From a virus (Duplodnaviria; Caudoviricetes), in the IMG/VR virus record IMGVR_UViG_3300031565_000029, positions 1-59,187 of that record: a DNA stretch of 59,187 nucleotides; one strand, written 5' to 3'. The number at the start of each line of letters is the position of its first letter. Position 1 is the first letter of the stretch. A program made the translations under genes and the position numbers. A model generated the notes under the pieces. It was given only the letters and a program-made list of their open reading frames with translations. It was not told the DNA's origin and did no database searches. Shown piece by piece: positions 1-59,187 of this stretch.

Positions 1-144
1 GAATAATATGGCGTGATCTTCATGGTCAGTTAGAAACTCAAATAACAACTCGTTTCTCTGGAACAGGCCCCTCAAGAATAGCCACTCCCCCAAGTCTACG
101 AACGCTTTACAGCTATCACAGAACAACCCACAGTCTATTCCCAT
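1..144 (-). CDS. Hypothetical protein, CxxC-containing (truncated by window edge)
   Basis: ATG at 144 after AAGGAG RBS inside site 146; MGIDCGLFCDSCKAFVDLG..., open to base 1. Confidence 0.7.
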   Translation of the reverse strand, partial: MGIDCGLFCDSCKAFVDLGEWLFLRGLFQRNELLFEFLTDHEDHAILF

Positions 145-165
145 TTCTTTGTTCTCCTTAAACTA

Positions 166-342
166 TTATTCTTTAACCGATTTCTTGATAAGTTCCTGAC
201 TCAAAGGATCGTTGATTATCTTCATGGCTTTGTCATATCTGGTACACGAGGCATAATGGTCATGAGTACAAACATCATCCTCTATTTTACATAGCCACGG
301 TTTGCCTTTACGCCGTATTAACCAAGGACACCAATCAGTCAT
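166..342 (-). CDS. Small Cys/His-rich hypothetical protein (58 aa)
   Basis: Manually translated MTDWCPWLIRRKGKPWLCK...; start overlaps upstream stop, TAA lies in site 146-168. Confidence 0.7.
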   Translation of the reverse strand: MTDWCPWLIRRKGKPWLCKIEDDVCTHDHYASCTRYDKAMKIINDPLSQELIKKSVKE

Positions 343-527
343 TCTTTATCCTCCGTGATAGTTTGCTTTGAACTATCATTAACTGGTTTTCCGTTTTCAT
401 TCACCTCTTCGTCTCTCCAAGAGATAAATTCTTCCTGTTGCTCTAAGTTTGGAAGCCCTGCCATATGCGGTATTACAGCAATTCCAAGTTTTGATAACTT
501 CTTATTGAGATAATCTATTCGTCTCAT
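339..527 (-). CDS. Hypothetical protein
   Basis: ORF with GAGG RBS; C-terminus NDSSKQTI is read through site 356. Confidence 0.7.
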   Translation of the reverse strand: MRRIDYLNKKLSKLGIAVIPHMAGLPNLEQQEEFISWRDEEVNENGKPVNDSSKQTITEDKE

Positions 528-558
528 TTTTGTTCCTCTGATTGTTTAGATACAAATG

Positions 559-768
559 TCATAGATTTTGGAACCTCCGATAGAGAAGATAACCGACCAA
601 ACACAGAGCTATTCCCAACTGTGGATTGGAAGGTAGCGTTAATATTCCGACAATAGGTAACGCGACCATCGCCCCCACCCAAACCATCATAAGGAAAAAC
701 CCTAACACATCCTCATCTATAATTAACAATAAAAGAATAAAGGCAGGTAATATCAACCAGTTAAACAT
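559..768 (-). CDS. Small membrane protein
   Basis: Start re-called at MFNWLIL (GGTGA RBS); hydrophobic segments; stop is the outer TGA of site 539-561. Confidence 0.7.
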   Translation of the reverse strand: MFNWLILPAFILLLLIIDEDVLGFFLMMVWVGAMVALPIVGILTLPSNPQLGIALCLVGYLLYRRFQNL

Positions 769-973
769 CTTCTTCACCTTTATATATCTTCTTTTCCTCT
801 GAACTATCAAAAATCGGTTCTAACAAAACGCTTCCACAATAAGGGCAATGAGTAAAATCCTGTTGAGCCCCATAAGGATGCTTAGAAATATATCCATGAG
901 TTCTACATACCATAAGCATCATCTTTGCATACTTCTTGAAGTACTCATCAAAATTTATCTTAGTTCTTGACAA
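761..973 (-). CDS. Small zinc-ribbon protein
   Basis: CxxH...HCPYCG motif. Confidence 0.65.
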   Translation of the reverse strand: MSRTKINFDEYFKKYAKMMLMVCRTHGYISKHPYGAQQDFTHCPYCGSVLLEPIFDSSEEKKIYKGEEDV

Positions 974-977
974 ACTA

Positions 978-1298
978 TCACGGCTCCAATAATTCTATCT
1001 TTTCTAGATGTTTCAATAATTGAGTTATCTTAGAATGTGTTGTTATACGATAAAGTTTTCCGTATTCTAGTTGGTGGTATCCATAGATACTAAACCGTTC
1101 AAACTTGGCATAGCTAACTGTATCCGGGTGCCCATAACATAGAGTTATATGAGTTCTATTCCAAGGCCACGTCTCATATTCCGTGTAAACCACATAACCA
1201 GTAAATTGTTTCGTTCCGATGTTCACGGTATATGACGCGATTATCATAATTGTTAATAGCGTAGAAATTCCTAACATTATCCTTTGTGTGTCATTCAT
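978..1298 (-). CDS. Membrane-anchored hypothetical protein
   Basis: N-terminal hydrophobic helix; stop is the outer TGA of site 958-980. Confidence 0.7.
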   Translation of the reverse strand: MNDTQRIMLGISTLLTIMIIASYTVNIGTKQFTGYVVYTEYETWPWNRTHITLCYGHPDTVSYAKFERFSIYGYHQLEYGKLYRITTHSKITQLLKHLEKIELLEP

Positions 1299-1524
1299 CT
1301 TTGTTTTCTCCTTCTATCTTAGTTCGGTGTAAACAATCATAACTACAAAGATCATCATACCAATCTTTTAATTGTTTAAGTCTTGTCCCCCATTGTTCTT
1401 TAGTTCCAGAACCATAAGTCTTATCTTCAAGAACAAACCCAATAGTTTCGATTGTACGTGGCGTGGTAACAAGAGCGAAAGCTATCTGAACTTGGTTCAT
1501 TTCCTCAATTTTTGGTAGGTTCAT
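1291..1524 (-). CDS. Hypothetical protein
   Basis: ORF in tightly packed operon with AAGGAG RBS. Confidence 0.65.
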   Translation of the reverse strand: MNLPKIEEMNQVQIAFALVTTPRTIETIGFVLEDKTYGSGTKEQWGTRLKQLKDWYDDLCSYDCLHRTKIEGENKDE

Positions 1525-1557
1525 TCTTCTTCTCCTTTGACACTTGACGTAGAACTA

Positions 1558-1764
1558 TTATTCATCATCGAACTCCGCCTCTATTATAATCCAATTTACC
1601 CAAGTACAAAACACCATAAGAAATAACCATGTAATTCCTTGAAGGAATGTTGTTAACGGTGGATCTTTATCAAACACAGATAAAACCCCCACGAGAACAC
1701 CGCACAACCATAGAGCTTGTACTACCCAAATAGAAAATGCCGTCCATATCGAACTTAGCTTCAT
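1558..1764 (-). CDS. Two-TM membrane protein
   Basis: Two hydrophobic helices; stop in site 1538-1560. Confidence 0.7.
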   Translation of the reverse strand: MKLSSIWTAFSIWVVQALWLCGVLVGVLSVFDKDPPLTTFLQGITWLFLMVFCTWVNWIIIEAEFDDE

Positions 1765-2027
1765 TCCTTTTCCTCTCTTGTGATACTTTGTGTTGAACTG
1801 TCAAGAATTAGAAGTTCTAGGTCTATTCCTATGTCAGTTCGTATCTTGACTATTCTTAGAGCCGAATTATATTCGTATTTACGATCTGAAAGATGGACAA
1901 CTGTTCCGGTGATGGTGTTTCCCGATGGAATTATATCTCCGCGTCTATCAGAAAACGATATTCTTGTATCGGGACATCCGTCGGGATCGCTTATCGATTC
2001 CTTTATGGTAACATTAACTTCTTTCAT
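1761..2027 (-). CDS. Hypothetical protein
   Basis: ATGA overlaps both sides; ends LDSSTQSI through site 1781. Confidence 0.65.
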   Translation of the reverse strand: MKEVNVTIKESISDPDGCPDTRISFSDRRGDIIPSGNTITGTVVHLSDRKYEYNSALRIVKIRTDIGIDLELLILDSSTQSITREEKE

Positions 2028-2287
2028 CTTGTTTCCTTCTTTGTGATTGTTTGAGATAAAGTATTATTTAAGGCTTTCTCATAACACAGGTACGGCCTAA
2101 TGAACGCCTCAAGTTCCTGGCGAAGCACACGAGCACGGGTCTCCATGACACATAAATCCTTGATGCGCCGCTTCACATCATCGACGTGCTGGATCACCGC
2201 GTCGTACCCTACAGGTTGTCGCCGTAAGATTGAAGTCTGCTTAGACTCTTCTTGAACCATGCCTTCTTGAACTGTTCCGTGTCCCAT
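2024..2287 (-). CDS. Hypothetical coiled-coil protein
   Basis: ORF in operon; ends NNTLSQTI through site 2044. Confidence 0.6.
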   Translation of the reverse strand: MGHGTVQEGMVQEESKQTSILRRQPVGYDAVIQHVDDVKRRIKDLCVMETRARVLRQELEAFIRPYLCYEKALNNTLSQTITKKETR

Positions 2288-2293
2288 AGATAC

Positions 2294-2485
2294 CTACTCC
2301 TGAACTCCTTTATCTTTTCGCTCATTTCTTTTCACCCAACTAGGGGTTTGAGGTATAACACGCTGTATCTTTATGCCACACTTGGAGCACGATGCCATAA
2401 GATCGTTTTCTTCGTTGCTCCACCAGAGTTTCGCACGAATGGGGCCACAAACTGGGCACTCGTACCCTTCTTTGTATACAGCCAT
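2294..2485 (-). CDS. Zinc-ribbon protein
   Basis: CPVC...CSKC; TATA-like CTTATATAC about 30 nt upstream. Confidence 0.7.
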   Translation of the reverse strand: MAVYKEGYECPVCGPIRAKLWWSNEENDLMASCSKCGIKIQRVIPQTPSWVKRNERKDKGVQE

Positions 2486-2533
2486 TTTACTTCAAAAATA
2501 TAGGGGGTGAAAGAGTATATAAGGTTTACGTAT

Positions 2534-2989
2534 TTAACGTATCTTAGTGTTCTTGGTGCTGCTGACTTGCATCATGTCGTCGAACGGGTCTTTAATGATC
2601 AGGTTCGTCACGGTTAACTCATCACCAGCCGCGTGATTCATTACGTCATCGCCGAGGTCTTCCCATAACGCTACGCGTATATCTCCGTACTCTGTGTTTA
2701 AGGCAAAGTTCGTCACTGTTTTAGGGCCACTCCTAGTCTCAACGTCTCTTTGAACGGGATCATTGAGCATGGTTCCTTTCAGGGTATTTATGAATTTCCC
2801 TGGGGACAAGTCCTGTGGCTCTGACTCCGCCTTTTTCTTTTGTCTCTCCCGTGGCTTAGGTTTGGCTTCTTTTGGTGTCTCGAAGCCGCCACCCATGAGG
2901 GTGCCGACCATGTCCTGCGTCACCTTAATCTCCTTCAGAATCGTGTCGAGTCGCTGCTCGATGTCTTCCTCCCAACTCATGTTACTCAC
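2534..2989 (-). CDS. OB-fold single-stranded DNA-binding protein (RPA/SSB-like)
   Basis: C-terminal OB fold pattern (VTNFAL..GDIRVALW....GDELTVTN) typical of archaeal RPA/SSB. Confidence 0.75.
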   Translation of the reverse strand: MSNMSWEEDIEQRLDTILKEIKVTQDMVGTLMGGGFETPKEAKPKPRERQKKKAESEPQDLSPGKFINTLKGTMLNDPVQRDVETRSGPKTVTNFALNTEYGDIRVALWEDLGDDVMNHAAGDELTVTNLIIKDPFDDMMQVSSTKNTKIR

Positions 2990-3263
2990 TGTTCAACACT
3001 TCTTGGTGCTTCCTTATATATTCGATGGTTAAACCATTTAAAGGTTTCGCTCGTGCCACGGCCCCTCTCTTTACACGGTATATCTTCGGCGTCTCCCACG
3101 TATAGTGGCTTACCATGCATTCTATGACGGGGCATTCTGGGTTGAGGCATTGTTGGCGCCGTTTTTTAAGGTACGCACTTTCCTTTAGGACTAGGGGTTC
3201 TCCGCAGTCGGGGCAGTTCATTGTTTTATATGATGTCTCCATGTTTTTAAAACCTACGATCAT
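2982..3263 (-). CDS. Zinc-finger protein (Ogr/Delta-like pattern)
   Basis: CPDCG...QCLNPEC. Confidence 0.55.
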   Translation of the reverse strand: MIVGFKNMETSYKTMNCPDCGEPLVLKESAYLKKRRQQCLNPECPVIECMVSHYTWETPKIYRVKRGAVARAKPLNGLTIEYIRKHQEVLNSE

Positions 3264-3270
3264 TCACTCT

Positions 3271-3930
3271 TTACCTAGAACTATCACATAAATCCTTGTA
3301 TAGACAATAGCCACACACTTTTCCTCCCCACGCATCTGAGTTTGAAACCGGTAATGTTTTTTTATCAACACATGATTTCAAATTTAAAGCTCGACTAATC
3401 AACTCTTTCCCTATCTTTCTATCTAGTTCGATTGGGAACGATAAATCAACCTCGGTTCCCCCTCTAAGCAACGCTCCTTTATCAAGATAATCTATAACGC
3501 CATGCTCTAATTCTAGACAATACAGATAAAACTGTAGCTGCTCATTATGCTCTGGCTTCGGCTCCTTCATCCAATGACACGAGGAAGCTGTCTTAACTTC
3601 ATGTGCAACGATCCTGTTTTTATTATGTTGCGTTAACACATCAACGCGACCATGAATAATTAAGTCACCAACAACATGATAAGCTGGAACCTGGGTTCCT
3701 AGTACATATATGTCCGGGTTTTTTCTCAGTATTTCTACCCAGTAGTCTTCAAGGATGTTTCCAGCCTCAAATATTCGCAAGGTCTCTACGGGGAAGGGCT
3801 TATCCTCCGTCACGTCGTAGTATGCCTGTCTCATACATGGCTTAGTTAAGTCTGTTACATAGTAGTGGTTTGGTGGCCTTATTTTTCTGTTCTCGGCCTT
3901 ATGTAGAAGAAACGTATCAATCTTACTCAT
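3271..3930 (-). CDS. cas4: Cas4-like PD-(D/E)XK exonuclease (stand-alone, viral)
   Basis: N-terminal C (PCMRQAYY), GRVD..HEVKT, QLQFY, C-terminal CGYCLYKDLC Fe-S ligands; no CRISPR array nearby. Confidence 0.85.
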   Translation of the reverse strand: MSKIDTFLLHKAENRKIRPPNHYYVTDLTKPCMRQAYYDVTEDKPFPVETLRIFEAGNILEDYWVEILRKNPDIYVLGTQVPAYHVVGDLIIHGRVDVLTQHNKNRIVAHEVKTASSCHWMKEPKPEHNEQLQFYLYCLELEHGVIDYLDKGALLRGGTEVDLSFPIELDRKIGKELISRALNLKSCVDKKTLPVSNSDAWGGKVCGYCLYKDLCDSSR

Positions 3931-3948
3931 TTTATCCCTCTTTGGTAC

Positions 3949-4143
3949 TCATTCCCAATACTCAACTCTGTGACCGCAATCCAAACATTGAAGTGCGTAT
4001 TTGTGGTATCTCACTTCAAGTGTCATTGATGAAAATTTGGGTTGTTTTATATATTCGCTCATTGTTTTTGGTTCTATTTTGGAAGGATTAAGCCTTACTT
4101 TCTCGACGTTGAGGCTTCCACATTTATCACATTTTATACTCAT
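3949..4143 (-). CDS. Zinc-ribbon protein
   Basis: CDKC...CLDC. Confidence 0.7.
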   Translation of the reverse strand: MSIKCDKCGSLNVEKVRLNPSKIEPKTMSEYIKQPKFSSMTLEVRYHKYALQCLDCGHRVEYWE

Positions 4144-4162
4144 CTTGTTTTCACTCTTCTGG

Positions 4163-4663
4163 TTAAACTAATATTTTTGATAGTTTTATATCTCCGAGAT
4201 GCCCCTTCTTAAAATGAACCATGCCCAACTCAAACCCAGTTTGAGGAAAGTTTGGTGGAACTTCGGTTATACATATTTCCTTTATACCAAACCCAGCCTC
4301 CTCTCTATCTCTTCGTCTTGCTTTAGTCCAACAATGGTTTATGGTCATGAGAAAAGCCACGTCATCAGCTAACATGTAAGCGTGTTTAAGAAACGCCCTC
4401 ATTTTTGACCAAGGTGGGTTGGTTATTATCCAATCCACCCTTTCCTTAAAATCGAAGAAGTCTTTACCCTCCGATATTTCGCACCATTTAACATCAAACA
4501 CACCATCTTGTTTTATTAGGGCATTAATGAAAGCCCCCTCCCCTTTACATGGTTCAAGAACGATGCCTTTTGGTTTGAAGTGTTGAACTAATGCTAGAGC
4601 TAATGATTCTGGTGTCATAACCTCATCCGTTGATTTATAGTTTCGATTAGGTTGGGTTCTCAC
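4163..4663 (-). CDS. DNA amino (N6-adenine) methyltransferase
   Basis: TP..L, LEPCKGEGAF SAM motif, ITNPPW catalytic motif. Confidence 0.85.
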   Translation of the reverse strand: MRTQPNRNYKSTDEVMTPESLALALVQHFKPKGIVLEPCKGEGAFINALIKQDGVFDVKWCEISEGKDFFDFKERVDWIITNPPWSKMRAFLKHAYMLADDVAFLMTINHCWTKARRRDREEAGFGIKEICITEVPPNFPQTGFELGMVHFKKGHLGDIKLSKILV

Positions 4664-4836
4664 TCATTATCACTTCTCTTACGTTGCTTTGAAGTATCGC
4701 ACCAGCACTTGAAACACATTGACTTATCCCCCTCCACCCCAACGGTTTTTGACCACTCTAGATATGCTGAAATAGAGAGGGGATTACTATCTAAAATTAA
4801 TATTTCGCTTTCATGTCCACACTTATATTTTGTCAT
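4660..4836 (-). CDS. Small Cys-containing hypothetical protein (58 aa)
   Basis: Manually translated MTKYKCGHE...CFKCWCDTSKQRK; overlaps neighbours at both ends. Confidence 0.65.
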   Translation of the reverse strand: MTKYKCGHESEILILDSNPLSISAYLEWSKTVGVEGDKSMCFKCWCDTSKQRKRSDNE

Positions 4837-5039
4837 GGTTCACCATTTCCTACTTTAGTAGAAACTAAGAAAGGGTTATCTGGATCATTCTCAAGAAACT
4901 CATCATATCTACAATCAACCCAGTTCCAATGAAGTCTATCTAATTTTACAAAGGCTTTACAAGCTCTGCACGCACCGATTCTAGTTAACTCTTCGTCAAT
5001 AGGGCATACAACCGCTAAAACCTGTTTTAGTCTTTTCAT
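4833..5039 (-). CDS. Small Cys-rich protein
   Basis: Start re-called at MKRLKQ (AGGTGA RBS); VCP...CRAC...C. Confidence 0.65.
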   Translation of the reverse strand: MKRLKQVLAVVCPIDEELTRIGACRACKAFVKLDRLHWNWVDCRYDEFLENDPDNPFLVSTKVGNGEP

Positions 5040-5043
5040 TTTG

Positions 5044-5592
5044 TCACCTTTTGGTATGTACCAAGTAAATAGATTCACTTGATTCTCCATTCTTTAATGC
5101 TTGCCATTTTGGTTTGATGTACTTCTGTGCGAACTCACGCATCTCATCAAAGGATAACAAATTACTTTTCAGAAAATTGCACCGTTCACACGCAAGAACA
5201 AGATTTCCAGTTTTGTATCCAACGGAATTATCAATACAATCAACTGTTAATCTATCAGTTCTAGAACCATACCTCTGTTTTAAGAAAATGAAGTCGGCTT
5301 CCGGTATATCACAGTAAGCACAAATCTTAGGTTCACTAATATACCACTCAACAAACTCAGCTTTAATTATCTCAAATGGTTTTGCCGCGGGGTGATTATG
5401 TTTATTATAATATATTTGTCTACTTTTGATTTGGTTGTATATTCCAACGGGGGTATGCCTATATCGTTCAGCTTCCTTTCGACAGCATTCTTTACACCAA
5501 GAATTAAGGTTGCTCTTTGTTTGTCTATTTTTCCCAAAGCGTGTTAATGGTTTTGTTTCACCACATCGAGGGCACCGCTTAGATGCAATCAT
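5044..5592 (-). CDS. Zn-finger plus HNH/His-Me-like endonuclease domain protein
   Basis: KRCPRC..CKEC N-terminus; CAYC...LTVDCIDNSVGY..NLVLACERCNFLK; paralog of 8849..9373. Confidence 0.75.
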   Translation of the reverse strand: MIASKRCPRCGETKPLTRFGKNRQTKSNLNSWCKECCRKEAERYRHTPVGIYNQIKSRQIYYNKHNHPAAKPFEIIKAEFVEWYISEPKICAYCDIPEADFIFLKQRYGSRTDRLTVDCIDNSVGYKTGNLVLACERCNFLKSNLLSFDEMREFAQKYIKPKWQALKNGESSESIYLVHTKR

Positions 5593-5654
5593 ACTAACAA
5601 CCTATGTGTGCCGTCATATTTAACTGTTGTGTTATGATAGTATGGTATAAACTA

Positions 5655-6092
5655 TCATTCAAAATCCCACCGATGGGATTTATAAAGTTCGTCCGTCTTT
5701 TTACTCCAAACACTAGCTGAAACAGACTCATAGCAAACTTTACAGAGATACTCAGGGGGGTCACCGAAACTTTCTTCTTTTAAATCTGTGCTTCTTTCCT
5801 CCCCACATAAGGCACAGGTGAAACTGCCTTTACCAGCTTTACTACACTCTTCGCAAACATAATTATCTCTTGTATCTTTTGAAGTGCCTTCATATTGAAT
5901 CCCAGCGCGTTTAAGTTGTGAGTCCAAGTTGGTTTTCCAGTAATAAGGAAATAAGTTTCGCATTCTTTGTGTATCCTTTTTTTCCATTTTTATCATAGGT
6001 CGATTACAGACAGAACATTTAGATAGTTGAATTATTACCTTCGCGTATCCTTCGTTTTCAATTAGTTCTGGTACAAATTCTTCTAGATTCAT
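5655..6092 (-). CDS. Multi-zinc-finger protein
   Basis: Four CxxC pairs; stop is the outer TGA of site 5635-5657. Confidence 0.7.
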   Translation of the reverse strand: MNLEEFVPELIENEGYAKVIIQLSKCSVCNRPMIKMEKKDTQRMRNLFPYYWKTNLDSQLKRAGIQYEGTSKDTRDNYVCEECSKAGKGSFTCALCGEERSTDLKEESFGDPPEYLCKVCYESVSASVWSKKTDELYKSHRWDFE

Positions 6093-6097
6093 TTCGG

Positions 6098-6379
6098 TTA
6101 CTCCTCAATCTTTGTTGTGGGTGAACTGTCATAATCTAGTCTTTTCATAATCTCACACCCCTCAACATGAACAAAGTCATCTATATTACAATCATGGCAA
6201 CATGTAAAATTTGGGCAAGCATATTCCACTATCTTGTAGAACTCATCACCGAACTTATCGTAGGCTTTGTTAAGAATATAGGTGAGCATTCTGCTATTAG
6301 GGTGCATTATGATTGGACAATGGTTACAGTCCTCATTACAGAGTTTGATAGTTGGGTATGAAGTATCACTCATGGTCAA
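6098..6379 (-). CDS. Cys/His-rich hypothetical protein
   Basis: CNEDCNHC, CCHDC..DDFVHVEGC; bounded by sites 6109 and 6346. Confidence 0.7.
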   Translation of the reverse strand: MTMSDTSYPTIKLCNEDCNHCPIIMHPNSRMLTYILNKAYDKFGDEFYKIVEYACPNFTCCHDCNIDDFVHVEGCEIMKRLDYDSSPTTKIEE

Positions 6380-6530
6380 CTGCTCCTGCTATAGCAGCGG
6401 ATAAACAAGCGGAGAGGATGTATAATACCTCCAATGTAACATTTTCTGTTATAAATAGGTGTCGCACGGCGTTTGAAAACATCCATACAGTATTAACATA
6501 CCAAACGTTTCTAAGCCATTTGTTACTCAT
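6366..6530 (-). CDS. Small membrane protein (54 aa)
   Basis: Manually translated MSNKWLRNVWYVN...AIAGAVDHE; stop is the outer TGA of site 6346-6368. Confidence 0.6.
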   Translation of the reverse strand: MSNKWLRNVWYVNTVWMFSNAVRHLFITENVTLEVLYILSACLSAAIAGAVDHE

Positions 6531-6786
6531 TGGGGTCACCATCTATCTTTGTTTCGGATAAACTGTCAAGTTTTTGTTCCAAGATTTTTATTTTAAGAAT
6601 CAGGGCATCTCTAGTAAGTGAATTAGGATCAGCATCACCATATTCTCTGTGAATAAACTCTAATTCATCTCTAGCCTGTTTATGGGGACATTCGTCAAGC
6701 CAACAGTTAGGGTAGTAACAAGTAGCTGGCCCCTCTACAGGATCATCCTCAGATTCTATCATGCAACGAAAGCTTTCAAAACTCAT
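6523..6786 (-). CDS. Hypothetical protein
   Basis: Start re-called at MSFESFRC; ends LDSLSETK through site 6546. Confidence 0.6.
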   Translation of the reverse strand: MSFESFRCMIESEDDPVEGPATCYYPNCWLDECPHKQARDELEFIHREYGDADPNSLTRDALILKIKILEQKLDSLSETKIDGDPNE

Positions 6787-7024
6787 TGTTTTTCTCTCTC
6801 CGTCTTTGCTCAGAAGTATTAGATAGTTTGAGGCTTGGGCATACCAAACTAGCGGGGCTAAAAGGTAAGTCTCCAAAAACTTTTTGATTTAGACCCTTAA
6901 GAGATTTGAAAAACTCCATATGTGGAAACCACTTCTCTCCGCAATCATTACATTTATAAATAGAATCCCTTGCTTCAGTGCCATAGAACTCCGTATTTTC
7001 TGATGCGCATTTAGGGCACTTCAT
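6776..7024 (-). CDS. Zinc-ribbon protein
   Basis: CPKC...YKCNDCG. Confidence 0.7.
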   Translation of the reverse strand: MKCPKCASENTEFYGTEARDSIYKCNDCGEKWFPHMEFFKSLKGLNQKVFGDLPFSPASLVCPSLKLSNTSEQRRREKNNEF

Positions 7025-7177
7025 TTATCCTTCCTCCGTTTTCATTGTTTGATTAGAACTATCAAACGTAAGAAGGATTTTATCTGCCTCAGCTTGGGTC
7101 ATAAACCCCTTATCTACGAGAGCCTGATTGTACCCAGCCACGTATCCATGATTGAATATTTCCGTATTATTCTTCAT
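7025..7177 (-). CDS. Small hypothetical protein (50 aa)
   Basis: Start re-called at MKNNTEIF; bounded by sites 7042 and 7181. Confidence 0.55.
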   Translation of the reverse strand: MKNNTEIFNHGYVAGYNQALVDKGFMTQAEADKILLTFDSSNQTMKTEEG

Positions 7178-7847
7178 TTTTCTTTCTTCCTTGTAAAGTA
7201 TAAGGAGTGGTTCCTGGGAACCATATCTTCCTTGGTATGTAGCTACCGGAGCCCTCGTCGAGACGCCCCACAATACTACCATTCTGAGGCTCATATATAT
7301 AAGACTTTCCGTCGACATCAATGAAGGCATTAAACGCGTGTGTACGGCTCCAAACCACCATGAACCCTCCCTGACGTTTGAGCCCCGCCTTAAGGAAAAG
7401 GATACTCATAAAGTCATACATGGTTGTGGCGAAGTTGTCGCAATCGCTTATCTCTTTAACCCATTTTCCGCGTGCCTTCACGGTCTCCACCTGTATCGGG
7501 GGCAGTATCTTCATCCAGGTATCATAGGGTAGCGCATAGTATTCCTCGTCGGCGACCAGCACATCATTGACTGGCCATATCAGGTCGTATGGGTCGAACA
7601 ACCACTCGGGTTCGGTGTGGATGCTGAGAACTGGTATCTGTATGGATTCGTCGAGTGCCTGTTGCATGTGTTCGATGCGGGTGCGATACATTAACGCTTG
7701 TTTCGATAGCATCTCATAGTTTTTCTTATTCATTTCTGTGAGTTTTTTCTGTGTTTCTAATTCTTTCTGTGTGAGCCGTAACCCCGCTTCAGTGGCTTCC
7801 AACCTATGTTTTAGTTTATAGCAGAACAGATCTTCCAGTAGCGTCAT
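7167..7847 (-). CDS. Coiled-coil plus papain/transglutaminase-like cysteine protease domain
   Basis: DCDNFA...HAFNAF...YIYEPQ gives a Cys-His-Glu triad pattern. Confidence 0.65.
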   Translation of the reverse strand: MTLLEDLFCYKLKHRLEATEAGLRLTQKELETQKKLTEMNKKNYEMLSKQALMYRTRIEHMQQALDESIQIPVLSIHTEPEWLFDPYDLIWPVNDVLVADEEYYALPYDTWMKILPPIQVETVKARGKWVKEISDCDNFATTMYDFMSILFLKAGLKRQGGFMVVWSRTHAFNAFIDVDGKSYIYEPQNGSIVGRLDEGSGSYIPRKIWFPGTTPYTLQGRKKNEE

Positions 7848-7864
7848 GCCACATAGGGATAGTT

Positions 7865-8695
7865 TTAAGAGTTTAAAAAGGTTACGTATTTAACCAACAA
7901 TTTCTTGGCGTACCGTCTAGCCTGTTTCTCAAGCTGAGGAAGTGCTACTCGGCTTTCACGTAAATCCATATACATGTAGTGTTTACCCATTGCTTGAGAC
8001 ACACCAATACGTTGACCGCTAATAGTCCATCCACCAAAATAGGCTCCATCAACCTGATCAAAACCATAGTCATTCATAACCGTTTGTAAACTAATTTTCC
8101 TCAAGACATGACTCGTTACAGGCTTCCATCTAGGATCAACTTTTTCGCCAACGCTTGCGTATTCTAAGTCCTTGGTCCAAGAACGCTCGCCGTCAGGAAA
8201 GAATACAAGGTATTCTTCGTACCCATCATCGCCCCATCGTTGAGTTTTAACCATGTCTTTGGTGTACGATCTTTTAATGCTTCTAGTATAGTCACTCATG
8301 GGCCAATACATGCCCTTAAACGCTTGTTTAGCTTCATTCATCGCGTAGGTCTTGCTAGTCGCCACGTTCTCATGTAAACTAAATGGATAGACACCCCCAG
8401 ACTCGATGTAATCAAGAACCTTCTTTGCCCACGGATCATATTCCAAGTTCAAGGGGCGAGCACAGGGGCGCAACATCCCTTTACGCTTAGCGGTCTTGAC
8501 GATAAACATAACAAATTCTTCGCCCTCGACTTCTATTATGATGTGGTCGTCTCGGCTTGGCATATATTTTCCGGCGACTTCGCTAATGCGCCCCAGGGTC
8601 TCATACTGGTACATGTAGGCGAAGCGATATTGTTTGTCTTTGACGGCTTCGATGCGGTTTCTTATCTCTAGATCGGTGGGTTGCCGGTGAAGCAT
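7865..8695 (-). CDS. Tyrosine recombinase (catalytic domain only, with internal insertion)
   Basis: GRISE (R), KTAK (K), HVLR (HxxR), GGW (W), KHYMY (Y) in correct order. Confidence 0.85.
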   Translation of the reverse strand: MLHRQPTDLEIRNRIEAVKDKQYRFAYMYQYETLGRISEVAGKYMPSRDDHIIIEVEGEEFVMFIVKTAKRKGMLRPCARPLNLEYDPWAKKVLDYIESGGVYPFSLHENVATSKTYAMNEAKQAFKGMYWPMSDYTRSIKRSYTKDMVKTQRWGDDGYEEYLVFFPDGERSWTKDLEYASVGEKVDPRWKPVTSHVLRKISLQTVMNDYGFDQVDGAYFGGWTISGQRIGVSQAMGKHYMYMDLRESRVALPQLEKQARRYAKKLLVKYVTFLNS

Positions 8696-8715
8696 CCCTT
8701 ACTTATAACTGTTAC

Positions 8716-8733
8716 TATCTTATAACTTTATTG
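8716..8733 (-). promoter_or_regulatory. BRE/TATA promoter CAATAAAGTTATAAGATA for the recombinase
   Basis: Exact 18-mer also at 8801-8818 (+) and 15045-15062 (+); TTATAA about 28 nt before ATG 8695. Confidence 0.7.
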
Positions 8734-8800
8734 ATACTTGATAATTAGGGTGGTGTGGAGATTGGTGCAACCCATAAGTAATATATGAGTTTCTCCACAC

Positions 8801-8818
8801 CAATAAAGTTATAAGATA
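8801..8818 (+). promoter_or_regulatory. Divergent copy of the same promoter motif
   Basis: Exact inverted copy of 8716-8733, upstream of 8849. Confidence 0.65.
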
Positions 8819-8848
8819 CCTTATATATAATGATTTCGGTGCAACACC

Positions 8849-9373
8849 ATGAGTGAAAAGTATTGTAAACGTTGTGATAGAACACTTCCAATTTGGGACT
8901 TTCATAAAGACAAAAATAGTAAAGATGGGCACGCATTCTATTGTAAGAAATGTACTTATACGCTAGGGAAAAAATATAGGCATACCCCTAGAGGAATTTA
9001 TAAATGTGCTAAAACTCGTCAAACTTATTATAGAAGACACAATGATCCACGAATGAAACCATTTAAAATATCGTTAAATTGGTTTTTAGAATGGTACGCT
9101 TCTCAAGAAAAGAAATGTGTATATTGTAATATCCCTGAAGAACTTTTAAGTGTTGTTGATGACATATATAATAATAAATGCACAAATCTAACTTTGGATT
9201 GTATGGATAATGATAAAGGATACACAGAAAAGAACCTCGTCTTATCTTGTCTTAGATGTAATTATACAAAAAGTAACCTTCTATCTTTTGATGAAATGTA
9301 TGAGATAGGACAGAAATATTTTAAACCAAAATGGCAACAAAACATAAAAATCTCTTTTGATAACAAACTATAA
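8849..9373 (+). CDS. Zn-finger plus HNH/His-Me-like endonuclease domain protein
   Basis: KYCKRC..CKKC; CVYC...LTLDCMDNDKGY..NLVLSCLRCNYTK; AT-rich; only convincing + strand gene in the left arm. Confidence 0.75.
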   Translation: MSEKYCKRCDRTLPIWDFHKDKNSKDGHAFYCKKCTYTLGKKYRHTPRGIYKCAKTRQTYYRRHNDPRMKPFKISLNWFLEWYASQEKKCVYCNIPEELLSVVDDIYNNKCTNLTLDCMDNDKGYTEKNLVLSCLRCNYTKSNLLSFDEMYEIGQKYFKPKWQQNIKISFDNKL

Positions 9374-9380
9374 GAAAAAT

Positions 9381-9614
9381 TCATTTCTTTTTTATCGTCT
9401 CCGTGATAGGTATGCGTGAGGATTGAGGCTGTAGTTGTGCCCTCATCCTATCTATTTCGGCTTGTAATCTCGCGTTTTGGGCTTTTATTCGTCGTGATTG
9501 TAGTTTTGCTAGTTCGATCTGTAATTCCGCTTTTTGTAGTTCCCTTTTTGTGATCTCGCTTTGTAGGTTTGCGATTTCGAGTTCTAGTTTTATTTCTTCA
9601 ATTTTAACTTCCAT
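9381..9614 (-). CDS. Coiled-coil protein
   Basis: Heptad repeats; GGGGTGA RBS. Confidence 0.7.
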   Translation of the reverse strand: MEVKIEEIKLELEIANLQSEITKRELQKAELQIELAKLQSRRIKAQNARLQAEIDRMRAQLQPQSSRIPITETIKKK

Positions 9615-9631
9615 TTCATCACCCCCTTAAC

Positions 9632-9976
9632 TTATGAAACTAAATCCTCATACTCCGATTCCGAAAGTTGAATCCCGTTCCCTTCTAGTGGTCTTAGTTT
9701 TTCCAAAAGAGTTTCAACTTTTCCTATGTATTCTCTTCTCGGACCGTCTCTCACTTTGTTATCTATCACGTATTCCAACATTTCGAGCTGGTAATCAAAG
9801 GGAAACGTCCACACGATGCCAGTAAGATATCGCTTATCTTTTTTTGCTATGTCTGGGGGATAGTTTCTGTCACTTGGTGCTTCAACGATTAAACATAAAC
9901 AGTTTTTATGTAATTTATAACCACCAACGACTTTAAGATCATCTAGTTCTTTTTCTGTAAGTTCAGGAAAACCCAT
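9632..9976 (-). CDS. Hypothetical protein
   Basis: Start re-called at MGFPEL (TAATG overlap with the MTase stop). Confidence 0.65.
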   Translation of the reverse strand: MGFPELTEKELDDLKVVGGYKLHKNCLCLIVEAPSDRNYPPDIAKKDKRYLTGIVWTFPFDYQLEMLEYVIDNKVRDGPRREYIGKVETLLEKLRPLEGNGIQLSESEYEDLVS

Positions 9977-11103
9977 TATTTTTCCTGCTCCATCGTTCCA
10001 AACGTTTCCCACCCTTCTCTGTCTTTTCTCGCAAAGTAATCCAGTTTTCTTCCCTCAACGTATCCGTCCACAAAGTCATAGAACTCAGGTGGTTTTATGC
10101 TATGTCCTAGGTTCTTAGCGTGAAGTGCCGTGGTTTGATTGGTTAATTTAAATTTTGGTTTGCCTTTTACCGCTAAGATTACGTGTTCGGTGATTCCCCT
10201 CAACCAGTACCCAATCCCCATTCTATCTTTTATCCACGTAAGGATCGTCTTTGACTCAAACCCCCATTTCTCTATGATGTGGTAAGCGTCGTGCATGAAG
10301 GCGTTGGTTGTCCACATGAATAACATACAGGATTCCTCGTTTGCTGGAATCTCCATATTCATAATTTCTTCTATGGACATCTCTGGATAAGGTGACGCCA
10401 CGCGTCTAGTATCGGGGTCATACTCTGTTCCATAGTTCCACGGGGGGTCGATCACGATTACCTCAAATTTTCCATTCGGGAGTGCGAGTTGTTTTACTTC
10501 CTCTTTTAGTTCTTCGTTTGCTTGTTTTCTTTCTATTTTCTTTATTTCTTTGTATGCTCTGGATACGCTTGTTTCTCCGCTGAGGACTTGTTTTTTAAGT
10601 TCTTCTGGTGCTTTCTCTATTACTGTTTTGGCTCGGTGGTATGTTGTTGGGCTGAGTCCTACGGTTTTAGCCGCCTGATCACGGGACTTAATGTGGTGTT
10701 CATTTGAACCTAACACTGGCTGAAAACCTTTTTCGCCTTCAAGGGGTATCGTTGCTTCTTGTCTTTGTTTGGCTTTCTCAGCGTATAACGGCTCAAGGTT
10801 TATTGCAAGTTGGGCTTTCTGAATGGAGGAAAGGTGTCTACGAAGAATATTGGATTCGATAACAAATATTTTCTCATCAAGTTCAGAATCAAACTCTCTA
10901 ATATCTGTTCGATAGAAACACCCATGTTTAATACATATCTCATACCGAGTATGTCCATCAAGAATCATGTCGTTTTGATTAATTATGATGGGTTCGGTGG
11001 CTTCTTTTTTTTCGACGATATTAGCTTCGAGTGATGCGTATTCTTCCTTCGTTGGGCGTGGGACCAAAGCCATATAATTAGGATTAACGATAAGCGGCTT
11101 CAT
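9976..11103 (-). CDS. ParB-like/HTH domain fused to MT-A70-family adenine methyltransferase
   Basis: PIII..ILDGHTR...NILRRHL ParB core; HTH; IVIDPPW, LFMWTT, GIGYWLRG.TE, HS.KP, FAR..R.GW MT-A70 motifs. Confidence 0.88.
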   Translation of the reverse strand: MKPLIVNPNYMALVPRPTKEEYASLEANIVEKKEATEPIIINQNDMILDGHTRYEICIKHGCFYRTDIREFDSELDEKIFVIESNILRRHLSSIQKAQLAINLEPLYAEKAKQRQEATIPLEGEKGFQPVLGSNEHHIKSRDQAAKTVGLSPTTYHRAKTVIEKAPEELKKQVLSGETSVSRAYKEIKKIERKQANEELKEEVKQLALPNGKFEVIVIDPPWNYGTEYDPDTRRVASPYPEMSIEEIMNMEIPANEESCMLFMWTTNAFMHDAYHIIEKWGFESKTILTWIKDRMGIGYWLRGITEHVILAVKGKPKFKLTNQTTALHAKNLGHSIKPPEFYDFVDGYVEGRKLDYFARKDREGWETFGTMEQEK

Positions 11104-11195
11104 ACTAACTAAAAAAGGTTAAACACGCTTATAACTTTTTCTATTCCCAAAAACAACGTTTATGATACTTCAAGTACAAGTAAGATAAAGGAGAG

Positions 11196-11354
11196 CTACG
11201 TCCTAACGCTGTGTTTGAAAATGGAAACTTGAATGAATTTCTCAGGGGTTTGGATCCTTCTCTCTTGTTGAATGAACTCTAATTCTTCCAGTTTGGAATC
11301 ACTGGGGTTGTTCATATATTCCTCTCTTTTTTTAATAAAGTAAGACTCTGTCAT
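11196..11354 (-). CDS. Small hypothetical protein
   Basis: Start re-called at MTESYF (ATGA overlap). Confidence 0.5.
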   Translation of the reverse strand: MTESYFIKKREEYMNNPSDSKLEELEFIQQERRIQTPEKFIQVSIFKHSVRT

Positions 11355-11710
11355 AGTATTTTCCTCGGCAACAGCCAAAAGTCGGCACATTTTTTATAGT
11401 CCTCTTGATAATCAGACTTACACATTGTTTGACAATGGGATTCAGGATTTATTGACCACTCGCACTTTGATTTATCTATCCTCTTAATATCTGAGGCTAT
11501 GGACGCAAGGTATTCTCTTGCTTCCTTCAAGCATTTAGAGTGAACCATAATCTTGTTTTCTTCATCCCATTCATAAGGTTCATCATCAAGCGATTTACCA
11601 CAAAGAGGGCATCCATTTTCAATCTCTGGGTCTTCTCCCCTATATCGTAGTTCTTCGTCTGTTGGGAAGCCTGTTGATTCTGCTAAATCCCAAGGATCGG
11701 GTGATTCCAT
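11351..11710 (-). CDS. Cys-rich hypothetical protein
   Basis: CPLC..HSKC, further Cys cluster; AAGGAG RBS. Confidence 0.7.
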   Translation of the reverse strand: MESPDPWDLAESTGFPTDEELRYRGEDPEIENGCPLCGKSLDDEPYEWDEENKIMVHSKCLKEAREYLASIASDIKRIDKSKCEWSINPESHCQTMCKSDYQEDYKKCADFWLLPRKIL

Positions 11711-11779
11711 TATGTCCGTTCTCCTTTAGATTAAATGGGGGTTATCCACTATTTAACCTTTATGACTGTTCTAACACAA

Positions 11780-12256
11780 CTAAGATTTTACGAAAGTAAC
11801 CCACCACGTAGTTCCCCGAATATAACCCGATCCTTTTGTTCTATAACTAACTCTATGAATTTCTCTCCAAAACCCCTTAAAAACTGAGTATAATTGCCAT
11901 AAAGTAGGTACATCGCGGTTTTCATTCCATTTAAAACAAAGGATGCCCCCAACGCGAGCAAACTCTTTGATTGCTTTAAATAATGTTGGGGCTATCTCTT
12001 TTTTTCTTGTCCAACACCCATAATTTTTAATTATACTCATTTTGTTTGTGTATCCCGTGCTTCTCACTAAATGAGGAGGATCGAATATTATCGATTTAAA
12101 GGCTCCATCTCTAAAAGGTAGATATTCCCACATGGCGATGATGTCTGGTTTAATAGTTAAATCTTCAGTCCGTTTGTCCATAAAAACAACAAAAGGCATA
12201 TCCTTTACCGGCCACATCATTCTGTTTCCCGCCGTCGCGTCAAGTATTGGTTTCAT
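11780..12256 (-). CDS. Small DNA methyltransferase (DPPH type)
   Basis: ILDATAGNRMMW, IFDPPH, FKWNE; bounded by sites 11763 and 12261. Confidence 0.85.
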   Translation of the reverse strand: MKPILDATAGNRMMWPVKDMPFVVFMDKRTEDLTIKPDIIAMWEYLPFRDGAFKSIIFDPPHLVRSTGYTNKMSIIKNYGCWTRKKEIAPTLFKAIKEFARVGGILCFKWNENRDVPTLWQLYSVFKGFWREIHRVSYRTKGSGYIRGTTWWVTFVKS

Positions 12257-12280
12257 TTTGTGACACTTTAAATAGAACTA

Positions 12281-12841
12281 TCATAAAGTTCCCTGTCTTG
12301 GGGCTGTGTGTTGTTTCATCAACATAATCCAATAACTAGGCGTGGCGTTTTCACTAAGGGTCTTTATAGGAATTCTCATCATTTCTGTCCATCCGACAAA
12401 CACACCCAATATTTCATTTAGCTTTATTCTATTCTCACTCCACTTTAACCAAAGTTGGCCATCATCTGACAAAATCCTATTGAACTCTTGTTGGGATTGA
12501 AATATAAACTCCATTAAATCGCTTCTTGTCTTATATTTATCTGCACCATAATAACAATGAACAGTTCTTTTTATATTAGGCCATTTTTCAGTTAACTTGG
12601 ATGTGTTTGGTGTGGTATAAACCGAAGTGTTTTTTGTTCTTCCAAATTCATGTGGTGGATCAAAATATATTGTATGGAACACACCCTCATCAAAACCTGT
12701 ATTTCTACAATCCATTATCTTATCCGGTTTTATAGTCAAATCATCCTCTATGTCTATCCAAAAAATATGGGGAGACTCTTTTGTTTTCCAGATAGTTCTG
12801 TTAGCGGCCGTGGCATCTAATATTCTAGCATTTTTCTTCAT
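12281..12841 (-). CDS. Small DNA methyltransferase (DPPH type), paralog
   Basis: ILDATAANR, YFDPPH, LKWSE; bounded by sites 12261 and 12846. Confidence 0.8.
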   Translation of the reverse strand: MKKNARILDATAANRTIWKTKESPHIFWIDIEDDLTIKPDKIMDCRNTGFDEGVFHTIYFDPPHEFGRTKNTSVYTTPNTSKLTEKWPNIKRTVHCYYGADKYKTRSDLMEFIFQSQQEFNRILSDDGQLWLKWSENRIKLNEILGVFVGWTEMMRIPIKTLSENATPSYWIMLMKQHTAPRQGTL

Positions 12842-12858
12842 TCTATCACTGTTTAGTA

Positions 12859-13431
12859 TCAACTATCATACTCTGGATCATAATAGTCGTCCTCATCATA
12901 TTTTTCCTTGTATGTTCTTTTTCTGCCCGTCGGTTCTCTAGGCCGGTCTTCTTCTGTATACCGTATTTCTGAACCCATAAAGTAAACACCATCGATATGT
13001 GGTTTAGCTTGTATTTCCATAAGAACCACCGTTCCTGTTTGGCGGTCCTTTTTGATGAAAATATAGGGTATTGTTTTTTGTATGATGTCCTTCTCAGCCA
13101 AGTTCGTTGTTTTTAATGTAACTGTATATAGTTCAGAAATGCCATCATCATAATTAATTATTGGTATTCCTAATTCGTTAAAATAACCCAAATAGGATTC
13201 TTGATTATAATACCTATATTTAATTATCCACTCAACGTCCACACATTCTTCCTCAAGACTCAACCAATAAAGACTTAACTTTGGTTCTACTACGAGAAAG
13301 GAGGTGGGAACCATCCACGTAAGATACATCTTTTCTTTGGTGGACTGAACGGGTAGACCACATACACTTCCTGATGCCGGAAGTGCTTTGTCTGGGTTAG
13401 TAGATGCCATATATAAAGAAGATTCTATCAC
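12859..13431 (-). CDS. Hypothetical protein
   Basis: 190-aa ORF bounded by sites 12846 and 13428. Confidence 0.6.
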   Translation of the reverse strand: MIESSLYMASTNPDKALPASGSVCGLPVQSTKEKMYLTWMVPTSFLVVEPKLSLYWLSLEEECVDVEWIIKYRYYNQESYLGYFNELGIPIINYDDGISELYTVTLKTTNLAEKDIIQKTIPYIFIKKDRQTGTVVLMEIQAKPHIDGVYFMGSEIRYTEEDRPREPTGRKRTYKEKYDEDDYYDPEYDS

Positions 13432-13655
13432 TGTTCTGCACCAACTAATATTTCTGGGTGTCTAACCTGATAGCATTCTTTACATAGTCCTCCGTAGAAT
13501 GAGAACTCTGGTGGAGCTATCTTCTTAAGACAGTCGTAGCAATCCATAGTTATTGGTTCTAGTGTTTTACTTCTATCTTGTAATGTGGATAACCAGAGAC
13601 AGAAAACATACCCTGTTATGAATCCGAACACTAGTAAAATAATTTCTATTCCCAT
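13428..13655 (-). CDS. Membrane-anchored zinc-finger protein
   Basis: N-terminal TM helix, CYDC...CKEC. Confidence 0.7.
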   Translation of the reverse strand: MGIEIILLVFGFITGYVFCLWLSTLQDRSKTLEPITMDCYDCLKKIAPPEFSFYGGLCKECYQVRHPEILVGAEQ

Positions 13656-13667
13656 CTTTGTTTAACC

Positions 13668-13835
13668 TCAAGTATCATAATCGTACATTAACTCGAATTG
13701 GGGGCAATGTCCATAAACGAAATCATATATGGCTTCAAACGGAGGTTCCCACCAAGGATAAGTCTTTTTCACCGTACTCTCAAACTCTCGTATTATGAAG
13801 CACACATGTCGTTTTTTACATTTAAAACAAGTCAT
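13668..13835 (-). CDS. Small Cys-containing protein
   Basis: Start re-called at MTCFKCKKRHVC. Confidence 0.65.
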   Translation of the reverse strand: MTCFKCKKRHVCFIIREFESTVKKTYPWWEPPFEAIYDFVYGHCPQFELMYDYDT

Positions 13836-13839
13836 TTTT

Positions 13840-13995
13840 TCATCTCTCCTTATGATCGAATAAGGGGTATTGCCAGAACCCGTTATCGTCAAGCTCCCCG
13901 TACCCACAGGTTAGGCCGCCGCCTATGTTATGTGAATAACAGGGTTTGAAGCCAAGCCGTTTAAGGATTCTCGCTACCCAGTTTCTCCAAGTCAT
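13840..13995 (-). CDS. Small hypothetical protein (51 aa)
   Basis: Manually translated MTWRNWVARILKRLG...CGYGELDDNGFWQYPLF; ATGA overlap. Confidence 0.65.
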   Translation of the reverse strand: MTWRNWVARILKRLGFKPCYSHNIGGGLTCGYGELDDNGFWQYPLFDHKER

Positions 13996-14162
13996 TTTTC
14001 AAGCGTCTCCAATATATCATCTATCAAGTTATTCCAGTCCCAATGATCACACTCGTTCTGGTAATATTCAAGGGTTTTTCTAATCTCGTCAAGCTGGTTC
14101 TGGGCGAAGTCAAGTTCTCGTGCCTTATCTTCACAGGCCGTGCAGTTATCCATGTAACTCAT
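13992..14162 (-). CDS. Small hypothetical protein (56 aa)
   Basis: Manually translated MSYMDNCTACEDKARELD...; AGGTGA RBS within site 14168. Confidence 0.65.
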   Translation of the reverse strand: MSYMDNCTACEDKARELDFAQNQLDEIRKTLEYYQNECDHWDWNNLIDDILETLEK

Positions 14163-14167
14163 TTTTA

Positions 14168-14422
14168 TCACCTTTCAATGTCAACTATCATAGAATCTAA
14201 ATATAGTTTCATATCATCTACGAGATACTGGTTTCTGTATTCTGGGTTGTCTTCCATAAACCTGAGAAGCACATTCATGACGTGCAATTGGTTCATGCGT
14301 GTCTCCATTAAGTCCAAGGTTTTAAGCGCACTTCTCCCACCCATGGCCGTTCCTACCTTCTTTGCCGCTTTTCTAAGTTCCTTTAACTCATCTTTCGGTA
14401 TACCTAAAGTTGATCTTGTCAT
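14168..14422 (-). CDS. Hypothetical protein
   Basis: Bounded by sites 14168 and 14419. Confidence 0.7.
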   Translation of the reverse strand: MTRSTLGIPKDELKELRKAAKKVGTAMGGRSALKTLDLMETRMNQLHVMNVLLRFMEDNPEYRNQYLVDDMKLYLDSMIVDIER

Positions 14423-14604
14423 TGTTTATCCACAACAAAGATTTTTTTGATTCCGATCTTTGAACCCTTAATTAGGATTCTTTCATAATCGGATTCCCCT
14501 ATCTCTTTAAGATAGGAATCCACCTCCTCGATGGTGCTAAATTCTTCAAGGTGATAGAACCCATCTTCGTTCAAGTCTATTAACATATAATATTTTTCAT
14601 CCAT
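14419..14604 (-). CDS. Small acidic protein, near the start of the left arm
   Basis: TATA-like TTAAATA elements at 14624-14641 upstream. Confidence 0.65.
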   Translation of the reverse strand: MDEKYYMLIDLNEDGFYHLEEFSTIEEVDSYLKEIGESDYERILIKGSKIGIKKIFVVDKQ

Positions 14605-14722
14605 TTTTCTTCACATAACCATATATTTAACAAGTATTTAAGGTTTACGAATCACAGATAATGGGGAAAAGTATGACTAGCCTCAACCCAAGTGACGGCC
14701 AACGTCCCAAAGATGTAGAACA

Positions 14723-14962
14723 CTATGATATCCGTTTCCTACGTCCCCCCCTAGCCTCAGCTAAAACCCTAACCCTCATAAACGCCTGGGCAATAGACAC
14801 GGTCCCCCCCAAGAAAAGCCCCACGATGTCACCCCAATAATAATAGGTATCCGGCCACCTAAGCAGGTATCCACAATACTCCATGCCAAGCGAAACCTGT
14901 ATTGCCCCAACCACAACCAGCAACCCCGTCAACATCATTTCAACCAAACAAACCATACGCAA
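14723..14962 (-). CDS. Possible two-TM membrane protein
   Basis: Two hydrophobic segments and a basic tail, but lies in a strongly C/A-biased tract. Confidence 0.35.
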   Translation of the reverse strand: MRMVCLVEMMLTGLLVVVGAIQVSLGMEYCGYLLRWPDTYYYWGDIVGLFLGGTVSIAQAFMRVRVLAEARGGRRKRIS

Positions 14963-15044
14963 ACAAGTATAAAAGACTTATGGAACCAACCAAATACCCA
15001 CCCAACACTACCAATATACTCATAACATACCACCAATACACAAC

Positions 15045-15062
15045 CAATAAAGTTATAAGATA
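15045..15062 (+). promoter_or_regulatory. Promoter at the start of the late arm
   Basis: Third copy of CAATAAAGTTATAAGATA at the strand switch. Confidence 0.6.
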
Positions 15063-15141
15063 GTATCCCAACCCTATGTACAGGGAATATACACTCCCGC
15101 CTCCCTTAGACATATCTATTAAGCGCGGGATAGGTGATAAC

Positions 15142-15441
15142 ATGGACTTAACATGGGTAATTATAAAGACACTCTTCTACGCTTTCCTCTGGGCCGTCTT
15201 TGGGTATCTCTCAAGACAAACAGATGAAGGATTCCAACCAGAAAAACTATTATCTACACTACTCGCGGCCACCATCGTGGCCCTCCTCAACGTATTCTGG
15301 GGAATAGACCCAGAAATAGGAGAAAACGCATATCTGGTTTTCATCGTGAAACCGGGATTAATCGGGGTAATAGATAAACTGATAAAAGTTATCTGGAGAA
15401 GAACTGGTCTAAAGACGTGGTGGGAAAACCTAGATCGGTGA
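15142..15441 (+). CDS. Membrane protein, holin-like candidate
   Basis: AGGTGA RBS; 2-3 TM helices; basic C-terminus. Confidence 0.55.
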   Translation: MDLTWVIIKTLFYAFLWAVFGYLSRQTDEGFQPEKLLSTLLAATIVALLNVFWGIDPEIGENAYLVFIVKPGLIGVIDKLIKVIWRRTGLKTWWENLDR

Positions 15442-15707
15442 AGCATCTGACGCGTAAAACCCGCAGAGGACATCGCAGCGGAGAAGCAGAGCAACGCCGA
15501 TACGTCAACAGACTCATCAGCAAAGCCGCTTACCGAGACCTCAAAAAAGCGGAGAGCATCAACGTCCTCACGCCAGACCAGATAAACCAGCAACTGCACG
15601 AACAATACGAGAACGTAATCATATATGAGCACCTTCAACTAGAACGCGGACTTGTCCTCAGTGATCCTCGTGGCGAGGGAGAGCTTCAACGCCACATAGA
15701 AGAATAA
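15438..15707 (+). CDS. Hypothetical basic protein
   Basis: GTGA overlap with upstream stop; abuts terminase small subunit. Confidence 0.55.
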   Translation: MKHLTRKTRRGHRSGEAEQRRYVNRLISKAAYRDLKKAESINVLTPDQINQQLHEQYENVIIYEHLQLERGLVLSDPRGEGELQRHIEE

Positions 15708-16073
15708 GTGACACAAATGTCACAAAGTAAAACCATTCGACTCACCAAAGAGAAGAGAAAACAATACATCAAAGACAACATTGCACAGTACACTCAGGAC
15801 GAGATAGCGGAGGCGTGTGGTGTTATTCGTGAAACCATTAGCCGCGACATTCGGGAGATGCGGGAGTCTGGTGACTGGTTTGAATGGATCGAGACTGAGC
15901 TACTTCGGTTACATAAGTCTCATGACATTGATGATAACACCAAGTATAAAGAGATGAGCAAACTCTACGCGAAGGGTATAACCACTAAAGCCGAGGTATA
16001 TACTGAGGGAACTCAGACAATAAAAGTAGTGTTCGACAGAGACATGAAGGATGAGTCTCAAGATAGCGTATAG
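15708..16073 (+). CDS. terS: Terminase small subunit (HTH)
   Basis: HTH (TQDEIAEACGVIRETISRD) directly before terL. Confidence 0.7.
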   Translation: MTQMSQSKTIRLTKEKRKQYIKDNIAQYTQDEIAEACGVIRETISRDIREMRESGDWFEWIETELLRLHKSHDIDDNTKYKEMSKLYAKGITTKAEVYTEGTQTIKVVFDRDMKDESQDSV

Positions 16074-17301
16074 TCCACATGAGACGCAGAAACCGTTTCA
16101 CCGTGAACGCCACCAATACAAGTATCGACTCCTCTGCGGCGGAACCGGCTCAGGTAAAACGTTTGCGGGCGTCGTGGAAGACCTCTACTGGTGCCTAACC
16201 TATCCGGGAATAGTTGGCTACGTCTTCGAGCCGTCATACCCGATGGTTCGCCGAATTCTATTACCCACCCTTGAGAGGCTCCTCGGCTTCCCTATGGAGT
16301 CAAACCCCACCGTCGCCAACTACAATAGAGGCGACATGAAACTCACATTCAAAAACGGCAGCACACTATGGATGGGAAGCCTCGACGACCCAGAACGAGC
16401 CGAGGGACCGAACATAGACTTCATCCACGTCGACGAGGCGCGGCTCATCAAGAAGTTCGAGTTAGCGTGGCGCGTTATTCAGCGCCGTCTCCGTGGAAGC
16501 GGAGGCGAGCACCCCATCGGGGCCTGGGTGACAACCACACCAGATGCACCTGGCAGCCCCCTATTCAACTTCTTCGAGCACCCCCAGAAACATGACCCCC
16601 AATCCAACCTATATAGGATGCGTCTCGACGATAACGTTCACCTGAAACCCGACTACATTGCGGCGGTGAAACGCGCCCACACCGGCGGCCTATATAAACG
16701 TTTCGTCGAGGGCTTGTTCGCGGATGTCGGCGCGGGGAGCTTCGACTTCGACTATACCATCCACGTACAGGGCTTTGAACAATACTATGACCCGGACGCA
16801 ATAAGGAAACTCGTATATGGTGTCGACTTTGGGTGGACAAACCCCAGCGCCGTCATAGCCATAGCTATGGATGGTGACGACCGGGCGTTCGCAATAGAAG
16901 AAGTTTATGATTCTCAACTAAGTGAAGATGATCTAATAACTGAGTGTGACCTCATGAAAGAAAAGCATGGGGAAGGAACTTTCTGGTGCGACTCTTCTGA
17001 GCCACGTACAATCACCGCATTACGCCGGGCACACCTAGACGCCAAGCCTAACAAGTCCAAACGAGATGACGGCATAAGGGAAATAGGCGGCAGACTCAAG
17101 GACGCGGGAGATGGAAAACACCGACTCTACGTTTCCCCCGAATGTGTGAACCTCATCGAGGAACTTCAGATATACGACGCAGAGAAGAAGGAACACGACC
17201 ACGCAACCGACGGACTTCGATACGGGTTGATGGGGGCTAAGGATCGTCCGGGGCGAATAGAGGGCACCACAGTTTACCGTAAACGGGAGATAGTGATATG
17301 A
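16051..17301 (+). CDS. terL: Terminase large subunit (PBSX/SPP1-like)
   Basis: GGTGSGKT Walker A, HVDEA Walker B, GVDFGWTNP nuclease, DHATDGLRY. Confidence 0.95.
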   Translation: MSLKIAYSPHETQKPFHRERHQYKYRLLCGGTGSGKTFAGVVEDLYWCLTYPGIVGYVFEPSYPMVRRILLPTLERLLGFPMESNPTVANYNRGDMKLTFKNGSTLWMGSLDDPERAEGPNIDFIHVDEARLIKKFELAWRVIQRRLRGSGGEHPIGAWVTTTPDAPGSPLFNFFEHPQKHDPQSNLYRMRLDDNVHLKPDYIAAVKRAHTGGLYKRFVEGLFADVGAGSFDFDYTIHVQGFEQYYDPDAIRKLVYGVDFGWTNPSAVIAIAMDGDDRAFAIEEVYDSQLSEDDLITECDLMKEKHGEGTFWCDSSEPRTITALRRAHLDAKPNKSKRDDGIREIGGRLKDAGDGKHRLYVSPECVNLIEELQIYDAEKKEHDHATDGLRYGLMGAKDRPGRIEGTTVYRKREIVI

Positions 17302-17477
17302 GCTTCAACTTCATAGTTTGCCCCAAATGTAAAGAGGTTATTTACCTCATACGTATAGGGCCAGCGGGCTTGAATGAGGGGCGGCCCGATAGCAAGATCA
17401 TATTATGTGAAGCCTGCACATATGTGTTCCGCACTAATGGTAATACGTGGCGAGAGGAACACGGATTTCTAGAGTGA
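17298..17477 (+). CDS. Small zinc-finger protein (59 aa)
   Basis: Manually translated; CPKC...CEAC. Confidence 0.6.
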   Translation: MSFNFIVCPKCKEVIYLIRIGPAGLNEGRPDSKIILCEACTYVFRTNGNTWREEHGFLE

Positions 17478-17482
17478 ATAAC

Positions 17483-17701
17483 ATGTTTGAACAAATACGG
17501 AAAGCATTACACCTCCCCAAAAACGAGTTAGGGAAACAGACCATCAACCGGAACGTCAACGACATCACCATAAGTGTCTCCGAGGGGCTTAGCGAGACAA
17601 GGCAGATAACGGTGACTAACTGGAACCAAGAACTAGCGTTCGACCTATTCAAACGGGTAAGAGACGAGTTGAGGGAGAACCCCCGTGAATCAACGCTGTA
17701 G
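17483..17701 (+). CDS. Hypothetical protein
   Basis: MFEQIRKALH... ORF between terL and portal. Confidence 0.55.
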   Translation: MFEQIRKALHLPKNELGKQTINRNVNDITISVSEGLSETRQITVTNWNQELAFDLFKRVRDELRENPRESTL

Positions 17702-17861
17702 CCGGTGCGGGTCAGCTATCCCGTTCGAGGCGTGTCCTACTTGTCCCCCCATGATATATATATGTCTCGTATGTGGAACAGAGAACCTCGTAGAGCCATC
17801 ACCTCTAGATCAAGTAGAAGAAGTGATAAAACGGTTTAAGGAGAGACAAGTTGACCGATAA
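17685..17861 (+). CDS. Small zinc-finger protein (58 aa)
   Basis: Manually translated; CSRC, CPTC, CLVC; GGGAG RBS. Confidence 0.6.
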   Translation: MNQRCSRCGSAIPFEACPTCPPMIYICLVCGTENLVEPSPLDQVEEVIKRFKERQVDR

Positions 17862-19200
17862 CAGAGTATTCAAAGCAATCGAAGCCATAAGCACACGCAT
17901 CGCAGGGCCACGGACTCCGCTTCCACATGAAACCCCATCCATCCGCGAATCTCATCCCGTGAGTGGTGTTCGAGTTCCTAGCTACTATATGAAGGAACGA
18001 CACAGTTTCAGGGAAGCCACAAGTCAAGGGACAACCACCAAAGTCAAGGGGCTCAGCGGTTTCTACACATGGTATGAGACAGACGGCGTAGTATTCGCAT
18101 CCATAAACGGATTAGCCGAGGCGGCAGTAGGTCAAGGATACCACACCACCATAGAGGAAGAGGAGCCAGAGAAAGCTAAGGAGCTTGTCGACGAATTCGG
18201 CAAAGAGATGAATCTCGACACGTTCCTACCCAACGTCTGCAAGAACATGCTGATAGCGGGGTTCGTCTGCGTCGACACAAGGATAAACAAGTTCCCAAGC
18301 AAGTGTGCCCTCAAGATCATTCACCCGAAGACGATTAAAGAGATAGTGATGAACGATGACGGCTCCGTCAACAAGATCATACAGAAAAACCCGGAAGCCG
18401 GAAAGAGCGACATCACAATAAAAGGAGAATACATAACCTTATTCATCCACAACCAGATAGCCAACGACCCTACCGGCACAAGCATAATCAAACCCGTTGA
18501 AACACTGCTCACCACCAAACACGTCGCAATAACCAACATCTCCAAAATCATAGAGAAACGCATGTTCCCCGACATCATCTGGAAAACCACCCGCGACCCC
18601 GCAGGACTCAAAGAACTGCTCGGGCAGAAAGAGGTGGACGAAGACCTCGTACTCGGCTGGTTGGAAGAAGGTGAACTCGCAAACGTGGCCCAGATCGTTG
18701 AGATACAGGGCAACACACGATATGAGGGCTACATCGACCACATAGATAGACTCATCTACAAGGGACTCTACTCACCGGACCTCTACTATTGGAAGGACGC
18801 GACCCTGGCCAGCGCCAAAGAGCTTACAACCATCGTGGACCGCAACATCAACAGCATCCAGCGAAACGTGGAACGCGGCGTAGAAGCCGGTTTCTTCAGA
18901 CGCCTCATGAAAGCCAACAACCTGGACGCAGAGCCTAAGATGGTGTGGGGACGGGAAACTACTGGGGCGGAAGACCTACAGATGGAGAACATCGTAAGCA
19001 CCGCCATCACGGTGGGTCTTATCGGCCCTAAACAATTAGCTCGGCTGCTTCAGTTGATGGGGCTCGACCTCGGTGAACTAGGGTACGAATCACCCGAAGC
19101 CGAGCCGGAGGAAGAACCTGAGCCAGAACCAGAGGAAGAGGAACCTGAAGAGGAGCCGGTAGAGGACGAAGAGGAAGAGCGGCTGATGGAAGATGTCTAA
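17851..19200 (+). CDS. Portal protein
   Basis: Position after terL, size, Y..D.VV..SIN...G.SII.P pattern; acidic EPEEE tail. Confidence 0.8.
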   Translation: MTDNRVFKAIEAISTRIAGPRTPLPHETPSIRESHPVSGVRVPSYYMKERHSFREATSQGTTTKVKGLSGFYTWYETDGVVFASINGLAEAAVGQGYHTTIEEEEPEKAKELVDEFGKEMNLDTFLPNVCKNMLIAGFVCVDTRINKFPSKCALKIIHPKTIKEIVMNDDGSVNKIIQKNPEAGKSDITIKGEYITLFIHNQIANDPTGTSIIKPVETLLTTKHVAITNISKIIEKRMFPDIIWKTTRDPAGLKELLGQKEVDEDLVLGWLEEGELANVAQIVEIQGNTRYEGYIDHIDRLIYKGLYSPDLYYWKDATLASAKELTTIVDRNINSIQRNVERGVEAGFFRRLMKANNLDAEPKMVWGRETTGAEDLQMENIVSTAITVGLIGPKQLARLLQLMGLDLGELGYESPEAEPEEEPEPEPEEEEPEEEPVEDEEEERLMEDV

Positions 19201-19558
19201 ATACGTTGGCATCTACGTCGACGAAGCATTGAAGACGCCGCTACTAACCACCGTCAAGGACGGTAAAGAAGTACCATACCTAAGATTTGGGAACCTAGAT
19301 GTAGAGCAAGAGAAGACGTATGTCCTCTACCTAGAAAACCAGAGCACCGGAACCATAGAGAACCTGGAGATCACGGCTCAACCCATAGACCGCCGAGACG
19401 TAACGCTAATCATCAGAAACGGCAGAGCACTCAACCCCCTAGGCATGGCGAAAGTGCATAAGTTCTATGTGTCGTGGCGGTGGGGCGACAACGTCAAAGC
19501 TGGGCCACTTGAGGCGATCATAGACATTAAAGGCGTGGTGGCGAACGAGTTAGTATGA
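19193..19558 (+). CDS. Ig-like virion protein (putative)
   Basis: Beta-rich, FGNL....YLEN pattern. Confidence 0.5.
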   Translation: MSKYVGIYVDEALKTPLLTTVKDGKEVPYLRFGNLDVEQEKTYVLYLENQSTGTIENLEITAQPIDRRDVTLIIRNGRALNPLGMAKVHKFYVSWRWGDNVKAGPLEAIIDIKGVVANELV

Positions 19559-19749
19559 CCCCAATCTATAAGTGGGTTCCCGGCGGACGGAAGATCACGC
19601 CGGAGGACTGGAACGTTCTAGTAGGTGTCTTAGAGTTAGAGACACCGAAAACTGTTCCCGAGGATGGAACCTATAAAGTTACAAACCTATATGTTGTAGT
19701 AGAGAACGGTAATCCTAAACTTAAGATAGAGTATGATGATGGAGAATAA
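19555..19749 (+). CDS. Small virion protein (putative)
   Basis: Shares C-terminal YKV...KLKI.Y motif with 19766..20131. Confidence 0.6.
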   Translation: MTPIYKWVPGGRKITPEDWNVLVGVLELETPKTVPEDGTYKVTNLYVVVENGNPKLKIEYDDGE

Positions 19750-19765
19750 AGGGACGTGAAAAGAA

Positions 19766-20131
19766 TTGGTTAAACAAAGTTTTGTGCTTGACCCAAACGC
19801 GGCGAGCTATACGGATGACGAGATCGTGGGTAAAGTTAACGCCGCCACCGCAACAATAACCCGAGTCGGCTTCACCGATCTAGATAAGATCAGTGAAGGC
19901 TCAACCAACAAAACATACACGGACACCGAGAAAACAAAGCTCAGCGGAGTAGAGGAAAACGCAACCATAGACCAAACAGGTGTAGAGGTGCGTGACCTCA
20001 TCATAGCGTTAAGCGACACTGAACGTGGAATAGTGGTAACTGACCCCACAACAGGCGAATACAAGGTCATAAGCATCGAACGTGACGCAACGGGAAAACT
20101 GAAGATACAGTATGAAGACGTAGCTGAATAA
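19766..20131 (+). CDS. Fibre-like virion protein (putative)
   Basis: ISEGSTNK.YT..EKTKL.G.E..A fibre-type repeat. Confidence 0.6.
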   Translation: MVKQSFVLDPNAASYTDDEIVGKVNAATATITRVGFTDLDKISEGSTNKTYTDTEKTKLSGVEENATIDQTGVEVRDLIIALSDTERGIVVTDPTTGEYKVISIERDATGKLKIQYEDVAE

Positions 20132-20133
20132 CG

Positions 20134-20478
20134 GTGACTAAACAGAGTGTTGAAGTCGCCCACCCAGAACTCGTAGGCGGAGACAGCACAACACTTCACA
20201 CCCATCCAGGGGGAGGTGGAGGCGGCCTAGTCGATAAATCTGGGATCGTTACAAGCAATGGATCAGGCGAAGCCACCGTATCTTTCAACACTAGTTACGG
20301 AAGCACAGGTTATTTCATACAGTTAACTGCCGGTGAAAGCATAGATGCCACCATGTGTAACGTGAAGACTGGGACAAAAACGGTTTCCGGGTTCACGCTT
20401 GTAACGATGGATGATGGAGGTAAAGCCGAGCCCAGTATCAGTGTTTATTGGTGTACTGGATTATATAGTAACCCATAG
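20134..20478 (+). CDS. Fibre-tip/H-type lectin-like virion protein (putative)
   Basis: LHTH + GGGGGG linker, then G.....V.F...Y...GFT...VYW.A-type beta domain. Confidence 0.55.
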   Translation: MTKQSVEVAHPELVGGDSTTLHTHPGGGGGGLVDKSGIVTSNGSGEATVSFNTSYGSTGYFIQLTAGESIDATMCNVKTGTKTVSGFTLVTMDDGGKAEPSISVYWCTGLYSNP

Positions 20479-20486
20479 GTGAAGCC

Positions 20487-20831
20487 ATGTCCCTCCTATT
20501 TGATGAAGAGGCATTCGAAGGATACGGGTTCGCCCTCTCTACCCCCAGCGTCTCCCCCACAACGGCGGGTGCAGGACAGGTTGAGCGCATCCGCGTGTAT
20601 AAGCGGACCCGGTTCCTCACACACCTATTGCTCATGGGGGCAATAGAGAAGCCGTTCGAGGAACAATTAATCATAGACGCCGACCCAGTTCACAGTTTCA
20701 ACGAGTGCATATACTTGGCAGCCATCCCCGTGAAGCCATTCACCGAGTCACTGTATCTTGCGGGGGCGGTTAACATTATGGAGTGGCTATACCCTAGTCT
20801 GGAGACAACGAAAGAAGTAAAGGAAAGTTAA
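20487..20831 (+). CDS. Hypothetical virion protein with short internal repeats
   Basis: AGGTGA RBS; repeated F.E.L.L.A motif. Confidence 0.6.
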   Translation: MSLLFDEEAFEGYGFALSTPSVSPTTAGAGQVERIRVYKRTRFLTHLLLMGAIEKPFEEQLIIDADPVHSFNECIYLAAIPVKPFTESLYLAGAVNIMEWLYPSLETTKEVKES

Positions 20832-20834
20832 ACA

Positions 20835-21011
20835 ATGAGCGCGCCTTTAAGCAGAAACAACATAACCACATTCGGAGACCGGATACTATACCGAATGAGT
20901 CAAGTCTACCCAGCGGCAGCCGTCGACGCACCATGCCCGTGGAGTGAAAGCTGGGACGGCATCCTGGTGGTGCTTGAATACTACCTGACAAGGGGGTATA
21001 GGTTCACATGA
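20835..21011 (+). CDS. Small protein with shared N-terminal motif (58 aa)
   Basis: Manually translated MSAPLSRNNITTFGDRILYRMSQVY... Confidence 0.65.
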   Translation: MSAPLSRNNITTFGDRILYRMSQVYPAAAVDAPCPWSESWDGILVVLEYYLTRGYRFT

Positions 21012-21256
21012 CTTACCCTTGTGCAGTGCGTGAGAACCTCGTCAGCCTAGGAACCCGGTTGTTATGGGGGATGCAACAATACGGTAGCATCGAGAACTAT
21101 GAGATTGTGACAGGCGAGATCGCGGAGCCTACTACCGTGAGTAGAGGTGATGGTCACAGCGTTGCGGTGGAGTACAGTGACTTTACGCCTAACAGGATGG
21201 TTAAATGGATCAGAGGCTCAGGGGACACCAAGTGGTTTGGAGTTGAGTTGCTGTGA
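21008..21256 (+). CDS. Small protein with shared N-terminal motif
   Basis: VRENLVSLGTRLLWGMQQY matches the start of 22945..23538. Confidence 0.7.
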   Translation: MTYPCAVRENLVSLGTRLLWGMQQYGSIENYEIVTGEIAEPTTVSRGDGHSVAVEYSDFTPNRMVKWIRGSGDTKWFGVELL

Positions 21257-21492
21257 CTAAGTACCGTTACACGATGAAGATAACCGCTGAGAAGCTTGCT
21301 GACCTCATCGAATCCGCCATCGCTAGGCGACCTGATGAGATGGGTAAATCTGGGCTTCACACCTTCAGCTTCACCTTTAAGGATGCAGATGTATCCGCTT
21401 CGGAGCGTCAGGCGGCGTTGGATGCGCTTCCTGAGTGGCTGCGACTAGTCTACAGTTTTGAACGAACCGTAGTAAGCGACGAGGAGACGTAG
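21253..21492 (+). CDS. Hypothetical protein
   Basis: GTGA overlap, in operon. Confidence 0.6.
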   Translation: MTKYRYTMKITAEKLADLIESAIARRPDEMGKSGLHTFSFTFKDADVSASERQAALDALPEWLRLVYSFERTVVSDEET

Positions 21493-21495
21493 CCT

Positions 21496-22134
21496 TTGAG
21501 CGTTAAGGTTCATGAAGCGTACTCGATAGACAGTTTCCAAGACCGCCTTCTCTGGTGGGACGACTTCCTCGGTGATCAGTTGCAGGATGAGTGGGCGTTA
21601 ACTGTTGTCGGTACTGGGGCTGGGGCAGTCGTTGATGCTCAAACAGGTGGTGTATATAGGTTACGTGCTCCAACGAACGCTACGAATGATGTGGCTAGAA
21701 TAGATTGGGGTGGAGGTACACCAATCCGCAGTCTCTTAGCATCAAAGAAAGTCACTATGGAAGTAAGGGCAACGTTATCCTCTGTTGATGATGCCGAAGC
21801 ATGGTTGGCGTTGTGGTATGATGCTACACATATGATAAGGTTCCGTTTTGATGACAGTGCTGGGAATAATTGGCTCATAGAGACGGATGATGCAACTGGG
21901 CCAACATCCGCTGATAGCGGAATAGTAACAGATGTTTCTTATCATATTTTTCGCATTGAGTGTTTCCCGACGGGCGAGGTACACTTTTACATAGACAACA
22001 TTGAATGTGGGAACAGTCCAGTAACAACGGATATTCCATCGGAGTATCTTATGCCGTATCTTTACATAGAAACTCAAGCAGCGGCAGAAAAGCAACTAGA
22101 TATTGATTACTGTGTGGTGAGGCAGGAAATATGA
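21496..22134 (+). CDS. Concanavalin/LamG-like beta-sandwich virion protein
   Basis: DDFLG...YHIFRIE....VHFYID...IDY; paralog of 22168..22797. Confidence 0.7.
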   Translation: MSVKVHEAYSIDSFQDRLLWWDDFLGDQLQDEWALTVVGTGAGAVVDAQTGGVYRLRAPTNATNDVARIDWGGGTPIRSLLASKKVTMEVRATLSSVDDAEAWLALWYDATHMIRFRFDDSAGNNWLIETDDATGPTSADSGIVTDVSYHIFRIECFPTGEVHFYIDNIECGNSPVTTDIPSEYLMPYLYIETQAAAEKQLDIDYCVVRQEI

Positions 22135-22138
22135 CTTA

Positions 22139-22161
22139 TGATACTTTAGCTCAAAGGGTGA
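22139..22161. repeat. Dyad site TGATACTT TAGCTCA AAGGGTGA
   Basis: Matches left-arm consensus; lies between the two LamG-like paralogs. Confidence 0.8.
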
Positions 22162-22167
22162 TAAAAG

Positions 22168-22797
22168 TTGAGTGTTAAGACTCATGAGCCGGTGTGCCTA
22201 GACTCGGCGATGGATAAGTTCTTCTGGGGCGACCACTTCCTCGGAGACCAAGTACAGGGTGAGTGGCGTGGGGCTGGTACAGGTAGTGTTGCTGTAGTTG
22301 ATGGACAGATAGGCGGAATAGCACGGATAACCACGGGGGCAGTGACAAATGACACTTATTATATTGATTGGAACAATAGTAGAATACTTCACGTAGATAA
22401 GAAAGTAACTATAGAGATAAGAGCTAAACTCGAAACCGCTTCAAATATTCAAATACAGTATAGACTTATGTTTGATGTAACTAATTTAATTTCGTTTTGG
22501 TTTAACTCGGGGGCGCACGCTAGTTATAGACTTTACGTGAGGGATGACGGTGCTACAACTAATGTGGATTCCGGCGTAGCGCCTGACACTGATTATCATG
22601 TGTTTCGTATAGAGGCTTTTCCAACCGGCGAGGTTCACTTTTATATAGATGGTGTAGAGTGTAGTAATAGTCCAGTTACTACCAATATTCCCGCTGATGC
22701 AGGAGATTACCTACAACCATATTTAGCTGTTACAACGTTAGAAGATGCCACAAAATATGTAGATTTTGACTACGTTGTGGTTCGCCAAGACCGCTGA
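22168..22797 (+). CDS. Concanavalin/LamG-like beta-sandwich virion protein, paralog
   Basis: Colinear similarity with 21496..22134; flanked by dyad sites. Confidence 0.7.
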   Translation: MSVKTHEPVCLDSAMDKFFWGDHFLGDQVQGEWRGAGTGSVAVVDGQIGGIARITTGAVTNDTYYIDWNNSRILHVDKKVTIEIRAKLETASNIQIQYRLMFDVTNLISFWFNSGAHASYRLYVRDDGATTNVDSGVAPDTDYHVFRIEAFPTGEVHFYIDGVECSNSPVTTNIPADAGDYLQPYLAVTTLEDATKYVDFDYVVVRQDR

Positions 22798-22801
22798 GTT
22801 A

Positions 22802-22824
22802 TGATACTTCAAGATAAACAATGA
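22802..22824. repeat. Dyad site TGATACTT CAAGATA AACAATGA
   Basis: Matches left-arm consensus. Confidence 0.8.
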
Positions 22825-22944
22825 CAACCCTAGACATCGTCCTCCCCGTCCTCGCATTCGCGTTACCGGTATATATCATCCCAGAACTGTTGATACGCCT
22901 AGGTTGGGTAAAGAGAACCAAGTCCAAGGAAATGTGAAACCCAG

Positions 22945-23538
22945 ATGAGTTACACGGGTATAGTGCGAGAAAGTCTTGTCAGTCTAGGCGATCGCCTCCT
23001 ATGGGGCATGCAAACATATAAGGCAACCGAAGAAGGAGAAATACTTCTCTCCATAGAAGCCGAAGCCTTCGGAAGACCAGCGGCGAACACCCCCACCGTA
23101 GTAGACCAAGATAACCTCACCCTCTACAGTTTCACACTAAACACCGACTTCATGACCTACAAGTTTCCGGTTCCCTGGGAGTTAGTCTCCGGCGAAAACA
23201 TACAGATCAACGCCGTGTGGACAAACGACGGCGGCGTAGACGACAACGCAAAAGAAGTAAAAGTCCAGATAGACTACCAGACCGCAGCCGAAGGAGACCC
23301 GGTCTCAGGAAGCCACGCAAACAGCCCTAAAACACAGAACGACACATATACTAGCGCAAGTGGGTGGATAGGACACCACACAGACTTCATGACCATCGCA
23401 AACGCCGACTTTGTGGGGAAACTATGTATCTTCATGAAAATATCGTTCATCACCCCTGATGGAGTAGCCTTAACCTGTAAACCTCATCTACTAGGAATAT
23501 GCCTAAAATATATAGCACACAAGGTAAAAACAACATGA
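22945..23538 (+). CDS. Virion decoration-like protein
   Basis: Shared N-terminal motif plus a beta-rich domain loosely resembling 55681..56283. Confidence 0.6.
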   Translation: MSYTGIVRESLVSLGDRLLWGMQTYKATEEGEILLSIEAEAFGRPAANTPTVVDQDNLTLYSFTLNTDFMTYKFPVPWELVSGENIQINAVWTNDGGVDDNAKEVKVQIDYQTAAEGDPVSGSHANSPKTQNDTYTSASGWIGHHTDFMTIANADFVGKLCIFMKISFITPDGVALTCKPHLLGICLKYIAHKVKTT

Positions 23539-23840
23539 GTCGAAGAATCAAGGTAGACATAGGCACCCAGGACAGGGAGACAGCCGACCTCACCCGACGC
23601 CTCAAAGGAGTAGAACTCAACTACCGTTTCGGAATAATAGATAAGGTACGCGCCAAACAGATGAGCACAAGAATAATCGACGACCACTACCACACACTCC
23701 TCAGCCTCACACGGGGACGCCTCGGCTACAACCTGAAACGCAATGTATCCCTCACCCCCGAAGATAAGAGACGCCTCGACGGTTGGCGGGACCAAGCAAT
23801 ACGCGACTTCGAGGCAATAATAGATGACACACGCCAATAA
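23535..23840 (+). CDS. Hypothetical protein (head morphogenesis associated)
   Basis: Start MSRRIK by ATGA overlap. Confidence 0.55.
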   Translation: MSRRIKVDIGTQDRETADLTRRLKGVELNYRFGIIDKVRAKQMSTRIIDDHYHTLLSLTRGRLGYNLKRNVSLTPEDKRRLDGWRDQAIRDFEAIIDDTRQ

Positions 23841-24447
23841 CTGTACCTGCCCACACTGTAACAGCCTATACGAGAAACGGGCGACAAGCGACTACTGGCG
23901 AACCCCACAAGGCATCGCTAAACGTATAGAGATGCTTTCACAGAACTTCACCTATAAAGTAGTAAACAACAGCCTCATGTTCTACGGACAATCGGCGGGC
24001 ATCAACTATGTTCGATGGGTGACGATGGGAGACGAACGTGTATGTCCTATATGCGGTCCCTTGGAGGGACGTGTGTATCGGAAAGGGCAGTTCCTTCCCC
24101 CTTTGCCCGCCCATCAAAATTGTAGATGTAGGTTTGAATTAATACGAGTGCCTGAAGAAGTGCAACCTGAACTCGTACCCAAGATAACTGGCACAGGCTT
24201 CCTAGTAGATGCGCCTCAGTGGAGCGCGAACCTTTCTACCATCGCTAAGGCGGCGGCACTCATACTGTTATTCACCGTGGTTAACCGGGGTGAACGGGCG
24301 GCACGATACACTGAGCTACAGAGACTATTGATATTGCAGGGATATAACCGTGTAGAGGTGGAGGCTAGGAGCGACGAGGAACTAGAGTTCTGGTTACGCC
24401 GTGGCTTCAAGCAACGTAGAACCGGTAGACTTTACAAGAGAATCTAG
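23824..24447 (+). CDS. Minor head protein (Mu F / SPP1 gp7-like)
   Basis: W....DERVCPICGPLEG...PP.PAHQNCRC. Confidence 0.85.
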   Translation: MTHANNCTCPHCNSLYEKRATSDYWRTPQGIAKRIEMLSQNFTYKVVNNSLMFYGQSAGINYVRWVTMGDERVCPICGPLEGRVYRKGQFLPPLPAHQNCRCRFELIRVPEEVQPELVPKITGTGFLVDAPQWSANLSTIAKAAALILLFTVVNRGERAARYTELQRLLILQGYNRVEVEARSDEELEFWLRRGFKQRRTGRLYKRI

Positions 24448-24463
24448 GTTGTAGATAGAAGGA

Positions 24464-24742
24464 ATGATTAACATGGATTCAATAGAAAACGCCCAAAACG
24501 TAGCTATAATAAAAGAAAAACTGAATAGTTTAGATGACCGAGTCACAGAACTCGCCGGAAACTATAATGCGTTAAGCAAAAGTTTCTTCGTACTCAACGA
24601 GTGCCACCACCAGATAAACATAGATAACGCGACGCTGAGAGCCGAACTGAAGACAGTGAAAACGATCATTATGTGGGTTGTCTCACCCTCCGCAGTGTTC
24701 GTGTTTATAATTCAATTAGCAAAACTATGTGGGATGATATAA
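24464..24742 (+). CDS. Coiled-coil protein with C-terminal TM helix
   Basis: Heptads followed by a hydrophobic tail. Confidence 0.6.
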   Translation: MINMDSIENAQNVAIIKEKLNSLDDRVTELAGNYNALSKSFFVLNECHHQINIDNATLRAELKTVKTIIMWVVSPSAVFVFIIQLAKLCGMI

Positions 24743-25233
24743 TGACAAGATGTGAATTCCTGATCTACGAACAGTCTAAAAGCTGTTCCGGCTGCACTGG
24801 CTGGTTCTGTGTCGTCAAAGGACGGAAGAAGAAGGTTGGCGACGCCGCCATCTGTAATGATGAGGAACTGTGGAGCGAATGCACCCGCTACCTACAGGTC
24901 TACCCCAAACCACCCGACCTGGAGATTGAACCAATCGTAGAGTTCTCATCCACCGAAACCTTTGACGAACCCCTTTATCTGGAGGATGTGTTGCTGGAAG
25001 ACGAGATCACGGACATCCCCAAACCGACTCCACCGAAACCAAAACCCCTACTACAAACATGTCTCTACCTTGGGCCTCCACCCCCCGGCGTACACACCTG
25101 TTGTGGACTATACTGCTACGCTGAGAATATATCGGTAAGAACAGGGACCACATGCACAAGCCGCCCTTCATGGCTGGAATGTATCAAACGGTTAAGAGCC
25201 GTAAAACGAGGTGTACCATATGCCGTGGGATGA
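24742..25233 (+). CDS. Cys-rich protein with two repeated domains
   Basis: TAATG overlap; two C..C.G..C....C....W.EC units with an acidic/Pro linker. Confidence 0.6.
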   Translation: MTRCEFLIYEQSKSCSGCTGWFCVVKGRKKKVGDAAICNDEELWSECTRYLQVYPKPPDLEIEPIVEFSSTETFDEPLYLEDVLLEDEITDIPKPTPPKPKPLLQTCLYLGPPPPGVHTCCGLYCYAENISVRTGTTCTSRPSWLECIKRLRAVKRGVPYAVG

Positions 25234-27169
25234 AACCGACCAGTATATACGAAGTGGGCACCGGACGCCCGGGTCAACATGCCGCACCATCACCATCAGT
25301 GATGATCAGGGAATAAAAGCCATTTACTGTAAGTATGGTGCCACATGGGGTATACAGAGTTACCTATTCAGTAAGGCGAAAGGCTGGAACATGAGTAAAG
25401 CAAAGTCATGGTTCAGCAGTCACAAGGAAACCATAGTGGGCACTGAGAAACTGAACCCTAACTCACACACCGACTTCATCCAGTTCTATAACGATTTCAT
25501 AAACCTCTACGACGAAGAACTAGGTGACAAAAAATACTATGCCTTCCTCAAAGCCTACGGACTAGACGAAACAAAGAGTTATGCAAGTCAATTGACACGA
25601 GAATGCCTAAACGGTGTATGTGAAGCATTCCAATGGACCAAACCACTCATACAATACATCCGTGACGACAAGGACGCTAAATATTATAAGGTTCGAGCAT
25701 TAACCGCGTCACTAAGCGCAAACAAAAATGATTATCGTGATCTCGTTGAATTAGAAAAGTCTGCGCGAACAATGGCGGGGGCAGTAATTAATATCAACCA
25801 CGACCATTCACGGACTCTTCCTCATCCAGATAATAAAGTTGTTTGGGCAGAATACGAAGACAAAGCAGTTGAAGCAGTAATAAAAATACACAACAACCAG
25901 AAAGACATCCAAGATAAACTAGATAATGGAGAGATCGTCAATCCAAGTATTGAAGGCGATCCACTAGGAGGATATACGACGCCAGAAGGCACTAAAGTTC
26001 CAGTATGGTATAACTTCACCGCCCTCGCCCTCCTAGAGAAAGACAAAACACTCCCAGGGGTTCCGTCAACCTACGGCTTCGAGCCGCTATTCCTGAACGA
26101 ATCCCTAGGCCGAAGCCTTGTAGAATCCTTGAGTATGGAGAAAGATAAAACTAAGGAAAAAACAATGACAACCCCAGAAAAGGTTGATCTCGAAGCAACA
26201 AAACAATTAAAAGAATATACCGGAATACAGGGCATGGACGTTTGTGGACAATGCAAGTTCTACGAAGAACTAACTAACACCACAACCCAAGCATCCGCCG
26301 CCCCCGGGAGCGACGGCACAGTCACACACAGCGCAGGAGCCGTCGGCCCCGGCGTAGGAAAATGCAGCGTAACAGGCGGATACATCCGTAAAGCTGACTC
26401 AGTATGTACAGACGGTAGACCAAGAGATCGACCAACAGATCTAGATAGGACGATTGAAATGAAGGAAATAGAATTAGAAGCCAAAAACATGGTGTTGGGC
26501 CAAAAAGTAGTTGACCTCGAAAACCAGGTGCTTCTTGAGAAACAGCAAACACGAGCCGCAACCGAAGGCAAACTCGCCGCTATGAATGAAAGCCTAGCCA
26601 AAGATGAACTCAACAAACGACAGCAACTCGACATCGCTGAGAGTCAGGCTAAAGTTGCTACAATGACTGAGCGACTGGAAAAGGAAGACCTAGCTAACCG
26701 GAAACTAAGCAACGAAAACGCCCACTTCAAAGTGAAGTCCGAGGCTCTCGAAGAAGACATGAAACTCTTCAAAGAAAGATTGGATCGCCTACAAATCGAA
26801 TTAACTGAACAGAAAACCCTCGTAACCCGTCTAACAGAAAACCTTAAACGCGCCACCACTAAAGCCAACGACGAATCCGCCCTCCGCGCTCAAGCAGTAC
26901 AGCGGGCCATCGACGCAGAGAACAATTCGGCTGAGATACAAGGCGAAAATGCGTTATACATAGAACAACTCTCCGGCAAGAGCCAGGAAATCTATGACAG
27001 CACCAAAGCACGAAGTGAAGGCGCAAAACGCGAGATGAAGCTCCAAGAGGATCTAAGAGCACAACGCGAACGATACGACAAACTAACAGAAGAGTACCGC
27101 GAACTGAAACGCCTATACAACGAACTACTAGCGGGCCGGAAGAAAATCAAGGTCCAAGTGAAGGTGTAG
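25220..27169 (+). CDS. Prohead protease/scaffold fusion (putative)
   Basis: GAGGTG RBS; S.N.N.Y...EL, ININH, PSIEG, F.ALALL...PG protease-like core; long C-terminal coiled coil; upstream of MCP. Confidence 0.7.
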   Translation: MPWDETDQYIRSGHRTPGSTCRTITISDDQGIKAIYCKYGATWGIQSYLFSKAKGWNMSKAKSWFSSHKETIVGTEKLNPNSHTDFIQFYNDFINLYDEELGDKKYYAFLKAYGLDETKSYASQLTRECLNGVCEAFQWTKPLIQYIRDDKDAKYYKVRALTASLSANKNDYRDLVELEKSARTMAGAVININHDHSRTLPHPDNKVVWAEYEDKAVEAVIKIHNNQKDIQDKLDNGEIVNPSIEGDPLGGYTTPEGTKVPVWYNFTALALLEKDKTLPGVPSTYGFEPLFLNESLGRSLVESLSMEKDKTKEKTMTTPEKVDLEATKQLKEYTGIQGMDVCGQCKFYEELTNTTTQASAAPGSDGTVTHSAGAVGPGVGKCSVTGGYIRKADSVCTDGRPRDRPTDLDRTIEMKEIELEAKNMVLGQKVVDLENQVLLEKQQTRAATEGKLAAMNESLAKDELNKRQQLDIAESQAKVATMTERLEKEDLANRKLSNENAHFKVKSEALEEDMKLFKERLDRLQIELTEQKTLVTRLTENLKRATTKANDESALRAQAVQRAIDAENNSAEIQGENALYIEQLSGKSQEIYDSTKARSEGAKREMKLQEDLRAQRERYDKLTEEYRELKRLYNELLAGRKKIKVQVKV

Positions 27170-27179
27170 GTGACACAGG

Positions 27180-27593
27180 ATGGCAGCAAACTATCCCGTT
27201 GAGGGACTCATCGGACGCATAAGCTTCGGTGGAGCCGTCGTCGGACATCTACTCGGCGTAGAGTTAAGTGGAGACCGGAACACCACACAGTACCGTGCCA
27301 TGGGCACCTACGCAACCACAAGCATCCTCAAAGGACGAAGAAACTTTGAGGGAAGCGCAAAGAAAGCCTTTATTTGTGGCGACTTCCTAACACTCTTCCT
27401 GAACGACTGCACCGAGTACCAAGGCAGCTTCTTCCCACGATACGGCGTATGTGTCGGCGGAATCACCGCCTGTGGCACCATCGCAGGGACACTGGTCTTC
27501 AAAAGCTGGCGTCTCACCGGATGGGAAGCAGAAGCCGAGGCCGCGAAGATCGAGGAAATCACCTTCGACATCTATAATATAACCCAACCCTAA
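27180..27593 (+). CDS. Major tail tube protein (putative)
   Basis: 137-aa beta-rich tube-like pattern (G.I...G..VG...GVE.......G...F.G....F); paralog at 54838. Confidence 0.65.
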   Translation: MAANYPVEGLIGRISFGGAVVGHLLGVELSGDRNTTQYRAMGTYATTSILKGRRNFEGSAKKAFICGDFLTLFLNDCTEYQGSFFPRYGVCVGGITACGTIAGTLVFKSWRLTGWEAEAEAAKIEEITFDIYNITQP

Positions 27594-27755
27594 CCCTCCC
27601 CGACTTTTTAGGGGCTAGACTGTAGACTCATTATCACCAACTAGATAGTAGGTGATCCTTGATGGTGACCTCAAGGCTAAACATTATGGTACACCGGCGG
27701 ACTAGAATCGGGCATGTCGCCGCTAAACTACGCCCAAATAAAAAAGGTGACAAAA

Positions 27756-28961
27756 TTGTCTAATGAAAATGAATCTCCCGTCGAGGTAAACATCGACACC
27801 GAAGGCTTGGAGAACCGGATAGTTGACAAGTTCAACGTAAAGTTCACAGCCCTCGAAGAGATGCTTGCCAAGAAGGAAAAGACAGAAGCCCTCAGCGAAA
27901 GCACTAAAGATAACAAACCCGTCGACTTCGACTATGAAAAAGGGATACTAGAGAGACTTATAAGCGAACGAAAAAGCGACAACTTCACCCCTGACGAATT
28001 CCGGCGTCCCGTGAAATCCGTTTCCATCGTAACCTATAACGAGAAAACCAAGGAACACGAATACAGTTTAACCGAGAGTCTCGTAGAAACCATCGGCACC
28101 ATCGCACAGGGAGCAGCCAACTGTTGTATCCCGGAGATATGGGCCGACAAGATCGAACGGGATCACGTCTATCCCGGATCAGTGTTCCTCGGAGCCTGGT
28201 TCGTAAACTGGTATGACGACATCGAGAACAGGCCCGGCGACACCGTGCGGATATGCCGCGTCGCCCCCGCTGTTTGCGTTGATCTAACCTGTGACGAACC
28301 ATCAACAGTCGCACCCACCATTGCATGTCCCTCCATCACACTAGAGCACGACGTATGCGCACTCGCCATCTGTAAAAACGATATGGAGTGCGTCCAGACT
28401 GGACTCCTTGACGCCCTGAACGAAGGACTCGGCTCATGCCTACAGGTATGTGTTGACAATTACTTTTTCAACGTGGCGCTAAGCTGCACCAACGCTGGAA
28501 CCCTAGTCTGCACCGGCCCAATGGCTGGCAGCCTCATAGTTGAGGCAATGGGTTCGATGATGGCAGGTACGTACACCCCAGTTAAGGTTATCATGCACCC
28601 AGTCGTATGGGCATCGCTCATGCAGGACACCCAGTTCAGCTACGCCAACCGCTTCGGAGCACGCGACGTGGTCTTAGGTGGAAGGCTAGAGCAAGCCTAC
28701 GGCCTTGAGATCAACGTAACCCCCAAGGGTACGCTGATCCTGCCCGCTTGGGACTGGAGCGTATCCGGTACGTACCGGACGCTTCTGTTAGCTAAGGGTG
28801 CTCTCGCTGGTGCGATGAAGCACGGGATAACAATTGAGACAGAGTATTCGCCACGTCTCCAGAAGAAGTGGATCATAGCCGACATCAAGTATGGCGGCGT
28901 ATGTCTGCATCCTGACGGAATCTTCTGGATACACACGGTAGAGACTCCATTCAGTTGTTAA
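27756..28961 (+). CDS. Major capsid protein (HK97 fold)
   Basis: AGGTGA RBS + TTG; IPEIW, PGDTVRI, IMHP..W.SL, G.L...YG..I, IET.Y, KYGG...PDG; 15 Cys. Confidence 0.85.
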   Translation: MSNENESPVEVNIDTEGLENRIVDKFNVKFTALEEMLAKKEKTEALSESTKDNKPVDFDYEKGILERLISERKSDNFTPDEFRRPVKSVSIVTYNEKTKEHEYSLTESLVETIGTIAQGAANCCIPEIWADKIERDHVYPGSVFLGAWFVNWYDDIENRPGDTVRICRVAPAVCVDLTCDEPSTVAPTIACPSITLEHDVCALAICKNDMECVQTGLLDALNEGLGSCLQVCVDNYFFNVALSCTNAGTLVCTGPMAGSLIVEAMGSMMAGTYTPVKVIMHPVVWASLMQDTQFSYANRFGARDVVLGGRLEQAYGLEINVTPKGTLILPAWDWSVSGTYRTLLLAKGALAGAMKHGITIETEYSPRLQKKWIIADIKYGGVCLHPDGIFWIHTVETPFSC

Positions 28962-29067
28962 ACGCTTAACTGACACTTTCTTCCTTTCTTCTCCGCCATT
29001 ATTTCCCTCTGGGGGCGGAGCAATTACCCTTCGTGGTATAAGTAACTATATCTAAGGAGATGTAGAG

Positions 29068-31071
29068 TTGAGTAAGAAACGAGAAATCAAATATTCAAGT
29101 AGTAAACAGTTTGTCGGTAGTGCCGATCCAGAAACCTATGGGGAAGGATACTTCCTACATGCAGAAGGTAGCAACTATGGCAGAGGCCCCTTTGCCCCAT
29201 ACGACGAGACATACCTAGTCAGAAACCGGGAACTCGCTAAACGGATAATATCCACCATACCTCGCCTAAGCTCCGTCCTTGTTCTCGGAGCGGCTCGGGG
29301 ATACCTCGTTAAAGCCTTCAGGGAACAAGGCGTAGACGCTGTCGGCGTGGATATAAGTCAATGGGCGGTAGAAAACTGCGCCGAGGGCATCGAAGACTAC
29401 ATGTACTGTGGTGACATCTGTGACCTCAGTTTATGGGAGGACAAGTCCTTCGACCTCGTAGTTGGCCTAGATGTGTTTGAACACATCACGGTTCCCGACC
29501 TTTACAAAGCAATGGATGAAGCCGTCCGCGTAGGAAAATCACTTATTCTAGATGTCCCCATCCTCCCACATGACGATGAACCCGATCAGAGTTATGGCAC
29601 CGATGCAACCCACGTCAGTTGTTACTCTAAAATGTGGTGGCTACAAGGGTTCATGGCGCGTGGGTTGGAACCCTTCGGACAGGTAAGTGAATACCTATAC
29701 CCAGAGGAACACGAAAACTCGCCGTGGCCAGATGGACACGATCACGGTGTAACAGTATGGTTCCGCACCCCCAAACCAGTTCCGACACCAGAAAACATTC
29801 CAGAGCCTAAGATCGCCCCCAACGGCAAAGACTTTAAGATCTTATGGTACGCGAATGCCCATTTCTGTGGGACTGGATACGGCGTAGGAACCGCCGGGGT
29901 CATATTCGACCTACTAAAACACTACAGTGTCAGAAACCTAGCCTTCTACGGACTAGAGGGAAAAGCACTTGGGTTCAACGAACTTGTCACGTATCCGAAG
30001 CGGTTCTGCCCATTCGGAAGCGACGCCGCCGCTCTTCTATGCAATCGCTGGAAACCAGACATACTTGTGACCTTATTCGACATCTGGATCGATGAGTCGG
30101 CAAGCCGCGTCGGTGGACCCGGGTGGCTAAGCTCTATGCACCCTCGATGGGTGCCCATCATCCCCGTTGATCATGACCCCATACCGCCCCCCACGCTTGT
30201 GCCTGCCAGAAAAGCCTATAAGCCTGTGGCGATGAGCCGTTTCGGTCAGAGGCAACTTGAAGCAAATGGCGTTCCATCAACATACATACCTCACGGTGTG
30301 GACACAACGCTGTTTAAGCCTTCACTGGATAAGGTGGCTAGCCGTCAACATCTTCACGACATTTCGGTTCCGCTTATATCTGGAAAGGAGGAACCGTGGC
30401 CTGAGGACTGCTTCGTCATCGGGAAGGTGGCGGCTAACAAGGACACTAAACGTAAAGGCTTCGACACCGACGCCCAAGCTCTGCGACTCTTCTTTGATAG
30501 CAACCCGGACGCTAGAAAGGATACGCGGGTGTTCATGCACACACTCCCACGGTTCCCCGGCGGCTTCAACATCGATCACTGGTACGACCTCTGCGGGGTC
30601 TCACAGTACGTAAAGGTCATCGACGAGTTCTTCTGGTATCAGGGACTCACCTATGAGGACATGTCAAAACTCTATGGAGGCTTCGATGTGTTGCTGAACG
30701 CTAGTAGAGCCGAAGGGTTTGGCATACCGATCATTGAAGCAGCTTCCTGCGGTGTCCCGTCGATAGGTACAAACTTTACGTCGATGCCGGAGCTAATCGG
30801 GGGACATGGGTGGCTCGTTGATAAATATGTTAGAGACCTCACCCCTGCACTGAGCTTCATAGCAGTCCCGGATGTGTATGAGTTAGCCGACCACATATCT
30901 GAAGCCTACAATAGCCCCGATAAGACCGCCCGCTACGGTGAAGCCTCAAGAGACTTTGCGTTAAACTTTGACTGGAAAAAAGTTGTTGTACCTCTCTGGA
31001 AGAATCTTATTGAGGACATCAGAGAAGAAATACGTCCAAAGACCCTGAGCGAAAGGAGGAAGATGCTATGA
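29068..31071 (+). CDS. SAM methyltransferase fused to GT4 glycosyltransferase
   Basis: LVLGAARG..GVDIS..DVFEH N-domain; TGYG..., EGFGIPIIEA..CGVP GT4 motif. Confidence 0.88.
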   Translation: MSKKREIKYSSSKQFVGSADPETYGEGYFLHAEGSNYGRGPFAPYDETYLVRNRELAKRIISTIPRLSSVLVLGAARGYLVKAFREQGVDAVGVDISQWAVENCAEGIEDYMYCGDICDLSLWEDKSFDLVVGLDVFEHITVPDLYKAMDEAVRVGKSLILDVPILPHDDEPDQSYGTDATHVSCYSKMWWLQGFMARGLEPFGQVSEYLYPEEHENSPWPDGHDHGVTVWFRTPKPVPTPENIPEPKIAPNGKDFKILWYANAHFCGTGYGVGTAGVIFDLLKHYSVRNLAFYGLEGKALGFNELVTYPKRFCPFGSDAAALLCNRWKPDILVTLFDIWIDESASRVGGPGWLSSMHPRWVPIIPVDHDPIPPPTLVPARKAYKPVAMSRFGQRQLEANGVPSTYIPHGVDTTLFKPSLDKVASRQHLHDISVPLISGKEEPWPEDCFVIGKVAANKDTKRKGFDTDAQALRLFFDSNPDARKDTRVFMHTLPRFPGGFNIDHWYDLCGVSQYVKVIDEFFWYQGLTYEDMSKLYGGFDVLLNASRAEGFGIPIIEAASCGVPSIGTNFTSMPELIGGHGWLVDKYVRDLTPALSFIAVPDVYELADHISEAYNSPDKTARYGEASRDFALNFDWKKVVVPLWKNLIEDIREEIRPKTLSERRKML

Positions 31072-31874
31072 GTGTCATGATAGGAGTCGCAATAAAGAAC
31101 AGCGCCGTGTGGCTCCCCCGGTTTTTATACCAACTAGATAAACTTAGTGACGTAAGCCGCGTAGTATTCATCTATGGACCAAGCCAAGACCCAACCCTTG
31201 ATATATTGAAACTATGGGAAAACGAGACTGCCCATTCAACGGAGATCATCTTAGAACCGATGATGAAAAACCCGTTATCCGCAGCCGAGATAGCGCCGCT
31301 CTACGAAGACTTCCAGAACATCATTGGAGAAGAGGGGTGGGAAGATGAAACACATTTCCTGCTCATAGACTCTGACATCATGGAAGTTCCAGATGACCTA
31401 ATTCAACGATTGAAAGAACAGGATAAGGATATCATCGCTCCCTTTGTCTGGGTTGACCGCGCAGATCCACCCCAGTTCTTTGATACACACTGTTTCAGAT
31501 TCTACAGTTATAGGTTCCATCCCTTCAGCCCGCCGGACCCCTACGATGGCAAACCGTTCGAGGTTGACAGCGTCGGCTCATGCTACATGGTGAAACGCGA
31601 AGTCTTTGAACGAGTCCCTTACGAGAACCCCCATCCACACATGAAGTTCTGTGAGAACGCGTTGAACGACGGCTACGAAGTTTGGGCACACCCTAGAATA
31701 AAGATACTGCATCTCGACGTCCAGAAAGTAGGATTAACGAAGACACCTATCGAGATACTGAGAGGGCAGGCATTCGCACCACCGCCCTTCATAAAGAAGG
31801 ATGGAACAGTTGTCGAAGAAGAAGTGTTTGCCTCAGACCTGATAAACGCCTACGTCTGGGGCACCACAGAATGA
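31068..31874 (+). CDS. GT-A fold glycosyltransferase
   Basis: IDSD DxD, VDSVG.CY.V, FC..A...GY.VW. Confidence 0.8.
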   Translation: MSVMIGVAIKNSAVWLPRFLYQLDKLSDVSRVVFIYGPSQDPTLDILKLWENETAHSTEIILEPMMKNPLSAAEIAPLYEDFQNIIGEEGWEDETHFLLIDSDIMEVPDDLIQRLKEQDKDIIAPFVWVDRADPPQFFDTHCFRFYSYRFHPFSPPDPYDGKPFEVDSVGSCYMVKREVFERVPYENPHPHMKFCENALNDGYEVWAHPRIKILHLDVQKVGLTKTPIEILRGQAFAPPPFIKKDGTVVEEEVFASDLINAYVWGTTE

Positions 31875-32683
31875 CTGTTGAAACCATTCAAACAGTGGAT
31901 ATAGAAAACCCCCTCTACTCCGTAGTTGTTCCAATACGAGACCGATGTGGACACATGCTCCGCAACTGTCTGCGAAGCATAGAACTACAAACTCTAAAAC
32001 CCATAGAACTAATCCTAGTAGACTATGGTTCAACACCTGAGAACCACCAGAAAACATTAGATATGTTGCCGCCATGCACCGTGTACCGATGCGAAACAGA
32101 TGAACCGTGGAACCTCTCCACCGCCCGTAACATCGGGTTACGAAGATCATGCGCCAAACATGCATGCGTTCTAGACGGCGACCTAATAATGGAGCCACGC
32201 GTACTAGAATCAGCCCTCCAAATACATAACGACTATCCCCCATGCTATATCACCACCCACGTCATATTGCTTAGCCCTAACGCAATAACAAGCAAAGTAA
32301 TAGAGTTACCCCGTGACTATGATGAACTAGTTAGAGCGCCATTCATCAAACGTGCCGAAGGTTGGGGCGGATTCACGAGTGCACCGACCTCATGGTGGTA
32401 CGAGTGTCAGGGTTTCGACGAACGAATGAAGTGGTGGGGTTGGGAGGACGTGGATATGTGGAAACGGGTAGCGCGAGCAGGACTCGCTCGCAACCGTTTG
32501 CAAAGCATAATGTACCCTGACAGCGAAACCTATCATCAATACCACGTTAACGCCCAGGTTGTCGCCATGAAGCAACAACAGATAGAGATATATAAAGCCA
32601 TAACCACCAACGAACACTATGCGAAACACAGCAGAGGAGTCACTCGTAACGACGAGAATTGGGGGCTATGGCGTGAAGATTAG
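31871..32683 (+). CDS. GT2 glycosyltransferase
   Basis: SVVVP, VDYGS, ARNIG, DGD, GFDE...WG.ED. Confidence 0.88.
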   Translation: MTVETIQTVDIENPLYSVVVPIRDRCGHMLRNCLRSIELQTLKPIELILVDYGSTPENHQKTLDMLPPCTVYRCETDEPWNLSTARNIGLRRSCAKHACVLDGDLIMEPRVLESALQIHNDYPPCYITTHVILLSPNAITSKVIELPRDYDELVRAPFIKRAEGWGGFTSAPTSWWYECQGFDERMKWWGWEDVDMWKRVARAGLARNRLQSIMYPDSETYHQYHVNAQVVAMKQQQIEIYKAITTNEHYAKHSRGVTRNDENWGLWRED

Positions 32684-33530
32684 TGCTGCCCTCATCGCTT
32701 GGAACGAAGCACAGACCATTGATCTAGCATTAAAGAGCATATCCAACTTTGTGGATGAAGTAATAATCGCCGACACGGGGAGTTTCGATGGCACCGTCAA
32801 GAAGGCAGAAGAGTGTCTCTCAGAATATCATATAAGTGGTGAAGTATTAAACGTTAAAGCAAACACATTGGGGCAAGCCCGCCTCGCAGCTATAGAGAAA
32901 ACTATATATGACTGGATACTACTAATAGACGCAAATCTCGTCCTTTCCGAAGCCCTAAAAAAAGAATTAGGGGAATCCCAAAAACACGGTTTTCTCGGTA
33001 TGGTTCGCAGTCTCAACCTTATGGGTGACTATGAACACTATTTTACGCCTCTTCCATTACATGATCACCATGACACCCTATTTCACAAGTCAACGGTTAC
33101 ATGGTTAAACGATCTAGATAGACCGATTCCTCTCGTTAACCGAAGACGTCTAAAACGGTGGGCGATCAACCTCAGCCGAGTTCGTCCAGCGTGGCGTAGT
33201 TGGTATCGCGGGGAACCGTTTGACCCTGATTATTATAACCCAAAAAATAGGAACCCACTTCATGAAGCCGCGACGATGGACCTATGGACGCACAACGGTA
33301 AATTTAGTTCCCTTGTTGAGTATATAGAGACAAAAAGGGGGTTATCCTTGGATGATGTTAAGAGGATAGCACCCGAATGGTATCTTAACCAACTTAACCG
33401 TTTTGCCGAACCATTGTGCCCCCAATTCAGACGAGGACTTCCAGAACCAATTATAGAAGAACAACGGACACCGCGATATAGTTTAATCTATCAAGGAGGA
33501 AAAATCATTGGCAGATACCCAACTCTCTAG
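32673..33530 (+). CDS. GT2-like glycosyltransferase
   Basis: NEA..I...L.S....DEVII.DTGS.DGT; DAN in place of DxD. Confidence 0.8.
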   Translation: MKISAALIAWNEAQTIDLALKSISNFVDEVIIADTGSFDGTVKKAEECLSEYHISGEVLNVKANTLGQARLAAIEKTIYDWILLIDANLVLSEALKKELGESQKHGFLGMVRSLNLMGDYEHYFTPLPLHDHHDTLFHKSTVTWLNDLDRPIPLVNRRRLKRWAINLSRVRPAWRSWYRGEPFDPDYYNPKNRNPLHEAATMDLWTHNGKFSSLVEYIETKRGLSLDDVKRIAPEWYLNQLNRFAEPLCPQFRRGLPEPIIEEQRTPRYSLIYQGGKIIGRYPTL

Positions 33531-33611
33531 CGGTATGATCTGTTGGAACGAAGCACAGACCATTGATCTAGCATTAAAGAGCATATCCAACTTTGTGGAT
33601 GAAGTAATAAT
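32699..33611 (+). repeat. 69-bp exact direct repeat (32699-32767 and 33543-33611)
   Basis: Identical nucleotide block at the 5' ends of two otherwise diverged GT2 paralogs. Confidence 0.85.
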
Positions 33612-34389
33612 AATTGACACCGGTTCCTTTGATGGTACACAGAAAATAGCAAGAGAAACAATCGACAACCTCAACCTTAGTGGCCAAATAAAAGAAGTAA
33701 CGATAACAAAATTATTCGATGCCAGATTAAAAGCCTTCCAACTTTGTGATGGCGACTGGATGCTGATGCAGGACTCTAATCTTGTGCTATCGAATGCCTT
33801 AAAACAAGAAATGTTAGGACATATAAAACGTTCTAACGCACTCGGATGCGTAAAAAGTCTTAACTTAATGGGTGACTACGAACATCTCTTTGGCAATCGT
33901 CCCTTTATGGCTCCTCACGACATATTAATTAAATTAGAGAAAGCCACATGGGATGAAAGTGCGGATCGTCCCCACTTCATAGGAACAGTAAAAACCCTTT
34001 CTAATTGGGCCGTTAATCTTAGCCGGGTACGCCCCGCATGGAGATACTGGTTACGAGGAGAACAATTCGATAGACGCGCCTATAACGATGTAGCTAGACG
34101 ACACAGTGACGGGCATAAGAACAAATTTAACACACAGTATTCGTGGCAACGACTGGATAAATATACTTCCCCCCTAGAGTACATTGAAGTAACAAAGGGA
34201 ATGACCCTTAACGACGTTAAACAAGTGGCACCCGCATGGTTCCTGAAACAACTACGCCTTGAAGCTAGACACTTAGTCCCCGCATACAGACAGGACTTAC
34301 CAGAAGTGATTCAAGACGAATTAAAGAATCCCCGATACAAACTAATCTATGAAAACAACAAGATAACTGGAAGATGGCCAGAGCTTTGA
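33508..34389 (+). CDS. GT2-like glycosyltransferase, tandem paralog
   Basis: Full-length similarity to 32673..33530; DSN in place of DxD. Confidence 0.8.
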   Translation: MADTQLSSGMICWNEAQTIDLALKSISNFVDEVIIIDTGSFDGTQKIARETIDNLNLSGQIKEVTITKLFDARLKAFQLCDGDWMLMQDSNLVLSNALKQEMLGHIKRSNALGCVKSLNLMGDYEHLFGNRPFMAPHDILIKLEKATWDESADRPHFIGTVKTLSNWAVNLSRVRPAWRYWLRGEQFDRRAYNDVARRHSDGHKNKFNTQYSWQRLDKYTSPLEYIEVTKGMTLNDVKQVAPAWFLKQLRLEARHLVPAYRQDLPEVIQDELKNPRYKLIYENNKITGRWPEL

Positions 34390-35363
34390 GAATCCTTTTC
34401 CTACGCCACAAGGGACTTGACTATGTCGGTGCCCCCGGCACATACCATGACTTTGAGCAAACCGTCGGAAAGATAGCGGAGTGTAAGTGGGCTGGAAAAG
34501 AATGGCCTTTACACCGTCCAAACGAGCCGATGGACGCAACTGTTAAAAGGGTTATGCCTGACGCGGATTGGGTGATCGATACAGATGAAGGGTTCAAGGC
34601 ACCACGTGACAAAGACTACCAGGTGGGACACTTTACATCCGATCTTCACGGAAAATCTATATGTGGCGTTCATACTCCACAAGGACTCCTAGCGTTAATG
34701 AACCGCTCCAACTATGATGCTTTGTTCATGAAATATAAATACGTCTATGGTGCAAACTGTAACCCAGACATTTTCCTAACAGATATGAAGGTTCAATCAA
34801 GGTTTCTACCTTGGAGCATAGACCCAGAAAAATATCGACCAAACGGAGAAAGGAGGGTTGACGTGGCGTTTCTAGGTGCCTATGGCTCAGTCTATCCTCT
34901 ACGCAACGATCTGTGGTATGGATTGAATCCGTTTTGTCGTAGACACAACCTAAAACTGTTACTCAAACAGTCCCCCGGTGGCAGTTCATTTAAACGGTAT
35001 ATCCCAAACCTTATAGATGAGGGCCATGTTGTGGGTAGCAGATACCGAGAGGCGTTAAGGTCTACACGCATCCTAATCTTTGGTGGAAGTAGATTCCGTT
35101 ATCCCATTCAAAAATATTTCGAGGGTATGGTAAGCGGATGCCTGGTCATGGCTAACACACCAGGCGCAGCAGAGGACTTACATTTCAAAGATGGATATAA
35201 CTTTGTGGATATTAACGTTAATAACTGGAAAGATAAACTACTTTACTATGCTCAGCATAGAGATGAAGCCGAACAAATTTCAGAGCAAGGAAGAAAAACA
35301 ATAGAAAAATACCACACCCATGACATCCGAGCACAACAATTCATTCAAATGCTCGGTGACTGA
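34374..35363 (+). CDS. CgeB-like GT-B glycosyltransferase
   Basis: DVAFLG....YPLR, KYFE....G, F.DG, G...I...HT...RA. Confidence 0.8.
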   Translation: MARALRILFLRHKGLDYVGAPGTYHDFEQTVGKIAECKWAGKEWPLHRPNEPMDATVKRVMPDADWVIDTDEGFKAPRDKDYQVGHFTSDLHGKSICGVHTPQGLLALMNRSNYDALFMKYKYVYGANCNPDIFLTDMKVQSRFLPWSIDPEKYRPNGERRVDVAFLGAYGSVYPLRNDLWYGLNPFCRRHNLKLLLKQSPGGSSFKRYIPNLIDEGHVVGSRYREALRSTRILIFGGSRFRYPIQKYFEGMVSGCLVMANTPGAAEDLHFKDGYNFVDINVNNWKDKLLYYAQHRDEAEQISEQGRKTIEKYHTHDIRAQQFIQMLGD

Positions 35364-35364
35364 C

Positions 35365-36159
35365 ATGGCACAAAAAACGAAATTGGTTAAACGCCAGAAC
35401 ACTAAAAACCCGTTATTTTCGATAGTAATACCAATAAGAAACCGTTATGGCATCCAAGTGTGGAACTGTCTTAAAAGTCTTCAATTACAGACTTTACGCG
35501 AACTAGAAATAATAGTTGTTGACTATGGTTCCACAAAAGAAAACCATGAAAAACTAATGAATACTTTAAACTCCTTTGATTGTTCAGTTTTCTATTATGA
35601 AACAAAGGATTTATGGAGTTTAAGCGTCGCACGGAACATAGGAATTAGAAGAACACAAAGTAACTTCGTTGCAACCATTGACGTTGATTGTATCGTGGAA
35701 CCCACTGTCATAGAAGCAACATTAAAGCGGTTCCATCTTAATGAAAACTATTTTATTGTAAACCGCGTCTGTCACTGCCCCAAAGAACTAAACGTTCACT
35801 CTTTAGAATTACCAAACGACTTCAAACTACTTAGAAAAGAATGTAAATGCACTAAACGAGGCATCGGTGCCTATATTAGTGCTTCACGAGGTTGGTGGTT
35901 CAAGGTTAGAGGCTTCGATGAGCGAATAAGGGTATGGGGCACAGAGGATGATGACATTAAGAAAAGAGCTTTAGCCGATGGAAAAATAATGATTGTTTTG
36001 AGATTAGGCTCACCACCACTCTTTATTTACCATCAGTGGCACCCCCAGGTTGAACGAGGAAAAGATTTTGATTTATGGGAACAGAGAAACCTGAAAATTT
36101 TAAGAGATGATGATTCAATAGAACGGAACACTAAAAACTGGGGTTGTTTTAATGGTTAA
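35365..36159 (+). CDS. GT2 glycosyltransferase
   Basis: Paralog of 31871; DVD, GFDE...WG.EDDD. Confidence 0.85.
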   Translation: MAQKTKLVKRQNTKNPLFSIVIPIRNRYGIQVWNCLKSLQLQTLRELEIIVVDYGSTKENHEKLMNTLNSFDCSVFYYETKDLWSLSVARNIGIRRTQSNFVATIDVDCIVEPTVIEATLKRFHLNENYFIVNRVCHCPKELNVHSLELPNDFKLLRKECKCTKRGIGAYISASRGWWFKVRGFDERIRVWGTEDDDIKKRALADGKIMIVLRLGSPPLFIYHQWHPQVERGKDFDLWEQRNLKILRDDDSIERNTKNWGCFNG

Positions 36160-36970
36160 AGTGCAGACCCTTAGACAACAGGATTTTGATGTTCCCCCCG
36201 CGATCACTATAGTAATCCCTATTAAAGATAGGTGCGGCATCAGATTACAGAACTGTCTACGAAGCATCCAAGTACAGACACACAGAGATATGGAAACCAT
36301 TATCGTTGATTATGGTTCAACCCAGAAAAACCATGAACAACTATTACAAGACCTATCCCCCTTCGACTGTACTATCTACTATTACCCAACCACGAATATA
36401 TGGAGTCCCGCCGTCTCCAAGAACATAGGAATCCGCCGTGCCCGTGGAGAATATATCGCGACACTGGACGCAGACTGCATCCTGGAGCCCCACGTCCTCG
36501 AAGCCACGTTAAATCTACACACAGAGAAGGGAATGAACTATGTGGAAACCAAGATGGCGTTTCTTCCAGAAGGATTCGACATTAACAATTTAACGTTACC
36601 AGAAGACTTTGATAAATGCCGAAAAACGCATACTCTACGAAAGCAGGGTTTCGGTTCCTACCTCTCCGTACATAGATTATGGTGGTTTGGCATCCGAGGA
36701 TGCGATGAGAGAATGCAGGGGTGGGGTGGCAACGACGATGATATACGGGATCGAGTGCGTAGAAGTGGATATAAGCGAATGATATTAAGTCAATATAACC
36801 TACCCCAAACAATGATATTCCACCAGTGGCACACCCCAACACGGGCTGCCTTTGAACAAAAATATGGTGAACCATTTAAGGAGATGTGGCGTAGAAACGT
36901 GTCAATAATAAGAAACGATAAAACAACAGTTAGAAACAAGGATAACGATAATTGGGGGGTATTTGGTTGA
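36152..36970 (+). CDS. GT2 glycosyltransferase
   Basis: Paralog of 31871; DAD, G.DE...WGG.DDD. Confidence 0.85.
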   Translation: MVKVQTLRQQDFDVPPAITIVIPIKDRCGIRLQNCLRSIQVQTHRDMETIIVDYGSTQKNHEQLLQDLSPFDCTIYYYPTTNIWSPAVSKNIGIRRARGEYIATLDADCILEPHVLEATLNLHTEKGMNYVETKMAFLPEGFDINNLTLPEDFDKCRKTHTLRKQGFGSYLSVHRLWWFGIRGCDERMQGWGGNDDDIRDRVRRSGYKRMILSQYNLPQTMIFHQWHTPTRAAFEQKYGEPFKEMWRRNVSIIRNDKTTVRNKDNDNWGVFG

Positions 36971-38007
36971 AGAAGCCAATCTGGTATTTCAGTGTTATGG
37001 GTTCCAACCGTGGCGACAAAGCAATACGGGAGGCCGTTAAAACCCAACTAAGTAAACGGGTAGATGCCCCGATAGCGTTTTTCAGTTGCAAGACAGACCT
37101 ATTGGACATGAACCGTATCAACCAGTTAAACGAAGAAGGATCAATGCTGTTAATCGCGGGTTCCGGCCTCTATTCCAACTATGACTTGGAGAGCGGCTTC
37201 TATTTTAGGTGTAATCCAGACAACTTTAAACACATAAAAGTTCCTATAGTGCTACTCAGCATAGGAATGAATAACCATTTAGAGATGGACCGATTCGGCC
37301 CACTACAACCAGACACCCTTAAAAATATAAAGGAGTTAAACCAACTAGCCTCACACACATCGACAAGAGACCATAGGACACTAAGAATGTTGTATGACCT
37401 GGGTATTGAAAAAGCAGCCTTCGTACCCGATCCAGCCATGTTCTGCCCCAAAACCGCGTTTCCATTCCAACCAAAAAATACTCGTTTAGTTGGTTTAAGT
37501 ATCGCCCAACACGCAACCATGTTAAAACATCGGCGACAGAAGATAATTGAATTATTCATCGGAGTTTGCCACGCTCTAGATGCCCGAGGTTATACCCCCA
37601 TCTTCATCAGCCACGATGCCTTAGAACACAACATATATGAAGACTTGAAAGCACAATATCCGGCTCTTCTCTATTATAGCAATGACTCGCCAAGGGAGAT
37701 GATGTCTCTATATGAGAAATGCGAGTTCACTATAGGTGTTCGCTGTCACTCAAACATCATGAGCTTTGGTTCCTGTACACCATTCATCTGTTTAGCTTAT
37801 GACCAGAAACAAGTAGAGTTCTGCAAGATAGCCGGGGTCATCCCAATCCTGTTATCTAATAACCCGGAACTTGACCAGATACTATATTATGTTGATCGTC
37901 TTCAAGAAGACTTTATACTAACAAAAAGAGATATGTCTCGCCGTTGGCTCGATCTATATAAAATCTTTGCTACCTCGATGGATGAAATCGCGAGGTTGGT
38001 AAAATAG
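36967..38007 (+). CDS. Polysaccharide pyruvyl transferase family protein
   Basis: N.GD.AI, GSGL, S.RD..T, PDPA, IG.R.H..I......P...LAY..K. Confidence 0.85.
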   Translation: MKKPIWYFSVMGSNRGDKAIREAVKTQLSKRVDAPIAFFSCKTDLLDMNRINQLNEEGSMLLIAGSGLYSNYDLESGFYFRCNPDNFKHIKVPIVLLSIGMNNHLEMDRFGPLQPDTLKNIKELNQLASHTSTRDHRTLRMLYDLGIEKAAFVPDPAMFCPKTAFPFQPKNTRLVGLSIAQHATMLKHRRQKIIELFIGVCHALDARGYTPIFISHDALEHNIYEDLKAQYPALLYYSNDSPREMMSLYEKCEFTIGVRCHSNIMSFGSCTPFICLAYDQKQVEFCKIAGVIPILLSNNPELDQILYYVDRLQEDFILTKRDMSRRWLDLYKIFATSMDEIARLVK

Positions 38008-38826
38008 GTGGAAGTATATCATAATAAATCTTTCAAGGATTTAACCACCTTCAAGATAGGGGGACCAATAAACAACCTCTACTATCCTGCAACAACCAAG
38101 GAACTAGCAACCCTATTATCGACTCGCCACAAGTTTCACATCATAGGTGCTGGAAGCAAGATTCTGGCGGGGGATGGCCCATTTGAGAACGTTATCTGCA
38201 CCCAACGACTCAACCGACTTCACTTTAAAGGAAACACATTAAGAGTCGATGCCGGGGCATACGCCCCCACAATCTCCCTTGAATGTTCAAAACGGGGATT
38301 ATCTGGGACCGAGTTTCTCATAGACATTCCAGCCACCATTGGAGGTGCGGTGTTCATGAACGCGGGTTTCATGGGGCATGATATGAGCCAAACCTGTGCC
38401 TCAGTTGAATATGTATCCTTCAATGGAAAAATAAAGGAAACCACGGATATACGTTGGGCTCGTCGATGGTGCAGTCTTCAAGGGGTAGGTGTGATCACCT
38501 CAGTTACGTTGAATCTAACCCCCGAGGATACCGATAAAATAATGGCACGACTAGAAGAGTATCATAAAATACGGGCAACCTGTCAACCTCAAGGTATGGC
38601 GAGTGCGGGGGGTATATTCATCAACCACCGAGTCTTACCGGGTATCTTGAAGGGGTTGCCCTATTTAAGATATGGTGATGCTGAGATAGTGGAAAGGAGT
38701 CCGAACTTTATTGTTAACCACGGGTCGGCAACGTTTGGTGATGTTGTTCATCTAATTAATCTAATAGAGAAACACGCCCATGTTCTCGGGCTTTCCATGG
38801 ATAGAGAAATAAAAATCGTGGAGTGA
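38008..38826 (+). CDS. murB: MurB-like FAD-dependent enolpyruvyl reductase homolog
   Basis: TTFKIGG, G.GS, GLSG.EF...IP.TIGGA..MNAG, QP...SAG..F.N, NFIVN.G.AT, EI. Confidence 0.85.
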   Translation: MEVYHNKSFKDLTTFKIGGPINNLYYPATTKELATLLSTRHKFHIIGAGSKILAGDGPFENVICTQRLNRLHFKGNTLRVDAGAYAPTISLECSKRGLSGTEFLIDIPATIGGAVFMNAGFMGHDMSQTCASVEYVSFNGKIKETTDIRWARRWCSLQGVGVITSVTLNLTPEDTDKIMARLEEYHKIRATCQPQGMASAGGIFINHRVLPGILKGLPYLRYGDAEIVERSPNFIVNHGSATFGDVVHLINLIEKHAHVLGLSMDREIKIVE

Positions 38827-38833
38827 TAAGTTT

Positions 38834-39778
38834 ATGGGTTGGAGAGACATTCTTTTAACCGGAACTACCGGATTCATCGGAACCGAATTGCTTCCCAAAC
38901 TAAAAGAACGAGGATACCGCGTCTTCACCCTAGAACGATACGTCACTGGACGCATGGGAAAAATCAGGAACCCATCAGACGATCTATGGTTTGCCGACCT
39001 AAAAGACGTATTCAGCCTCACAAAAGTCATCCAAAAGATACAACCAGACATCGTAATCCATCTCGGGGCAATCACCTCAGTAGAGTATTCCTATCGGCAC
39101 CCTCAAGAGGTATTGGAAACCAACTTCCTTGGAACGGTGAACCTAGCAGAACTATGTCGTCGATACGTCCCTAACTTCCAGCAATTCATCTTCGCCAGCA
39201 CCGCCGAAGTCTACGGAGTATGTGAGGAACTTAACAAAAACGAAACGTTAACCGACCTCATCCCCAATAGCCCCTATTCCGTTAGCAAATATGCAAGCGA
39301 AAAATATCTTCACTATCTCCATAAAGCATACAACTTACCCATCACAATCTTCCGCATGTTCAACAGTTATGGACGCAAACGAGACAACTTCTTCGTAGTA
39401 GAGAAAACCATCGACCAGATGCTACACGAAGAAACCTGTTACCTCGGAGACCCTGAGCCTGTAAGAGACTTCCTTCACTACAAAGACCAATTAAACGCTT
39501 ATTTAGTGGCACTTGAAAACCCAGACGCGATAGGTGAAACATTTAACGTAAGTTCAGGGATTGGTGTATCAATTAAGGAGCTTGCAGATAAAGTTGCTGA
39601 GTTAACGGAGTTCAAAGGCGACGTTGTTTGGAGAAGTATGCCTCGGCGTCCACTTGATATAATGCATCTTGTGGGATCAAACGAGAAGATACACCGGGTT
39701 CTAGATGTACCTGACCCCGTGTCTCTTGACGAAGGATTAATGAAAACAATAGATTGGTGGCGAAACATTGAAGTTTGA
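38834..39778 (+). CDS. NAD-dependent NDP-sugar epimerase/dehydratase
   Basis: GTTGFIG, ST.EVYG, YSVSK (YxxxK), R.FN.YG, RDF. Confidence 0.92.
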   Translation: MGWRDILLTGTTGFIGTELLPKLKERGYRVFTLERYVTGRMGKIRNPSDDLWFADLKDVFSLTKVIQKIQPDIVIHLGAITSVEYSYRHPQEVLETNFLGTVNLAELCRRYVPNFQQFIFASTAEVYGVCEELNKNETLTDLIPNSPYSVSKYASEKYLHYLHKAYNLPITIFRMFNSYGRKRDNFFVVEKTIDQMLHEETCYLGDPEPVRDFLHYKDQLNAYLVALENPDAIGETFNVSSGIGVSIKELADKVAELTEFKGDVVWRSMPRRPLDIMHLVGSNEKIHRVLDVPDPVSLDEGLMKTIDWWRNIEV

Positions 39779-40148
39779 GAAAATTCATGGGGATAATCGT
39801 GGAGAAATCTATCTAGTTTTAGATGCTCTCCAAGAGGGACGAGAACTAACTCTTTTTACAACCAGAAAAGGATATGCCCGTGGCGGGTGTATCCATAAAA
39901 AAAGCGGTGAAAGCTGCGTTGTCATTAAAGGTGAAATCAAGTACTGGATAGGTGACAATGAACCGATTATTATGTCTCGTGGAGATACCTGTTATATTGA
40001 AGCTGGTGTGCCTCATTACTTTGTTGCGTTAACGGAGGAAACCGTTGTGATGGAGTGGGGTGCGCTGCCAGAGGAAAAGAAGGAAAAGTATCCACCATCA
40101 CGATTCATAGTCGATATCATCAACAAAAGAAGGAGTGGCGTAAGATGA
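39768..40148 (+). CDS. Cupin (sugar isomerase/epimerase-like)
   Basis: D.RG, RGG..H, G.PH cupin motifs. Confidence 0.75.
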   Translation: MKFEKIHGDNRGEIYLVLDALQEGRELTLFTTRKGYARGGCIHKKSGESCVVIKGEIKYWIGDNEPIIMSRGDTCYIEAGVPHYFVALTEETVVMEWGALPEEKKEKYPPSRFIVDIINKRRSGVR

Positions 40149-40681
40149 AGTTTAGAATAAAACAGCACCCAGATTCTGGACCATTCTCCTATGAATGGTA
40201 TAATAACCTATATGATAAAATAGATTACACTGACCAAATTGTACTAGACCTCGGGGCAGATTGGGGAAGAACACCCGATCTTTTCCTTCAAAAAGGAGCG
40301 AAAAAAGTTATAGCCGTAGAAGGCAAGAAAGAATGGTATGACCTTCTAGAGGAGAACTCGAAAATAATAGAAGGCATTATACCTATTTTCATGTGGCTAG
40401 AGAATCCCAGTGACATATCAAATCTTATTAAAAAATATAAACCAGACATCGTAAAGATCGCAACGCGGCCTTGGTGTTCATGTGAAAACTGGCTTCTAGA
40501 TATACCAGTAGATATAATTACATCGGTCTCTAAATATGTCTTATTGACTTCACAAAGGAAAGAACAAAAAGTAAAGATAGAGAAAATAGAAAACCTGTTT
40601 AGAAATCTTAGTTACGATGTAAACATAAAAATGCATCATGTTCCCGTTATAACAGCGGTTTCACAGAGAACAAAACTATGA
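40145..40681 (+). CDS. FkbM-like SAM methyltransferase
   Basis: VLDLGADWG...GAKKVIAVE. Confidence 0.7.
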   Translation: MKFRIKQHPDSGPFSYEWYNNLYDKIDYTDQIVLDLGADWGRTPDLFLQKGAKKVIAVEGKKEWYDLLEENSKIIEGIIPIFMWLENPSDISNLIKKYKPDIVKIATRPWCSCENWLLDIPVDIITSVSKYVLLTSQRKEQKVKIEKIENLFRNLSYDVNIKMHHVPVITAVSQRTKL

Positions 40682-41781
40682 TACCCCTATTTTCACCCTT
40701 CATCCCACCCGAAGCTGGAGACGCCGTAAAGCAAGTCATTGACTCAGGGTGGATAAACACAGGACCAAAAGAACAACTATTTAGAGAACGTTTACAGGAA
40801 AAATTTGGGTTCCCACATTGTGTGGCAACAAGTTCCTGCACAGGATCACTAAGAGCCTCATTAGCCACGTTAGGCATTACCTGTGGAGACGAAGTGATAA
40901 CGACACCGTGGACAATGATCGCTACAAACACCGTCATCTTGGAACAAGGCGCTACACCGATATTCGCCGACATTGAGTATGATACACTGAACATCGACCC
41001 AGAGGACGTTGTACGGAAGATAACGGATAAGACGAAAGCCATTATGTGCGTCCATTATGCGGGGGCACCCTGTAACTTAGATGCGTTAAGAAAAATAGCT
41101 AAGGATAATGACCTAACGCTTGTTGAGGACGCGGCACAGGCGTTAGGAGCCAAGTACCACAATAAATATGTTGGGGCAACAGGTAAACTAGTTAACTTCT
41201 CGTTTCAAGCCATAAAGACCATAACGTCAGGGGACGGAGGCGTAATAGCCACCGACAGCGAAAAACTCTACGAGGAACTTCAAACCCGCGTCTGGTTTGG
41301 CATCGACAAAAAGCGGAGACAGAAAACCGTGTTAGGTCCACTCCCTCACGATGTTGAGGTGCTTGGATTCAAATACAATATGAACGACATCGCCGCCGCC
41401 CTTGGCTTAGTTGGACTAGATCACTTTGATGAATCATTAGCAAAGCGTAAGGCAGTTGCACAGCATTACCGAGACGAACTTCAAAACCTTAATGATATAA
41501 CATTATTGAATTATCCCACTAACATAGAATCCGCATGCTGGATGTTCCCAATCCATGTGAAAAACCGGTTACAGTTCGCAGAGTATATGCGGCGTAACGG
41601 TGTAGAGGTAAGCGTCCACTATCCACGAAACGACGGCTACACGATATTCGGTGGCAAACAAGACCTTCCAGTAACTAAACAAGTGGATGCCGATATCATC
41701 CATATCCCGATACACGCCAACCTGTCAGAACAACAGGTGGCACAAGTCATAGATGTGGTGCGTGGTTGGCATGGTTATTAA
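40678..41781 (+). CDS. DegT/DnrJ/EryC1/StrS sugar aminotransferase
   Basis: SSCT..L, GDEVIT, VHYAG, EDAAQALG, FSFQAIKTITSGDGG. Confidence 0.93.
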   Translation: MIPLFSPFIPPEAGDAVKQVIDSGWINTGPKEQLFRERLQEKFGFPHCVATSSCTGSLRASLATLGITCGDEVITTPWTMIATNTVILEQGATPIFADIEYDTLNIDPEDVVRKITDKTKAIMCVHYAGAPCNLDALRKIAKDNDLTLVEDAAQALGAKYHNKYVGATGKLVNFSFQAIKTITSGDGGVIATDSEKLYEELQTRVWFGIDKKRRQKTVLGPLPHDVEVLGFKYNMNDIAAALGLVGLDHFDESLAKRKAVAQHYRDELQNLNDITLLNYPTNIESACWMFPIHVKNRLQFAEYMRRNGVEVSVHYPRNDGYTIFGGKQDLPVTKQVDADIIHIPIHANLSEQQVAQVIDVVRGWHGY

Positions 41782-42676
41782 AGTCTACAGCATAGCAAGC
41801 TGGGATGTCTGTGACCTCTACGGGGAACCCACCACCGAATATCAGCGACAACTAAGGTTCTCACCAGAAGGAGATGGGCGCTGGGGCAACATCCAGATCG
41901 TAGATAACTTTGACGAAGCCGACATTTACGTTCAGTTCTGGCCTGACAAGACGGGGCAACGGCACAAGTGTCCACCAGGAACAGTCATAAACTTGATGCG
42001 AGAGGCAACCCACTGTATTCCGAAGCCTAGTAGGATTGGACGCGAGACACTTTACAGTCGGTGGGTATCGATGGATCATAACCCGCAGGGCTGGTGGATC
42101 GGTAAAACCTATAAAGAACTAGCGTCAAACGACTTTCCACAAAAAACCAAGACGTTGTCCTATGTCACTTCGGGCAGACAGTTTCTACGAGGACATAAAC
42201 TACGCCTTCAGTTTACCACAAAGTTCGCACAGACTTATCCTGGTGTTCTAGACTTATATGGGAAAAACATTGGCGGCTACAACCTCGCTAGAATTAAGGG
42301 ATATAAGGGGAACGTTAAAGATAAGTGGGATGGGCTCGCACCGTATCGATACTCGTTCGCGTTTAACAATATCTACGAGAAAAACTATTTCGACGAAAAA
42401 CTGGGGGACGTCATATTGGCTGGGTGTACGCCCATCTTCTATGGGTGCCCTAACATCGGAGACTTCTTCCCAGAGGGGTCATACTATTATTTAGATATTA
42501 CCAAACCGGGAGCCGTAAAGGAAGCTTTTGATGTTATCAATAGTGATTATAGAGAAGAGAATCTCGACGCACTGAAGAAGGCTAAGGATTTATGGCTTAA
42601 CAAATACAGTCTTCAACCAACGGTTCATAAAATAGTGAATGAGTTAATAGAAGCAGGTAAACTAAACCTAAAGTAG
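41771..42676 (+). CDS. GT10 (fucosyltransferase)-like glycosyltransferase
   Basis: DK..GL.PYRYS.A..N....NYF.EKL.D....C.PI.YGCPNI. Confidence 0.75.
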   Translation: MVIKVYSIASWDVCDLYGEPTTEYQRQLRFSPEGDGRWGNIQIVDNFDEADIYVQFWPDKTGQRHKCPPGTVINLMREATHCIPKPSRIGRETLYSRWVSMDHNPQGWWIGKTYKELASNDFPQKTKTLSYVTSGRQFLRGHKLRLQFTTKFAQTYPGVLDLYGKNIGGYNLARIKGYKGNVKDKWDGLAPYRYSFAFNNIYEKNYFDEKLGDVILAGCTPIFYGCPNIGDFFPEGSYYYLDITKPGAVKEAFDVINSDYREENLDALKKAKDLWLNKYSLQPTVHKIVNELIEAGKLNLK

Positions 42677-42724
42677 ATTGTAATCCATAAGAGTGCCTAG
42701 AGAGGCACTAGGAGATGTAAAAAA

Positions 42725-43378
42725 ATGGCAGTTAGATACTGTTCGGCGTTCGATGTCGCAATCTTCGGTCAAGTTGAGTATCAGCAGATAGGCTTCGCAA
42801 GTCTCGCAGATTACACCAACTGGGTACACGGCACCCTCATATATAAAGCCATGGACTTCGTCGACAACTATTGCCGACACAACTTCCAAGACAACACGGG
42901 TACAATCTACGTCGACGGCAGATGTAGGGAAACCGTGCACGTAACATCCTCTGGCGTAGTGACGAGGTGGCCTGACTCATATCCCGAGTTCCCAATAGGG
43001 TTAATGCCCATCCCGCTTATGAGGGTCACGGGTATCAGCATCGACGGCGTCGCCCAGACACTTAGCAACTTCCGTAGCTATAACACCCATGTCGCCTATA
43101 GGTGGGGAGGGGCTTTCAACGAGGGGCGGCAGAACGTCATGATAACCGCTAGATTTGGGTATGGTACTGTTCCACATGATATACAATACGTTACGGCTCA
43201 GTTATGCAGTAACATGTTAGCGGACATGGTGAGGCGTCGAATGGTTGTCGACCTCGTTACACCCATCATGGAAGGCGGGGGAGATGTCGGCATATTATTC
43301 AGGTCTCCAAAGGTGTTGACGGAAAACGAAAAAAGTATTTTAAACAAATATAGATATCATTCAGCGGAGATAACATAG
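42725..43378 (+). CDS. Head-tail adaptor protein
   Basis: A...VD.YC...F, G.QNV.IT...GY..VP.DI pattern. Confidence 0.75.
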   Translation: MAVRYCSAFDVAIFGQVEYQQIGFASLADYTNWVHGTLIYKAMDFVDNYCRHNFQDNTGTIYVDGRCRETVHVTSSGVVTRWPDSYPEFPIGLMPIPLMRVTGISIDGVAQTLSNFRSYNTHVAYRWGGAFNEGRQNVMITARFGYGTVPHDIQYVTAQLCSNMLADMVRRRMVVDLVTPIMEGGGDVGILFRSPKVLTENEKSILNKYRYHSAEIT

Positions 43379-43888
43379 TTGGCGTACGTCACAATCCCGC
43401 AGGGAATACGGAACGCATTAGTCACTAACTGGTTATTAGCGGTTGGGTTGACTGATGTGAATCACATCAACTTCGACACGGGCTGGGTTGACCTAAAACA
43501 GTTACGCGCAACAAACATGACGGCGCAGGTGATCGTCAGCGGTCCCATAGCTGGGCCTATTAGATACTTCGGGCCTGACGTGAGTGCGTTGGGTGTCGTC
43601 GCTCCTGGGTTGCGGTTGTTAACCTATCATCGATACGTGGTTAACATCTGGGTGCCTATTCCGCCGGGTGATCTGCGTCTGGTTTGGGATGATTACGCGG
43701 AGGAGATACGTTTCGAGGTTATCAGAATCTTGAATGAGCAGCGTAGCGGCTTCTCGGCGGTTCCGCCTGGCTGCCCGGTGATAATGTTTGAGATACCGTT
43801 GGATGCTGGTCGCGCCCTTCATGAACTGGATGTGACGCCGAGGATTCTTCGTTACGAGATAACGTTCCAAGTGGACACCATGTCATAG
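43379..43888 (+). CDS. Tail terminator/neck protein (putative)
   Basis: Position after adaptor, size. Confidence 0.55.
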   Translation: MAYVTIPQGIRNALVTNWLLAVGLTDVNHINFDTGWVDLKQLRATNMTAQVIVSGPIAGPIRYFGPDVSALGVVAPGLRLLTYHRYVVNIWVPIPPGDLRLVWDDYAEEIRFEVIRILNEQRSGFSAVPPGCPVIMFEIPLDAGRALHELDVTPRILRYEITFQVDTMS

Positions 43889-43904
43889 TTTGTTAAGGGA
43901 TTAG

Positions 43905-44408
43905 ATGCAGAAAAGCTGCTGTATAGACATTGACGGTGTGTTAAATTGTTACCCCCAACCTTGGCTTCACTTTCTAAAGATTAGGGGTTATCCCTTTGAG
44001 AAAATAGGTGAAGCAAAGAGGGGTTTATCCTACGAAGATTATAACAACCTAAAAACCCTGTATAGACACAGCCTAGAGAAACGATACCAACAACCCCGAA
44101 AAGGCGCAACAGAGTTCACAGCAAAACTCACAGACATGGGATACCATATCATCCTAAAGACAAGCCGCCCCATCCAAGAACACCCCCACCTCATCGACTG
44201 GACACAAGACTGGCTAAAAGAACACGGCTTCACATACAACGAAACCATGTTCAACCGCCACCACCCCACCCAAATCCCCGACACACACCCAAACCTAGAA
44301 TTCATAGTAGACGACGACCAAGACACAATCATCCTCTTCCAGAAACTAGGCATACAGACCTTCCTATTTGACGACAACTTCGACAAGATATTGGAGGCAC
44401 TAAGATGA
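43905..44408 (+). CDS. HAD-family phosphatase (5'-nucleotidase-like)
   Basis: IDIDGVL, TSRP, T..WL, IVDD. Confidence 0.8.
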   Translation: MQKSCCIDIDGVLNCYPQPWLHFLKIRGYPFEKIGEAKRGLSYEDYNNLKTLYRHSLEKRYQQPRKGATEFTAKLTDMGYHIILKTSRPIQEHPHLIDWTQDWLKEHGFTYNETMFNRHHPTQIPDTHPNLEFIVDDDQDTIILFQKLGIQTFLFDDNFDKILEALR

Positions 44409-45193
44409 AAGTGGCAACAATCATATCACACCGCAACCGACCCAAACTCGCCGACCACCTAGCTTACCGAATGGAAAAATTAACCCAAGTAGCACAAGTA
44501 GAAAACCACGTCCTAATCGTCGACTGTGGAAGCGACCCCAACAAACGGACCCGCCACCCAAGTTATTGGTATCCCGACCCAGAGTTTAAACTAGGAAAAA
44601 TATATGGCCACGTCATCGGCATTGAACTACTAGGCACGGACTATGACTATTATTGGCTCAACCACCCAGACCTAATATTCAACGATAATGAAACCCTGAA
44701 AACCTTGTTACGGGTGATGAACGAAAACAAGGACATAGGTCTATTAAGCCCACAATGTAACGGAACATACTCTGGAAAAGATGAACGCGGAGATAACCTA
44801 GACTGGCACCCAGTCGCCTGTGTGGACTACCTCAGCCTCCTCATCCGAGGCAAAGCACTACGAGAAGTGGGGACACTTGACCCCGATTTTCGATACTGTG
44901 TGGGGGCTGACCTTGACTACGGGTATCGGATGTGGGCGCGGGGTTGGAAGGTGGGTTACTGTGACGCTGTGGAGATGTATCATCTTGGGGGAACCACCTA
45001 CGGTGCCCCTGGGACGAACACTATAAGTAGAAAACAATATGAAACCCGTAGTGGCGTAGTCGCGTTTGAATTGTTGAAGCAGAAATACGGGGAACGATGG
45101 GGAGAACATATGAACCAAATCATGCCTGAAACCATACTGGGAAACCAGATTATGTATTGTTGGCGTGGAAGACAGAAAGTGAAACCAGAGTAA
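44405..45193 (+). CDS. GT2 glycosyltransferase
   Basis: VDCGS, NHPD, VG.LD..F....D.DY..R...GW. Confidence 0.8.
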   Translation: MKVATIISHRNRPKLADHLAYRMEKLTQVAQVENHVLIVDCGSDPNKRTRHPSYWYPDPEFKLGKIYGHVIGIELLGTDYDYYWLNHPDLIFNDNETLKTLLRVMNENKDIGLLSPQCNGTYSGKDERGDNLDWHPVACVDYLSLLIRGKALREVGTLDPDFRYCVGADLDYGYRMWARGWKVGYCDAVEMYHLGGTTYGAPGTNTISRKQYETRSGVVAFELLKQKYGERWGEHMNQIMPETILGNQIMYCWRGRQKVKPE

Positions 45194-45199
45194 CGAAAA

Positions 45200-45222
45200 T
45201 CATAGTTTGAGGTGAACTAAGA
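45200..45222. repeat. Dyad site TCATAGTT TGAGGTG AACTAAGA
   Basis: Matches consensus; left arm TCATAGTTTG repeated at 43883. Confidence 0.75.
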
Positions 45223-45224
45223 GA

Positions 45225-45491
45225 ATGGGAGAAATAGTTTTGGAGAAAATACGCAGATACACCTTCGACGAGTTGAAGGAAGAAATGAGTGAAGAGGACA
45301 CACTGTTCTCAGGGACAGGTGCCTTCGTCATAGGCATGACGTGGATAGACTATCAGCGCCTCAAGAAACAGCTTGAGGAGATGCCGGAGTTCCGCGTCAT
45401 CTATAAGACGTTCAGCACCGCACACCTTCGGATCGTTAAGAAGGAACAGTACGAAGAATTCCAGAAATGGCGAGGTGAAATACGTGAGTAA
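45225..45491 (+). CDS. Hypothetical protein
   Basis: GAGGTGA RBS. Confidence 0.65.
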   Translation: MGEIVLEKIRRYTFDELKEEMSEEDTLFSGTGAFVIGMTWIDYQRLKKQLEEMPEFRVIYKTFSTAHLRIVKKEQYEEFQKWRGEIRE

Positions 45492-45951
45492 GAAGACGTT
45501 AGCCGAGACAAACCGTGAACGCATAGCGATGCTTGACCGCGCCGTGGAAAAGGAATACATGGATTTAGCCGAGGCGCGAAACCTATTCGACGTAGATGAT
45601 ATCTTCGACAACGCCACGAAGTCACGGAAACTGTTGCTGCCCGAACTAGGCGACGATAGTTTTCACGTCTACTGGTGTCCACTGAATTCAGTGGATCGTG
45701 TAGCCTTGTTGCGGATAGTAGACGAAAACAGTGAGGTTCAAATTGACCTACGTAATAGGCAGGCCATTTACTTGATGCTGAATAAGGCAGACCCACGCTG
45801 CACCGAGCAACTGATTCAGCGGATGCCTGCCTACTGGATAGACGTGATACTCACGAAGATCGGGGTAGAGCAGAACAGTTTTTTATCACCCCTCGTGAAA
45901 ACCGTCTTAAGTGGCTTGAAGCCAACTTCTCGGCCCAAAAGAAAGCCTTGA
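45484..45951 (+). CDS. Tail assembly chaperone (gpG-like); -1 frameshift extends to 46073
   Basis: GAGGTGA RBS + GTG; slippery T TTT TTA at 45879-45885; -1 frame open to TAG 46073 with HYGWANPDVV.KL. Confidence 0.8.
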   Translation: MSKKTLAETNRERIAMLDRAVEKEYMDLAEARNLFDVDDIFDNATKSRKLLLPELGDDSFHVYWCPLNSVDRVALLRIVDENSEVQIDLRNRQAIYLMLNKADPRCTEQLIQRMPAYWIDVILTKIGVEQNSFLSPLVKTVLSGLKPTSRPKRKP

Positions 45952-46065
45952 TAATGCTTCACTATGGGTGGGCAAACCCGGATGTCGTCGCAAAGTTATC
46001 TGATGAATTCATAGAGTTTCTTGTAGACGTGCTTGTGTGGAGTAAGAGGATAGAGGTGACGACAC

Positions 46066-46467
46066 GCGTCTAGTGCACACGTACAGATAATAGGAGATCA
46101 ACGCCTCAGAGCTAATCTCCTCAACTTCACCAACGCCGTTGATCCAGAAACAACCTCCGCATTAAACGCGGTAGCGGAGAAGATACGGGACTCGGCAAAA
46201 GAAAATGCCCCTGTAGACACTGCGGCGCTACAGAAAAGCATCTCAAAAGAAATAATAACGAAACAGGGAAAGGTGAAGACCATTCGGGTTAGGGTTGGTG
46301 GCCGAGTTCGTAACCCAAAGACAGGGAGGCTGGTCGACTACGCAAGTTATGTAGAATTCGGGACTTCCAAAATGGCGGCACAACCTTTTCTCCGCCCAGC
46401 GTATGTTGAGCACCGACAGGAAGTCATTAAGGCGATTACAAGAGGGATGATGGCGAGGTTGAAATAA
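46066..46467 (+). CDS. HK97 gp10-like tail/neck completion protein (non-canonical start)
   Basis: AKENAPVDT..L..SI, YA.YVEFGTSKM.AQPFLRPA; frame extends about 69 codons upstream of the ORF-track start. Confidence 0.85.
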   Translation, partial: ASSAHVQIIGDQRLRANLLNFTNAVDPETTSALNAVAEKIRDSAKENAPVDTAALQKSISKEIITKQGKVKTIRVRVGGRVRNPKTGRLVDYASYVEFGTSKMAAQPFLRPAYVEHRQEVIKAITRGMMARLK

Positions 46468-48590
46468 TGTCGATGGAAATAGGGAACCTCATAGTTGTTC
46501 TTCAGATGGATTCCAGTAAATTTGAGGCTGGTATGAGTAAAGTCACAGTTTACCTCAACGGTTTCCAGGGAGCGGCGAAGAAAGCGTCTGGTGATCTTGG
46601 TGTCTTGGGGGGGGCGACGAATAAAGCAACGGGATACCTCGACGGCTTCCAGGGTGCCGCGAAGATAGCGTCCGGCATCCTCATGCGCGACCTGGTCCGA
46701 GGATTAACCACCGGCGCCGTCGAAGCCCTTAAGATGGGAGCCCAAATAAAGACCCTTGAAACATCATTCAACGCACTCTCACGGGCGACAGATGAATATG
46801 TGCCCAGCCTCAGCGAACTGCGGACGGCAACAAAGGGCATGGTGTCTGACACCGACCTGTTGCTCAGGGCTAACGAAGCTCTAGCCCTCGGCATCCCAAC
46901 GGAGAACCTTGATGATCTCTTCGACTCTGCGATACGTCTCGGGAAGGCGATGGGCATCGACGCCACTCAGGGCATACAGGCACTCACAATCGGTGTAGGT
47001 CGCCAGAGCCGCCTTGTGCTGGACAACCTCGGAGTCATCGTTAGGGCGGAGAGCGCCTACGAGGAATACGCGGAACGAGTCGGGAAGACAACTGAGACAC
47101 TTACGGAGAACGAGCGACGCATAGCGTTCCAGACCGTTGCATTGGAGAAGATTTCAGAGAAAGCAGCGATACTTGGTGACAACATCAGCGACACCGATAT
47201 GAGCATGGCACAGTGGTCCGCCACTATAAAGAACACGACAACCGCCTTGGGTGAAATGCTTCAACCCCTAGGGGCATTCACTCCGGCATTACAGACGTTG
47301 GGGCCGTCTCTTGGAATCATGGGGGCACAGATACTTCCGACGTTGTCTGCGGCGACTTTGGGTTGGGCTGCTGCGGGCGCACTTGCGGTTGTAGGTGTTG
47401 TTGGACTTATCTCGGTGATGCGTGACTATCAGCAACGCACAGATGAAGTGGCACAGGCACAGAACAGATTTAAGGATTCTCTAAGCGCCGTCGACTTAGC
47501 GACGCAGGAAGTAGAAGATGCTCAACAGAACCTTAAAATCGCTCTTTCTGGTCAAGATGCGGTGTATGATGCGTTGAGTTCAGCGATAGACCGACGTGCT
47601 ATGGCGTCTGAACGTTTAGCGGATGCAGAGGGGAACCTGAAAACCGCTGAAAACGAGTTAATGATTGCACAACAGGATTTATCGGCGTTCCTCGGCTACC
47701 TCTCTGGCGACATCACGGAGTACACGGCGGTAACGGGTAGCATGGAGTACGCGACTCTTGCCGCACAGATGGGGATAACCGCACTTTCCACAGAACTACA
47801 GACTCTACAAGGCATCGCGGCTGCGACGTCCGCTGAGCTTGCTGGGCTAGAGGGTCAGATGACTGGGCTTTCAGATGAGGAGCAGGGACTTAACCTCAGA
47901 ATGTTGAAGGTTGAGGACGCGTTCCGTGATGGGCGTATAACTCAGGAAGAGTACACGGAGCGCGTGGAGACGCTTCGTGGCAAGCTCCGTAACTTGAACA
48001 TCGCTCAGGCAGAGCTAGGCATTCAGATACGGGATACAAGGCGTGAAGAGGAGGAGCAAATAGAGACGCTGTCTGAGACTCAGGGAAACCTTGATGATCT
48101 TATAGCTAAGAACGAGGAAGCGGTCACGGTGCAAGAAGAAGTCGACTCTGCCACGGAAGATGTTGCCGATGCTCGGGACGAGGAGATAGATGCAATCAAC
48201 GATGTCAAAGGTGCGCTTGAAGACCTTGAGACTGCACATGATAATGTCGTGGTGGCACAAGATGCGGCAAGAGAGTCCGCTATTCGAGAAGCGGCTGCAC
48301 TTCGAGAATTAGAGCGTGAATCTCTTGCAGTTGCGGCCGCCGAGAGGCAGCGGGCACAGGATCAGGCATTCCGGGAACAGTGGCAGACCCCCGGAATTAG
48401 TAGAGACTATATGGGTGTAGCTACTGGGGGCGGCACCAGCGTCACCAATGTTGGTCCAACGACGTCCAGCACAATAAACCTAAACGTAAACATGGCGGCC
48501 CCAACCTCCTCCCCGGAAGCCCAGCAGTACGCAAACGAATTCGTGGATGTAGCCCTTCAAGAGTTGGGTCGTCGAGGAGTTATGAGGTAA
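46467..48590 (+). CDS. Tape measure protein
   Basis: IG.L.V.L..D...F..G start, LR.AT.G.VSD..L, GRQS..VLDNLG, long helical region. Confidence 0.9.
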   Translation: MSMEIGNLIVVLQMDSSKFEAGMSKVTVYLNGFQGAAKKASGDLGVLGGATNKATGYLDGFQGAAKIASGILMRDLVRGLTTGAVEALKMGAQIKTLETSFNALSRATDEYVPSLSELRTATKGMVSDTDLLLRANEALALGIPTENLDDLFDSAIRLGKAMGIDATQGIQALTIGVGRQSRLVLDNLGVIVRAESAYEEYAERVGKTTETLTENERRIAFQTVALEKISEKAAILGDNISDTDMSMAQWSATIKNTTTALGEMLQPLGAFTPALQTLGPSLGIMGAQILPTLSAATLGWAAAGALAVVGVVGLISVMRDYQQRTDEVAQAQNRFKDSLSAVDLATQEVEDAQQNLKIALSGQDAVYDALSSAIDRRAMASERLADAEGNLKTAENELMIAQQDLSAFLGYLSGDITEYTAVTGSMEYATLAAQMGITALSTELQTLQGIAAATSAELAGLEGQMTGLSDEEQGLNLRMLKVEDAFRDGRITQEEYTERVETLRGKLRNLNIAQAELGIQIRDTRREEEEQIETLSETQGNLDDLIAKNEEAVTVQEEVDSATEDVADARDEEIDAINDVKGALEDLETAHDNVVVAQDAARESAIREAAALRELERESLAVAAAERQRAQDQAFREQWQTPGISRDYMGVATGGGTSVTNVGPTTSSTINLNVNMAAPTSSPEAQQYANEFVDVALQELGRRGVMR

Positions 48591-51074
48591 ATGAGCAGCA
48601 AGCCATACATCCTCAAAATAGAGGGCGTAGAGAAAGAGACGACGGGCGCCATTAACGTCAACTGGGACGTTAAAACGATGGCGGTGTGGGACGCCGTTCT
48701 CCGAGACCCAGAACACTTATCTGGCTTCAACCTCGTCTCCATAGAACGTGGCGGCACGGAGATACTTGGTGGACGCATAGAGAATCCGAGGGCGCAGTTC
48801 AGCGGTGTTGGCCGCGATATGCCGATAAGTGGTTATGATCACACCGTCCGGCTCCGCGACTATAAGACGCCGGTACAGGGCATAGGTATCAGCGATACCG
48901 AGACAACGCTTACACACATAATAAGCGAGACGCCGTTCATCATCTCACCACCAGACGGCACCTTCGAGTACATATCCGAGCTTCGTGATTGGGATACAAA
49001 CCTAGATTTTCTTCAATGCATATTCAGCGACACAACAATAGAGCTTGACATAACCAATCCTGACGACGTGGACTGGGAGAAATTCGAGGAAATAGCGACT
49101 GGAACATACACGCTTCCAAAGATGGGGTGCCACGCCTCATTCTTTTACAACGGAGTCACGCCAAGATTCTACGTGTTCATCCGAGACAACGCCAACAACC
49201 TAAGATATCTTCACAGCGTAGACCTCATAACTTGGACAAACGTAAACACGGGGTACCCGTGTGTAAGCGCTAAATGGGCGGCGAACTATGATGGAACCAA
49301 CGTCATACTCGCGTGGGGGGACGGAGCAAACACCGATGTGGCTACCGGTGTGATAACCGATGGAACCGGTGATATCGTGTGGACGCTGCGCGCAAACGCC
49401 ATAGTCGGCGACGAAATAACGTTTGGTATATGCTTCGACGATCAGGGAGACGCGTGGGTGGTGGGTGACGAGACTCGTGGGTGGGAATCCCTCGACAACG
49501 GGGCGACGTGGAACAACAGGTTCACAAGGCCACTGAATATGTCTCTCGTCGGAATCGCCCCCTTTGGGGTGGATGGTGACATGTATGGCTTCATGTATGA
49601 TCAGACGGCTGCTCCCTTCGACCTCATGGAGTATTACTATGATCGAAACATAGGGTCATTCGTTGTGGTAGGTAATATAGATATCAACGAAGATGTGCCT
49701 TACTTTGACTGTGTGGTCGACGCTACGTATCGGGTTCATATGGTTTATCATGATACCGATGATGCTACCACCAAATACGCGTATGGAACCACCGGCGCGT
49801 GGACGACCATGGATCTATATGTTGGGGTCGTGAACTTTGCGACGGCGTGTATTATGTCTGATGGCAGTTTCTGTGCGTACATATTACATACCTCCGCTGC
49901 GGGTCAACATGTGTGGAAGATGAAGAACGGCGTAGAGACGGTGGAGGAAAACTTCCTTACGCTAGGAACCCCAACATATTTGGATTGTGTTCAAGGTTTT
50001 AACATCAACACGTTGGCAACGGGGCACTGGTTCGTAGGAATCGACGTAGGGGACGATGTGTGGTTTGGTTTGCCGCAGCCTCTTGGTGTAAGACTTATAG
50101 CGGGTGACAATGCGGGGTATTTGATGTCAGAAGCGGTCACGGGACACGGCGGCTTCACGAATTGGGGGCTCTGCACCGCTGAAGGCACAGACATGTCAGC
50201 GACTGAGTGGGATATACTTGATAACGCTAACGTAATCGTCGGGACACCCGATCAGCAACCCAACTTCGATATCGCGGCGATAGGTGTCAACCACATCACC
50301 AATCCAACGATCAAGGTTCGTATAGACTTCGACGGAATCCCCCTCACCCCCATAGTGGGAGAGTTCAGCATCACAGACCGAATGGATGCCGTAACTCTTG
50401 ACACGGATGGAGAAAACTGTTACACCGCCGTTGAACGGCTCGCCACCCTCGCCGGGGCAGAGTTCTGGGTGGAGAAGGATAATGGAACCTACACCGTCTA
50501 TTTCTCAACACGAAGAGGAGAAGACAAGTCCGGTTGGCTGATACTGAAGACGACCACCACCAGCGATGAGCCGGATACCAAGGCAAACATCAAAGTAATA
50601 TCAAAGACGTATGACTGGAGCAGTTTTGCCAACTGCATCCTATTCATCGGAGGTACAGATTCAGGCGGAAACCGGGTGGAGGTAGAGGTTCGAGACACTG
50701 ATAGCATTAGCACAATGGGGCAGGAATACTGGATAACCATCCGTGACGCAGAGGTTACAACCCGTGCCATGGGGAGAACCCGCGCCGCATTAGAACTTGA
50801 GGACCGTAACGCGGTTGTTGAACGCATAGCGGCGAACTTCATAGATAAACACTCAGCCAACGATGTCGGGATAGGTGACAGCGTTTCCCTTATCAGTGAG
50901 TGGCTTGACGGAGACCTCAAGATAGAGGGCAGCCACCGAGTAGTCGTCCTAAACCGTTCATGGGGACCGGCGGGGGAACAGGTTGGCGCAGAGTTCACGA
51001 ACAGGATGCAGAAAGCACAATACTATAATTATCTTCGTGAAACGGATGATCATGCGAGGTGGATCACGGCGTGA
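48591..51074 (+). CDS. Tail tip/hub protein with beta-propeller-like insert
   Basis: Follows TMP; conserved-looking hub termini, WxS.D.G.TW-type motif. Confidence 0.6.
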   Translation: MSSKPYILKIEGVEKETTGAINVNWDVKTMAVWDAVLRDPEHLSGFNLVSIERGGTEILGGRIENPRAQFSGVGRDMPISGYDHTVRLRDYKTPVQGIGISDTETTLTHIISETPFIISPPDGTFEYISELRDWDTNLDFLQCIFSDTTIELDITNPDDVDWEKFEEIATGTYTLPKMGCHASFFYNGVTPRFYVFIRDNANNLRYLHSVDLITWTNVNTGYPCVSAKWAANYDGTNVILAWGDGANTDVATGVITDGTGDIVWTLRANAIVGDEITFGICFDDQGDAWVVGDETRGWESLDNGATWNNRFTRPLNMSLVGIAPFGVDGDMYGFMYDQTAAPFDLMEYYYDRNIGSFVVVGNIDINEDVPYFDCVVDATYRVHMVYHDTDDATTKYAYGTTGAWTTMDLYVGVVNFATACIMSDGSFCAYILHTSAAGQHVWKMKNGVETVEENFLTLGTPTYLDCVQGFNINTLATGHWFVGIDVGDDVWFGLPQPLGVRLIAGDNAGYLMSEAVTGHGGFTNWGLCTAEGTDMSATEWDILDNANVIVGTPDQQPNFDIAAIGVNHITNPTIKVRIDFDGIPLTPIVGEFSITDRMDAVTLDTDGENCYTAVERLATLAGAEFWVEKDNGTYTVYFSTRRGEDKSGWLILKTTTTSDEPDTKANIKVISKTYDWSSFANCILFIGGTDSGGNRVEVEVRDTDSISTMGQEYWITIRDAEVTTRAMGRTRAALELEDRNAVVERIAANFIDKHSANDVGIGDSVSLISEWLDGDLKIEGSHRVVVLNRSWGPAGEQVGAEFTNRMQKAQYYNYLRETDDHARWITA

Positions 51075-51292
51075 AACATAGATTAAGGTATATTGGGGGT
51101 CGTCCGTTTCGGCTGGTCATTAATAACGAACTGATGGTTCTACGTCGTGGCGACGTGATTGAGGTTGACCTTAAGAGCTTCAGCGGTAAACGGATGAAGT
51201 ATTTTGAGAACCTCACCAAAAAAGACGCTGAGAAAGCGATTCGTAGAAAAGAGATAACATCATTGATACGAGAGGAGAAACAGATTAAATGA
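51071..51292 (+). CDS. Small basic hypothetical protein
   Basis: GTGA overlap, GAGGTG RBS. Confidence 0.55.
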   Translation: MKHRLRYIGGRPFRLVINNELMVLRRGDVIEVDLKSFSGKRMKYFENLTKKDAEKAIRRKEITSLIREEKQIK

Positions 51293-51711
51293 CTACCATT
51301 GGAACCGTCACAGTTGACATCGTCACCGTCTACACTCGGCGCGGCTACGGCCTATCCCTCATGGTTGTTGACAACGGGTCTGCACGGTTTAACCAGCTAC
51401 GGGAGCTATGGGCGAAGTCGGATGTTGGTACGGCGGTTCACATGGTTCCGGGGGAACGGCTCTATGGGGAGGACTTGACGGCGGACAGCATTCACACGGT
51501 TTACTGTGACTTCACCGTCGGTACTCCGGGGAAGGTTCAGGACGGCTACTATCTGCTGCGCCCCCAGTTTTCGTTTGTGGAGGATGAGACGCCGGAGGGT
51601 CATAGTTATGCGGCTTCGTTTAACCTGTTTTTCTTGGGGACGACGGCGTATTATCAGGCGGCGTATGGGTTGGTAGACTTGGAAGCACTTGACAGCGATT
51701 GGTCGATATGA
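51289..51711 (+). CDS. Tail protein (distal tail-like, putative)
   Basis: Position and beta-rich composition, DGYY motif. Confidence 0.5.
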   Translation: MTTIGTVTVDIVTVYTRRGYGLSLMVVDNGSARFNQLRELWAKSDVGTAVHMVPGERLYGEDLTADSIHTVYCDFTVGTPGKVQDGYYLLRPQFSFVEDETPEGHSYAASFNLFFLGTTAYYQAAYGLVDLEALDSDWSI

Positions 51712-51720
51712 GGGATTTGT

Positions 51721-52434
51721 TTGGACAATAGAACTCTAGTTAGTAATGAACATAGAGTAATAATGAAAATGGACTACATCAACGGAGATTGTGCAAGAGT
51801 AATAGGTGAAAAGTTAAACTATCCATATTGGACGGTTTTGAAACATCTTAAAAGCATGAACGTCGACATCAGAAGCGACCACGCTAAGCAAGTTGATTTT
51901 TCTAAAAAAGAAACTTTGGCATATATAGAAGGCGTTCTTTGCGGTGATGGGTGGGCATATAATAACAAAAAAACATCTCGGTATCACATTGGCATCGATG
52001 CTATTGATAAGGACTTTGTAACAAAATTTAAAAATAGTTTAGAGGACGTTGGTTTAAAAATATGGTTTGGTCAATCTAAAGATAACTGTTGGAGGGCGTT
52101 AGGCAACTCAAAAAGATTGTATATATGGCATAATGAACTACCATACAAAAACTTTAAATCTAATGAAGAAAAGATAGCATTTTTAGAAGGCTTTTATGAA
52201 TCTGATGGGACGAGCGACATACGGAACGTAGTTTATTGTAATACAGATAAAACTCTTTTAGACACAACGCGAAGATATTTAGATGATTTGAATATAGAAA
52301 CCACTTTAACTGGACCATATAAAAACAATTATGACTCCTTATATTATTTTCTTAGAATAAGTAGTGCCAGCTTAGGTAGGTTTATGAGACTAATTAAACC
52401 AGTTAATAAATTCAATAAAGGTGGGATGAAATGA
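51721..52434 (+). CDS. Free-standing LAGLIDADG homing endonuclease with N-terminal HTH
   Basis: LAYIEGVLCGDG and IAFLEGFYESDG; AT-rich relative to flanks. Confidence 0.88.
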   Translation: MDNRTLVSNEHRVIMKMDYINGDCARVIGEKLNYPYWTVLKHLKSMNVDIRSDHAKQVDFSKKETLAYIEGVLCGDGWAYNNKKTSRYHIGIDAIDKDFVTKFKNSLEDVGLKIWFGQSKDNCWRALGNSKRLYIWHNELPYKNFKSNEEKIAFLEGFYESDGTSDIRNVVYCNTDKTLLDTTRRYLDDLNIETTLTGPYKNNYDSLYYFLRISSASLGRFMRLIKPVNKFNKGGMK

Positions 52435-52521
52435 TAATAATGAGAAGTGTGGGATATCAGACGAGTACGGCTCAGGCGAAGCTTGACAGCCTTATTGGTG
52501 TTGACTTAGAGGAGTAATTAG

Positions 52522-54837
52522 ATGCCTTATCATTTGCATGCTTTACCGGTTACGGCGACCAGTTTATCAATCAGACATAAAGGAGAAACATACCCCCTTC
52601 TTTTAGATACCGATACCTTCGATAGAACAGGAGAAGATGGGGACATCCCAATAATTCCCCTCAATGGAGGATGTGAGTTTGTCGGGGAAGTTTTACCTGC
52701 CGAATTTCATAAATGTTGGGATGATAAGATTAATACTTTCACGGCTACGATTGACAGTGGCATTCTCCGGTTGACGGGGTTCGCTAAGAACGCCGGTATA
52801 GTGGGTCGGGGCTGGATAAACAGCCACCATCCACTTCCTATGCTTGACGACCTAGAAGTCACTGTGTCGATGGAGGTTCCGGTTGACGACAGCGGGGTGA
52901 CTGCTGCCCGCGACATATTCTATGAGTTCTACATTAAACAGGATAAAGATGAGATTGACCCATTCGGGGATAATAACTATCTAGTAGTCTACTATGATAT
53001 CGATGAAGAGGGGTTAAAACTCTATATTAAGAAGAGAGTTAACGGAGCCGCAGTTGAGACACTTGCATCAGGTAAAGACTATAATATGGCTAGTGACAGA
53101 GGCGTCGGAGACCTTGAAGCCACGATATGGCGGTTCGTGTTCAACGGCAAACCGGGGACAGTCGGCGCGACCCTCGGCGTCTATCTGAAGCAAAGCAACA
53201 ACCTCGCCAATGCGGAGAGTGCTACGGAACACGAGGTAGTGGACGCGGTGACGGGAGAGCCGTTCGACATCAGCGACTTAGCGTTCAACGTGGGGTATCC
53301 CTGTTACGCGATATACACCCAGAACGCCACCTACTTCGGCACCGCCTACGACTCCGCGAACCGAGCCGCATCAGGATACCTCAGAGTAACCTATCCATCC
53401 CAGTTTAACGTAAACTATAATTACACGGAGGCAAACTACGGGGAAACAGACGTACAACTGTGGGACGGCGACCCGGATGCGGGAGGAATTCGTGTTTATG
53501 ATGAGGACCATATGTTCAGCGGGAAACGATGGATTAGAAACGGGTTAGCCCAGATAACATTAGAAGAAGCCGCCACTGGAATGGATTTCTATGTCTGGGA
53601 TGGCACAAACTACACATACATTGGCTTGTTCAAACACTATGATGCAAACCTTTTATTAAACGATGATTCTCCATCCAACATAGTAATTAAGACAGTAACT
53701 CCTGAAAGAGTCATAGTTGACTTTGACTTAAATACCAGTACTCAAAGAATGACTATGACTCGGGGTAATCCCATGACCAAGTTTGTTTTTAGATATACTT
53801 CAGCGGCTAATAACTGGATTAGAATACAATCAATCATCCCAGATTATGGTTTTACTCAGGATAACGACGTTATGGATCGGTCTCTAGCCATAACCGTGAA
53901 CACAAATGATGTTTACGACAACTTTGCTCTAGCGTGGGATAATGTTAGTGATTGGGTTCTTGTGTTTTGCAGTAAAGAAAAGGCACAGACGAAGATTGAC
54001 TTAGCTGAATATGGTTGGGGTAACATTGATTTTAAAGAGTTTACAGCGTGGTTCGGCTCTATCCCCTTCGCATATATCGTTAACCTGTTCGAGGAAGCCG
54101 AAGACGCCACCCTCGGAGCCGGAACCGCACGGCTGTTCACTGACCCCACCGGAGCATCAACCTTCGTCCGAGCCCAGAGTTCCGCCGCCGGAGACATCAC
54201 ACAGACACTCACCATAATCGGAGACACCGCCACCGGTAGACAGACGGACACAATAGCCCTCAACGGCGCGGCATGGGTAAACGGTTCCATAGACTTCACC
54301 AGAGTCTACGTGCTCCACCTCTCAGCGGTAACGGCAGGCAATATCACGGTACAGGGCAGCGACGCCGGGGCAGTCCATATAATACCCATCGGAACAACAC
54401 ATGTGGACAACTGCGTAATACTGAACGCCCAGACCGAGTACGTGAGACATGACTTCATCGCAGGCACAGACTTACCCGCCGGAAGATACCTAGCCGCACT
54501 CAGAATAAGCGACCTAAACCAAGTGGCAGATGACGTGGAACTAAAGGTCACCAACTTCACCGACAACGAGCAGCGCGGAGAACAAGGCAAACCAATCTAT
54601 GTAACGGCAGCCGCCACATACGGCTACTTCTGCGAGTTCTTCGACATAACAGACACAGATGTGAGCACCCTAGACTCTATGCGTATAACCGTGACGAAAG
54701 ACTTGGCGACCGGCAACGAGATATACGTCGACTACTTCCTCATAATTCCCATCGGCGACGGAATGAATTGGAGCCAAGACCTCGCCCACGGAGCAATCAG
54801 AGGCATAACGCAGCACCCACGGCTAAGTGAACGGTAG
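52522..54837 (+). CDS. Large tail/virion protein
   Basis: 771 aa beta-rich; C-terminal FEEAE...IYVDYFLI carbohydrate-binding-like module. Confidence 0.6.
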   Translation: MPYHLHALPVTATSLSIRHKGETYPLLLDTDTFDRTGEDGDIPIIPLNGGCEFVGEVLPAEFHKCWDDKINTFTATIDSGILRLTGFAKNAGIVGRGWINSHHPLPMLDDLEVTVSMEVPVDDSGVTAARDIFYEFYIKQDKDEIDPFGDNNYLVVYYDIDEEGLKLYIKKRVNGAAVETLASGKDYNMASDRGVGDLEATIWRFVFNGKPGTVGATLGVYLKQSNNLANAESATEHEVVDAVTGEPFDISDLAFNVGYPCYAIYTQNATYFGTAYDSANRAASGYLRVTYPSQFNVNYNYTEANYGETDVQLWDGDPDAGGIRVYDEDHMFSGKRWIRNGLAQITLEEAATGMDFYVWDGTNYTYIGLFKHYDANLLLNDDSPSNIVIKTVTPERVIVDFDLNTSTQRMTMTRGNPMTKFVFRYTSAANNWIRIQSIIPDYGFTQDNDVMDRSLAITVNTNDVYDNFALAWDNVSDWVLVFCSKEKAQTKIDLAEYGWGNIDFKEFTAWFGSIPFAYIVNLFEEAEDATLGAGTARLFTDPTGASTFVRAQSSAAGDITQTLTIIGDTATGRQTDTIALNGAAWVNGSIDFTRVYVLHLSAVTAGNITVQGSDAGAVHIIPIGTTHVDNCVILNAQTEYVRHDFIAGTDLPAGRYLAALRISDLNQVADDVELKVTNFTDNEQRGEQGKPIYVTAAATYGYFCEFFDITDTDVSTLDSMRITVTKDLATGNEIYVDYFLIIPIGDGMNWSQDLAHGAIRGITQHPRLSER

Positions 54838-55680
54838 ATGAGCACCCCAGATGACCCCATAGAAGGACTCGTCGGCGCATTCAGCGTCGGCGGAACCTTC
54901 ATAGGGCACCTTCTAGGAGTAACCATCCGAGGCAGACGCTTAACCCAGCAGATACGTAACATCGGGAACATAGAAGCAAATAAGATACTTGTAGGAAAAG
55001 TAGATTTCGACGGCGACTCCCGGAAAGCCTTCATATGCGGCGACTTCCTGACATTGTTCAGGGAGAACGTAGCCCACGGAAACGATTTCAGCGGAACCTT
55101 CTACCCCAGAGGACTTCTCGGCTGCGGAACCATATGGGGAAACCTAGTCTTCAAACGATGGAGACTGGAGAACTGGGACGCCGAAAGCGAAGCCGCAAAG
55201 ATAGAGGAAATAGAGTTCGACTTATACAACGTAACAATGGTGAGCGCATTGACAAAAGAATTATGGTTCGGAGTAACAGAACCCGACGGAATCATAGGCA
55301 AACACCCAGCCATCATCCTCACGGATGGGATTGATGTGACGGTCTACGCCCAGATATACATACCGTTCGACTTCACGGCATTAACGTCAGCATACGTGAT
55401 AATTGTGGCGGGGGGGACTGGCAACCTTCGGCGAAGCGTCAGCAGCAACTTCGGCGTACTATGTGGCGCGGAGAACTATAACGCCCACATGGAAGGCATC
55501 GCCGTCGGTCAGGTCGCCGTCACAGCGAGCCGCCTAACCTGTATAGACATAAGCGCCGCGTTGATAGGGCTCGGGGCAAGCGACTTGGTGGGATTAACGT
55601 TCCTCCGGGAAGCAAGCAACGTTAACGACACGGTTAACGAGGATTGTTATTACCTTGGAATCAGAGTGAGGTACACCTAA
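54838..55680 (+). CDS. Tail tube paralog fused to decoration domain
   Basis: N-half matches 27180..27593 (GHLLGV, KAFICGDFLTLF, EAAKIEEI.FD); C-half matches 55681..56283. Confidence 0.75.
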   Translation: MSTPDDPIEGLVGAFSVGGTFIGHLLGVTIRGRRLTQQIRNIGNIEANKILVGKVDFDGDSRKAFICGDFLTLFRENVAHGNDFSGTFYPRGLLGCGTIWGNLVFKRWRLENWDAESEAAKIEEIEFDLYNVTMVSALTKELWFGVTEPDGIIGKHPAIILTDGIDVTVYAQIYIPFDFTALTSAYVIIVAGGTGNLRRSVSSNFGVLCGAENYNAHMEGIAVGQVAVTASRLTCIDISAALIGLGASDLVGLTFLREASNVNDTVNEDCYYLGIRVRYT

Positions 55681-56283
55681 ATGAGCACTACAAGAAAAGT
55701 AACCCTGCGAAAAGATGGGGGAGCCGACCTCGGGTCAGCGGAACGGATCAACTTCATCACAGGAAACAACATCATCTTAGCAATAGCTTTGGACGCGGCG
55801 AACAAAGAGTTCGACGTAACCATAACCGCCGAAGCAGGGCTTCCCCCAGCGTGGCTCGACCAATTCTTCCCCGCTGTAGACCCTGACACATATAAGGGAG
55901 CATACGCCACAGTCACTATGACGGACGGCGTCGACATACCCATCTACCAGACCTTCATGATCCCCAAAGATATAGCAACCATCACTAGAGCGGTGGTCAT
56001 AATCATCCCGAATGCATCTGGTGATCTTTACTGGAGTTGTGTCACCAACTTTGGGCGGGTATGTGACGACGAGGACTATCAGACACACGGTGACGCCATT
56101 GCGTTAAACGCCATAGCCGTAACCGTCGATGAAATAGAGTGTATAGATATCAGTGACGCGTTGACAGTCGCCGTCGGAGGAGACCTGGTTGGGTTACATT
56201 TTGTCCGAGCCGCAGAAAACGTGTTAGACACGATAGGTGACACAGTTCACTATATAGGAGTATTGATAGAAGGAGATTCATAA
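55681..56283 (+). CDS. Virion decoration/fibre protein
   Basis: C-terminal domain homologous to the C-half of 54838..55680. Confidence 0.65.
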   Translation: MSTTRKVTLRKDGGADLGSAERINFITGNNIILAIALDAANKEFDVTITAEAGLPPAWLDQFFPAVDPDTYKGAYATVTMTDGVDIPIYQTFMIPKDIATITRAVVIIIPNASGDLYWSCVTNFGRVCDDEDYQTHGDAIALNAIAVTVDEIECIDISDALTVAVGGDLVGLHFVRAAENVLDTIGDTVHYIGVLIEGDS

Positions 56284-56301
56284 AATGAGGAGAGATGAAA
56301 G

Positions 56302-58113
56302 ATGAGTACATTATATCATAGGGAGAAGACCGTAGACTATGTCATAGGATACGATGGAGTAAACTACTATGCCCAAGATGAGTACGGTGTAATACGCTAC
56401 GAGAAGCCTGGGGGAGGTGCATTAATCAATGCCGTGATAGTTGCACTATCACCGACGGGAGGTGAGGTTCTCCTTAAGTGTTTGGTTATCGTGGACGATG
56501 AGGACGTAGAGTTATTAGTGCTCCCCAAAGGTTCTCTTGGATTCACGGGAATCGGTGCGAGGGGTGGATCCACCAGCGCTACATGGCTTAACAGCCGTTC
56601 AGGGTTCGCCTTCAGCGGCGGATTTGTGATAACTAACAATCTAGTGTCACTGAATGGTGGTAACCACATCTTCCGCAACATGGGTATGTTCTGGAGCGGT
56701 GTCGTTAATAAGCCGTGTTTCTTAATGGATAACGTGTTCCCGAAACTTGACCACGTGTACGCATGTGAATCAGGAAACACCTTCCCTGCTAATGGCGTGC
56801 AGGGCGTATTTACACATGACAGCACCACGGTTCCCACACCATCCACGAGTTCGGTTGTATTTGACCATGTCACCATAATCATGAGAAGTGACAACTGTGT
56901 CGGCTACTATTGTCACTTCGAGAATCCGAGTTGGATACACCCAGTTATGCAGTTTAACGCTACTGGTTGTAGAGGATGGGTAGTTGCCAGTGTCAGTGGA
57001 CAGACGATTGATCAGCTTGACGTATGGCTTGGCGATCCTGCTCAGGGATGTGTGATGTTCCAGCTTGAGAACCAAGGCAAGTGGATTAATATAGAACACA
57101 TAGAATGTTCCTCACAGGCCAATGCAGGTAATGTAACGCCGAACATTCTATTTGGTTACAAAGTGATAGACTTCTCAGACTATACAAACGACGACATCAA
57201 CATTTGGGTTGGTACATTAGTAAAAATACCCATGACAACAACACCTACGGCTCCGATATATGCGTACCAAGATGCAAACATGATTGGGAGAACTCGAATT
57301 GGGATGGTGTTGGATACGCCCACTTATGGAGTAGAATCACACTGGTATTGCTCGACATGTGATAACACAGACCTGCTATCTGACGGCACCGACGAATACC
57401 TATTCTTTACCGGCGATGATGCGCCAGATACGGTTGAGGCTAACCAGCAAATACAGATACACGATGCCATGATAATTGAGGAGATGATAGTTTTCCTCGA
57501 AGAAGACCCAGGCGCAGGCAACAGCAGGACGTTTACTCTCAGAGTTGACGGGATTAGCCAAGCACAAACCGTAACTATCGCCAATACAGATAAGGTTGGT
57601 CATGACGCTGCGCACCCAATAACGGTAGATAAGGATGCCTTTCTGGATTGGCTCAGCGACGGCGGCGTTGGAGGCCCAGATGTGTCCGAGGTTAACATTC
57701 GATGCAGAGCGACACCAATACGGGATGTATACCCTGAAACCATGGTTTACTTACTAGTGAAGAGCACCCTCACAACTCCTATCGTGTTGGCTGATGATGC
57801 CATGACAGATGCGGGGCAAAACCCTCAGCCTGTTGATCTTCGACATCATACCAAAGCTCGGTTTGAACTGATCGCAGAAAGTGACGGCAACTTCACAAAT
57901 ACGATATATGCTTACAATGAAACTGACGCTGAGGTGGTCGCGGAGTACTCGTGGGTTGGAAACGACCTTGAAATGGTTGTCACCGCCGATATAGACATCA
58001 CTGGCATAACAAACAGGGATGGCGTGAAAGCTATAGCGATGTATTGTAAGACCAGTAATGCAGGTGGAGACACCGTAAGATACACTAACGCGAAGGTAAG
58101 GTTCTACAGGTGA
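56302..58113 (+). CDS. Tailspike/receptor-binding protein (beta-helix-like)
   Basis: IN..I..L...GG.V.L start of right-handed beta-helix spikes; last late gene. Confidence 0.6.
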   Translation: MSTLYHREKTVDYVIGYDGVNYYAQDEYGVIRYEKPGGGALINAVIVALSPTGGEVLLKCLVIVDDEDVELLVLPKGSLGFTGIGARGGSTSATWLNSRSGFAFSGGFVITNNLVSLNGGNHIFRNMGMFWSGVVNKPCFLMDNVFPKLDHVYACESGNTFPANGVQGVFTHDSTTVPTPSTSSVVFDHVTIIMRSDNCVGYYCHFENPSWIHPVMQFNATGCRGWVVASVSGQTIDQLDVWLGDPAQGCVMFQLENQGKWINIEHIECSSQANAGNVTPNILFGYKVIDFSDYTNDDINIWVGTLVKIPMTTTPTAPIYAYQDANMIGRTRIGMVLDTPTYGVESHWYCSTCDNTDLLSDGTDEYLFFTGDDAPDTVEANQQIQIHDAMIIEEMIVFLEEDPGAGNSRTFTLRVDGISQAQTVTIANTDKVGHDAAHPITVDKDAFLDWLSDGGVGGPDVSEVNIRCRATPIRDVYPETMVYLLVKSTLTTPIVLADDAMTDAGQNPQPVDLRHHTKARFELIAESDGNFTNTIYAYNETDAEVVAEYSWVGNDLEMVVTADIDITGITNRDGVKAIAMYCKTSNAGGDTVRYTNAKVRFYR

Positions 58114-58153
58114 TAGAAGATTGTTGACAAAGCACTAATATTGGGACGCAACG

Positions 58154-58176
58154 TGATAGTTTGCCCTGAAGTATCA
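58154..58176. repeat. Dyad site TGATAGTT TGCCCTG AAGTATCA
   Basis: Near-perfect consensus after the last late gene; degenerate copy at 58118-58140. Confidence 0.85.
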
Positions 58177-58229
58177 TAAACTTTTTATTCATCTATCCTA
58201 GACATCAGATGATACTTTGGTAACTAATG

Positions 58230-58398
58230 AAAAAAACTTGGAGGAAAGTCCCGCCACCCGACGGAGGGACATCCGTGCCACCTCTCCCGGTGTAGCGAGG
58301 TAGACTTATCGGTTCTTAAAACCGTGCCGTCACACGTTTCAACGATCTACCACTAAGGGAGTTGTCGTCTCACATCTTGGGCGGTCTCGGTTTCCTCC
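58230..58398 (-). ncRNA. Structured ncRNA of unknown family (about 160 nt)
   Basis: TATA 58421-58428, start GGAGGAAA pairs with terminal UUUCCUCC, nested stems, ends in U7. Confidence 0.7.
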
Positions 58399-58420
58399 AA
58401 AACAAGGATGCCTTATCTCA

Positions 58421-58433
58421 TATATAAGTTTTC
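58421..58433 (-). promoter_or_regulatory. BRE+TATA (GAAAACTTATATA)
   Basis: TATA ends 23 nt upstream of predicted TSS 58398. Confidence 0.7.
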
Positions 58434-58947
58434 CTATAGAACGTTTGTTCGGTATATCGGTTCCGATTTATGTAGAAAACACAATTCTATAAAAACATTG
58501 AAGTTATAGACAGAATTTAGATCATCCCCGTCGTTTCACGCAATGTTCTTAAGGTAACAGAAATCGTTACCATAGTTACACGAAGTATAGAAAAACGGAA
58601 GTAGTATATATATTACTTTAGAAAAATGGTATGTAAAAAAAGTTTAACGGTTCTAGGTTGAATATACCAAAGTTAACCGCATTGACATAAAATAGATATC
58701 ACATGACACGTTTTTTATACGGGTTTATCTATACATTCACTTTGTTGCCAAAACTATATTACCGTTTCAGGTAAAGTAGTTGAAATGGTTTACCAGATCA
58801 AGCAATTCTTCGCCGTTCGATGAAAACATGAACATCCCACCCACATAGGATGTTTAGCTAAACCACAGAGTTTATTTTACTCACATCTCAATCCGAGTTA
58901 GTATATAAAGGGTTGCGATATATCTTAGTTGAGAATAAACAAAGATT

Positions 58948-59025
58948 TGGTGGGTTCGGGCAGATTTGAACTGCCGTTCTCACGGTTCCAGGCCGCGAAT
59001 GTTGACCAAGCTACACCACGAACCC
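58948..59025 (-). tRNA. tRNA-Pro(UGG), CCA encoded, atypical anticodon loop
   Basis: GGGUUCG/CGAACCC acceptor, D arm, CGCGG-CCUGGAA-CCGUG anticodon arm, GGCAG-UUCAAAU-CUGCC T arm, A73, CCA. Confidence 0.88.
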
Positions 59026-59137
59026 ATTTGAACGCATGGGGGAGTGGCTTTCCCCCATAGGGTCATCACGCACATTTAACCTCCTTAGTTAAGGGAGGCA
59101 CCCACATGAGCCACGGGCTGCGGTTTCCTATCCCTGC
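59026..59137 (-). ncRNA. Pseudoknotted structured RNA directly upstream of the tRNA
   Basis: TATA 59161-59168; hairpins GCCUCC..GGAGGU and AUGGGGGA..UCCCCCAU; loop AGCCAC pairs with upstream GUGGCU. Confidence 0.6.
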
Positions 59138-59187
59138 AAACATATCGGTAACTCATCTAGTATATAAGTCTTACCTACACACCATTT

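Follow-up and report, generated by a model that had tools for sequence, protein, structure and literature searches.

A putative catalytic-domain-only tyrosine recombinase of a tailed virus and its large uncharacterised clade

The window analysed here, the whole 59,187-nt stretch of the Duplodnaviria/Caudoviricetes record IMGVR_UViG_3300031565_000029 (completeness rating 47%), encodes a 276-residue protein (Table 1) which, on balance, we take to be a catalytically competent, single-domain tyrosine site-specific recombinase from a large clade; as its task we would, with less certainty, propose recombination of the viral genome at a single site. The protein has no domain other than the catalytic one. 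Its catalytic arginine is preceded by only 35 residues, and the structural model opens with catalytic-domain helices, aligning to the archaeal recombinase XerA from residue 102 of the latter. Since an in-frame TAA lies two codons 5′ of the ATG, an N-terminal extension in the same frame is impossible, and the start position is common to the recombinase and its close homologs. The original prediction, which had placed the catalytic arginine at about residue 36 and concluded that no core-binding domain is present, is thereby borne out: the residue is R36 of a GRISEV motif. Neither another recombinase-like gene nor a core-binding (Phage_int_SAM-type) family was seen among the 55 other ORFs of the window.

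Table 1. The recombinase locus in the window: feature, positions, strand and basis. Counts out of 43 refer to aligned close homologs, counts out of 101 to family representatives scored for catalytic residues.
Single-domain tyrosine recombinase gene (predicted), stop codon included	7865..8695	-	ORF list, translation, AF2 model, fold matches
Y262 codon (RYAKKLL), C-terminal helix	7910..7912	-	conserved in close homologs
Y240 codon (KHYMYMD), putative nucleophile	7976..7978	-	covariation; aligns to RY motif of short forms
W223 codon (GGWT), H/W position of catalytic set	8027..8029	-	W in 79/101
H196-V-L-R199, HxxR motif (box II)	8099..8110	-	H in 72/101, R in 89/101
Facultative beta-rich insert, residues 139-186, hairpin (YWPM ... 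RWKP) before HxxR helix	8138..8281	-	gapped versus short forms
K70 codon, KTAKRKG beta2-beta3 turn, likely catalytic Lys	8486..8488	-	K in 75/101, R in 19/101
R36 codon, first catalytic Arg (GRISEV, box I)	8588..8590	-	invariant in 43/43; R in 83/101
Divergent intergenic region with predicted recombinase promoter	8696..8848	.	repeat finder, sequence

The fold of the protein was modelled with AF2 (pLDDT 91.3, pTM 0.85). A fold search with this model gave 147 chains at Z ≥ 2, and the best 29 of these belong without exception to the tyrosine recombinases, topoisomerases IB and protelomerases, with matches spanning model residues 2 to 276. Integrases scored highest, headed by XerA of Pyrococcus abyssi (4a8e; Z 13.0, rmsd 3.5, 165 residues aligned, 19% identity) and Brujita Int (5vfz; Z 13.0) and followed by a second XerA structure (5hxy; Z 12.4), lambda Int (1ae9; Z 12.2), the integron integrase VchIntIA (2a3v; Z 11.3) and the catalytic domain of SSV1 Int (3vcf; Z 10.7, 156 aligned). 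As classes, integrases reached Z 11-13, compared with 5.3-8.8 for topoisomerases IB and 6.0-9.7 for protelomerases. Foldseek paired the model with Cre and lambda Int at probabilities of 0.97 to 1.00, yet at E values no better than 0.016; one viral integrase model matched at E 1.5e-5.

On this catalytic fold sits the ordered R, K, HxxR, H/W and Y set of the tyrosine recombinase superfamily, represented by R36, K70, H196, R199, W223 and Y240, just as claimed beforehand from the sequence; the position of the catalytic tyrosine can now be assigned as well. Across the 43 close homologs H196 is invariant, and R199, W223 and Y240 are each kept in at least 90%, while the commonest pattern in the wider family is RKHRWY plus Y262 (55 of 101 representatives). 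For the lysine we likely have the right residue in K70, chosen over its neighbours K67 and K72 in a turn that falls between model strands 59-68 and 74-81. Two tyrosines come into question as the nucleophile, and covariation points to Y240: a tyrosine occupies this position in all 65 representatives with an intact R-K-H-R-W set, but where R36 or R199 has been lost (22 representatives) it remains in only 6. Among the 65 with the full R-K-H-R-W-Y set, by comparison, 10 have S, F or P in place of Y262, and 15 of the 22 degenerate ones retain it, which suggests that Y262 is probably structural. Counting against the assignment, W223 and Y240 are 17 residues apart, in the stretch with the lowest model confidence (pLDDT 66-73); textbook tyrosine recombinases have about 9-10 residues between the H/W position and the tyrosine. 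A homodimer prediction (score 0.01, mark 0.42) says nothing either way. Fold and residues, the two lines from which activity can be judged here, suggest a working recombinase.

Standard sequence models fail to see the protein. Even at E ≤ 10 it matches no Pfam family, so that PF00589 and PF16795 both go unmatched, and no match was obtained in Pfam, PHROGs, NCBIfam, PADLOC or PDB sequences, whether with the single protein or with profiles A1 and A2. The recombinase assignment is made because of the fold, the conserved residues and transitive homology via short forms of the protein. The query profile aligns to these short forms with hhalign probability 100 (E 5.6e-60), and PF00589 is matched by 17 of 40 short forms at E ≤ 0.1 (best E 1.3e-6; the short form displayed on PF00589 scores 22.2 bits, under the 27.1 cut-off). 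By these alignments, it is only via its short members that the clade connects to PF00589.

How unusual is a bare catalytic domain? In the available text of Smyshlyaev 2021, every tyrosine recombinase is classed as CB+CAT or AB+CB+CAT, and by these classes our protein lacks the N-terminal core-binding domain of an Xer-like simple tyrosine recombinase; no core-binding family was reported for any of 65 wider relatives either. XerA itself, a chromosomal dimer resolvase according to the accessible part of the Badel 2021 review, shares the R-K-H-R-H/W-Y residues, whereas its first 100 or so residues have no counterpart in the viral protein and it has no beta insert. SSV1 Int comes from an archaeal virus, a setting like that of the clade, yet it carries a long N-terminal part (3vcf covers residues 174-335), and PF16795 is matched neither by the query nor by 40 short relatives. 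Still, catalytic-domain-only recombinases are already known in FimB and FimE, the phase-variation invertases of Escherichia coli. PF00589 covers residues 12-181 of the 200 of FimB and 6-177 of the 198 of FimE, which leaves no room for a core-binding domain, so the absence of this domain is less atypical than had been supposed. FimB and FimE score 197 and 189 bits against PF00589, which does not detect the viral recombinase at all; they lack an insert before HxxR and operate bacterial chromosomal switches rather than residing in a virus; and the profile of short relatives yields no meaningful alignment to FimB (probability 0.9).

The second feature that had set the protein apart is an insertion before the HxxR motif. 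The segment YWPMSDYTRS...VDPRWKP, residues 130-192, lies directly N-terminal to S-H196-V-L-R199, and residues 139 to about 185 are gapped in the profile alignment to short relatives. The insertion is thus real and sits where it was proposed, although the extra part comes to about 48 residues and not 50-60. In the AF2 model this region forms strands 136-143, 149-154, 160-165, 171-174 and 179-186, and folded alone the insert is all beta (pLDDT 87.2). Tudor, chromo, SH3 and Sac7d-derived scaffolds were considered as a guide to its fold or to a role in DNA binding and set aside, their Z scores of 2.0-2.4 being too weak.

What the insert does not seem to do is replace the missing binding domain, as had been suggested, since 9 of the 43 close homologs and most of the wider family are without it. 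In near-identical enzymes a 9-residue loop takes its place: P0068, P0070 and P0073 lack the insert and are 85-88% identical to the insert-bearing P0065 outside it. The insert-less P0067, P0069, P0071 and P0073 keep the GRISEV, TAKR, SHV.RK and GGWT motifs and the tyrosine, as seen in their alignment rows; for P0068 and P0070 the motifs are covered by the conservation statistics of the alignment. In the family at large, 42 of 65 catalytically intact representatives have no more than 18 residues at the insert site, and the hairpin before HxxR takes inserts of 3 to 55 residues across the clade. By these comparisons the insert is optional and dispensable, and most members of the wider family, which measure about 200-230 aa, do without it. 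The insert of integron integrases probably sits at the same hairpin before HxxR, and IntI, too, combines the recombinase fold with a family-specific insert. Yet the analogy drawn to it does not carry far: the I2 domain of IntI is a 20-residue helix that accommodates extrahelical attC bases, as described in the part of Escudero 2016 (PMC4792948) available, versus 48 optional beta residues here. Moreover, the 2a3v match begins only at chain residue 104, so that IntI carries an N-terminal portion without counterpart in the viral recombinase.

Homology searches retrieved 75 proteins at E ≤ 1e-3 and 173 cluster representatives at 50% identity, mostly environmental, 89 of them at E ≤ 1e-10. The best explanation is a large uncharacterised clade, mostly of archaeal-type viruses and environmental archaea, with a basic form of about 200-230 aa. 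The clade carries no annotation in Pfam, NCBIfam or PHROGs, and our literature search found no description of it, though the supplementary tables of PMC8138268 and PMC10848311 may list such proteins. Among the nearest ESM-Atlas clusters are small archaeal proteins carrying PF16795. A tblastn search of 50,697 phage records gave no match, a two-pattern scan covering 185,579 species, each represented by a single genome, brought up no relative, and a pattern scan of IMG/VR found only 2 relatives and no short forms. Across virus lineages the recombinase remains 46-49% identical, compared with 24% or no detectable identity for the large terminase, a level of conservation that fits either horizontal gene transfer or a core replicative role. 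No conserved gene adjoining the recombinase was seen in 29 gene maps.

We also looked for traces of integration. The genomes and records scanned showed neither an att site nor a provirus or a junction with host DNA, and the genomes of the 185,579 species, one for each, contained no exact counterpart of a 29-nt piece of the tRNA-Pro gene. In relatives, tRNA arrays of up to 9 genes adjoin the recombinase gene; we rejected these as att sites, the arrays consisting of up to 9 different tRNAs. Together with the 47% completeness they fit a large, possibly virulent virus and not a small temperate one. Because no exact direct or inverted terminal repeat occurs in the window or in the related genomes G001 and G002, circular closure or hairpin telomeres are unsupported.

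Upstream of the gene, a TTATAA starts 30 nt 5′ of the ATG (manual count), and relatives have a TATA-like hexamer at -42 to -24 in 37 of their 54 distinct upstream regions, so the recombinase gene appears, from its sequence context, to have its own early-type promoter. The TTATAA is part of an inverted 18-21-nt repeat with copies at 8713-8733 and 8799-8818, each containing the hexamer; the repeat finder lists the 21-nt pair I8 and the 18-nt pair I21, both at 100%, as well as D14. Perfect inverted repeats directly adjoining a one-domain recombinase gene call FimB and FimE to mind, the only characterised one-domain enzymes that we checked for the same layout and invertases encoded beside their switch. 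Might the viral enzyme likewise flip a segment bounded by these repeats, either the roughly 67 bp between 8713-8733 and 8799-8818 or the 6.3 kb between 8713-8733 and 15045-15065? We consider this quite improbable. The three repeat copies face the downstream start codons at 8695, 8849 and 15076 with TTATAA at promoter distance, which gives them the look of duplicated promoters, and the repeat, read from the sequence, has no internal dyad with spacer. Moreover, 67 bp is very short for synapsis, no strand change appears among the 15 Logan-contig joints listed (20 more lie beyond these), and the upstream architecture of relatives is mostly different, combining a TATA box with another element, a 23-bp dyad.

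This dyad, TGATAGTT-N7-AACTATCA, is dispersed in the window and invites a more far-reaching interpretation, in which the enzyme shuffles small early genes in integron-like fashion by acting on the dyads as a cassette recombinase, with the insert standing in for the binding domain. The motif itself is real: allowing up to 3 mismatches, 15 matches were found versus a mean of 2.65 in 20 shuffles, 14 of the 15 with a 7-nt spacer, and a layout of 8-7-8 would suit a short core site of a recombinase. Dyads lie 4-18 nt ahead of the SD and ATG of many genes, each before its own small gene. Relatives share them: of the 28 loci that carry a homolog and measure at least 3 kb, 19 have one or more. In L010, 8 dyads lie within 2.7 kb, and G001 likewise has 8. 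In 25 of 54 distinct upstream regions a dyad stands directly upstream of the recombinase promoter, its half-site at -62 to -38, ahead of the TATA box about 30 nt before the ATG. G001 shares the dyad with the window although only the recombinase, the HNH protein and a few other genes are recognisably shared. Finally, comparison of related contigs gave 12 internal breakpoints of homology, of which no fewer than 3 lie on or beside a dyad. Those of L011/L053 and L022/L043 were located with the 3-mismatch scan, and that of L030/L052 by eye, at a more degenerate copy. Any mosaic virus, though, can be expected to have breakpoints where one gene ends and the next begins.

Several properties of the dyads nevertheless make such shuffling very improbable. 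The spacer sequence differs between copies, and differing spacers block ordinary tyrosine-recombinase exchange between different sites; in many copies the arms extend to 9+9 around a 5-nt centre, too short for a crossover region. The dyads keep a fixed position relative to the SD and ATG or to the TATA box. No cassette array with attC hairpins was found beside the recombinase gene; attC hairpins are longer and conserved in structure, as opposed to the 23-bp, sequence-conserved dyads. The insert is optional. G002 has a recombinase homolog that is 46% identical, but its 62.8 kb contain no dyad; instead, a non-palindromic motif, oriented with the genes, takes up the same gene-proximal position in about 24 copies. 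Of the 28 homolog-bearing loci, 9 have no dyad. Of the proposed new cassette-recombinase family, the unannotated clade is supported, and cassette action on dyads is not. Nothing links the recombinase to the dyads. We infer, as one of the least certain parts of this work, that the virus group uses these as regulatory elements close to its genes rather than as crossover sites. As a separate observation, Logan contigs of four runs compared with window positions 1-20000 contain many dyad-to-dyad joints (for example, 12285-12844, 12872-14159 and 13678-14160); with a shorter side of only 18-32 nt, and such joints often stemming from repeats or other organisms, they were not counted as recombination products.

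The boldest version of this idea would be that recombinase and dyads together form a virus-borne gene-cassette exchange system with each dyad as a minimal core site, a long shot in our estimate despite the presence of dyads before most small early genes, before the recombinase promoter in relatives and at variable-module edges. Exchange would then proceed between identical sites of co-infecting genomes, or as one-strand exchange resolved by the endonuclease VII-like HNH neighbour. If true, such a system would explain the homology breaks at dyads between related viruses, and the beta insert would be an addition by which one subclade enlarges its contact with DNA.

A different question is whether the fold serves recombination at all. 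It could be used for single-strand nicking and rejoining, as by an atypical relaxase, a replication initiator or a topoisomerase-like enzyme, or, more simply, for sequence-specific DNA binding by a regulator. Precedents exist: in the accessible text of Kiss 2019 (PMC6414798), MpsA of SGI1 is predicted to belong to the lambda recombinase family and proposed to be an atypical relaxase, with TcpM of pCW3 being similar, and MpsA works with the product of the adjacent gene mpsB, which resembles a core-binding domain. Like the viral protein, these are recombinase-type catalytic proteins without their own core-binding domain. They serve conjugation, however, whereas our gene sits in a tailed virus, and no conserved neighbour in the 29 gene maps could supply a separate binding domain as mpsB does. 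The recombinase-fold phage regulators MrpR and SroF are among the fold matches (8a0a, Z 8.5; 9rd5, Z 10.0), 22 of the 101 family representatives have lost R36 or R199, the marked conservation from one virus lineage to another would suit a core function, and a dyad before the own promoter could be an autoregulatory site. Against this, the protein and its close family have kept all catalytic residues, a sign of chemistry rather than of binding alone. The combination of HxxR with W is typical of recombinases, and integrases outscore topoisomerases IB and protelomerases in the fold search. Overall, we regard a role other than recombination as unlikely.

For site-specific recombination, the reading that we prefer, the mechanism would resemble that of other tyrosine recombinases. 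A dimer would bind a short inverted-repeat core site, and two sites would be paired in a tetramer; Y240 would attack the DNA to form a 3′-phosphotyrosyl link, and strands would be exchanged through a Holliday junction. Lacking a core-binding domain, the enzyme would probably depend, just like FimB and FimE, on sites of short length and on accessory factors that bend or bridge DNA. In its subclade, the insert may add an extra contact to DNA or between subunits. The biological role is likewise among the least certain points; we would most readily see the enzyme recombine the viral genome at a single, specific site, which could bring about integration and excision or the resolution of genome multimers.

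The usual picture of a tyrosine recombinase is that of a clamp of two domains around DNA, and here a clade works as the bare catalytic domain, or at the least persists in this form with its catalytic residues complete. As standard models miss this clade, the mobile elements and viruses that carry it are currently annotated as integrase-free. The near-identical natural enzyme pairs with and without the insert permit a clean comparison to show what inserts of this kind do, and small recombinases with short sites would be attractive for genome engineering.

The candidate recombinase gene encodes 276 residues by both ORF list and translation, and an N-terminal extension is impossible, since a TAA occupies the codon two positions 5′ of the ATG and close homologs share the query's start residue in the alignment. 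The catalytic arginine, predicted near residue 36 with no room for an N-terminal domain, is indeed R36 (in the motif GRISEV); it and H196 are unchanged in all 43 aligned homologs, and K67, K70, R199, W223, and Y240 are each kept in at least 90% of them, so the proposed R-K-HxxR-W-Y set is intact. The large extra segment expected ahead of HxxR is likewise present, as residues 139 to 186 within the stretch originally quoted (130 to 192), which continues directly into S-H196-V-L-R199. Thus, the anatomy in the original prediction is right. For the choice of nucleophile, two conserved tyrosines were compared across 101 family representatives. Position 240 is Tyr in 65/65 representatives with R-K-H-R-W intact, ten of which carry S, F, or P at position 262; among 22 representatives without R36 or R199, Y240 is kept in 6 and Y262 in 15. 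Because Tyr240 tracks the catalytic residues and pairs with the "RY" of shorter family members in a profile alignment, we conclude that Y240 is the probable nucleophile and that Y262, in the C-terminal helix, probably has a structural role. The 17 residues from W223 to Y240 form the least confident region of the structural model (pLDDT 66 to 73).

Searches with the query returned nothing relevant in Pfam (E ≤ 10), PHROGs, NCBIfam, PADLOC, or PDB sequences, nor did a 43-sequence profile against the PDB. Built on the 43-sequence alignment, the AlphaFold model (mean pLDDT 91.3, pTM 0.85) gave 147 matches with Z ≥ 2 among 48,161 solved chains, the best 29 of which are all tyrosine recombinases, type IB topoisomerases, or protelomerases: archaeal XerA (4a8e; Z 13.0, 165 residues aligned), Brujita integrase (5vfz; Z 13.0), lambda Int (1ae9; Z 12.2), VchIntIA (2a3v; Z 11.3), SSV1 Int (3vcf; Z 10.7), protelomerases (Z 6.0 to 9.7), and topoisomerases IB (Z 5.3 to 8.8). 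Foldseek agreed weakly, with probabilities of 0.97 to 1.00 for Cre and lambda Int but E ≥ 0.016; one viral integrase model matched at E 1.5e-5. An exhaustive HMMER search recovered 173 related cluster representatives (89 at E ≤ 1e-10), including short forms of about 200 to 235 aa that lack the large insert. These provide a sequence bridge to PF00589: the query profile aligns to them with an hhalign probability of 100 (E 5.6e-60), and 17 of 40 match PF00589 at E ≤ 0.1 (best, 1.3e-6). There is thus good support for a real single-domain tyrosine recombinase that carries an optional insert and belongs to a clade lacking annotation; from the predicted fold and conserved residues, we are fairly confident of its chemistry. 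In the literature searched, this clade is not described.

According to Smyshlyaev 2021, all tyrosine recombinases consist of core-binding and catalytic parts, with or without an arm-binding part. The first helices of our model align with XerA residues only from 102 onward and with those of lambda Int from 176 to 177 onward, and no core-binding (Phage_int_SAM-type) family was reported among 65 wider relatives or in the 55 other window ORFs of at least 100 aa; across 29 gene maps, no gene constantly adjoins the recombinase. Measured by this scheme, a catalytic domain alone is unusual, yet it has precedent. Like the query, Escherichia coli FimB and FimE are catalytic domains alone (PF00589 spans residues 12 to 181 of 200 and 6 to 177 of 198, respectively), and SGI1 MpsA (Kiss 2019) is a further catalytic protein whose binding domain comes from a separate gene.

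The insert had been proposed to replace the missing DNA-binding domain. In the model it forms five strands within the conserved hairpin YWPM ... RWKP that leads to the HxxR helix, and, modeled by itself, it is predicted with confidence (pLDDT 87.2); we name no fold for it, since its best matches (Tudor, chromo, SH3, and Sac7d-derived scaffolds) reach just Z 2.0 to 2.4. Judging from the homologs, the insert is optional. Nine of 43 close homologs have 9 to 20 residues at this site versus 48 to 52 in the others; P0068, P0070, and P0073 are 85 to 88% identical to the insert-bearing homolog P0065 outside the insert, and the insert-less P0067, P0069, P0071, and P0073 retain the GRISEV, TAKR, SHV.RK, and GGWT motifs and the Tyr. 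Among 65 catalytically intact representatives, the site ranges from 3 to 55 residues (42 with ≤18, 6 with 52 to 55). Hence, the hairpin is an insertion hot spot, and the insert cannot be a general substitute for a core-binding domain; in the query's subclade it may add DNA or subunit contacts. One relative, P0083, shows a weak cysteine-rich-domain match at residues 151 to 171 (PF25436, E 0.0031).

The window spans the entire IMG/VR record, which is classified as linear with a completeness rating of 47%. Its recognizable genes are those of a tailed virus, and several DNA methyltransferases were recognized besides a ParB-MT-A70 fusion. The host is likely an archaeon: Archaea make up 80% of the nearest ESM-Atlas clusters, Bathyarchaeota being commonest, and the recombinase start codon has a TATA-like box ∼30 nt upstream and no Shine-Dalgarno sequence. 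A 20- to 21-nt sequence containing TTATAA, whose copies each point at a start codon (8695, 8849, and 15076), probably represents a single strong promoter that serves at three places; two of the copies form inverted repeats around 6.3 kb. One gene amid the tail genes encodes a protein with a LAGLIDADG domain (PF14528, E 6.5e-17), probably a free-standing homing endonuclease.

Coordinates of features in the window and in related loci
Feature	Position	Strand	Remark
Recombinase gene	7865-8695	minus	276 residues
Large terminase	16051-17298
Portal	17851-19197
Tape measure	46467-48587
Cas4-like nuclease	3271-3930
ParB-MT-A70 fusion	9976-11103
Zinc-ribbon + HNH paralogs	5044-5592; 8849-9373	minus; plus	match PHROG "endonuclease VII" families
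Glycosylation block	about 29068-45193		roughly 16 kb, inside structural module; glycosyltransferases, pyruvyl transferase, MurB-like, epimerase/dehydratase, DegT aminotransferase
tRNA-Pro(TGG)	58948-59025	minus	in 1-kb non-coding stretch at window's right end
LAGLIDADG protein	51721-52434	plus
226-aa protein	7167-7847	minus
Tandem pair, DNA methyltransferase-like	11780-12256; 12281-12862	minus
Tandem pair	21496-22134; 22168-22797	plus	second member: weak concanavalin-like (Laminin_G_3) match
TTATAA repeat, perfect	8713-8733; 8799-8818; 15043-15065	minus; plus; plus
TTATAA repeat, weaker	15010-15029
Dyads	356-378, 539-561, 958-980, 1317-1339, 1538-1560, 1781-1803, 2044-2066
Dyads, continued	5635-5657, 6346-6368, 7042-7064, 12261-12283, 22802-22824, 45200-45222, 58154-58176
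Dyads, weaker	near 11163, 12844, 13426, 13653, 14166, 22139
Motif in G002 (loci L075-L078), examples	44645, 46011, 54504, 58558
tRNA arrays beside recombinase	L026 43-1617; L043 957-1192; L007 950-1100		nine, three, and two genes
Further tRNA loci in relatives	L011 62-135; L034 596-671; L013 1062-1136; L040 1796-1870

The recombinase sequence is kept while adjoining genes change: it is 46 to 49% identical across three virus lineages, although their large terminases share just 24% identity or show no detectable match. In most longer loci a convergent glycosyltransferase cluster ends directly beside the recombinase, whereas the window's lies elsewhere; in locus L025 the adjoining genes are 81 to 91% identical to window genes 30 kb from the recombinase. 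Within about 1 kb of the recombinase, the window, the related viruses G001 and G002, and locus L012 all carry an HNH/endonuclease VII-like gene, whose product may work together with the recombinase or be a homing endonuclease. The neighboring tRNA genes were rejected as att sites, as they look like viral clusters, with arrays of up to nine different tRNAs. Directly downstream of the recombinase lies a 226-aa protein with a coiled-coil N-terminus, no family match, and homologs in G001 (40% identity) and locus L047 (33%); the motifs DCDNFA ... HAFNAF in its C-terminal part are, by eye, similar to those of transglutaminase-like cysteine peptidases. Longer relatives of 362 to 467 aa (P0087, P0096, P0105, P0106, P0133, P0114, P0118, and P0176) share the N-terminal recombinase-like domain but have other residues in place of its catalytic Arg and His, as inspection of P0087 by eye showed. 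Some are fused C-terminally to HNH (P0106, P0133, and P0176) or TIR (P0114), and others contain a helical domain whose R-x5-H motif makes it look HEPN-like by eye; these may be defense-type effectors recognizing DNA via a dead recombinase domain.

The recombinase had been proposed to exchange gene cassettes, integron-like, at the 23-bp dyads. The pattern TGATAGTT-N7-AACTATCA has 15 matches at ≤3 mismatches, whereas 20 shuffled sequences averaged 2.65. Where homology between related contigs breaks off internally, the break coincides with a dyad in at least 3 of 12 cases, and the element is common to the window and G001, whose only other recognizable common content is the recombinase, the HNH protein, the 226-aa protein, and some weaker matches. 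A dyad copy also lies between, or just past, both members of each tandem paralog pair, consistent with duplication via exchange at dyads. The expectation that homolog-bearing contigs carry the arrays held in 19 of 28 loci of at least 3 kb (at least one copy each; eight in locus L010 and eight in G001) and failed in G002, which has none in 62.8 kb despite a 46% identical recombinase. G002 instead carries about 24 copies of the non-palindromic TCAGAGTT-N7-AAC[A/T]GCGA in the corresponding position ahead of start codons, apparently a diverged form of this signal. In the window, one small minus-strand gene after another has a dyad 4 to 18 nt 5′ of its Shine-Dalgarno sequence and ATG, and the spacer is 7 nt in 14 of 15 copies with varying sequence. 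In relatives, the dyad sits directly upstream of the recombinase TATA box: among 54 distinct upstream regions, 24 have the right half-site at −62 to −38 and 37 a TATA-like hexamer at −42 to −24. With dyads placed before start codons, spacers that vary, and G002 without them, cassette exchange finds no support in these tests, and we regard it as very improbable; we read the dyads as a putative lineage-specific expression signal for some binding factor, the dyad itself acting perhaps as an operator in the DNA or as a hairpin in the RNA.

What we consider reasonably probable, taken as a general statement, is that the recombinase would act on the viral genome at one site, for integration and excision or for multimer resolution. 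No provirus, att site, or host junction came to light: pattern scans for relatives in one genome each from 185,579 species and for the short forms in IMG/VR gave no matches, nor did a 29-nt piece of the tRNA-Pro gene match those species' genomes exactly. Assembled contigs yielded no usable recombination junctions, joints at dyads having sides of 18 to 32 nt. Among the joints listed for these contigs, none gave evidence of inversion. A Fim-like invertase seems improbable, and that the fold has been put to non-recombinase use strikes us as unlikely.
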